NCBI GenBank assembly: GCA_020137815.1
Contig: CM035358.1
Span: forward strand, 1,612,001 to 1,676,000
Direction: 5' to 3'
From: Hormiphora californensis
Lineage: Eukaryota > Animalia > Ctenophora
Length of the DNA stretch: 64,000 nt
In this document: positions 1-64,000 of the stretch, in pieces
How positions within the stretch are numbered: position 1 is the first letter of the stretch
Layout of the letters: each line of letters begins with the position of its first letter
Notes under the pieces: model-generated
Databases searched by the model: none
Told to the model about the DNA's origin: nothing
Seen by the model: only the letters and a program-made list of their open reading frames with translations
Made by a program: the position numbers and the translations under genes

Positions 1-473
1 CTATTTCCAGATTTTCATCTTTAATGAAGCATGGGAACATTCTTAGCCAGCGTGTCAAAGAAGCAAAAAAGTAAACCGTTCTCATGGCCAGAAAAAAGCT
101 CCATTTCAAAAATCCTTCTTTGGCCTTATTCACCTTCATATTCTCTTCAAATTCCAAGAATTTAATGTTTCTATCTCAAAAAAAGTGGTCCTGAGGTTAA
201 AAATTTCAACAAAAATTGAAAAAACGCCACTTTGAAAATAGGCTGTAGCAAAAATATGAATTCGACTTTAGGGCTAAAATTGCATATTTGAGGTCCATTT
301 TGTCTGACCTAAACCCTGGTGAAGTCATTTGGTTGGGCACTCGATGATGAAAAACGCCAGGTGTACCCTTAACCCAGCCGGAAGGAGATACCATCTCTAT
401 TGACTAACATCTCCCTTTATTATAAATTGTAATATGTTTCCGCTCCCACTTCACAATCTCGACCCCTTTTCAG

Positions 474-1062
474 AGGGCCGATATTTCATGACTGTGATAT
501 TTTCTGATGATATGGAGTGCCGGGTAACCTATGTGCCAATCAAATACAAATACGATAGACTGCAGGTCGGCTGTCAGGTAATGTACCATTCTGTCAAATG
601 AAGATTAGGAAAATACTAAGCCTTAACTTTGTCTTCTTCGACCCTGTCTCACCACACCCCCAAAAATGTAAAGGAGGGTTAGAACATAACAACCCTAAAT
701 AATCCCTTCAACATTTAGGTGTTGGTGATTGGTAAGGTTGACTTTGATAACGTTCGACTAGGTCCTGGTGCACTACCCATTGTCACGGCAGAACTCATTC
801 AAATGATACCGTGAGTATAATGACAGGAAGAAGGGTCTGTTAGATAGAAGGGGGCTAATTATCAGAAAGATAAGATTTTTTAAATCTTTCTCTCTCTCCT
901 GTCAGAGATGGCGCAATTTCAAATGAAGCCCCGCAACCTGTTGAACCTACCAAGACTGTGATCTACGAGGCGTTAAAGAATATCCTGCTGGAGAGTCTGC
1001 AGACCAGTCCAGCACCGAGGAGCACTGATCCGTGGGAGTTCTTAGAACTGGGAAGGAGTTAA
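474..1062 (+). CDS. 3' part of a small spliced gene, possible OB-fold protein (TEN1/RMI2-like pattern); 5' end not identified
   Basis: Three phase-consistent GT-AG exons (474-577, 719-810, 906-1062) read EGRYFMTVIFSDDMECRVTYVPIKYKYDRLQVGCQ/VLVIGKVDFDNVRLGPGALPIVTAELIQMIP/DGAIS...LELGRS*. The LQVGCQVLVIGKV...IVTAELI pattern resembles OB-fold strands (inference). Confidence 0.55.
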
Positions 1063-1440
1063 ATTACTGTCCTTATATTTTTACTATTACTCACAATTTG
1101 GGCTATTATTTAATTTTTAGCTTTATTTTATTTATTTTTTCAAAAACAGGGGCTGCGGGCAGTTATTTTTAATTGTTGAACACGATAACATTTAATTGGA
1201 GCCTGGAGGTGAACTCTTTATTTTGACAAGTGTTGACAAGCTTAGTATAGATCATAAATGATAACTTTAGCATACATAGCACAGTTTTTCATTGTACTGG
1301 AATTTTAAAGACGATGTATTCATTTTATTGATTATTTCAAAATATTCTTGATACTATAGCACGTGTTTTAACTGATAATTTAACAATATAAACAACGATA
1401 TTGACAATGATTCAAAACACCTAACCCCACTTTCTAGGCG

Positions 1441-4400
1441 ATGGGTGATGTTCCCAGGGTCCGACCCACTGCCACTGTAGCCCCCACCCTATCCTCCTCC
1501 CAACCATCCTCCTCTGGGGCAGCTCCCTCCTCCTCTACCACCACCGTCCCCCGTCCTGGAGCAGCTAGGCCGCAACAAGACCTCACCAGACAGGTACTGT
1601 TTGGTTACAAAATTACCTAGAGGGATAATCCTTACGTAAAAGAATAAAATTGAAAATGAAAACATGAAATTGTTACAATGTTAACCCCACCAGACCCAGC
1701 CGCAACAGCAGGCAAGTCCAGCAGCACATTTAAACATCAACATCAGTGTAAATACCCAGCGATCAGGTCACGGAGGAACACAACAATTCAGATTTCCTGT
1801 CCCATTCAGGAAACACCCCTCAAAGTACGTTCAATTGATTATTAATAACAAAAAAACAGAATTGTGTACTAATTAATTCTTACTCCACTTAGTATGATTG
1901 TGGCTCCAATGTTTCGTACCACCCAATCACATTAGAGTTTTTCAAGGTTCGTAACACACATGATTTCCCCTGTAGTGAGTTTTCAGTGTGTGTAAAACAC
2001 AAGCCGCCAGTGATTGATCTGGATAAGGGAACACTGGACAGCCCTATCTGCCTGGATAGTAGTGATAGTGATGACGGTGACGACCAGAAACCGGTGAGAG
2101 AGGAGAGGAGAGTGAGAGGGATTAGAGGATGAGAGGGATTGAAGAGGAGGGGTTTAGAGATTTAGGATAGAGATTAGAGAAATGATTTAGTAAAGGGGGG
2201 AGACACACTGAAGTTGAGCGCGCTCGTTCAAATCTCAACCTCGCGACACACACTGAAGTTCGAAGTTCGAAGTTTCGCGAAAACCAATTTTCGGCTGAGA
2301 AATCATTTGTAAGATGCTAAATTACTTACCGGTACATTTCTCGAGGTGTCCTTTATCCATACTGAGTCAATTTCACCGTTTTTGAAATTTTTGGCTAATC
2401 CGGTCACAGTTGTCCCAATTCACCAAAAATTTTAAAAACGATGAAATTGACTCGGTATGGATAAAGGACACCTCGAGAAATGTACCGGTAAGTAATTTAG
2501 CATCTTACAAATGATTTCTCAGCCGAAAATGGGGTTTCGCGAAACTTCGAACTTTTCCGCGAAACTTCAAACCGCGAAACTTCAGTGTGTTTCACGCGGT
2601 TGAGAGTTGAACGTGCGCGACCAACATCAGTGTGTCTCCCCCCAAAGATCAGTGATGAAAGTGAGGTTGTGGATGCGTTCAAAGCAAACCTTCGAGAAAG
2701 TGACAGAGAGACCTGGGGAGTCTGTACTCTCTGTAGACTGTAACACAAAACTATTCCTCCCTTTTATATTAGGTCGTGCCCATGCCACCGCAGCGGAGTC
2801 ATAGCAACACGACAGCCAATCAAGGATCCTATCCAGCAGTCCAAACTGATCCAACGTAAGAAATTGTTATCATTTTCTAACTGGTTCTTATTTCAAGTGT
2901 TTCGCCACCATTCAAGAGCCAGTATAAGTACTTTTATAATTTATACTCCAATCCAGTGCAGTATTTTGTATGTCTTTCAGAACGGGCGAGAAAGATGCAA
3001 AAAGGCCCAAGATAGCAGAATCTCAGTTTAGTAACCAGACGCTGTACTACTCAGCCCTACATGGTGATGTAGAGAAGGTAATTTAATCAATAAATTTTTC
3101 AGTGAAATTCTTATTCATCACGTCATGTCCTTTGGGTGTTTTAACACTAGGATGTTTAAAATCAGACATATATTTAAACGTCATGACGATAATATTGACA
3201 GTTTTGCCACTTGGTGTGTTTTGACTTATAAGATACAACACGATTTTTTTTTTCGTGTCTTCTCCGCATTAACATTTGTCACTCCCTGTACACACATGTA
3301 TTCTGGCCATGTATGTGCCATGGTTTGACAGATATTAAACTTCACACAACACGACTTCCCACACCCAGTACCCAGTAACACCCAGTACCCATATATGTAT
3401 ACTTGGTGGCTGGACGCTGGTGCTACATGTAACTGGATACATTATGTTTAAAAACCCCCGTTCCCAGGTAGCTGAGATTCTGCGGGCTAATCCGACCAAG
3501 ATGAATTTCAGGGTCACCGACAGTGGGATGACTGCATTTCATGCAGCAGTGGAGGGTGGCAAGATCGAAGTGCTGCAGGTGAGAGAATAGATGTATGTTT
3601 TGCAGTGTTTTTTGCACGTCCACGTGCTCAGTGCTGTTCCAACCTTGAGGGGCCATGGTTACACCATTACATTACATAATCTCTGAATGCCTGACTCCAC
3701 TCTGATACACGCGAGACCAGCTGGAGGGTCCCCTATATCAACGTGCTATATTTATCTCTCCATAGTACTATCCTCTATTGGATGTGCCAAGCAAAGGTAA
3801 ATTAGTCACGTTAATTAGTATATAGAGCTGGATAAGAAAAATAATGGGTATCACAAAAAACGTGAAATAGTGGTGGTGGTGGTGGTACAGATAGGTTATA
3901 GCGTGCCAAACTCTGCCCGTTAGGGCAGAACGACATTGCAACCTCGTCATAGCGTCTGTCATCGTGTTGTGGTCAGTTGATATCATTGCATTCATATTGT
4001 CAGTCAGTCATTGTACTTGCAAGACACTTACGCAGCCCCCACGGTTAAAGGTCGGTTGCACTCTTCGCATCTCCGCCCCGTGAGGACATTGCAGTTATCT
4101 TGCGAATAAGCAAAAAGACAAGTTAGGGGGCACATTTTCAAGCTTGGGTTGCTGTGCAGGTAGGCCTGTTCGTTTGTTTGTTACGACGACGGTCCGTCGA
4201 GTGGACACTTCTCAAGCTTGGGTCTGGGGTAGTCTGTCTATAGTAGCTCTAATTAAATTATTGATTGGTAAGGTTTACTCCGGAATCATTATCAATGGTA
4301 CACAATAGATGAACAGACAATACAGACAGATGAACTTACAGCTTTTTGATGTATGATTGGTACCGTGATGTTGTTGGTGATCAGATGAGAGGTGTACCAT

Positions 4401-7400
4401 TTCCACTTCCAGTAGAGATCAAGATGAACAAAAATGATCAAATACAAATAAGAGGTGGGACAGATTGTAGCGTCCCTAGAATGTGTACGATGTTCTATAG
4501 GACAAGACGGGTGGGACAGATAAGAACAATTGTGAGTTGTTACACGCGATAAGCGACTTAGTGCACCAAAACACAAGGATTGAGCAATATTATGGACGTG
4601 ACCTGAGTACAAGAAAACGAGCAGGTATTGAGTGCGTTAGAGATCAGATATTAGAGGTACTGTGTTGAAAGATACAGGAAAGGAGCACTATTTGACAGAA
4701 TGACTGAACCAGACTAGGCGATGCGGTTGTAAATTGATAGATTTAGGATTAAAGAGAGACTTAGACGGGTGTATGTCAGTGTAACAGAGCATTCAAAATG
4801 AAACAAATATGAAACTGCAAATGTTTGAACTCAACGTGAAATAGTGTTGTTATTGCTGGTTTGGCAGTGAAAATATACAGAAGGCCCTGAATTTATGCAG
4901 ATATTTCACTGTCCCAGTACATTTAGTTAGATAATGTTTAAGACTCTATACTGGATTTCCTTACTAGCTATGTTTTAACTTTTAACCTTCCTTCACGGGG
5001 CTTGGTGAGAGCAAGGCAAAACAATCCTCGGTATTTTACCAAAACATAACTATTCATAACTACCATTTCAGGAGTTAACAAGACATATAGGACCGGGGAC
5101 ATTAACGCTGGAAGTTCCTGATAAAAAACAGCAAACTCCACTTTTTTATGCCGTTAAAAATGAACGAATTGCATGCCTTCAGTTTCTTTTGAAACATGTA
5201 AGTTGCTTTGTGTTTCTTACTTTTCAGCTATTATATCCCCTAGTAAGTCTAAACTCCCCATTCCTCACTGTAAACCCAATTACCCCTACAACTACCCAAT
5301 TACCCCTATAACATGTTTTTACTGTCATATCAGGGTGTTAATGTTAACACGAGGGACATGGATTCACGGACAGCCCTGCACTTTGCCTGCGAACAGGGTG
5401 ATCTACTAGCGGTGGAGGTAAGAGAGTGACCACTGACCAGTCACCAGTGACCAATTATTGGAACTGCTGCAAGTCCTCACACTGTACAGTCTGCAGTATT
5501 ACCTGTATAATAGTCTACACTGTATTTGCCCTGGAGAGAGCCCACTCTGTATCATCTCAATAACATATTTCCCACCCCTTTCTAGTTGCTATTAGCAGAC
5601 ACAAGACTCAGTGTTAACGGCCAAGATCTGGAAGGCTGGACGGCTCTTATGTGGGCCTCAGAATACAAGTACCAAGAGGTAGTAAGGAGATTGCTAGCCC
5701 GGGGTGCTAACCCACACTTGCGGGATAAGGAACAAAATACGGCGCTACACTGGGCTGCTTTCAGTGGCAGTGCGGATACTATAAGTCAGTTGTTACATGC
5801 TAAGTGCGAGATAGATGCTCTCAATGAAAGAGGTGAGGGAGAGTTGAAGAAAACAACTATTTAGCAATACTAGAATTAACTATTAAGAGTCAGTGGTCGG
5901 GGAGAGTCGAGAGGCATGACACTCGAATCTCTAGATGAGGGTTAAAGATAGTTTTTAGCATTTAAGAAATTTCAAACCGTCTCACAACTCACTCATCTGA
6001 CATTTCTTCATTTCTCTTCACAAAACAGTTATTTTTAATGTTTCAGGGGACTGTGCGTTGCACGTTGCAGCCCGAATGAACCAAAGTGCTGCTGTTCGGA
6101 CCCTATTAAACCTTGGAGCGAGCATTCGACTACCAAACAAGGCTGGCAAGATGCCCATGGAGGTAAATATTCCCCTTTTTGTTGGTGACAGAGAAATGAA
6201 AACAGAGAGAGTTTGTCCCAACCCATACCTCGGTCACACATTTGAAGTTGTGTTTCTGGAGCGCGCGGGAACCACGGAGAGAGTTATCTCGCGCGCAAGT
6301 TCTCCTCTCCCTCTTTTTTAAGACGCGCACACATATCAATGGCGGAAATAAGAGAGAAGCCAGCCAAAACCCTCCACGTGTTTTGGAAGCAAAGCGTGCT
6401 GTGATCCGATCGTGAATTTCAAACATTATCTCATTCCAGGACACCACACCCGAGTTGGCAAACATGATCTACAAGCTTGAAAAAGAACGGGATTCTAGGA
6501 ATTTTGTTACACCTCGACCCGTTAAAAACCCCGTCTTACACAGGTTAATTAGATAAACCAGATTTGATTAAGTTAATTGTACACCGCACGAAATTCCTGA
6601 AGTTATTGATACAAAACAATAACAATCATGTTGCCATCCCTCAGTGATATCTCGCGGGGAAAAGAGAAGGTTCCCATTCCGTGTATCAATGAGGTTGATG
6701 ATGTACCAGCGCCCCTTGATTTTGTATACGTTAAAGAGAGTTTTGAGAGCTCCTACCTGTGCATTAACAGGAACATGAACTGTATCAAGGTGAGTAACAT
6801 AACGGTGTGAATAGAAATTAAGTTGAACCCTGATTAACCAGGCTGCTCAGGGGACAGGGAAGGGTTTTGGCACAGAGTTGGGATTTGACGGAATGATAAC
6901 AGTGTGTTATTGGGGTACACACACGGCACACATTTTACCGATGATCTATCGCTTCTAAAGTGAAAACTAACACTCCATACTTCTTCAGTCGTGTAACTGT
7001 GAGAGTCAGTGTAGGCCTGGTAAGGAATGCAGTTGTTTCTTCTATACTACAGGCTCTAAATGCATCTACAATAAAGATGGTATGAGTATAACTGCTTCCA
7101 AAATGTGTCGAGTTTACTACGCTAAGTAATGTCGAATAGTAAAACAAACTGAAGATCGATTCCTGTTGTTTTATGTCGAAACTAACATTATGATTCTGTC
7201 CCAGGACGTCTCAATACGGACAAGAGTGATAATTTCAATGACATTGTCATATTCGAGTGTAACCAGAGGTGCAATTGCTGGGTGAATCTGTGCAGAAACA
7301 GGGTGGTGCAAAAAGGAATGGCCAACCCCCTTCAACTCTTCCGGACCGTAGGTTAGTATTATTCGAATTAGCTACCACATTTCTACTAGGAACCGGCCGT

Positions 7401-8452
7401 TCTGTCCCCCTTCCTCCCCTCCTCATATTCTTTAACTTTCTAAACAACGTGTTATATCAGGTAAAGGTTGGGGAGTTAGATGTGCGAAGAAGCTTCCCAA
7501 AGGGTCCTTTATCTGTGAATATCTGGGGGAGATCATATCTGATAGTGATGCTGATAGGAGGCTAAATGATACCTACCTTTTCGATCTGACTGTCGTGGTA
7601 GGTTTCAGGAAATGGCTTTGTTTTACCATATTTTTTAATTTCTCGTGTTTATAAGTTTCTTGATCAAACTTTTAGCCATAAAATCCTGAGCTATCTGCAA
7701 TCAGTTAACAAATAACCACGATATGATTATTTGCTGATACTCGTCCCAGACGTTAAGTTCCACCCACAATATAATTATTTGCCCCTAACTGGTACTCCCT
7801 TCCCAGACGTTAAGTTCCACCCAAGGGGACGACAAGACAGTAGGATCAATTGATGCATGTCACTATGGCAACATATCCCGTTTTATTAACTCTTCCTGTG
7901 AACCTAACTGTGTCCCTGTGAAGGTGAGTAGTGTTTGCAACCATATATATGGACATATGACGTCACTAATTGACCATATTTGGGCATATTACGTCATCGA
8001 CTGGCCAATTGCAATATATACTAGAAGTATAACTGTGTTCCCCTGAAGGTGTTTGTTGATCACCAGGATATGAGGTTCCCCAGAATAGCCTTCTTCACAA
8101 CAAAAGATGTCCCAGCCTATCAAGAAATGACGTGAGTACTGCTAGTCGTCATTGACCTGATCCTATTCTCCAGCCATGTATGACAATAAATGTACCTAAA
8201 TCCATATCCCCCTCCCCCACTAAACTGCAGAGTCGATTACCCCCTACCTAACCCCCAGGTTCTAATACAGTTAACCCCTCACACAAACTGACCACCCATC
8301 CTCCCTACAGGTTCTACTACGGAGACTCGTTCTGGGACGTCAAGAAGGAGGTGCTGAAATGCAGCTGTGGAGCTTCAAACTGTATCGGATCACGGGATGG
8401 TGTTGGCGGGGCTGGGGATCTTTCCGACCACTCTGACGTGGAGATCGATTAG
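1441..8452 (+). CDS. EHMT1/2-like: Ankyrin-repeat pre-SET/SET/post-SET histone lysine methyltransferase, G9a/GLP (EHMT)-like; about 17 exons
   Basis: ATG at 1441 follows a TTTCTAG acceptor, then low-complexity exons. Ankyrin exons include [30 protein letters not shown] and NTALHWA. Pre-SET reads [15 protein letters not shown]...[10 protein letters not shown]...CRNRVVQ. SET reads KGWGVR...[10 protein letters not shown]...DTYLFDL...[15 protein letters not shown]...[10 protein letters not shown]. Post-SET reads CSCGASNC. Stop TAG at 8450-8452. Confidence 0.9.
2195..2643. mobile_element. MITE with terminal inverted repeats and an internal palindrome (PIF/Harbinger-like termini), intronic
   Basis: TIRs GGGGGGAGACACACTGA...TCAGTGTGTCTCCCCCC with AAA on both flanks. 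Internal inverted arms at about 2270-2400 and 2420-2550. Confidence 0.75.
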
Positions 8453-9135
8453 AATATCTAGTTAAATGTAAAGGGACTTTGAAGAAATGAAGGAGAGAGA
8501 GGCAGAAGGATACGCTAATTATTTGGGTTATTGTGAAATTGATGAAACTAACTATTCTACACTATGTTGTTGGGAAAATAGATTTTATATGTTGTTGTTG
8601 GGTTGCTCACAAGAACAGTGTTGTCAGAGCATTGGCCTGACAGGAACAGTGGACAGTGCAATTCCTGACAGAGGTCAATGCCTGACAGCTGAAATGCGAG
8701 TAACAAGAAAGATCTGACGCTTTCTCGAATTATTTGACTTAAACAAGAAATTAAATTACCCTTGTAACCCCGTTACTGTTAGATGAAACTTAGTTCGATA
8801 AACCTCCACATTTCGCAGTGTACTTGCAGAATGTAGAATGTAGAATCTACATTGTAGATATCTCTGATATTATGTAAACTATATTCTAGAAAGTACTTGG
8901 TAACGAAGTTACCCCTCCCTTGCCGGCGCGTGAAGAGTGTGAGGTGTCTTCGATAGCAAAGAAAGTACTGGGTTGTTTGAAACTGGAGGTATCTGAACAT
9001 AGAGGGCCTCAATGAATGATCACTAGCTATAGCTGAGGTGGGAGAGATAAAGACAGCTATTTTTACCTTACTGTTGTGTTATTTTTATCCTATTTATAAT
9101 TGTCAGTAAAATACCGCCGTTTTTATTGTTCATAC

Positions 9136-9679
9136 CAGTTGGTACCATTATATGCAACCCTAGGCACATCTCCCAACTAACATCATTTGGAATTGATGTG
9201 CCTGGGGTCAGGACGAGGTTTGTTTCCTTGGCAGCGGCGGTGAACCAAATTAGGGCGCGAATGCTCTGTCTGGCGGCGCCAGATACCGTTTTGGTTCTCT
9301 GTGGGCTCAAAATCTCAGATGGGGTCGCGGCACCAGACAGGACGTACCCAAGTTTTGGGCACGTCGCGCCCAGACAGGGTTTGGGCATTGCCCAAACCCT
9401 GTCTGGCACCGCCGACCCCATCTGAGCGCAAACCCAAGTTGTCTCCCAATGTGCCAAGAGAAGATTCAGGAATCATGAAGGCAAGGGCGACAACTGTCTC
9501 CCAATGGCACAATTTTAGTATGCGTGATGGTACGAGCTGGTCATTTATCATCTGTCTGGCGCCGCCGACCCCATATGGGCCCATCTGGACGCACTGTTTG
9601 ATTTGAGAATCAAATTAATCGGGGTCTGGCACCGCCAGACAGTTTATTATCAAATAAAACTCAAAAGGTTCACCAACTG
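9136..9679. mobile_element. Non-autonomous DNA element with CAGTTGGT...ACCAACTG termini and internal inverted CTGTCTGGCGCCGC modules
   Basis: Short TIRs and a TA on the right flank. The internal motif (CTGTCTGGCGCCGCGACCCATCTGAGCGCA-like) recurs at about 27160 and, inverted, at about 46520. Confidence 0.55.
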
Positions 9680-10237
9680 TAAAAATATAATTGCAAACCA
9701 CACATGATATGTTAAATATACAGATTTTGAAATAAACAAAAACCTTTTTCAATGTACTGTCAACCACATAATAACCTCAAACTCCTAGTTACCATGGAAA
9801 CCCCCGAAACCTAAAACATGTTCATGTTTTGACAATCTGTATGGATTTTATATACCCCTTGCGGATTCTAACATTATTTGTCCATTCAAAACCTCAGTGC
9901 AAAACCATGTGCAAGCATGTTTATGTATTCATGTTTACATATTAAAAGTATAAACCTAGCCCACGCATGCTAAATGTTCTTGCATCAGAGTGCGAAATGT
10001 AGGGAGTCTGGTCGAGAGCTCCCTTTCATGCTCGCGCTCTACTGCTAAGTATACCTCTCTCACACCCCTTACTCCGGTTTAACACAAACTATAAATCCAC
10101 ACACTCACAACCCGATACAATATATGCTTTTTATGATAAAAAAGCAAAACTTGTTAGCTGTAAACAACCCCTTGACAACAAACAATAAACCAATTAAAAA
10201 AGGCTCTCATCTCCTAAAAAGGCCTGCTATGACAACG

Positions 10238-13043
10238 CTAGCTCGTCTGAACTATGGCAGGAAATGGAAAGTGTTCGTCATTAACATCAGTGCCGTATCC
10301 AAAGAGGAAAAAGTCTTTCTGGTAGAAGGTTATTAGAAAATTAATATCTTCTTTAGATAGTTGGCTGAATAACTCTTTGGTGAGGTCCACCGTAGAGTAG
10401 GTCTTGCCAGCAGTGGATAGCTTGTCAGCATGCAGACTGTCACTCACCACACCAATCTGAAGGGAGAGAGGGGGAGTTAGATGAGGGTGGTACAGTATTA
10501 TTATGTTCTAACACAGTCTAGTAGGGAGAGAGGGTGGTACTGGCGCATTGAACAACAGGATATTATTCTGGTGATGTAACCTATCTAGTCTAAACTTTAG
10601 TAAAGTCTCCACTACTCTAGAACTATCATGGGAGGTGTAGTGGTTGCTAGCTGAGTGGAAGAAGCCTCTTTCACCACCTTACTCAAGAAGTGTAGTAGAA
10701 ATTTACTCAACAAGTAGTGATAGGTTACGTTTTCTTACCTGAGATAACACATAGTTTGTATCACTGTCCATGTACTCAAAGAACCCCACAAAATCATAGT
10801 CCACTTTGCACGGATAACATATCTCCGTCTGGGGCATCCAGTGCCGATCAATCAACCCCGCTTTCATACCCTCTATAAACTCTGGAAACGACACCAAATG
10901 CTCTGCTTTATTCTTTTCAAACTCCGCAACAGCCGCCTTTCCTCCTCTTGACAACTCAATCATCGCCCTACCGTACTTCTTATAAAAACTCTGATTGATC
11001 TTCCCATCGACCAACTGGAACTTGTTCCGCCACGCAGACACAACCCGTGTGAAGGGATGTCTAAAGAAGACGGTGTTGTAATAGTTTGAGTAGGGAGGAC
11101 GATCTGGTGAACCACGGCTCCTGCTTAGATCCACTATATCCTTACTATTGTGAACGTTCTTCATTGCGTTAACTGTCTGTTTGGTTTGTTTGGCACGTTC
11201 CTCAGCAGGCATTCCCAGGACGATGAGAGTTCTCTTCCAGTTGGTAGATCCAACCTGTGACAGGGTGTGGTGAGTAATATATAAGGAGGGAGATTTGGGC
11301 ACGTCGCGCCCCTCATGTTCGCGACCAAGAGGGAGATAGGGTGTGACGGAGTTGTCGGTGAGAGGGAGGAAGATTTGGGTAGATGGTGTTGGATACAAAG
11401 AAATTAGTAGGGTAGATTATGTTTTCAGGTTGGGTCAGTTTGAGATCCAAGGGAGAGTTCAAAAAAGAGTTTATTATTATCTGATAAAACAAATTCATCA
11501 AGAACTGAGCTGGGGATAAAATGGAAGAATAACCAACCTTTGGAACAGTGCACAGGGTAAACTTGAAGTTGTCCACCTTTTTGTTAAAGTAACTGACTGC
11601 AATATGCTGTATCGACATACCATAGTTACTGAGAGGCACCTCCATTACTATCTGGCATTGCTGAAAAGAGAGTCAAGTAAAACAAGGGCTGAACAATAAC
11701 TAAAAAAGGGGTTGGGATTTAGGAACACGATGCAATTTATTTCTCAGTCATTCAGAACGGACTCTAAGCTCAACTATTACTTATAGTACTGTTTCTCAAA
11801 GTAATACAAGGTCGTTTACTCAGAGTAAACGACCTTGTATTACTTTGTATTACTTTGTAATCAGCTCCAGAATCTTGATCCTGTCGAGCGCTTTACCAGC
11901 AATCCCTTTATAAGCAAAGATAGTACTGTTTCTCATCATTTTATAGCGTCGCATATAACTCCGTTCTCTAGTCACCGCGCGCTACATCATCATCCGCCGC
12001 CCCTCTCTGAGCTTGGACTCTGCTCCACAGGGACACACTTCCTATCATGCTACTGCACAGTACAGCAGCACTGTTGTCATTTCTATTTATGAAATAAAAG
12101 GGTATCATGCAGATTGCAGAGTGAAGGAAAATAACAAGCTAGAAATGAAGGATTTGGGGACCAAAGAATTAGCTTTCCCTATTTCCAAGGGTATCTAAAT
12201 TGAGTAAATTCTTAATCCATCCAATGTGATTCTCCCTCATTCGCTCTCAAGTCTCTGTCATACAGTATAAGTCAGACTCATGATCGAATTATGCAGTGAT
12301 CTTTGTAGAATCAATTACCCATCAATATTCCATATTCCAAATAAAGAGACTGCTGGAGAAGAAAGGAATATACTGGGCAATGAAAGATCAAAGAGGGAAA
12401 ACAAAAATGGCCAAGATGAGAATGCAGTGTGAGACGTGTTTACCGCTGAACTGTGTTAATTCTACCTCCTTGCACATATAGATTCTTTTCTTTTACATCT
12501 TTGAAACAAAAGATAATTTCTCTCTTCCCACCCACCTGTGCTCTTCGCTTGTGGTACTCCAGCTGGTCCGTGTGAAGAAGAGGAGAGGAGGGAGCGGTTT
12601 CGTTAGTTTCGCCATGATTATCTGCTGCTACCAGGTCCTCCTCTGTAGCTTGGTGAGATATTGTAGAGGGACGGGGCGAGTATATAGGTACTGGGGTTGT
12701 TGCATCTGAAAGTGAGGGTGGTTAGAGAGGGTTGTATACTGGTGATTTAAAGCATCAAGAGTTTAGCCATTATCAAAGTATTACAAGAATTTTATTACAA
12801 TAGCTCAATAGTCCTGAGTATAATAGCCGCACTACTCAACCCCTATTGTACTGGGTGTCCCACAATCAATCCAGTCAATTCCAGGGACCCTACTTTGGGA
12901 GACTGTATAATAATAAGTATAATAATACTCATAATAAAACATATTATATTTCTTCAATCCTTCAACTTCTTTCAGAGCTCCAACATATATGTGATTGTTG
13001 ATGTGGGTATAATATGCAGACCAAGTTGTTAGAGCAAATGAGA

Positions 13044-13135
<92 letters not shown>

Positions 13136-13187
13136 GAGAGAGAGAGAGAAAAGAAGGAGAAAGAGAGAGAGAGAATGAAGGAGAAAG

Positions 13188-13267
<80 letters not shown>

Positions 13268-16200
13268 CAGACAGAGAGACGGACAGAGACAGATCAGACA
13301 TAGAGAAATGAAAATAATATGTCAAGCAGACAGCTCTCACACATACATACACACATCCCTACAAACTTCCCAATTCGGTAGCTACCTAGAACTCACACAA
13401 GAGCACCCCCACGTGGATCACATCTACAGCATTTTATATTTACTGAGTCTCGATATACATAATTTGCCCGACTGATCAGTAGTGTCATATGTCAGTACCT
13501 GTCTTTCACACAGACAAGATCTGATCATGATTTCATTAACTGTGGACAGTAACCGGCAGTGATGTACAGAATATAAAAGTTATCATGTCAGTTCAAAGGA
13601 TGAAGCCACCCCTCTAGTGGTGCAGAACTGGGCCAGCCCTGTGTGTTTGTGTGTGCGTGTGTGTGAGAATGTGTGTTTGTGTCTGTGTCCTATCGCGAAG
13701 GTGCTTGTTTTGACGCTGAGTTCTATTAAAAGTACAGCATCTTCGCGCGCGCGTGTGTGTCGCTTTGGTGACACGCGCGCGCGTTTTCTGAGATCTGAGA
13801 GAGAAGAGCGATGTGTTTTTTGAGAGAGAGTTTTCTTTTGTCGGAACGAAGCAACTTTCAAAAGCGTGTGTTCTCTTAGTCAACTGAACTGTAACAATCC
13901 TTTACCGTTACTTTTACATTCACAAAAATAAAAGACAACGTGTTTACTTTCGCCTTTACGCTCCAGCTGACGGGTACGCCCCATACGTGTCACGAAACCA
14001 CCCCAAGAACGTCCCTTTCCAAACACCCCCGATTGCAGTCCACTTTACACCCATCTGGTGACTTCCAAGGAAACGGACCCATCGAAGTAAACTATCACCA
14101 TGAATAACCACCGTGCCCACTCACCGGTTGACAGCCTTGCCGGTGACATTCAACCTGGAATGGTGGCGCGACGTGTCTTGGAGTACTCCACACCACGCAA
14201 CCGGGATATCCGACTGAATCAGAGTGTTGTTAATCGCCAAAGAGCACATTTACCCACTACTTCCGTTGATGCTCAGATCTTTGAACCTCCGAGGGTCAGA
14301 CGATCGTTGTATGAAAGATCCCTTGACACTACCAGAAGAGTACCAGAACCGAGAGCAAATGCATCGATCATCAGCCAAGAGCCACTGTCTCAATGGGATA
14401 CTATCGATCAGTTTGATCTCAACTCCACAGTAGCTTCCAGTCGACAGGTACGGCCTAAGAGAGTCATCAATGCCCGGCAGCATCAACAGAACCAACAACC
14501 CAGCAGACTGCAGGACCAGCGTCCGCCAGAATCATACCTAGCAGATTTGAACATTTCACGAGTTGATTCAGGCCGAGAATCAGTGATTTTGCAACATGCT
14601 GATGCAGTTGCACCAAGGATCATGTCAAGTTCCCCGAAACGAGAGAATACGAGAGAAAGGATCCGAATCCCTGAAGATAGACCCAAGACGCCAGAAAAAA
14701 GAATGTCACGGATTTTGAACCTATCAAGAGTTCCCAGTCGCCGAAACACTTCATCAACCAAACCAGACATCAAACAGTCATCATCAAGCAAACCAAACGT
14801 GCCCATAGCTCCCGCGGTAGCTCCAACAAGTTACCCAGTAGCAAATCAACTGAACACGCAACCAACTCAGATCAACCAAAACAGAGCCCCTCTCCCTGGA
14901 ATAAAACCGCCAAAGTTCAAGGAAGGAAGTTGTCTGAAATCATACCTGGAAAGGTTTGAGGATTACCTTTCAACGGCGACCGTAAACCCTCAGGATGTGC
15001 GTGGAATCCTAATAAACTGTATAAAGTGCGATCAAACATACAGGCGGATACGCCGCCTGAAGTTCAGCCAGGAAGAAATGGCCGATCCAAATAAGCTGCT
15101 CAAGTTCATCCGTGACACCATACTGAACGATGCTGCCATCGCCGAGACAAATCGTTTGGAGCTAAAGGACATCAAACAAGAAGAATTCGAGTCGGTAACT
15201 GATTTCGCAGAGAGAATACACCGGGCAGCAGAACTGGCGTTCCCAGATGAATCAGATATCGTATCAACGCCAACAAGATAGACGCTCTACAAGATGGTCT
15301 CCACGACCGTGATGTTGCTAAAGATGTCTGTGACTGGAAGAAACAGGATATCGCCTTCGAGACTCTAGTTGCTGAAGCGGAGAGAGCAGCGACCCAGAAT
15401 AAAATTTTCAAGAGAGGCGGTGCTGAATCTGGAGCCACAGTCTACGCGATCCGGAACGAGGGACCACGAACGATCCAAAACCCGCCTTACCAGAGAAAGA
15501 CTTGGAACCCTTGCAAGTTCTGTAAGAAGACGAACCACTCAGAATCACACTGTAGGTTCAAAGATAATTTGCCAACTATGTGGCCAAGATTTACATGATG
15601 CCAAGAACTGTCCCACGATATCGAGCAATATCCAAGCAAACATGAACCCCGTGCAGACTCTACAAACCACGAACTTCCAACCACAGGCTTTCACAACTGG
15701 TAGTAGGAGACAAGCTACACAGTTAATACCTGGAACGAGAGAGCATGATAGGGCTAATGGCCTATGCTACATCTGCCACGAGAATGGACACCTTAGCAGA
15801 GCTTGCAATAACCGAGGTAGGCAGTTAAACGAGAGAGCGGTCGGAGATTTGAACAACACGAACACACACCTGAACTCCGGCCGCGTGAACTAACTCAGCG
15901 TACAATGACCCCGGCACAGAAAAAGGATATCAAGAAGAACAGGGTGACCACACCTGAATCTGTGCCGGTAGAATGCTTCTGGGATCCACCACGATCAGAG
16001 GAGGTGCATCCTAGAGAAGATGAAGGGGATACAGCAACATCGTTAAAAAGCACACACGCTATAGCGGGTACTGAAATAACACCCGATGAGAATGTTAGTG
16101 GTCTCTCCTCGTCATCTGATGTAGACGTCGAATCGAAGGACTTGCTAGTCACTGCAAAGTTGTCCCCAAGAACAAAGAAAACGGAAAAAGTGGTCATCCG

Positions 16201-19200
16201 AAAGCAGGAGAAGAATCAATCCCACACTGACGTGAGCGATGAGAAAAATGAAATAGTCGATAGTTCAGCAGTAGTTGAGGTCGAGGGCAACAATGAGGAC
16301 GATGTTATCCCTGAACCCAAGACCGAACGGAAGAAAAAGAGAAACAAGAGGAGCAAGGCAGCGAAAGTGAAAGCCCTCTCTGGAGAAGAAATACGGAAAT
16401 CTCAAGAAATTATTGTAAACGGACTCATCTATGGCCCAGCATGGTGTGAGGATCAAACTAAACACCGGGTGCGCATGTTCATCGATACAGGAAGCCAAGT
16501 TAACCTTATTGACTGGACAACTGTATGTAAGTACGGGCTAGTGTCTGAGATCCGTGAGACAAACAGAAAGTTGAGAGATTTCAGCGGAAATCGGATACCT
16601 TGCAGAGGCGCCATCTCCTTGTGTATGATAGTCGGAGGAGCCACCATTAATCTGGTCAACTTCGTGGTGTGCGAAGGAATGGATACAGATATTCTATTAG
16701 GTGACCCATTCTGGTCGTAGCACAGGAGCCGCCTTGGACTATACGAACGCTGAACTAAGAGTCCCAAATGGTGAACCAGTACCTTTCCTGCCAAGACCAA
16801 GAAGCACCAAGAAGATTCTCCAGATAAGGTGGGGAGAAACTACCACAATACCACCTCATACTATGGGGTATGTCGTAGGATCCCTGAAGGAAGATTGTCT
16901 AGGTGATACGATCGGTCTTGTCTCAACTGATTGGTCACGGAAAAATAATGGCCTACTCATTGGTGACGCAATTGCCGAAGCTATGGAAGGAGACATTCCC
17001 ATGAGAGTTTGAACTTTAGCGAGGAGCCGATAACCCTCCAAAGGGGTAATAAAGCCGCTAAATTTCCGCCCAGTGCCAGAGTACGACCCTTATTCTAGAG
17101 TGGAATGGGAAGACCGAATCCAATTTCTCCGTGAGTCTGAGGAACCGGAAGTCGAGAAATGGACAAAGGAAGAGCTATTCGAGCGTCTAAAAGTAAAAAC
17201 TGCATCCAGGAACCTCACGAAACAACAGGCTCAGATCTACAAGACATAATTTGGGAGCACAGGGACTGTTTTGCATACGATGAGTATGATCTCGGTTCCT
17301 GCATATGGTACAAAGCTACGATCAAGTTGAAGGAAGGGGCTACACCTCAGTGGACCCCTCCATTCCCTTGCCCATACAAGCTTGAGGGGGGAGATGCAGA
17401 AAACAATCGATGAGATGGTGAAAACGAATGTGGTGGAGATCCTTCCGCAACGGTCAGATTGGAACTCACCAACATTCCCTGGTACGAAAGAAAACACCTA
17501 AAGGGCAGCCTCAGCGTTACAGGCTTGTGTGCGACCTAAGGAACGTGAACAAGATGTGTATGCCAGCAAACTTCCCATTGGCTCATTTGGATCATGTCTT
17601 GGATAAAATCGGCCAGGACAAGATATTTTCCTCTTTTGACCTTACCCGAGGATACTGGCAGCTTCCCTATGACGAATCCTCGAACAGATCACTGCCTTCT
17701 TGTATAAGAACACCCAGTACGCATTCTCGAAGACAGTGATGGGCCATCGATCATCCGGACCATCTTTCTGCGATATGATGAATCGTCTGCTCGGATCTCT
17801 CCCGATAGAGCAAGTTGTCCAATTTGTGGACGACCTCCTCCTATCTTCTGTCACAGCTGACCAGCACCTTGATCGTTGGAACGGCTTCTGTCCAGATTGT
17901 ATGGTGCGAACCTCAAGATTTCACCAGACAAAAGTCAGCTGATGAGAGATGCAGTTGATTTCGTTGGAGTTCGTGTCAGCGGTGGCGGTATAAGTATCAC
18001 TGAAGACCGTGTAGCTGACCTCCCTAGCACTCCGTGAGCCTGAATCAAAGAAAGAGGTCATGCAAGCAATGGGTGCCCTGAACTATGTGAGAAAGTGGAT
18101 TCCAGCCTACAGTTTCTATCAGTAAAGCCAATATTCGCTTCTATACGCGGGGGAAAGGAGTGCAAGTTCAAATGGACCAAGAGTGATGAGCGTACGCCAA
18201 CTGAACAGCTCGTCGCGGAAGTACCAGCTTGCATACCGAATCCCCTCCCTACATCCCCTGGGGCCCCTGATGCCAGTGAGCGAGGTTTTGTGCCTCCTTT
18301 TCCCAGAATTGGATACACCTGATGGAGGTAGAGAACGAAGGATTGTCGCTTACTATAGCAGAGCACTCCCAGAGTACAAGAAATCGCGGGGACAGACGAA
18401 GCTTGAGTTCGAGGCTCTGTCCGCAGCAATCCAACACTGGACCATATATCTTTACAACGTGGAAGAGTTTGTCGTCATAACAGACTGTTTATCCTTGGTT
18501 AAAGCCGAGGGTACCCTTTTCACGAAACCAGACAACGCGGTGATCAAGAAAGTTCTGAAGTTAGCCGAATTCAACTTCAAACTCCGACATTTAAGTGGCC
18601 CGGAAAACAAGATGTGTGACTGGTTATCGAGGTTCAGCCTTCCGCCAACCAAGACCGAAGCCGAAACACAAACGACACCTCAAACTCATGAAGATTTGAC
18701 TAAAGTTGTCAAGGTTGTTAATCCATGCGATAGAAACAACGAAGAGATACAACAAAATGTCGTCCGAAAGATACCTGAGGATCGTCACAACTCCACAGAG
18801 TCCGAAGCAGACACAGAATCTGAAGCAGACACAGAGTCCAACCATGAAGATCGTTTTAGCAGCGACATGGATACAGGAACGTACACGTCTACTGAAGATT
18901 CATCTGAAGACATATCTCTGTCGACAACACGAGTTAGCAGTGCAAGCGAGTGCGAAGTCTTTATCGTACAGAGCACTCAGTTTCCGGAAGCATCGTACGT
19001 CACGGAGTATAAATACTTCAGTAACGGAGACGAGTCACCCACCCAATCAGATGAAAACAGCCACACGAAACATGAGAGTATTGGCTCGGAAGAAAATCTA
19101 GGCCTATGCAAGATACTCGACAATCTGGTGAGCTGTGAAGAGATAACCACCCATCCAATAAAAGTCATGAATGAAGATAACGAAGCAGAAGAAGAATGGT

Positions 19201-22200
19201 CATATGAGCAGGAGATTCATTGTTTATGCGCATCGATCCAGCAAAACGGGTAGATATTCCCGTAGCAGGAAGACATGGACTGAATGGGAAACTGCCCAGG
19301 AGCAAGATGACATTCTAAAATTAGTGAGACAATGGGTGAGTGACGGGAATAGACAAGTGGTACAAGCCAACAGGGCCCCACCTGATCTAGAGTCTTTGTG
19401 GAAACAATACCAGCTGCTCCGGTTAGAGGATGGTGTTTTGCAAAGAAAATGGCTCGATATAAAGACAAATGATTCCAACTGGCTGATCGTGGTACCTATG
19501 AAGGAGCGAGAAGAGCTTATCAGACAGGCTCATGACTTCCACACAGGTCACGCCGGAGTCAGTGCAACAGTTGATCACCTTCGAAGAAACTTTTACTGGC
19601 CGGCACAGCCCAAACAAGTCGGACTATACATCGGCCAGTGTGTGAATTGTGCATCCAACAAACAGCGTCAACAGACCTTCCAAGCCTAGATGGCCACATT
19701 TGTGTGTCACGAGTTCAACGCTGTGATAGTAATAGATCATATCGTTCCAGAAGCCCGTGGATCGACAGAAAGAGGCAACAAGAACGTCTTATCAATCACA
19801 GACGTATATTCAAACTTTCTAGTTGCAGTACCTACAAAAACCCAATCATCCATTGAGAGCCGTGAGAAAATTCTGGCTAATTGGATATGGAAGTTCGGTT
19901 GGCCGAGAGAAATAATCTGTGATCAACATCAAAACTTCAACGGCAAAGAATTCAAGGATTTCTTCGAAAAGCTAAACGTGAAAGTTCAACACGGCCAAGC
20001 TTATTCAGCCCGCAGTACTGGACGTGCTGAAAATAGCAACAAAAAGATTGATCGAATCCTCAGAGCAACCCTGTTTGAATCCAACCCTAAAGATTGGGAC
20101 TTGCATCTTGACCAAGTGTGTTTCAAGCTAAACAACACCAGATCCAGAAGAACAGGCTTCACGGCACACAGGATTGTATTTGGCACAGAACCAAACATGC
20201 CTGATGCGTTACATCTTCGCCGACCCATGGATAAAAAGGATAAGACTCCACAGATGGGCATTCCAGCGTCCGTCTACAACCGCTACCGAGAAATCTGTAA
20301 CTTGAGTTACAAAATCAGGCAGAACGTGGATGAAGACCTAATAGCGGCCAAAAAGCAATTCAACAAGAGACTAAATGACCCGGAGCTTGCAATTGGAGAT
20401 CAAGTTCTGGTGAAAATCCCGTGCCCGGTTCATAAATTTGGACCTAGGTTCGAGGGACCCTTCTCGGTGAGCGAAGTGATCAGCCCTTACCTCTACAGAG
20501 TGAAGATGAACGTGGGAAACAAGGTTATCGGTGTGGGAAAGTTGAAGTTGTATGCACGCAAAACTGTAGAGTGCAGGAATTCGGAGAAACCGAAGGATAA
20601 CATAACGACCAAATCAAACGCACTTCCAACGCCAGTGCAGCATGGAAATGCAGATCATCCGGATCGTAACGAAACAGTAGTTGAAATCGTGCCAACTCCA
20701 GAGAAACCCAAAGATGACCAAGAGACAGCTGAAACCTCATCTCCAACACCAGAGAAACCCAAAGATGACCAAGAGATAGCTGAAACCTCTACTCCAACAC
20801 AAGAGCAACCCGAATATGACCAAAACGAAGCGGAAACATCTTCTCTAGACCAAACCTTGGAAGAATTGGAGCAACAGCAAAATGACCCCGTGGACCGAGA
20901 GGAAAGACTCGAACCGGAATGGAGAGGACGACTACGCTCAACCATAACGGGCGTGAAACGGTTTGTGTAGCTCTGTTATAACCGTTGGACCTTGTTGACC
21001 TTGATCAAGGCCTATCTGATAACATCAATGTTAATTCATTTGTCGGCCGACTGGATTTGTCTTGATATGGTCACCTGACTCTTGACAGCTGTATTACAAT
21101 TCTGAATTTCCTGGTACTGCCTGTCAACCAGTGGCGAATAACTTGCTAGCTTGTTTAAACCTCCATTCCTGGTCCCAACTGCTGCTAATTCTGGTGAATT
21201 CATCTCCGCATTGAGGATAATCTGCTGATGCTCCAGAAGTTAAGATCATACCATTACGGTACGATCTCCCCTGTATATTTCTCGAAGTTGAGTATTCTCG
21301 ACACAAAGCTAAGGTCCCTTGGGGCTTAAATATCATGTCACCGATACAATGTTGAGAATTCTCGACGATTCACACCACGTCCGGATTTCATTTCAAAACA
21401 GTTATGTTGAGCACACTCGACAACCCGTTAAAATCCTTTTGGATTTATTTTTATAACCCCAACCAAGTTGAGTGTACTCGACAACCCATCAAATCCTCTT
21501 GGATTTCGATTTTATTTTAACAACTAAGTTGAGTGTACTCGACAACCCGTTAAAATCCTTTTGGATTTATTTTTATAATCCCCAACCAAGTTGAGAGTTC
21601 TCGACAACAGCAACCATACAACTGACCTCTATCTGTTGATATGTTTTGATGATCCAGAAACAAACTGAAACCTGATGACAAGGGTAAATGTGCTACCTAA
21701 CGATACATGGCAGCTCCCAATCTGCGATACCGGTGAACAGTTCATGTGAAGTGTGAACATGCGATATTTTGCTTCCTTGAGACATGATAAGGAGGTGAAG
21801 AGAAGCCGTGATCTATTGGTTGAGATCAATGGTTTTGTCAGGAACCGGCTGTTGCTGAAGTTTGATTACCCCCTGAGAAACTCGCTTGAGAAGAGTGAAA
21901 CAGACCGGTGTCCGATCCAGATCTCATCATCAATTTTCCATCAACCTGTGCGCCATCCTTTGACATCGTGTTCCTGGGGTGGACGGTATCGGCCAACATG
22001 GTGCAACGTGAACAGCAATGCCCCCTTTTAATTGGAACTTCAGAGACCTTTCTTCCTTACCTTCATCGTGAAATCATTGTTTAAAGCGAGAATTTCTCTG
22101 AGAAAGAGAAAACAGAAAAAGAAACAAATTGTAATATTTTATACAGTGTATTACTGACCATGAACATGTTTGTATTCACAAAATGTGAAGCTTTTAATGA

Positions 22201-23529
22201 TCTTAATTTATTACCCGGGTATGCTATGGTCCGATTTTATTATTCTACACAGTATTTTTAATGAATTATTTTTACCGTTAACGTAACTCCTTGTAGAGTG
22301 TATCTTGTAAGTCATGTGTACTCTTTCTCGATATTCGTTTATTTTCATCGTCCCGTGCTCATGGTACAGTTCTGGGCTATTCTGTCGAGGACACCGTGTC
22401 ACCGGCTCAAAGGAGTCGGTGGCAACGGCGCTTTTTGTCCTTGATGGAATGGTGCAGAACTGGGCCAGCCCTGTGTGTTTGTGTGTGCGTGTGTGTGAGA
22501 ATGTGTGTTTGTGTCTGTGTCCTATCGCGAAGGTGCTTGTTTTGACGCTGAGTTCTATTAAAAGTACAGCATCTTCGCGCGCGCGTGTGTGTCGCTTTGG
22601 TGACACGCGCGCGCGTTTTCTGAGATCTGAGAGAGAAGAGCGATGTGTTTTTTGAGAGAGAGTTTTCTTTTGTCGGAACGAAGCAACTTTCAAAAGCGTG
22701 TGTTCTCTTAGTCAACTGAACTGTAACAATCCTTTACCGTTACTTTTACATTCACAAAAATAAAAGACAACGTGTTTACTTTCGCCTTTACGCTCCAGCT
22801 GACGGGTACGCCCCATACGTGTCACGAAACCACCCCAAGAACGTCCCTTTCCAAACACCCCCGATTGCAGTCCACTTTACACCACTAGTATACATTGGGT
22901 ACCTCTCTGTGTACTAGGGCACTATAACTTTAATGTCCCTGTTAATCGACCCCCCCCCCTCCACACACACACACACACCACATGGAAGTGGCCGGGATAA
23001 TTTAACATCTTCATTATTATCATCCCTCTCTCTCTCTATCTCTCTCCCCCCCCCCAAATAGAGACAAGATTGTGGTGCCTGATGGTTTATTCGGTGGGGC
23101 AGATTGAAACTCCTGATAACACTCCCACATCTCAATGTCCAGTTTCCATCACCGCACCGTGAATATGAATAAAACTTCCTAAATAGAAAAACCTTGCCAC
23201 AACCCCATTCCCATACGTCGGAGATAATCCAACTGAACTAGCTCAACCTAATCTTTATTGTACATATTGTGAAATCTAATTGAAATACTGAGTCCTCGAA
23301 AATTTCAGGTTTTTCCAACCATGGTTAATACTTGTTATGTTCTAACCCTCCCTTTACATTTGTCTCTCGCGTGCGGGGCACGCGAAAGGCAGTCTAGCTT
23401 GGCAAGGTTAATACATGGAGAATATGATCACTTACACAAGTTCAGAAGGGTGTCACTATGATACTGGTAGGTGTAGAGGAGAACACCAAATATCAGCATT
23501 GTCACAAAGACAACTTTGTACTGGGACAT
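10238..23529 (-). CDS. Golgi carbohydrate sulfotransferase (Sulfotransfer_2, CHST8-14/HNK-1ST family), 5 exons
   Basis: Exon 23529-23436 encodes a type II anchor ([21 protein letters not shown]). Further exons are 12705-12536, 11660-11538, 11254-10739 and 10457-10238, all phase-compatible. Motifs are 5'-[16 protein letters not shown], 3'-[34 protein letters not shown] and a C-terminal [11 protein letters not shown]. Confidence 0.88.
11783..11935. mobile_element. 121-bp insertion with a perfect hairpin, flanked by a 16-bp direct repeat
   Basis: ATAGTACTGTTTCTCA occurs at 11783-11798 and 11920-11935. A perfect 25+1+25 palindrome spans 11797-11847. Confidence 0.6.
13048..13300. repeat. (GA)n microsatellite
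   Basis: Long GA run, which produces the spurious ERER/LSLS ORFs. Confidence 0.95.
13618..14053 (+). repeat. 5' LTR
   Basis: Matches 22450-22884; by eye the only difference is one extra C near the 3' end. Confidence 0.95.
14056..14070 (+). promoter_or_regulatory. Primer-binding site TGGTGACTTCCAAGG (tentatively tRNA-Trp type)
   Basis: TGG starts 2 nt after the LTR end. TGGTGAC is complementary to a tRNA 3' end ...GTCA-CCA. The tRNA identity is inferred. Confidence 0.7.
14100..15893 (+). CDS. gag: gag, frameshifted in this sequence, with three CCHC-type zinc knuckles
   Basis: [16 protein letters not shown] and [15 protein letters not shown] motifs. Knuckles [28 protein letters not shown] and [14 protein letters not shown] are spread over different frames. 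Confidence 0.85.
15826..20970 (+). CDS. pol: pol (protease, RT, RNase H, integrase with GPY/F), broken by several frameshifts and stops
   Basis: Protease [36 protein letters not shown] and FVDDLL. RNase H IVAYYSR...KLEFEA...VITDC. Integrase HDFHTGHAG...[14 protein letters not shown] and GRAENSNK, followed by FGPRFEGPF. The 5' boundary is approximate. Confidence 0.88.
21287..21607. repeat. Array of six GTTGAG-N4-CTCGAC quasi-palindromes at about 60-bp period in the gypsy 3' UTR
   Basis: Copies start at 21287, 21351, 21406, 21467, 21528 and 21590. Three spacers carry an AAATCC-N4-GGATTT hairpin. Confidence 0.8.
22450..22884 (+). repeat. 3' LTR
   Basis: Direct repeat of 13618-14053, followed by the TSD CTAG. 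Confidence 0.95.
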
Positions 23530-23532
23530 CTT

Positions 23533-23662
23533 GCCGAGAGAGATATTATCTGGAGAGATATTATCTGGAGATATTGCAGAGATATTGCGGATATGTTGCA
23601 GAGAGATATTATCTGGAGATATTGCGGATATATTATCTGGATATATTGCAGGGATATTGCGG
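23533..23662. repeat. Degenerate short tandem repeat (GAGATATTATCTG/GAGATATTGC) just upstream of the sulfotransferase ATG
   Basis: Seen directly. On the minus strand it repeats TCCAG|ATAATAT four times. Confidence 0.75.
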
Positions 23663-23901
23663 AGTTTATCGTTCTTTCTCGTCTGTAGATGCTAACGTCA
23701 TCATATCGTCATCATGACATTGCGAGAGCTGATAAGATAACGAATTGTTATAATATGTTATGTAGATGTATAATATGGAAGTCGTTGAGTGGAATGGTGT
23801 GAGTGGGTGAGTACGATGATAATTGACAAAGTTGAAAATTATAATAAGGGAATGGGTCTAGGACAATATTAAGATCATCTAAGATTTAAAGAATCTTTCA
23901 T

Positions 23902-25216
23902 GTAGGGTAAGCTGGGGTAAAAGTGGCCCACTTTTAACGTTTTAGGTTCTAAAATACGCAATTTATACAGCAGGAAGAACAAGAATTATTGCATTATGTA
24001 TTCATAATGCTGTGTTTCCCTGCCCTACCGTTTCACATGTCAGTGACATTGTCACTGCCAACAGGATCAAGGCTTGGTCATAATGTAATGTGAGATGCAT
24101 ACGATCTAGCTGTCAGTATACTTCTCACATAGCTTAGAGTTAGCTAACTCCCAATCACATGACACTTGCTAACCAGCTTTTGACATTTCAACTTAACTAC
24201 TTATCTAACATCTCACACTCGACTCGCAAGATGAAAATGTGTATGTAACACGCGAAACGCCCGGCAGAGCATTTCATGTTTTGTTGAGTGGCGCGCACAC
24301 ACGTCCATCAAACTGTGTCAATGAGGTGTTTGATGAAGGAGTAGCTCGTCACTGTGCGCGCGGCTCTAGTTGCTACACCGTTGCCCTCGCAACGAAAGTG
24401 TGACCAAAAAATGTCCCTCTACCGATTAGTTAGTATACCAAAATGTCGTTTTCGAATTCTAACCCTGCTATGCCTTTTTACAAAGTAAAAAGGCATCCGG
24501 GTGAATGCCTTCGGCATTCACCCGGGCAGGGAAAAAAAATTATATAGGCTATCCAATGAAACCTTTTCCTTTCAGCCGAGCTAAATTTTAATATCTACAA
24601 GTTTTATTTAATGGGTTAATTAATCAATTCAAATAATTTGGTGAGGCGTTTTTTGGAAAATTTGCACCGGGGCAAAGTGGCCCAAGCCAATAGCATTGCT
24701 CGATTTTATCACGTGCCTGGTGTTGTTAGACGAAACGATCAAACTAGGGGCAAAGTGGCCCATGTTCTGCACCGGAACATGGGCCACTTTGCCCCTAATT
24801 TGATCATCTGTACTACATTTTTGTGCATTCCAATATCACGTGGTATTGCAGGCGCCATTTCATTGGTACTAGAGGTGGGCCACTTTGCCCCAGACCGGAC
24901 CATTTTGCCCCGGAGAGTGGGCCATATTTGCCCCGATTTCACAAAATTGACAATTAAGACAACAAAAATGCCAATTTCTTCAAAAATTTTTATACCACGT
25001 TTTAGAGAATTATAAAGCCTAACTGGCAGTTTTTGCAAAATTAAAATCGGCCAACCCAAACAGAAATGACAGCAGTTTTAAAGCGAAAATTCGGAACAGA
25101 ACGAGCAGGTCTCCGCTGGAGAAAAAGTCACGTGACCACATGTAATAACTAGGGCCACTTTGCCCCATACATGGGCCACTTTACCCTGCGGGCCACTTCA
25201 CCCCAGCTTACCCTAC
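23902..25216. mobile_element. Non-autonomous TIR DNA transposon with subterminal GGGCAAAGTGGCCC motifs
   Basis: TIRs GTAGGGTAAGCTGGGGT.AAGTGGCCC and GGGCCACTTCACCCCAGCTTACCCTAC. Many internal copies of the core motif occur in both orientations. No transposase ORF. Confidence 0.75.
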
Positions 25217-26745
25217 GTAACAGCACAATTATAAGGAGGATTCGGAAGTTGAAATAACATAAGTAACTCTCATTGATTGAAAAAGAGGGAAGATAAATAA
25301 AAAAGGAATTTCGTAATAAACTGCATATTGAGCAACTTATTGTGAAAGTTCTATCCACAGGGTCTAATTAGACCTCATGACAGCTCTGAGCTCATACAAC
25401 AGTGTTAAAACGCAGAAACATACTGGGTATACTGACTGTTGAGGTAGTAATACACTCAAAATGTCAAAAATAAGGGCAAAATGTGCATATACTGCATCTA
25501 GCATATATACTGAGCAAGCTTACTGAGTATAAAGCAGAGAACTCAAGGAACTCAGAAAATCTCTAACAATGAGACTAAAAATAGATTTTCTAGCAGTCGA
25601 GTCGGCATCTCAATATACCCCAAAAAAGAAAACAAAGAAAACTCGGCACGGGAAAGGAAGAATAATCATTTAAAATTTGGAGTACTGAAGACAAAAGAAT
25701 TCCCTCAATCTAGCTCGAGCCTAAGAGTCTCGATCACTCTTAATTGAACACCTGCTGAGACACTACACACTGACTTGGAGTCAGGGAGAGGGAAAGAGAG
25801 GAAGGGTGATGATTAGTGAATGGTGTAAATGGATCTACGCAGCTGGCCAACAGCAGTTTAACTGGCCTCTAATTAAATCCCGGTGAGACTGCAGTTTATC
25901 CCGCGACCTGCGGCACACCTAAAGGTTTGGTTCGACAAAAAGATAGAGCGATTGAGAAAATACGGGAGAGAAAACAAAGAGGCATACCAAGAAAAATAAT
26001 AAAGGCTATAGCACCCAACAAAGAGAAAAAGAGGGATAGAGAAAAGAAAAAGTGACAGAGAGAAAAGAAAGAGGGATAAAGAGAAAGGAATAGCCAAGAG
26101 GAAGTGACTAATTAAGTATGCTGTAGCCAAGACATTTTATTATAACTGGGGCCTATAGTGTTGTACACCTGCAACAAGTAACTATACATTTCAGACAAGA
26201 ACATGCCAGTTAATGTGGAGAGTAAGAGGTCAATTATCTACCAGATGGACGTGATGTGATAATTATTAATCATTTACCAAATTAGTAGACCCAAGTTCAT
26301 TCATTATCTCGACCAGTCCTGTCAGCTGTCTAGTGACTAGTATGTACCGGGGTCCTCAGCTTCATCATGTAATTACTTGACGAGTCTATTATGGTAACCT
26401 AGACCCTAGCACCTAACTAAGAAAACAAAGAACTGCACGGGCTCATAGCGGATTTTATTCACATTAATAACCCTGTGTCCAGGCCTGAGGCACTTGTTTA
26501 TGAAAGTTTGTTTGCGAAACAATCCCGTACTTTTCTTCCTCGTCCTAGGCTCTCCGCTCTTTTCTATTTGACGATTGAGATAATGAATACCTTACACCGA
26601 GATCGAAGACATGGAGCAAACCCACAGTCCGCCTGTGTACGACAGGCCGCTTCACAATTTGCAGTGGCCCGTCGCTTAAAATTTAAATAAACAATTGGAC
26701 TAGTAGAAGTTTTTTAAGTCTAAAAGGGGTCTGCAGTCTGTATGC

Positions 26746-27005
26746 TAAAGTCGGATTTTTTGAAACTGTCACCCCCCTGGGTGGCGCGCAAGTTTTTATT
26801 TGCACATCGGAAACTTGTTTTCGCTCTCACGCCTTTGTTTTTTGACCAATTTCGTCAAACCAAAGTTTTACGGACTCACAAAATTATGCTCTTTCCGATG
26901 ATATGCGGTTTTTTGCCGAAAAGTGAGAGCAAGTGGGGGCTGTCACACGCAAATACGACTTCGCGTGTGAAAAGGGGGGCGACAGTTTCAAAAAATTCGA
27001 CTTTA
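26746..27005. mobile_element. MITE
   Basis: Inverted repeats TAAAGTCGGATTTTTTGAAACTGTC.CCCCC and GGGGG.GACAGTTTCAAAAAATTCGACTTTA. Confidence 0.65.
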
Positions 27006-27058
27006 CTGTAGAGTTTCTACAGCGTCCAACGGGCAACGCATGAGGAAAGAGAAGGGCA

Positions 27059-27150
27059 ATGTTAAAATCTGGGTGCCTTCCAAGTTCCATTGCTAACAAT
27101 TCATCGATTTTGGCGGTCGAGACGGGTTAGGGTCTAGTTAGGGTTTTGTT
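27059..27150 (+). repeat. Dispersed repeat ending in degenerate GGGTTAGGG units; second copy at about 47000-47105
   Basis: GTTAAAATCTGGGTGCCTT..CATTGCTAACAATTCATCGATTTTGGCG..GACGGGTTAGGG is shared by both loci. Confidence 0.7.
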
Positions 27151-28474
27151 TGGAGTTAACCTGTCTGGCGCCGCGACCCATCTGAGCGCACTTGAGAATC
27201 AAATGGGGTATGGCGCCGCCATACAGGAGTTAACGGTTAGTGCTATAATTCAAACCGAGTTAAAGAAAGTAGAAACTTTTTTCTTTTTTTTCGAAACTAA
27301 AAATTTTGAGACCTTGATTGATTTCTGCTTTTTTCATGTCAAGAGCACGCGCGTTAAGGTACGCGCAAAAACATTTTATGTGTCTCGCGCGGCGTCAATT
27401 GCGTAATTTGTTGATTTGACCTTCATTTACGTTGCAAGAATAAACTGCAAGAACAAACACTTTGTTTCGGTAGGAGAAAATACCATAATTATACGATGTA
27501 CAAATACATACAAGCTCATTTGAGGAACATTCGTATTCAATATTACTACTTCAAGTTGACTTTGAGAATGAGTGGTAATACAACTGGTATGGTTTAAGTT
27601 TAACCAATGAAAATACTAGATAATTCCAGCAATTCGGTCGTAATGATATCCTTATCTCTTCGAGGGAATAGTGTGGTTTGCATGAAGGTGAATTCTAGTA
27701 AAAAGCTTGACAGATAATAAAAAGTATGATGGTAACTATCACTGGACAAACACTCTCGTCCTATCTTAGAAAAATATCTGTATTAGTTGCTACGACTCAA
27801 CTTAACCCGGTAAGTCGATAAACAGATCTCAAGATGCCTAGCCCACATTAGTGAGTGAAAACTCATTCAATATCAAACCACCTGCAGTACCGCTAGAAGT
27901 ATTTATCTTCAGTTGGATAATTAAAAAAGGAAAACATATTTCGTATCACGGTGCTCCCATAGACGGCAAGAAATAAAGTATCAAAAACGAAACACTCCAA
28001 TTATTATAAGTTGAGAATATAATAACGAATTGGTTGACTCTGACCCAATCTTTACAGCAGCTTGTAGTTATCTGGCTTGCACCATACCCTGACCCATTCC
28101 CAGTTATTGTCACTGATCTGACTATTAGGGTAGGTCTGATACGAGCTCGAAAATTTACAGCTCAATCTGCACTAGCCTAGATCTGAATGAATCACTTAAG
28201 TTTAGAGAAATAATCCTGAAAGTATTATTGAATAATAGGCAGACTATTACCATATTTACACACACTGTCACTATAGCTCCATGCTCGAACGGGGTGACCA
28301 CTTTCTCTCTCCATTCTAAAACTATGGCAAATTTTCTCTGGTAATAGCAAAAAAACAACCAATACAATTCCACTAACTACAATTACCTACAGATCCTATT
28401 TTCACTATTCCAAAACAACCATTCCACTAACTTTATAACAGCTCCTAAATATTCACTATTCTGAGTTTGTAAAA

Positions 28475-41831
<13,357 letters not shown>

Positions 41832-41881
41832 ACCCGTGTCATTATCCTACGCCAAGTGGGCAGCACGTCATGTCATGGCGC

Positions 41882-42215
41882 CCCGGCACTACAGATGGAG
41901 GGGGTTAGAAGGGGTACTAGAGATGGAGAGGGGTTAGAAGGGGTACTAGAGATGGAGAGGGGTTAGAAGGGGTAATAGAGATGGAGAGGGGGTGATGGGT
42001 TAGTGAATAGTGGGGTTAGAAGGGGCACTACAGATGGAGAGGGGTTAGAAGGGGCACTACAGATGGAGAGGGGTTGATGGGGTTAGAAGGGGTACTAGAG
42101 ATGGAGAGGGGTTAGAAGGGGCACTACAGATGGAGAGGGGTTAGAAGGGGTATTGGGTTAGTGAATACTGGGTTTAGATGGAGATGGAGAGAGGTTGATG
42201 GGGTTAGAAAGGGGT
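41882..42215. repeat. About 29-bp minisatellite immediately upstream of the TNNI3K start
   Basis: Plus-strand unit AGATGGAGAGGGGTTAGAAGGGG(T/C)ACTA(G/C), about 8-9 copies. The minus strand reads TTCTAACCCCTCTCCATCT(C/G)TAG. Confidence 0.85.
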
Positions 42216-42473
42216 TTTGGAAGGTCCCGCCACAGACATCTAGTGGGGGGCTGGGTTGGTATGTACAGAAAAGGAATTTGGAGACTGGAGAAAAGGAATT
42301 TGGAGAGACAAGGGTTGATGCAGGGGTAACAAAAACACGATAGAAACCATTTTAAGAAAATAATAATCAGTAGAAATATCAAATACACAAATAGTTAAGT
42401 TAGTATGTTTTAAGTTAATAATAACAGCCCTGTTCAAGAATACTAACCCGTTCAATAATTATCTCTCCCAGCT

Positions 42474-42545
<72 letters not shown>

Positions 42546-42831
42546 TTTCTCTTTCTCTCCATCACTCTTTCTCTCCCTCTCTCAATCCATCTTCATAAGT
42601 CAAAAATCACAAAAACGCCAAGTAATAAATAATGGTCATCGTCTTGTAGGGAATCGTCAAATGTAGCATGCAGCATGGAGTGGAAATTAAAAAATTAAAA
42701 AGATAGCAAATAAATAAGAAGAATAAAAAATGTTTTCGATGGTCAGAATGTTAAAAGTTCTTAGATTCATGGCGTGTATATTAATAACTTACTAAAAAGA
42801 CGTGAAAAAGGAAAGGTTAACATGGCTTCGC

Positions 42832-44420
42832 TCACTCACTGCCACGATCAGTTATCTTCACTAACCGCTGTCCGGTCCTGATAACATGACCCTTCAGATT
42901 GCCACACAGTACCCCTCCACCATCGACCGGTCGTTCCTTTGCTGTCCAAAATCTCCAACTTCTCCTCGTGACACATTTCTGTCACACCCATAACCATATC
43001 CCGTACAACTAGGATCACCTTCCGACCCGCTCGAGATCTAATCTTGATCTGGCAGGTGTAGGGACCGGTGGTGGGAAGGTAAACTTCCCCCTGACGACCA
43101 ACAATCTCGCTGTTACACAAGCCATTTGCTGTAGGAATAGAAGGAAGGAACCGTTTTTGAGGCGTTGTTCTGCCACATTTTTTAGGCTTGAACCATACAA
43201 AGTGATTTGATGGTCGTATATGTGATTTTAAAACCAGTACTGGTGACGGTTCGATCAGATTTGAAGAGAATCCGAACAGAATCACTTTTCACGACCAAAC
43301 TGTGGGGTGTTTCCCGTCCACAAAGCACTGCAACAGTCTCCCATCCCTGCTGGAATCTTCTCACGTGTACCGCATCAAATACACAACCTGAACTGTCCTC
43401 CAGAGAAAACTTGTGAAAACGTAACCGAATGTAATGACCCAAGGGTGCTCTAATATCCCACATACAACTCGTATCAGGTGGATAATTATAGGGATAATTA
43501 ACGGAATAAATAACCCCTTTACTTTCCTCCATCCACCGATCACACATGAGGACACACTTTGTCCCATCAGGTACGTATCCCCGTTTGCAACTACACTTCC
43601 TACCTCGGGGGAGATCGATACAATAGTGTTGGCAGCCGCCATTGTTTACCAAACATTGATCCCCATCCTCCCCACACTTGTACAGTTTGTTTGTTTGCCG
43701 GATATCCCCCACAGACAATTCTACACGCTGTCCAATACCGAGGTGTTTGGATCGCAGTGGTACCAGCGTGTCCATGTCCCCCAAGTTAAATGCAGTCCGC
43801 CCATAGTGCATTATGCTGTGGTAATCGTATCTCATTCCAAGGCTATCCACCTCGCTCTCGTTTTTAAGGTCGAAATTATGTAGCGAATCATCTCGGATGT
43901 TTTTGTAAAGAACCTTAACATGTTTATCTCGATCAGGTCGGGCATGCTCGTGCCAGAAGCCGATGGCATGTCCTATTTCGTGTAGAATACTTCCCACATC
44001 CTCACACTCCTTTTTCGTGATACTAATTCCCTGTGGTTTACTGTTGGGAAACTGCTGCATACCTACAAAGGAGCAACAACCACAGTCCTGAGGCTCAAAC
44101 TCCAGGCCAAACGGTTGTTTCTTTAGGGGAACAAACTTGAGGCATGTATACACTTCCCATGTTTTTATTGCTTTCCGAATGTTTTTCACAACTTTTTTGT
44201 CAAACTTTTGAGAAATCTGATATGGTATTGTCCCATTCGGCCACAGTAGCTGTTTATTTGAGCTTGCTGCACGTTTTTCCCTCCCTGATTTTACAATAGA
44301 AATGTCAGATTGAATCCTCTCGTGATCAGGATGGCACGGGCTGTTGATTGGGACGGTACTGGATCGACAGATGGGGTATAAAATGAACAGGACTGCAACA
44401 ATGAACATCAAAACTTTCAT
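42832..44420 (-). CDS. Secreted astacin metalloprotease, BMP1/Tolloid-type catalytic domain plus EGF, CUB and CUB
   Basis: Signal peptide, furin-like REKR|AA site, CGCCSFVG, HEIGHAIGFWHEHARPDRD and Met-turn SIMHY. EGF reads CLVNNGGCQHYC, followed by CUB1. An in-frame 70-nt intron (43198-43129) leads to CUB2, which has a 1-nt frameshift near 42940. The 3' end is uncertain. Confidence 0.88.
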
Positions 44421-44550
44421 AAAAGCACGTCATTTAGCATTTAAACTGAAAGTGAAATAAGAGTAAGACATTGAAGACTTGAGACTTGAGGCAAAGGCCA
44501 AAGAGCGAAAATTAAAAAGTTTGAAACGTTTTCGAAAACAAAGTCAGAAG

Positions 44551-45345
44551 AGGGATCCCTAAAAAAGTTCAGTATTTAAAGTGCGTTTCAAACGACTTGA
44601 CCTGAGATTCCTGGAAATTCAGGATTTCCCCTTTGTAAATACACGCGCAATGCGCCAAATTCCAAGAATTACGGGTCAAGTCGCTTGAAACGGACTTTAC
44701 ACAGCGTTTACACAGTCGTTACACCCAGAGCGGCGCGTGCTGCGAGTGCGTTTTGCGGCTTTTTCTAAGAAAATATTGGATTGTGTGCTGCACAATTGAG
44801 TAAATTGAGCGCTGCGGCGAAAAAAGTTTCCGAAAACGCTGCAAATCGAGTGCGAAAGACGCAGTCTTTACACCCAGAGCGGCGCGGGCGCTCTGGGTGT
44901 AACGACTGTGTAAAGACTGTGTAAACGCTGTGTAAATAAAGGAAAACCCAAGCAACAATAATGTCCATTTTTTTTCAACTGTTCACCCCCCAAAGTCGTG
45001 CGCGGAATTGTTTTGCGCGTTTATCACATGTTAACGTGTAGCGCGCGCAGCGTAAATTAAAATATCGCACGCGCACGAGTTGAGGGGTGAACAGTTGAAT
45101 AAAAATGGACTATAGCCCTCACTTGGGTTTTGTGAAATTTCCCACGATCATTGCTCCACCCCCTGATGAGATAGAGACTTGAAATTTTGTAGTTGGATAG
45201 ATCATGTCGAGTTCTACCTCACTACAAAATTTCAAGTCTCTATCTCATCAGGGGGTGGAGCAATGACCGTGGGAAATTTCACAAAACCCAAGTGAGGGCT
45301 ATTGTTGCTTGGGTTTTCCTTTACTGAACTTTTTTAGGGATCCCT
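44551..45345. mobile_element. Composite nested MITE (outer TIR AGGGATCCCTAAAAAAGTTCAGTA)
   Basis: The outer TIRs enclose several independent palindromic modules at about 44578-44698, 44699-44935, 44938-45323, 44963-45110 and 45112-45302. Confidence 0.75.
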
Positions 45346-46363
45346 AGAATATCGGAGCTTACGAGTGAGCACCTAGATAACGCGCGGCGCGCACTTCAAG
45401 ATTGCATCGTAGTTTGTAAATTTAATGCGTTTTACAATTAAAAACCGCTGCGACAGCTCAAATCCATATAATAAATCCCATAATGTTATACTCCATTTTT
45501 TTTCAACTGTTCACCCCCCAAAGTCGTGCGCGGAATTGTTTTGCGCGTCTATCACATGTTAACGTGTAGCGCGCGCCACAAAAATTCTAAATTTCATGAA
45601 ATTTCAGTTTTTGGGTGAACAGTTGAAAAAAAAATGGACTTTAGTCAGTCTGTCCGTTAATTGGTTTTTCAAACTCCTCCCACAGTTTTTGAGCTAGACC
45701 CCTGAAAATTTGTACACGGGTACCTTGGACCAAGGCGGATGTAAGTACGGGCTCAGATTTTTGATCCGATCTTTACAGCAGTGACGTCACGGGGTGACGT
45801 CATTGCGACAAAAAGACTTACATTTTTCAAACGCTTCTAAGACCCTGAAAACGGCTCTAAATCAAAAAACTAACGCAATAGTGGGGAAAGAGAATCGTTT
45901 GAACTTCATTTTACCAGATAGCGATTTCCCGTAACTCAATGTTTAAGGGTCGTAAATCGCGTCGGGAAAGTTAAAAATGCCAAAAATACGATATTTTTCA
46001 CCGTAGCCACCCAAAATCTTATCCAATCGATATGAAACTTGGTCGTTATGTGAATTTTAATGTCCTTTGGCCAGGGGTTCCCGGAAAACGGATTGGCAAG
46101 ATGAGAACTGACCGGAGTTCTTATAATTCACGAATTTGGAATTTTTCGTCGACTTTTTTTTGGCGACATAAAAAATAAAAAAAACGCGAACGAAAGGAAA
46201 TTTTCCATAAATTTTAAAATTTTACACTGCGCGCGTAGTTTTAGGTTCTGTGCGCGGCGTAAAAAAGCAGCGCTTTTTTGGGGAAATTCGCGCGTTACAG
46301 TAAATGATTTACCCGCCTCGCCAAAATTGTAATGGCCGTTTTTTCAAAAACCCAATGTGTATG

Positions 46364-46660
46364 ATAGTAGGAGCGGTTAGATCACCACGTGGTTTTGCGC
46401 ATTGTAATAGCTCCTCGAGGTCGCATCCAATCAAGAAATGTCCCTCAAGTTTTCGCTTCTCCTTGAGGAGATCTACAGGTTTGATCTGTATGGCGGCGCC
46501 ATACCCCATTTGATTCTCAGTGCGCTCAGATGGGTCGCGGCGCCAGAAGGGTTTGATGAAGGTCACTTTTGGATTGGATGCGAAATGAAGCCGTGAGAGT
46601 AACCTGAGATTAGGGTGGCGCGCGACTTTCTGCACGTGCTGATCTAACCGCTCCTACTAT
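46364..46660. mobile_element. MITE
   Basis: TIRs ATAGTAGGAGCGGTTAGATCA.CACGTG and CACGTGCTGATCTAACCGCTCCTACTAT. Confidence 0.75.
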
Positions 46661-46979
46661 GAGACTCATTGCTCTAAGGAACAAACAAATTATCTTTTAA
46701 AAATCAAACACAAATGTCACCGGTTATACGAGGATAAATTACCATTTACCAGGTCACGGGTTCCCAGCAAACGGGTACTCTAGTAAATAAAATATTAACA
46801 AATTCCGAAATCGAAAATTCTGAAGTTTTTGCTGTTTTGATTTTTAAAATCATTTTTGAAATTTTTGTCGTTCAGTTGGCTGTTCAATTTCAAAAGCGCA
46901 GCCTTATCCCTTGAAAAGCGATGCCTTATCCAGGGGGCCAGCAGCGCGGCGTTTGCCAACTGTTCATTTGAAAAGTTAA

Positions 46980-47388
46980 AGTCCGTTTCAAACGGAAAAC
47001 GTTAAAATCTGGGTGCCTTTCATTGCTAACAATTCATCGATTTTGGCGCGTGCGACGGGTTAGGGCTGTTGTTAGGGTCGGGTTAGGGTTTGGTTTGGGG
47101 TTATCGGTTAGGGCTATCGATTCTCTATCAGATACCGTTTAGTTTACTCAAATCGGCCATGTGGTTGCGCGGCTATAGCCGTTTGAAAAAAGTCGGTCTA
47201 AGTGGTTTTAGGTGTACTTTTTTGGCAGCGCGCGCCTGTAAACTCGCTGCAAGGCACCCAGATTATAATCACGCCCGTTTCAAACGACTTGACCTGTAAT
47301 TCTTGGAATTTGGCGCATTGCGCGTGTATTTACGAAGGGGAAATCCTGAATTTCCAGGAATCTCAGGTCAAGTCGTTTGAAACGCACT
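46980..47388. mobile_element. TTAA-flanked MITE (Kolobok/piggyBac-like target site)
   Basis: TTAA|AGTCCGTTTCAAACG ... CGTTTGAAACGCACT|TTAA. Related to the module at 44578-44698 and contains the GGGTTAGGG repeat. Confidence 0.65.
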
Positions 47389-47410
47389 TTAAGCGCTGCC
47401 TTATCCCTAT

Positions 47411-47887
47411 AGGGATCCCTAAAAAAGTTCAGTATTTAAAGTCCATTTTTATTCAACTGTTCAGTGTTCACCCTCCAACTCGTGCGCATGCGATATTTTA
47501 ATTTACGCTGCGCGCGCTACACGTTAACATGTGATAGGAGCGCAAAACAATTCTGCGCACGACTTTGGGGGGTGAACAGTTGAAAAAAATGGAGTATACA
47601 CGTTAACATGTGATAAACGCGCAAAACAATTCCGCACACGACTTTGGGTCGTTACACCCAGAGCGGCGCGTGCTGCGTTTTGCGGCTTTTTCTAAGAAAA
47701 TATTGGATTGTGTGCTGCACAATTAAGTAAATTGAGCGCTGCGTCGAAAAAAGTTTCCGAAAACGCTGCAAATCGAGTGCGAAAGACGCAGTCTTTACAC
47801 CCAGAGCGGCGCGGGCGCTCTGGTTGTAACGACTGTGTAAAGACTGTGTAAACGCTGTGTAAATACTGAACTTTTTTAGGGATCCCT
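47411..47887. mobile_element. Second composite MITE with the same outer TIR but different internal modules
   Basis: AGGGATCCCTAAAAAAGTTCAGTATTTA ... TAAATACTGAACTTTTTTAGGGATCCCT. The interior is an inverted copy of 44963-45110 plus a copy of about 44715-44935. Confidence 0.75.
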
Positions 47888-48357
47888 ATCGGTGGCCAGC
47901 AGCGTTTGCCAAGCTGTTCAACAGCTTGGAGTTGGTCATGTGATACAGTGAACAGTCCCCTTGAAGATGAAGAAATGAAACACAGTGTTCTCTAAAGCTA
48001 AAAAGCTTTTGTCAATTTATTTGATTTAGTACCATTATATCGTTGTCTATCTCCAAATTCCAAGTCTCTAACTTACCAGGAACCGAAGATGCCCAGTGCC
48101 CAGTGCCCACTGGCCACATCAAGGGGGCGGGTGAATACTGATTGGGTGAACCCGGATGACCCACTGAACCAAAGTGTGTTATAAAGCCCAAACTGTTACT
48201 CTATTATCTTGAGTTGGGTACTCGAATTCCGAGCGTAAAGGGGATTTGATATAAATTGCCACCATTTATATTTCCATGGTAAAGTATTTTCAACAAGTTT
48301 TATGGTGTAAATAACGATTAAAACATGTTCTTTTAGTGACAGTAGCGACAGATCAAC

Positions 48358-50542
48358 ATGAGTCATGTTCTAAAAGGACAAACACCCACTTTAAAATCTG
48401 TTAGGAAGCTGCAAAACCTCTCAAAGGTATGTTCGATGTAGGTTTATAAAGTAAATTTTCATCATTACTCAATTAAATTCCCTTTCAAACATTTGATGTT
48501 TAAATTGTTAAATGATCCCCCTGTCTGTTTGCAGGTGGTGTTACAAGGTGGCAGTGTCGCACTTCTCAACTGTGAAAATGGGTTGAACTCTATTTCCAGT
48601 GATTTTGGATGTGTTTTGGAAAACTTCCAGGAGGAAGAGGACATACTGTTAGTGTTTTACCGGAACATGCTACGCTCCTTCCCTCACTCAGATTTGAAGA
48701 CAACTCTCACCTTCCTCTCGACATCTCTCCTCCTGTCCTCAATCCCGCCCACAATAACATCAAATCCTGTCAAACTCAGAAGTGCGGTGATCCAGATCAA
48801 AGCGGTGATTTCCCAGACTTTGAACAGAATTTCAGAACCACTTAGTATCAGAACGCTGTCCCATCTCAGAGGCCTGGTAAATGGTGTTCTGACTCCCAAA
48901 CTATCTCATGTGTTCACACTCCCTCGCCGGCGTGAGATAATATCAACTTTTCTTGAGGGATATCTTACCTGTATTTCTTCAGCTAACTACCCTAAGTTCC
49001 GGGTTGAAACTGTTCAGTCGAATCGGTCATTTAAAATGTGTGAATTGAAGTTTCATCATGGTATTTTGTTAACTCTTTCTCGGCCAAAACTGGCAGAAAA
49101 GAGGCTATCACAGAAGGAGAAACAGAAGAAGAAGACATTTTCAGTTGTTGTTTTTAGCTGTCCGCTGCCAAAGGAGCTTGAGAATTGGGAGGGGGAAACA
49201 GTAAACTTTGTAAATAGTTCTCAGAGTATGGAACAGAAGCTGGTGGCTGGAAGTATTGAGATACTGAATGACCATTTATCTCGTGAACCAGTTGATGTAG
49301 TGTTTTCTCAAAAAGTTGTTCATCACCAGATTCGGCAGTTTCTTGAGGAGAGGGGAGTGCTTGTATTGGATAGGTTATCAGTTTTCTACGCTGAAGATAT
49401 GGCAACTCTGGCCCGAACTACCCTCTCCCCGAGTATGGGGGTTTGGAATGTGGGAGCTCTGGAAATAGCTGGAGTAGTGGAAATGGCGGACAAGCATTTT
49501 CTGAATGTTTGCTCGAGTGGTACACATTTTGGCACACTTCTACTCCAGACGAAGGTATAGTGCGGGGCGCGCGGAGTTGACAGTCTGTAAAAAGTCGCGC
49601 GCAGTGTGTTGTCAGCACTGTTTATTCCTTGGCAACAGAAGAAGGTTATGGCGGTTATATGGAGGGGTGATGTTTAGAAATTGCAAAAAGAACCATTTCT
49701 TCATTCAACAGTTGCCTTGATCGACCCCCTCTCCCTCACAGATTAGAACATACTATATTCCATAGGTTGAATTGATTAGTGAGGGGATTAAGAAAGTGTT
49801 GGAAAGGAGCTGGGAGGTATGTAACAGTGTCATGGCTAGCAGAAGAGTGGTATACGGTGCCGAGTGTTTATGGGCGACCTTAGCTAAATCTTTGCATGAT
49901 GAAAAACAGGTTTATAGCTATATTATCACATGTTCCCTTGTACACACGTTTTTCAGTTTCCTCCACACTCACCAGGGGGTCTTTCACGAACACTTCGGTC
50001 CTAACTTTTTTGGGACCAATATTGCACTAGGACTTTTTTGAAATGGCTTTCACGAACAGAAGTTGGGGGTAGGCGGGGAGGGTAATTACCCCAATGCTCT
50101 CTATTTTGGCTTTCACGAAACTGAAGTTAGGACCGTAACTCACGTAGTCCTAAAGTCGCACGTGACCCATGTGAGTGTTGAAAACCAATAGGTAAACAAA
50201 CACGTGATCACCAATAGCCATTTATGATTCAGATAGACTGACACGAGTATAAACATGATCACGTGACATTCGCAACAGAAGGGTGCAGGTGGAATTTCCA
50301 GTCAAATTGGTGTATGAATAGTATTCATATATCAATGAATACATCAGTATTCTCTCTCTCTCTCACCCTCTCTCCCTGTTCATCTCTCTTTCTCTCTCAA
50401 TCTCTCCCTCCATATCTCACTCTCTGTATCTCCGGCCTCTCTCTCCCTCTCTCTCTCTTTACCTCTCTTTTTCTATCTTTATCTCACCCTCTCTGTCAAA
50501 CCCTCTCTATCTGTTTATCTCTCTTTCTCTCTCACTCTCTTC

Positions 50543-50622
<80 letters not shown>

Positions 50623-50623
50623 T

Positions 50624-50705
<82 letters not shown>

Positions 50706-51794
50706 AGAAGTTCACAAATAGTTTATTTATGAAGATTGAAGCAATTTGAGGTTGTCTTGGGAATTGTCTTGTTTTCATTAAAACTGCGGCTGAGATCCCA
50801 TAAAAGTGTATACTCATGGTGCTCGAATGCACATTATGGCTTCACCTATCAAAGTTAGGACCGCATTTTGGTCCCAACTGAGAGTTAGGACAGCTTTTAC
50901 CTGTCCTAACTCTAGGGAGAGTTAGGACCAAAATCCTAGTGGTTGGGACCGGAGTTGGGACCGCAAATTAGAGAGTTGGGATCTTTTTTGATAGTTAGGA
51001 CCGCGGGAAAGGTAGTCACGTGGGGCATCACGCAATTAAAGTGTCGAATTACACAGCTGGGACCGGAGTTAGGACCGAAAGTTGGGACCGGTCCTAACTC
51101 TCTAAAAACGGTCCTAACTTTGGCCGTTCGTGAAAGCCACATTGCAAATTTTGGTCCTAACTACGCTGGGACCGGTCCTAACTTCGGTCCTAATTGTTTC
51201 GTGAAAGACCCCCTGGGGGTCTTTCACGAAACAATTAGGACCGAAGTTTTTCACATTCCAAATTTAAACACATATATCTGTGTTTTATACACACCCATAT
51301 ATAGGTGAGAGACCTGCCGCTTACAAAAACATTTGCTTCTCTACTCCACCAACTGTGCAAGAAGCACGATGTCCTGGAGTCCAATGGACACTGCTGGCGA
51401 GCATTATCTGATAAAAACACGGATACCCTACTAAGCACTAGGTATAATTCGGATAGGAGCTTTCAGTTATTTCGTTTGACGGTGTGAATATATAAGAGTG
51501 AAGAAGGTTGGCAAAGCTAAGTTCATCAACCCGGGATAATAAGTTATCTCCTCACTCATTTGCAGGTGTTGTTGTGGTAAATGGGAAGTAACTGGTGACC
51601 CATACCTCCCAGAGTTCCAACCACTCACCCAAACCACTTTGGGGTCGAGGAAAAGTCCTGAAACACGGACTGTCTTTGTAGAGAAAGATGCTGAGGTTTT
51701 TCATAATTTTGATACCGTGATTGATGTTTTTGACAAAACTTTTCAGATTTTTGACATCTTATTACAAAGTGAGGTTCCTTTTAATGTTGTGTAA
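48358..51794 (+). CDS. MKKS: McKusick-Kaufman/Bardet-Biedl 6 chaperonin-like protein
   Basis: Exons 48358-48426, 48535-49554, 49766-49909, 51305-51441 and 51566-51794. VDVVFSQKVVHHQIRQFLEERGVLVLDRLS resembles the MKKS apical domain; VVYGAECL and VLESNG also fit. Confidence 0.78.
49975..51213. mobile_element. Harbinger-like non-autonomous element with GGGGGTCTTTCACGAA TIRs, in an MKKS intron; carries a (CT)n tract
   Basis: TIRs at both ends, many internal AGTTAGGACC/GGTCCTAACT motifs, and an extra inverted TIR copy at 51215-51248. Confidence 0.75.
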
Positions 51795-51894
51795 ATTGTT
51801 TAATATTTTACGGGGTATTTATTTTCTTAAAATGTCTTGCCATCTGTATTTCTGATTAATTAACTAATTAATTAATTAATTAACTATTTATAGG
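51795..51894 (+). promoter_or_regulatory. 100-nt AT-rich intercistronic region ending in a probable trans-splice acceptor
   Basis: It lies between the MKKS stop and the RABEPK ATG and ends CTAAT...TTTATAG|G-ATG. There is no room for an upstream exon or a conventional promoter. Confidence 0.65.
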
Positions 51895-54004
51895 ATGGAA
51901 CTGTATCCCATATTAGAATGTAGGAACAAGTTGAATGATGGTCTGTGGTATGTCATCTCTCCTACATCTTCAGTACAGGTTGGTGTAGCCAGTTGGCTTC
52001 ACTGGTTAGAGCCTCCTAGACGTCTCCCATCAGATCCAATAGAACTGTAATAAAGGGGGTTTGAAACTGGTACCACTGGTATCCCCTCCTTGCAGATTTA
52101 ATATTACCCAAATAACTCCTGCACCCCCTGTTAATCCCTCCGTCCATTCCTAGATTGGTGGTGGTGTGGGCAGCAAGTTGTCTGCTAGAGATAGCGATGT
52201 ATATGTAACATGTGGAGCACAGCCCGACCAGTCATTCGGTACCGTTTATCATCTTAGTTTAGGTGAGTTGGTTAATTCAGCAATCAGCTTGTTTAGTTTT
52301 ACTCAGCGTTTGACCCTCTCCTTCCCACATGAAAAGAAGCCGGCACTCAATTAAACAATCTTGAAACTGTTAACGATATTCTTCCTCTTCAGATTCATTT
52401 CGGTTACGTCGTTTAGAGGGAGAGTTCTCGCCCCGTTACGAACACGCAGCAGCACTGCACAGCACACAGCTGGTTGTATTCGGTGGGGCCGATTCAGCAG
52501 GAAATAGAAACGATATCCAGGCTATAGATACAGGTACAGGGACAATTTTTATACAAGTCTAGATTCTAGAACAGTGGAATTTGCCTTGTTCGACCCTCTC
52601 TAAAAAGGGTTTTAACAAAACAAAGGTCTGGTACAGCAGCTGTACTACAACAGCTCCAAGATACCTCTAATAACACATTACTCTGCAGCTACCGGCAAGT
52701 TGCTCGAGGTGGCTGAGGAGGGAAAGGTATGTCCAGTATCTCCCAGGACAATTCACAATACAGGACACACAGAGGGGAGAGTGTGGGTTTGGGGAGGGGG
52801 AGAGAATGGTGCTGATCCAGTTGCTGATACAAGACTGTACTCGCTCAACTTAGGTAAACCACCTAACATATAACATGCCATTGTATCGATTATATCCCGT
52901 ATTATGTTTAGTGTCTAAACACTTTCATTGGATTTTAATGATTCCTACTACCCCCAGAAACTCGAGAATGGGAGAGCTGGGAGAGTTCAGGTGATGTTCC
53001 ATCCCCCCGACACGGACATGTTGTAGCATGCTCTGACAACAAGATCTTTGTACATGGGGGAATGTCCGGGCCACAGGTTGGAACTGTTTGATATATTTTC
53101 TATCTGTCATTTACCTGTCCCTAGTTGGAAATCTAGTTGATGCTATTACCCGCACAACTTTTACCAGCATCGCCATAACATAAACCTCTCTTTCTCCTCT
53201 AGGTGTTTGGTGACCTCTACTCGGCCGATCTTCCATCAAGTAGCTCAGGACAACCCGTACAATGGCAGAAACTGGAGGGAGGGACGAGGCAGCCAGTAGC
53301 ACGTGCGGCACATAGCTCTGCAGTCCATGGGAAGCATGTGTACATGTTCGGGGGGTTCACTGGGGAGCAAGTGCTGGATGATCTGTGGAGGCTGGATACA
53401 GGTATGTTGTTGCAGCTCTAGGGTTGTCGGATCAAGCCCGGCATTCGCCTATACGTTTTCTAATTTTCCGCTCTATTTAATCCTCATTCATGAGATCCCT
53501 CTATACTAGGGTGCTATGCTTTTTGTTACCAACTGATCACTTGACTGCTTTGTTTAACACGGCCTGTTTCAGATGTTGGATTGTGGGTTGAGGTGGCACT
53601 ATCGGAACCCCGACCACACCCTCGACTGGACCAAACCATCTGTATAGCACGCCTCCCCTACTCAGACAATATTGCAGGTACTAATTCCTACTTGCCTTGC
53701 TCGCCCCTGTTTTCAGAACTAATTCCTACCAGTCTAATCACATTTCTCAACAGTCTCAACGCCTCCATATCTAACCCCCTCCTTCCCCTCTACAGAGACA
53801 GCGCCCACTCCTACCGCCACTACAGCTCCCCCAACCATACAAGACATAACAGGACTGCTCCACGAGGCAGCTGATAGCCCCCAGGATGGGGACATTGAGG
53901 TGGAGTTGCCCGAGATTTCAGGGTTCCAGGATGTGCTGGTCTTGTTCGGTGGAATGGACACTCAGGGAAATATTTTTAATGATATGTACGCTGTGAATAT
54001 CTGA
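51895..54004 (+). CDS. RABEPK: Rab9 effector protein with kelch motifs (p40)
   Basis: MELYPILE...WYVI, GAQPDQSFGTVY, PRYEHAA..VVFGGADSAGNRNDIQ, VWVWGGGENGADPVAD, PSPRHGH..IFVHGGMSG, ARAAHSS..VYMFGG, PHPRLD and LFGGMDTQGNIFND across GT-AG exons. Confidence 0.88.
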
Positions 54005-55100
54005 GCTGTCAGGGCATTGGCATGATAGTATCTGAGTGTTTTTGGGAGATGTTCAGTTGAAAAATAGACGGTTTATATCCTTGTCAAAGAGGAATTGAAT
54101 CTGCTGGCTAATAATTTGAAACTGAAAGAATGAACCTCAAGGAAGCGAAACTGTTTTGGTGACTGGGATCGAGAGACTGACCGTACCCGTGAAAATATGA
54201 TCATAAATATTGTGAGAGGTATTCTTTATTCTTTCCACACACCAAAGCAATTTTGTTGTTAGTTAGATCAAAATGGGGTCCCGGGAATGGGACAAATTTC
54301 CCACGCCACACATGTGCGCGCACATTTCCGCGCAGCTTTCCCCAAATTTAATGATTTGGCGGCGCCACCCGCCGCCTTGGACATTCCTGCTACAGCTTCA
54401 ACACTTCACAATTCAAATTTGCAGTAGCATTTTAATTTCTCCCACGAGTAAATTAGCAAATGACAAATATTTGTTAATTTACTCGCAGGAGAAATTAATG
54501 CGCTTCAGCTCAGTAGATTATCAAGCGGCTGTCATTGTAGCTGTTCTGGCCATGTATAATAATAGTCTACTACATATCGCAATATCGCATAGACGTGGTG
54601 AGAAACAGAGAGAGAAAGAGACTGACATGGAGAACAGAGAGCGACAGAGAGATAGAGAGAGACCGACATGGAGAAACAGAGATAGATAGAGAGAAAGACT
54701 GGTATGGAGAAATAGAGATAGATAGAGAGACACCGAGATGGAGAAACAGAGAGAGAGAGAGAGAGAGATAGATTATGATTTGATGAGAACCCCCTATCAT
54801 GACAGCAGGTAGGTGTGCGTGTATAATGCAGCATGTCAAATCAAGTCATGCAATCCCCCGGATTAGGACACCAATGATATTATTGCCGAGAGTATTTTGA
54901 AACAATATCGCCATGACACACACACTAGACACAGTAGCTCATTTTCAAATGATCTTGGAATTTGTATTTTGTTTAGCAGAGCTGATAGAACTGATATTAA
55001 ATATCAGTTGTCAGTGAGATCACTCTTTAATCAGTAATCACTGAATCATACTGTATCAAGGATATATTCAGTGGTATTCAGTGGTATCAGTGGTATTAAG

Positions 55101-58100
55101 ATGGATCGTAGTAACAGTAGTTCCTCCTCCTCCCCCTCCATACAACTACAAGGTGAGTTGTTGCACGCTACTGCAATCTGCATGTGTAGTTGATATGGTT
55201 GATAATTGATATGGTTGATGTACAGGGTGTTCATTTTGGATCTTTACAAGCGTTGGCCTTCACCCAGAAAAAAGTTGACAAGATCAGGTCATGAAACTTC
55301 ATACTTGGACTATTCTATACCCTCATTCAAGGTTCCTGGGGGTTTTGGAGCTCTAGCACCCCGGGAAGTGTGTTTTTGGCATCACAACTACCAGAAGGAA
55401 TTTTTTGCTGGTGCTGAGACTTTGCTAAAATGTTTTTTGGGTATTTTCTATGTCAATCCTAAAGTTTCATAGAGATTGGATGTGTTTTTCAGACTCAAAA
55501 TTGCGATAGAAGTGGCTGGAAAGGCTCGAAAACAGCTCAAAAACGGCTAAAATTGAGTCTTTCCAGCCACTTTTTACGAAATTTTGAGTCTGAAAAACAC
55601 ATCCAATATCTATGAAACTTTAGGATTGACATAGAAAATACCCAAAAATCATTTTAGCAAAGTCTCAGCACCAGCAAAAAATTCCTTCTGGTAGTTTTGA
55701 TGCCAAAAACACACTTCCCAGGGTCCTAAAGCTCCAAAACCCCCAGGAACCTTGAATGAGGGTATAGAATAGTCCAAGTATGAAGTTTCATGACCTAATC
55801 TTGTCAACTTTTTTCTGGGTGAAGCCCAACGCTTGTAAAGATCCAAAATGAACACCCTGTACATGTGAGGCAGACATACAGAAGTCTCTAGATGCGGTAT
55901 CATCTTGTTGAGGTTAACAAGTATCATCATATTCGTAGTTAGAGTGGGGGTGGGAGAGAAGTAGAATATACAGATGGAACTACTAGAACAACTATAGATG
56001 GGAGAGTTAGTACAATTCCGCAGTTCCCACAACATGTGTGTGTTATGTTAAACATCTCCTAACAAGCAAGCTCTTGGGCTAGCGATAGAGGTCACAGAGA
56101 GAGAGGGGGGAGAAAGTTAGAGAAATTAAACAGAGAAAGAATGAGAGAGAGAACTTTTTAGCGCTCTTCACTTGGTCGTATTATAGCTTGCACGGTCTTT
56201 CTTGTTATAAGACTCCGATTTGATTTGCGTATGTGAAAAATATGCGTTTAATAGTCGAAGCTCTCTTAGTTGCCTTGATATAGTCCATATAACTGCTTAA
56301 TCCAAAAACTACTTGTTAAATGCATGAAGGTTAAATTGTTGAATTTGAAGCGGAAGAGAAATATAGCAGTAGTAGGGAGAGTGTTGGACGAGTAATGTGA
56401 TATATTCGTTACCTAGGTAACCATTCTACCTCTTTCTCACCTCCCTTGCTTTCTATCCCTCTCTATTTTGGTTTCTTGTTTCATTTTAGTATGTATTTTC
56501 GTCGCTTAGGGTGCGAATTTTAAACCATTTTTGTGACATGAAGCACTGAGACAGTTATTTTCTTGATTTCGTGAAACAGTCTTACTTTTATGGAACCGCA
56601 TTTTTATGTCTTAGATGTCATTTTGCGAAACCTTTGAATAGAGAGAAAAAAGTAAAAAGAAAAAACCATGATATACTGGTAAGAGATGGAGCAAAAATAA
56701 CTATAGGGAGGGGGAAGCAATCATAGAGTGGGTGCTTGTAAAGCAATTAGTCAAGCATGGCTAGTAGCTCTGCAGGGTGGTTGAGTAAGGGAGCAGCTCT
56801 GAGTGGTTTTATTGCTTTCTTCCTCTCATCTGCAGGGCCTTCATTAGCTTCTTATTTCTTAGCCTTGTAACTTGTTGTGCGCCGGGTGAATCGTTCAATT
56901 GAGTATTCGAATGAGACACAATGTGTCACAAATTGCCAGGCAATAATACATACTCCTTTGATCCTTGTTATACTTATGGATTGATTTGTATTACACATTT
57001 TGTAATAAATGTTAACATTGTTACTCTATCGAATAGTAATACCCCTTGCTCCAAGGTACAATGAGTAGACCAACTACGGCGGGGACGGCGCTGACAAGTG
57101 CCACAGGGGGATATATCAGTGATAGGAGCATGGCTTACAGCGTTATCAGTAATCAGTTTCCCACAACTGGAGAGGTTTGTTTTTTAAATTTTCATTATTC
57201 AGTAAACAGCTGTGCTTTTCAGTAATAAATTAATGCGAATTAATTCCAGCATATTTTGTCACCAGAGCATCAAAGGACACATGTGTACACATGCTAATGT
57301 TTCCAAAATTGTAACCATGGACTATCGCCTTACGCCTATCCAGTGGATAGGCGTAAGGCGATAGTATCCACTGCAGCTGCAGTATAATGCAGCCATTTCA
57401 ATCGTCTTCGTGTTATTCCTTTCTTGTTTGTCCTACCTGTTGTATCCCATCTGTGTAGCCTTCTTAACGTACTTACACATCTAGCATCAGGTATTATTGT
57501 TGCCAAAAGTGAATGCAAGGAAGTCAATACATTTCTCTAAAAACTTGGCCGGACCCAAGATAATGGCGGTCCGTGAAACTGCCCAATGGTTAACCAGGTA
57601 TGTTACAGTTACAAGAATTGACAAAGTTTCTAGTTGAACTAGGATTCCTTTGAATCTTGAGTCAAACGCCTTGACATGACTCAGAACTCTTTATTCTTGA
57701 CTCTTGATATGATGTTCTGAATAAAGAGATATGAGCAAGAATTAAATAGGGAAGAAAATCAAAAAATACTTGAATGATGATTTGGAATTTATCCCAATAT
57801 GTTCTCGCAGCATCAATAACCGAATGTCTGACGATCTTGGGAGGGAGCACAAGAAGTTGGATGATTCATATCTCAAGTGGTACAGAAAACATTTCAATGA
57901 GGTATTAATAGTAGAGTTTCAATTACATGAACTAAAATCCTGCTCCCTCTTTCCACTTTATAGTTTATTATCTGTTTGTTACATGTGTGTAACTATTACT
58001 CCCCTACCACATCTCCTCACTTCGTTCCCTTCATATGTGAATTCCCTGACCCCTTCATTCTAGCTTCCTATCACCTCCCTGACCCACAGAAGAAAGATGT

Positions 58101-58654
58101 GTTGGCTAAAGTTAGTACCCTGCTGAACACCGCCCGCCAAGAGAAGGTACAGCGATGTAGGTCGTATCAGTCGTGTTACTCTAACCCCTCGACCAGCGGC
58201 AGCAGAATGCGGAGGACCACTCACAACCGGTCGTCAGCAACAAACTTCTTCGCAACTCAACTTCCCGACGTGGAAACGGTGAATAGTGGTGCAGCAGCAG
58301 ACCTACCAGCAGCAGCGTCAGGGGTAGGCGTATTGATCTTAATAGCATGTACCTACCTGATATATATATTGTTTCCTTCAAAAACCGGGAGCACCTGTCA
58401 TACCCTTAATTTTCCTTTAAAAAACCATTGATTAATTTTAAATAATATTTGATAATTTGACTACCATTCCTTGTTTCTCACATCTACTGCCCAGTTGCTT
58501 TCAGGAACCAGTAGACGACCAGGGAACCGCAGAAAACACCACCACACCACCTACCGGCCAAGATGGGGAGCAGCAAGGTGAGAGGAGGAGTGTAGCTTCA
58601 GATAAAGTTTCCAGTCCACAGAAAGTGAAAATAATTACCCCGCATCCGGTCTAG
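55101..58654 (+). CDS. Uncharacterised multi-exon protein with no recognisable domain
   Basis: Phase-consistent exons 55101-55152, 57056-57174, about 57266-57310, about 57485-57597, 57811-57901, about 58090-58323 and 58505-58654 form one open frame, MDRSNSS...KIITPHPV*. Confidence 0.6.
55223..55859. mobile_element. Foldback Tc1/mariner-like MITE, an almost perfect 637-bp palindrome with TA TSD
   Basis: TA|CAGGGTGTTCATTTTGGA ... TCCAAAATGAACACCCTG|TA. The CAGGGTGT terminus is shared with 32413-33946. Confidence 0.9.
57321..57365. repeat. Perfect 22+1+22 palindrome in an intron
   Basis: ACTATCGCCTTACGCCTATCCA-G-TGGATAGGCGTAAGGCGATAGT. Confidence 0.85.
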
Positions 58655-58933
58655 ATCTCTGTCTAGAAGCTAGTTCATCACGTACTATGAATTATGAAAA
58701 TAACTTTATCCGTGTACTGCTGAGTGCTGAAACAAATGAACTTCAGGAGACTGTGTCACGTCAGAAAAAAAAACATTATAATTTGAATTAATTTGAATTA
58801 TTATTAGAGGAGCCATTTATTATTATTATTATTAAATCTATATAATTTACACAATTTAATTGTATAAATAAGCCCCTTTTTTGTGGGCAAATACGGGTTA
58901 CCGATAGATATTAAAGTTCATTGAAGATACCCA

Positions 58934-59896
58934 TTATGAAAAGTCTATCACCCCCCTCCGTACCCGGAATTGGCCTCCAGGATTCGAGTCCCTCAACTCC
59001 TTCAACGTTTGGTGGAGTTCTCTCCTCTCACTTCTCTCTGCGAAGGACATATCCCTTGCAAGATATACACCGCAGTACGATTCTAACTGTTTTAGCTGCT
59101 TTGCCTTCTGGAGAAGGCTTAGCAGCATTTCCCTACTCTGTAGCTTCACAATCACTGGTCTCTCCCTTCCTCCCCGTTTCAAACCCACCCTTCTAGCTTC
59201 TATGGTCGGTTTCTCGCCTAGCTCAGCAAAAACATTTTCCACTTCACCCTTTAACACAGATTCAGTTTCATCCTCACATTCCGGTAGACCAAACACCATC
59301 AGATTTTTCGATCTGTCTGGGCCGGTATCAACTGGCTTGTGCGTGACCTTTTCCACGGCTTTCTGGATATTTTTCGATGCAAACGCAGTCTTACAATTCT
59401 GTGTGACGACTGCAGAGAAAGTACGCAAATCTTTCTGTACCGTCTCGGTAACTCGATTCAGTTGCTCGCCCTGAAGCTCAATAACCTGCTCTTGTAACTT
59501 GACAGTTCTTCTCAAAAGATCATCACACTCCACTTTCAACTTCTCCTCCTGCTCCTGCAACTCGAGAGATTTTCTCAACAGTTCATCTCGCTCCTCTTTG
59601 AGTTCATCTCGCTCCTCTTTGAGTACCATCTCAGGGGATTTCTCGGCAAAGATATGACGCTCAAAGTGTTTTAGAACAATAAACGTTGCAAAGCTCATTT
59701 CTTCAATCAGTTGCTTTAGCTCATATTTCGTGTGTACAGAGTTGATTTTAACTGATGACGGTATTTCAGCATCGTTGAAATCTGGACTGCTCCTGCACTT
59801 TTTTAAGACATTGCCAGCGACAGAGCTCTCTCCACTTTTGGCCAGCGTCAGAATCCGTCTTACAGCAAAGTCCAATTCTCGTTGTTCGTCTGCCAT
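58934..59896 (-). CDS. Intronless LINE ORF1p-like protein (coiled coil + RRM-like + C-terminal domain)
   Basis: A heptad-rich LKEERDEL region is followed by DRSKNLMVFGLPE...RRVG...RPVIVKL...VYLARDMS..ER, the pattern typical of non-LTR ORF1 proteins of the L1/CR1/L2 type. Confidence 0.8.
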   Translation of the reverse strand: MADEQRELDFAVRRILTLAKSGESSVAGNVLKKCRSSPDFNDAEIPSSVKINSVHTKYELKQLIEEMSFATFIVLKHFERHIFAEKSPEMVLKEERDELKEERDELLRKSLELQEQEEKLKVECDDLLRRTVKLQEQVIELQGEQLNRVTETVQKDLRTFSAVVTQNCKTAFASKNIQKAVEKVTHKPVDTGPDRSKNLMVFGLPECEDETESVLKGEVENVFAELGEKPTIEARRVGLKRGGRERPVIVKLQSREMLLSLLQKAKQLKQLESYCGVYLARDMSFAERSERRELHQTLKELRDSNPGGQFRVRRGVIDFS

Positions 59897-59945
59897 TATC
59901 TTACGTTCTGCCCTTTGGGGCCGTTACATCGCCATGTTGCTGAAA

Positions 59946-59988
59946 CTCAAATTAATTTGTTTAAAGTAGTGTTGAAAAGTTTGAAACT
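59946..59988 (-). other. Genomic copy of the spliced-leader exon (43 nt)
   Basis: Minus strand AGTTTCAAACTTTTCAACACTACTTTAAACAAATTAATTTGAG. It matches the cydippid ctenophore SL as I recall it. It is not followed by a GT donor, so it is not an SL RNA gene. Confidence 0.85.
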
Positions 59989-60223
59989 ATTAGAGGAGCC
60001 AGAGGGATGTGTTGCTGAAGTGTTATACAATACAAAATATAAATTTATAATCCGCTTTTCAACTGTCCGTATTTACGGCACAGCACAAGTTCTGCTGCTG
60101 GAAGGAAAAAGATTCATCGCTTGGCGTCTCCTCTGAAATCCTCAGCAGCCCTCGCTCCAAAAGCGGCTAGCTTTATAACAAGATTATGAAGTAATAGTTT
60201 ATGTAGGAGGCATTTATATAGCT

Positions 60224-61168
60224 CTATCCTACGTGGATTATATTGTTTTTGATGTAGTACTTTCCGCCCGGGTCCTCTAAGCGGAGCTTTTTCAAGGTAT
60301 TTATGAGGGCTTTTCGCTCCTTAATTTGGATCGGTGTTAGATCTGGTGACAAGTAAACAGTTGCGAAATGTTCCGAGGTCTTGAGCTGTCGCGACTTTTT
60401 CAGCAGCGCCATAAGTGTCGCTCGTCTTTCAAATGAAACCAAAAGTGGTCGAGGGCCCTTCTCGTTTTTCTCGCCGATACGTTTCATCGAATTAACTTTC
60501 GGTTTTTCGTTCAGCTCAGCAAACAAACCATCGACACTGGTCTTGGTCAGGCGGTCAGTTGTTTCAGGAATACCGAAAATAACAAGGTTTTTATCCCTCT
60601 CTGACAATGGTGCGTGAGTTGGTTCTTGAGAAGATTTTCTCACCACTGGCGAGACTGCAGCACAGTTTTGAGCAAGTACAGTAGAGTAAGCTTTCACCTT
60701 CTGCACTGAAGTTGTCATTGAACTGAGTTGCTCCTGTTGGTTGTTAATCAAGTTTTGTTGCAGCTCGATCACTGTAACACGGTGGCGGTCAAGTTCTTCC
60801 TTACACTTACTCAACTGGTCTTCTACTTTCCTCGTACTACTAACCTCATCAAGGCTAAACATTGAACACCTCAAAAGTTTCACACCGGACAGAAATGTTT
60901 TACACGTAGTGTCAATAATTTCCTCTTTAGATAAAGTCTTGAGAATTCGTCTAAAGTGAGAACATATATCGTCACCAGGTGAACCAAGTTTTGACTCAGG
61001 GAATTGTTTGATAAAGTTGTAGCTATTCGTTACTTTTTGTGGTTCAAAAGTTATCTCTTCCGAGGTATCCTCGTAATCCATTCTCATAATTTCCATAACA
61101 TGGTCGTTCACTGCTTTTATCAATCGTTCTCTCGTAGGGTTATCGCCCTCGTTGTCTTTCGTTCCCAT
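60224..61168 (-). CDS. Second, divergent intronless LINE ORF1p-like protein (copy B)
   Basis: ERDKNLVIFGIPE...LFAELNEKP...KRIG...RPLLVSF...VYLSPDLT..ER...PGGKY is homologous to copy A in the C-terminal half. ATG at 61168. Confidence 0.8.
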   Translation of the reverse strand: MGTKDNEGDNPTRERLIKAVNDHVMEIMRMDYEDTSEEITFEPQKVTNSYNFIKQFPESKLGSPGDDICSHFRRILKTLSKEEIIDTTCKTFLSGVKLLRCSMFSLDEVSSTRKVEDQLSKCKEELDRHRVTVIELQQNLINNQQEQLSSMTTSVQKVKAYSTVLAQNCAAVSPVVRKSSQEPTHAPLSERDKNLVIFGIPETTDRLTKTSVDGLFAELNEKPKVNSMKRIGEKNEKGPRPLLVSFERRATLMALLKKSRQLKTSEHFATVYLSPDLTPIQIKERKALINTLKKLRLEDPGGKYYIKNNIIHVG

Positions 61169-61174
61169 CACTAT

Positions 61175-61201
61175 CTCAAATTAATTTGTTTAAAGTAGTG
61201 T
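61175..61201 (-). other. 5'-truncated genomic spliced-leader copy (27 nt)
   Basis: Minus strand ACACTACTTTAAACAAATTAATTTGAG, identical to the 3' part of 59946-59988 and 6 nt upstream of the copy B ATG. Confidence 0.85.
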
Positions 61202-62686
61202 GCTGCTGTATTCCTGTTATAATGTGTCCAAAACAGAGTCTAAAAGTAAACCGTGTTTGTTATCTGTTTGTTATCTGTCTCATAAACACTTGTAATTGGT
61301 GAAGTGGCGAACATGGAGTATGAGGATAGAAAATTTTAAAAAATCGGGTCTTGTCTCTTGGCGTCACGTCTGCATTCTGCAATTCGGAAGGGTAGCGGGG
61401 AAGATCGAAATGTGTTTATCCTTCTATAAATCTCACAATTTCAAGTCTTTGTTTTATATCAGGATTCAGGAGGTGGCGCTTTTCCGTGATTTTTTTTCCG
61501 GGAAAAAAGAACGTGAACGTTCCTGTTCAGATCAAGTTGCGCCCGGGTTGTTAGTTGGGCGCGCGGCGCTTCAAAAAAAACATCGGCTAAACGCGCGGTC
61601 AATACACGCACGTTAAACTTCTGTCTGTCGCGCGCTACATTCATCTAATTTCCTCCAGTGTAGCCCCATTATCTGCATTTGGGTGCCTCCACTCTCCAGG
61701 CACAGACAAGCAACCGCCAAAAGACTCGAATGTTATTGAGTAAGAGGGGAACCCCTCAAATTAGTTATCAAGGGCCTTTATATTATTATTTACCACCGAT
61801 ACAATTTATCACTGCGAGTTCACTGAGACTGGGAGTGGGAATGAGTTGTATGATACATCTCATTCCCACTCCCAGTCCTTGGTCCCAGTCTCACTCTTCT
61901 TATAGTGAACCTCTCACTCCCACTTTCATGTTATCATTACTGTCAGTCGCTTCCCTTGAGAGTGAGTGTTACAGGCACCAATTAAACAACTATATAAATA
62001 GAGTGAAAATTAATAAGAATAGAACAAATATAAGAATATCTATAGAAGTAGAACAAGATTAATAGCACCAAACATGAGTACATGCGACTAGACTTCCTAA
62101 ACTTCACTTTAAATATTAACTAAACCTACAAATTTTATAAAATCGGCATTGGATATAAATTAAAGTTAAACTCTATATGAAAAAGTGTCTTAGATTCCTC
62201 GATCTCCAAAGTCCTAAATAAAGGTACAGTTCTCTGAACAAGATTGACTGCTGTTTTTGAAAAGAAGAACTCGTGTAATTCCTGCAACCCTTGGAACATC
62301 TGATCAAGAACCTTTCGCTTTGCCCTGAAATTAAATACGATTAGGCTACGAAAATATAACGAGATTAACTATGAAGAAATGATGTTCATTCAAAAACATG
62401 AAACTAGTTGGAATGACATGCTAACAAGATACTCAGGTCATGCAATTGTAGGCATATCTTTGTAAAGAATAGAGAGGTGGACAAACCAGTGGTTTGAAAC
62501 CACCAAGAAAGGGGCCGCCGGCGGTTCAACCGCACAAACGCCATAGTATAACATAAGCAACTCAGACCTTGAACCTTTGTAATATAGATTCAAGGTCAGA
62601 GTTACTTTTAGGGATTCTCTCCCCAATCCCCATGCATGCTCCAGTCACAATACACTATCACTACATCATGTAACATGGACATACTC

Positions 62687-64000
62687 TCAGTTCGAACACG
62701 GTTTGTCTTCTAGCCGCTCATACACAGATCTCGGTCGGAGGGTCTTTAGTACAAGCTTTCTACATGAAAATTAACTTTAGTACAAGCTTTCTAATGAAAA
62801 TGAACTTTTGAGCGGGACTGATCGAAAAGAGGGGTAGGCCATTGTTCAATGGGGTTTTAATTCATTACACATTTACACATTAATCAATAATCTGACGACA
62901 ATCTGAAATCAAGAGCTCAAATGATCAGTTTCCTACCTGTGCCAAAGTGTGAAGAGAACTCCCAGAAGTTGGACCACTGAAACAGCAATAACTGACATCC
63001 CAATATTGCGAACAATCCTGTTTATAAACTCTCCTGAAAACAATAGATTGGAATAATATATCAAATGAACTTTTTGTACTGGTTGAAGGGGGGGGGGGTC
63101 GAAGGGGGCTATGGAGCTATGGAGCTGTCAGGCCTTGTTGAGTAAGGGGGAAGACACTCTTCCCCCTTACTCAACAAGTCAGGCCACTGCTCTGACCACA
63201 GTTCTCGTTTGGCTCCATTGCAACCTATTCTCGCTCCGCGAAGAATAGGCTCCCGGCCTGTGGACAGCAAGAACTCACGTGCGCGCGATGTAAAGCACGT
63301 TTTCAGCAGTGGGACTATCAAATCGCGCGCGAAATACTGTTTTAGCAGGCATTTTTAGCCGACATAGCACTACCAAAACCCCAATTACCGCCTCAATTGG
63401 CACTTTGATGTATCGGCGGGTATTTTCCCATACTCACAAGGCCATGACGATTCACCCAGTACCCGCAGATTGTCCCAGGACCGAGTAGGAGCTTGCAGCC
63501 AGGTCTTTAAAGAATTGCTCATGTTTAGCGTCAATTTTGACCCACTATTCCTCAAATGCTGATATTCGCGGGTATTTTCCGTAAAACTAGAGACAATTAT
63601 CTGCCAGGAGCAACAAACGAGATGCAAATCGGTTCAGTAGTTCCTTGCAGCCAGGTCTTTGAAAAAGTTTGCTCTAAAATCAATAACGCGCCGGAGGCCT
63701 AGATGTGAGATCGATCTTGGTCGCTGCGCGACCTCGATCTCACTCAGGCATCAATGTGGCCAAAGTTCTCGTGCAGAACAGAAATGAAGAAGAAATGAGA
63801 ATAGGGTCAGGCATATGGAGGGGGGGGGGGGGGCGGCCAACGCTATTACAACTCTAGAGCCAAAAAAGGCATCAATCCTAATGATACCAACACAAACTTT
63901 CATGCGCCGTATGAGATGGGAGTCTGGACATCTACAATTACCTATTGCCTCGTTGCATCCAACTGAGTACATGACGTCACAGGATGACGTCACACAGCAG
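62687..64000 (-). CDS. 3' part of a tetraspanin-like gene
   Basis: Exon CCVTSSCDVMYSVGCNEAI (end of EC2, donor at about 63941) joins in phase to exon 63033-62936, GEFINRIVRNIGMSVIAVSVVQLLGVLFTLWH (TM4). A probable last exon 62759-62687 reads RKLVLKTLRPRSVYERLEDKPCSN*. Confidence 0.7.

Follow-up and report, generated by a model that had tools for sequence, protein, structure and literature searches.

The window, by which we mean the whole 64-kb stretch of Hormiphora californensis DNA analyzed here, contains two intronless and intact open reading frames, ORF A (320 aa) and ORF B (314 aa). Their products are homologous, with 37% identity over 207 aa (E 2e-40). The frames and the sequences that accompany them are listed in Table 1. 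No LINE reverse transcriptase (RT) or endonuclease frame was seen within the window; the sole RT-type motif in an open stretch lies about 41 kb off, in a Ty3/gypsy-like element around 17.8 kb. A Pfam search of 20 flanking frames produced no convincing match, and an Rfam search of positions 56000-64000 returned no spliced leader (SL) family, only sub-threshold miRNA-like hairpins.

Table 1. Features of the two insertions and of the DNA between them (TSD, target site duplication).
Feature	Position	Strand	Basis
TSD of A, downstream copy, 14 bp	58802..58815	-	single copy in the empty allele (joint 58801->59988, 14 letters fit either side)
(TAA)6+A tail, 3′ end of A	58816..58834	-	sequence; X7 and X8 contigs and locus L004 end the element here
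3′ UTR of A, predicted 11-bp stem-loop at 58869-58845	58835..58933	-	comparison with L004, fold prediction
ORF A, LINE ORF1p-like (coiled coil, RRM, CTD)	58934..59896	-	homology to ORF B
5′ UTR of A, starts TTTCAG, contains a 24-nt motif	59897..59945	-	motif common with the L003-type subfamily; X13 joints 61152->59906/59908
Spliced leader of A	59946..59988	-	nt 2-44 of the published ctenophore SL
TSD of A, upstream copy, 14 bp	59988..60001	-	direct repeat and empty allele
Original host DNA between insertions A and B, 23 nt	60002..60024	.	found in the X1 empty-allele contig
3′ UTR of B, predicted structured, short TTGTA-type tail; 3′ end of B at 60025	60025..60223	-	L001 comparison, joints, fold
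ORF B, predicted coiled coil, RRM and CTD as in L1 ORF1p	60224..61168	-	structure model, Foldseek, VIA
5′ UTR of B, 6 nt	61169..61174	-	L001 comparison; loose ends at 61173 in X5, X8 and X13
5′-truncated spliced leader of B, 27 nt	61175..61201	-	exact match to the end of the 43-mer; 61199-61201 microhomology with target

Neither ORF matched Pfam at the curated cut-off, a PDB sequence search gave 0 matches, and Pfam comparison of 26 aligned relatives yielded weak matches only (best E 0.0012). ESM Atlas returned unnamed clusters in which the few recorded taxa are mainly ctenophores, along with a weak lead to PF25298. A structure model of the ORF B product (mean pLDDT 64, pTM 0.35) was compared with known structures. 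Human L1 ORF1p occupied all of ranks 1-10 in Foldseek (best E 7.6e-6), and L1 ORF1p took ranks 1-3 in VIA (Z 9.7, 9.0 and 8.8). On this model the single ORF is predicted to encode a type II (L1-type) ORF1p composed of coiled coil, RRM and CTD; type II ORF1 is present in L1, CR1, L2 and R1 (PMC4120745). The initial annotation had described two minus-strand intronless frames for LINE-ORF1-like proteins with no RT or endonuclease ORF nearby. Both parts of this description hold, the protein assignment through the predicted fold of B and the homology of A to it.

The 43-mer ahead of ORF A is identical to all but the first nucleotide of the 44-nt ctenophore leader (PMC8527503), and its last 27 nt are found again exactly ahead of ORF B, as the initial annotation had it. 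No further copy of the SL 3′ 20-mer was detected when the window was scanned with up to 3 mismatches allowed, and the SL 27-mer had 0 matches in viral and in prokaryote genome contigs. In three RNA runs the SL was joined to many different sequences (loose ends at 59943-59946). The GT that would follow the leader in an SL RNA gene is absent at both copies of the window, and such a gene was ruled out.

A perfect 14-bp direct repeat flanks element A, and the first base of the 43-mer doubles as the last base of this repeat. A repeat of this length would be expected by chance at about 4e-9 per site, or 2e-6 when 400 offsets are allowed, and chance was rejected as its origin. The empty site is present in DNA contigs from other samples. 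That the repeat is a target site duplication is demonstrated by one X1 contig without both elements, which relative to the window skips 1186 nt (14 letters fit either side) and 1174 nt, with 4 other letters in between at the latter site. Element A is accordingly a 1186-nt insertion, one copy of the 14-bp TSD included, and runs from the SL to the (TAA)n tail just as had been proposed, apart from the base common to SL and TSD. Element B is a separate 1174-nt insertion located 23 nt upstream of A. A TSD was looked for around B and none was found; instead, there is a 4-nt target loss with 3-nt microhomology. The B joint (60024->61199) is present in X1 and in X5, which comes from another study, and X7 record 19 ends at 60025. 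The empty site is likewise present in X13, from a second organism, and is therefore probably the ancestral state. Three of the 27 SL letters of B are found in the empty allele as well, as microhomology, which leaves 24 that are surely element-derived.

These data show that A and B are two separate, polymorphic and recently mobile insertions, and the empty-site polymorphism for which the initial annotation had proposed a test is thereby observed for both. A single composite element made of A and B is ruled out by the host DNA lying between them in the empty allele. The bounds set by this allele leave each element with one ORF and without an RT or endonuclease of its own. Since the empty allele has no SL, the SL arrived with the element, and the possibility that it served as the target site is ruled out. 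NeSL, SLACS, CRE and CZAR are autonomous LINEs that insert into SL genes and have SL sequence at the element edge; A and B differ from them in that their empty allele lacks the SL and the SL RNA gene is not the target.

Related copies were found elsewhere. Locus L004 shares 81% identity with A over 1182 nt and lies between unrelated flanks; its SL measures 38 nt, its ORF is intact and its tail is (TAA)n, and it has no TSD. The expectation that SL, ORF1, tail and TSD would recur together at unrelated loci was therefore borne out for all parts but the TSD, which was found in one of the three insertions with both flanks known (A, B and L004). Locus L001, which ends in a pentamer tail, matches B at 83% identity over 1176 nt. 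Besides L004, copies with the same termini at unrelated loci are indicated by X7 loose ends at 58815-58817 and by X7 record 19, which extends to 60025. Beyond the end of the tail of A, the X7 and X8 contigs and locus L004 enter other flanks. Among the five copies with the 3′ end seen (A, B, L001, L002 and L004), all tails are microsatellites and not poly(A), with (TAA)n, (TATTTG)n and (TTGATA)n among them. The 3′ UTRs of B and L001 agree at 171 of 187 aligned letters, with fold z-scores of -3.1 and -1.9, respectively; the stem predicted in the 3′ UTR of A is predicted in L004 too, with modest z-scores of -1.8 and -2.0. Overall, the homologues form many divergent subfamilies (13 + 25 proteins), the deep ones being taken from a quick tree, and 3′ ends have been exchanged between subfamilies. 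In X1 the summed contig depth, which is not a copy count, was 532-949 over the body of A and 261-1452 over that of B, with 43.6 in the flanks.

The ratio dN/dS was 0.16-0.27 in all five pairs compared, with bootstrap upper bounds not exceeding 0.37 (0.27 for ORF A against L004). Judged by these ratios, the ORFs are under purifying selection. The multi-locus families and the low dN/dS agree with the earlier view of an old lineage under selection and not a single processed pseudogene, and the ORFs, with relatives at other loci, are not single-copy retrogenes. Of the homologue contigs with a listed length, 31/32 were under 2 kb, to which we give little weight because contigs of this kind are generally short. 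Distant loci L005-L009 (29-32% identity) had no SL, and no downstream ORF of at least 90 aa in the 120-500 nt at hand. No relatives were present among 113 candidates in viral contigs; the absence of longer fused forms (605-2000 aa) among 7989 candidates is weak evidence.

The leaders behave differently from the bodies to which they are attached. Between A and L004 the SL is identical at 38/38 positions despite a dS of 0.48, while their UTRs match at 42/48 and, on the 3′ side, 82/95 aligned letters. The probability of such SL identity is about 0.002 at 15% divergence and 8e-8 at 35%. Between B and L003, at a dS of 1.9, the SL is identical at 26/26 positions. All four canonical leaders (A, B, L003 and L004) end at the last base of the SL, ahead of three different 5′ UTR starts. 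A leader that is letter-perfect and ends at the splice point, while the bodies diverge, fits the acquisition of a fresh leader through trans-splicing at every round. Template switching onto SL RNA was considered and rejected, the junction being exactly at the exon end in 4/4 cases. The leaders of L001 and of the B relatives in X13 deviate from the canonical SL; if these are decayed relics instead of SL variants, renewal of the leader does not happen each time.

The ends of the insertions are of the types listed for target-primed reverse transcription, which include TSD, target truncation, unaltered target, simple-repeat tail and 5′ truncation in the account cited (PMC4494074): A has a TSD, B a target loss and L004 no TSD, and tails and 5′ truncation are present. 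The elements are likely to be copied in this way from trans-spliced RNA, a partner LINE supplying the enzyme. They are ORF1-only non-autonomous LINE derivatives of the HAL1/Ag-Sponge type with an SL head. This is what the initial annotation had put forward as retroposed trans-spliced RNAs of an ORF1-only lineage, and SL identity, empty alleles, other loci, predicted fold and dN/dS all point the same way. We consider it probable that these are multi-locus elements built of SL, ORF1p-like ORF, 3′ UTR and microsatellite tail, whose propagation includes packaging, a partner RT and leader renewal. By the mechanism suggested for HAL1, HeT-A and Ag-Sponge, ORF1p would package its own RNA and join the particle of the partner; the partner RT may be recruited by the structured 3′ end together with the tail, different subfamilies borrowing different 3′ ends; and host trans-splicing would renew the leader each round. 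The partner LINE was not found, and neither was its 3′ end anywhere in the 64-kb window.

In the 2010 Hydra genome paper, SL-bearing retrocopies were reportedly noted, mostly of short non-autonomous retroelements. About 30% of Hydra TE Iso-Seq reads are described as SL-bearing (PMC12220107), and the likeness to A and B is that TE RNAs use the host trans-splicing machinery. However, the Hydra account, in the sections cited, deals with transcripts and not with ORF1-only families having the SL as genomic 5′ end, and proposes no re-capping cycle there (PMC12220107). Bipartite non-autonomous LINEs retaining ORF1 are described from the L1 clade (HAL1), Jockey (HeT-A) and CR1 (Ag-Sponge) (PMC5786205, PMC5753468). 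A- and B-type elements resemble them in having only an ORF1p-type protein and no RT, in being multi-copy, in the LINE-type 3′ end and in selection on ORF1; they differ in starting with the host SL, whereas those elements are described as retaining the 5′ part of the parent LINE. HAL1 proper has the 5′ UTR and promoter of its parent, while A, B, L003 and L004 have the host SL and the 5′ UTR of B is 6 nt. From mammalian L1 they differ in their microsatellite tails and variable TSD. In dinoflagellate SL-relict retrogenes, too, an integrated SL marks a retroposed trans-spliced mRNA, and an AG within the relict has been suggested to accept a new SL (PMC5585692); as described, these are host genes recycled passively, whereas A and B belong to an animal transposon family that encodes an RNA-binding protein of its own and has a LINE-type tail. 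SINEU are described as non-coding SINEs headed by U1/U2 snRNA, the heads being ascribed to template switching (PMC4494074). In both cases a spliceosomal small-RNA head seems to be added recurrently, and an internal promoter is evident in neither; the A/B type, in contrast, is protein-coding and its head ends exactly at the splice point in the canonical cases.

Where the RNA comes from is a further question. Integrated copies lying in transcribed DNA of the same strand could be cut from longer precursors and re-capped, the cut being made at an AG at or just behind the old leader, which would repair 5′-truncated copies such as B. We favor re-capping of integrated copies as the source of the RNA and give it a nearly even chance; that it proceeds without a promoter is a possibility that we place somewhat below even. 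More tentative again is the proposal of a class of promoterless protein-coding retroposons parasitizing both trans-splicing and a partner LINE, in which every integrated copy would retain the end of the SL as its acceptor, operon-like excision from read-through transcripts would restore the full capped leader, and head-to-tail clusters in transcribed DNA would be favored. In the B lineage, relatives have a leader followed by 14 extra nt ending in a pyrimidine-rich AG ahead of the 6-nt 5′ UTR, and in B of the window the canonical SL is attached precisely at this AG, with one mismatch at the +1 base. This footprint is suggestive of re-capping, but two alternative acceptors in one master gene would explain it just as well. 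TTTCAG does occur in copy A as the initial annotation stated, although it begins directly after the SL and not 6 nt further on; because it adjoins the SL, its AG ends 6 nt after that of the SL. Its proposed role as the recycled acceptor that each copy carries is not supported and was rejected, since TTTCAG is kept in all five A-type junctions seen (window, L004, X8 record 28, X11 record 13 and X13 record 28); no 6-nt loss at the A junction was present among the rows listed. Re-capping of A would need the terminal GAG of the SL despite the better CAG 6 nt downstream, and in 3′ splice-site competition CAG should win over GAG. The RNA evidence is weak, in that the runs (3/3) contained low-depth contigs for which DNA carry-over is possible. 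A single RNA contig crosses the SL junction, with just 21 letters on the SL side, and the lack of RNA-run cover at 60010-60597 proves nothing.

Fresh SLs and exact splice junctions could also be explained by master loci with a promoter and outron of their own; their transcripts would receive an SL a single time before retroposition by a partner LINE, the SL-headed copies being dead ends. This would account for the retention of TTTCAG in 5/5 A-type junctions; for B, long and short 5′ forms would reflect alternative acceptors. However, each copy would lose its promoter together with the outron, leaving little room for new masters to arise, whereas several deep subfamilies exist that are under purifying selection and have exchanged 3′ ends. 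Moreover, no outron-bearing copy is present among the loose ends listed, and we regard master loci as rather unlikely. An internal promoter is improbable. In that case the SL would have been captured once and inherited as the head at which transcription starts, selection keeping it unchanged. The diverged leaders of L001 and X13 agree with this, as does the 24-nt 5′ UTR motif common to A and the distant L003-type subfamily, the proteins of which are ~30% identical; the motif folds no better than shuffles (z -0.4 and -1.0). Dinoflagellate relict SLs are likewise proposed as promoters in the account cited (PMC5585692). B nevertheless lacks the motif, with a 5′ UTR of just 6 nt, and the SL is joined at its last base to three UTR starts and stays host-identical at dS up to 1.9.

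The elements might not be transposons themselves but processed retrocopies of host genes that form a domesticated, ORF1-derived family (L1TD1-like), for which an SL 5′ end, intronless ORFs and purifying selection are equally expected; the SL is present on 56% of Hormiphora Iso-Seq reads (PMC8527503). Microsatellite tails in place of poly(A), 3′ UTRs that are both conserved and exchanged between subfamilies, and the many divergent subfamilies make such an origin very improbable. Also very improbable, though slightly less so, is a recent origin from an autonomous LINE that itself starts with the SL, by internal deletion or as read-short products. Full-length CR1 transcripts in Hydra are described as carrying SLs (PMC12220107), and some B-like contigs extend past the stop by 91-131 unread letters (X1 records 3 and 4). 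Against this, the ORF1-3′ UTR junction is common to copies at dS ~0.25-0.5 and to two organisms, which indicates that the short form is an old lineage. At three of the four close loci a tail terminates the element no more than 225 nt beyond the stop, the fourth contig breaks off 5 nt past the stop, and no close relative examined continues into an ORF2.

With every jump, a non-LTR element has to restore its 5′ end and its promoter, and the known solutions include internal promoters and terminal repeats. Self-cleaving ribozymes and pol III heads are described as further ones (PMC4494074, PMC5786205). A leader renewed by trans-splicing would, if true, be another, and the host leader may stand in for a promoter of their own in A/B-type elements. 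Selfish elements would then have an interest in SL trans-splicing, a process that arose repeatedly in animals for reasons not yet explained. Even without such renewal, these are recently mobile, polymorphic ORF1-only elements of ctenophores that are usable as population markers, and they may explain part of the hundreds of genomic SL copies (718 in Hormiphora and 491 in Mnemiopsis; PMC8527503). Two longer homologues are fused with host domains (PSF3_N; PB1/PDZ) and not with RT. Elements of this kind also confound gene models, as in Pleurobrachia bachei, where a gene model fuses one such element to PB1/PDZ domains.

Each of the two minus-strand elements of about 1.2 kb, A and B, consists of a spliced leader (SL), a single ORF, a 3′ UTR and a tail. 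The ORFs are 37% identical across the C-terminal 207 aa, and their named homologues are Pleurobrachia bachei gene models. The 43-mer preceding ORF A corresponds to nt 2-44 of the ctenophore leader as printed in PMC8527503, and its final 27 nt also precede ORF B. This confirmed the initial annotation, which had placed the same SL before both ORFs. No GT comes after either copy, which excludes both as SL RNA genes. The proposed boundaries of A were likewise found in the sequence: its 3′ end is (TAA)6+A and it is flanked by perfect 14-bp repeats, for which the chance expectation is ~2e-6 with 400 offsets allowed for.

Positions of elements A and B, candidate host exons and other features of the window
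Feature	Coordinates	Strand	Description
SL 43-mer before ORF A	59988-59946	minus	
ORF A	59896-58934	minus	intact, intronless, 320 aa
ORF B	61168-60224	minus	intact, intronless, 314 aa
Candidate host exon	63033-62937	minus	splice-like ends; encodes hydrophobic helix; no Pfam match
Candidate host exon	62323-62135	minus	splice-like ends; no Pfam match
Ty3/gypsy-like LTR retrotransposon	14091-20970	plus	spread over several frames: gag-like frame, aspartyl protease, RT-type motif near 17.8 kb, RNase H, integrase
BMP1/tolloid-like open frame	43182-44429	minus	415 aa; astacin, EGF and CUB domains, no introns across them
Inverted repeat	55218-55864		310 nt, arms 96% complementary, 27 nt apart; possibly a foldback or MITE-type element
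Near-perfect palindromes near A and B	57321-57365, 61827-61877, 63134-63178		arms 21-25 nt, spacers 1-3 nt; Rfam gave sub-threshold miRNA-like matches only
Tandem repeat array	about 34829-35809		produces several long repetitive open frames
Sulfotransfer_2 frame	10703-11416	minus	
Cpn60_TCP1 frame	48442-49560	plus	match below cut-off

Contigs from 4 of 24 listed DNA runs, together with sample X13 from a second organism, were aligned to the window. In sample X1 the summed contig depth, which is not a copy count, was 532-949 for A, 261-1452 for B and 43.6 for the flanks. One 2715-nt X1 contig, at flank depth, spans 58085-62200 without A or B. It omits 1186 nt at 58801→59988, where the 14 letters of the target-site duplication (TSD) fit either side, retains 59988-60024, and lacks a further 1174 nt at 60024→61199, where 4 different letters are interposed. 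The empty-site joint of B was also present in X5, a sample from a different study, and X13 has an empty site too (joints 58815→61197 and 60024→61237). From these joints it follows that A and B inserted separately and that other individuals lack them; the empty state is likely to be ancestral. The elements are arranged head-to-tail, the tail of B being separated from the TSD of A by 23 nt of host DNA. Instead of a TSD, B shows the loss of 4 nt of target and 3 nt of microhomology at its 5′ end; TSDs, target truncations and unaltered targets are all on record for non-LTR elements (PMC4494074, in part). Another head-to-tail arrangement was seen in X13, where the joint 59981→58817 comprises an A-type tail, 14 nt and the start of an SL. 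The hexamer ACACTT, five letters of which occur in the SL, follows the tail in B (60023-60018, minus strand) and in the metagenome locus L004 (about 1622-1627); with n=2 this could reflect a target preference or simply coincidence.

Protein searches yielded 13 and 25 relatives, and 926 representatives with E no higher than 0.001. Of the top 150 of these, 146 were new; their median length was 286 aa, and one was longer than 400 aa. A quick tree of 42 rows assigned A and B to different clades, each with good support (8 and 14 rows). One metagenome scan retained 9 loci out of 208 candidates, four of them close and five distant. L004 matches A at 81% identity over 1182 nt and carries 38 nt of the SL, the 5′ UTR of A, an intact ORF, the 3′ UTR of A and a (TAA)n tail, in flanks unrelated to those of the window. 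The arrangement of SL, ORF1 and (TAA)n does occur at an unrelated locus, in this case without a TSD. L001 matches B at 83% identity over 1176 nt, shares the 3′ UTR of B and has a terminal repeat tail; L002 has a B-type ORF with a different 3′ UTR and tail. L003 starts with 26 nt of the SL and combines a B-like ORF with a 5′ UTR motif of the A type; the contig stops 5 nt past the stop codon. B, L001 and L002 form a mosaic, in which L001 might be a chimeric assembly: in the first 320 columns 48 informative sites unite L001 with L002 vs 14 for B with L001, and in the last third 46 unite B with L001 vs 9. Selection on the ORFs, also suggested at the outset, was borne out by dN/dS of 0.16-0.27 in all five pairs (Nei-Gojobori script). 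The five distant loci hold ORF1-like genes of 29-32% identity, standing alone; none has an SL, and no ORF2 follows within the 120-500 nt of adjoining DNA covered. They may be further ORF1-only families.

The SLs of A and L004 are identical (38/38) despite dS of 0.48 and UTR matches of 42/48 and 82/95 letters (P 0.002 at 15% divergence), and those of B and L003 are identical (26/26) at dS 1.9. In 4/4 cases the canonical SL stops at its last base, ahead of three different UTR starts. Identical leaders on diverged bodies and exact SL ends argue against one-time capture of the SL and against template switching; they fit renewal of the SL by trans-splicing. Strong selection on the SL head is a possible alternative cause of the identity. 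In three RNA runs the SL was joined to many differing sequences, as a leader would be.

Relatives of B (in L001, X5, X8 and X13) have 14 extra nt closing with a pyrimidine-rich AG, and in B the canonical SL sits exactly at this AG, with one mismatch at +1. This junction is either a re-capping footprint behind an older leader or the mark of a single source gene that uses two acceptors. In L001 and X13 the leaders differ from the canonical SL and may be either an SL variant or a relic. The TTTCAG directly after the SL of A had been proposed as a recycled splice acceptor; this was not supported, the motif being retained in 5/5 A-type junctions examined. Low-depth RNA contigs over A in 3/3 RNA runs, one of them identical to 59793-59966 and reaching just 21 letters inside the SL, give a faint hint that A is transcribed, DNA carry-over being possible for these contigs.

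Pfam and PDB sequence searches gave no identification. AlphaFold2, given 26 sequences, modelled the product of ORF B with a mean pLDDT of 64 (block means 72-86 for residues 191-314); the predicted fold contains an RRM, a long helix and a domain at the C-terminus. Foldseek ranks 1-10 were all human L1 ORF1p (best E 7.6e-6), and VIA-align ranks 1-3 were also L1 ORF1p (Z 9.7 with 86 aligned at rmsd 2.7; Z 9.0 with 119 aligned at rmsd 4.0), exceeding generic RRMs by only 1 Z. Judged by this model, the protein is a type II ORF1, in agreement with the LINE-ORF1-like assignment made initially. Type II ORF1 occurs in L1, CR1, L2 and R1 elements (PMC4120745, in part), so the fold leaves the parent clade of A and B unnamed.

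Overall, A and B are probably non-autonomous, ORF1-only derivatives of LINEs that were mobile recently and transpose through an SL-capped RNA. Such RNA would be packaged by the ORF1p that it encodes, and a partner LINE would copy it after recognition of the tail and of the 3′ stem-loops, which folding predicts with z of -1.8 to -3.1. As to its source, we tentatively favor re-capping of integrated copies, because the promoter would be lost with the outron at each jump and expression must return, while the subfamilies are old and selected. The two candidate host exons, 0.9-1.8 kb upstream of B on the same strand, could provide read-through transcription. Supply by master loci retaining promoter and outron is a less likely source, and an internal promoter combined with an inherited SL head is improbable.

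The finding itself is real and well bounded. Literature searches outside Repbase and subscription journals turned up no ctenophore account of ORF1-only families headed by an SL. The 2010 Hydra genome paper reportedly described SL-bearing retrocopies, mostly of short non-autonomous retroelements; if so, the novelty of A and B is lower. Nothing further on this came from PMC7986045 and PMC3273482. In Hydra ~30% of TE Iso-Seq reads bear an SL (PMC12220107, in part), and dinoflagellates have retrogenes with SL relicts and proposed re-splicing at the relict AG (PMC5585692, in part). A and B resemble HAL1, HeT-A and Ag-Sponge, the ORF1-only non-autonomous LINEs on record (PMC5786205 and PMC5753468, in part), in encoding only an ORF1-like protein. 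In two predicted proteins, P0188 and P0045, this ORF1 is joined with PB1/PDZ or PSF3_N domains; both are probably gene-model chimeras arising from insertions close to host genes.
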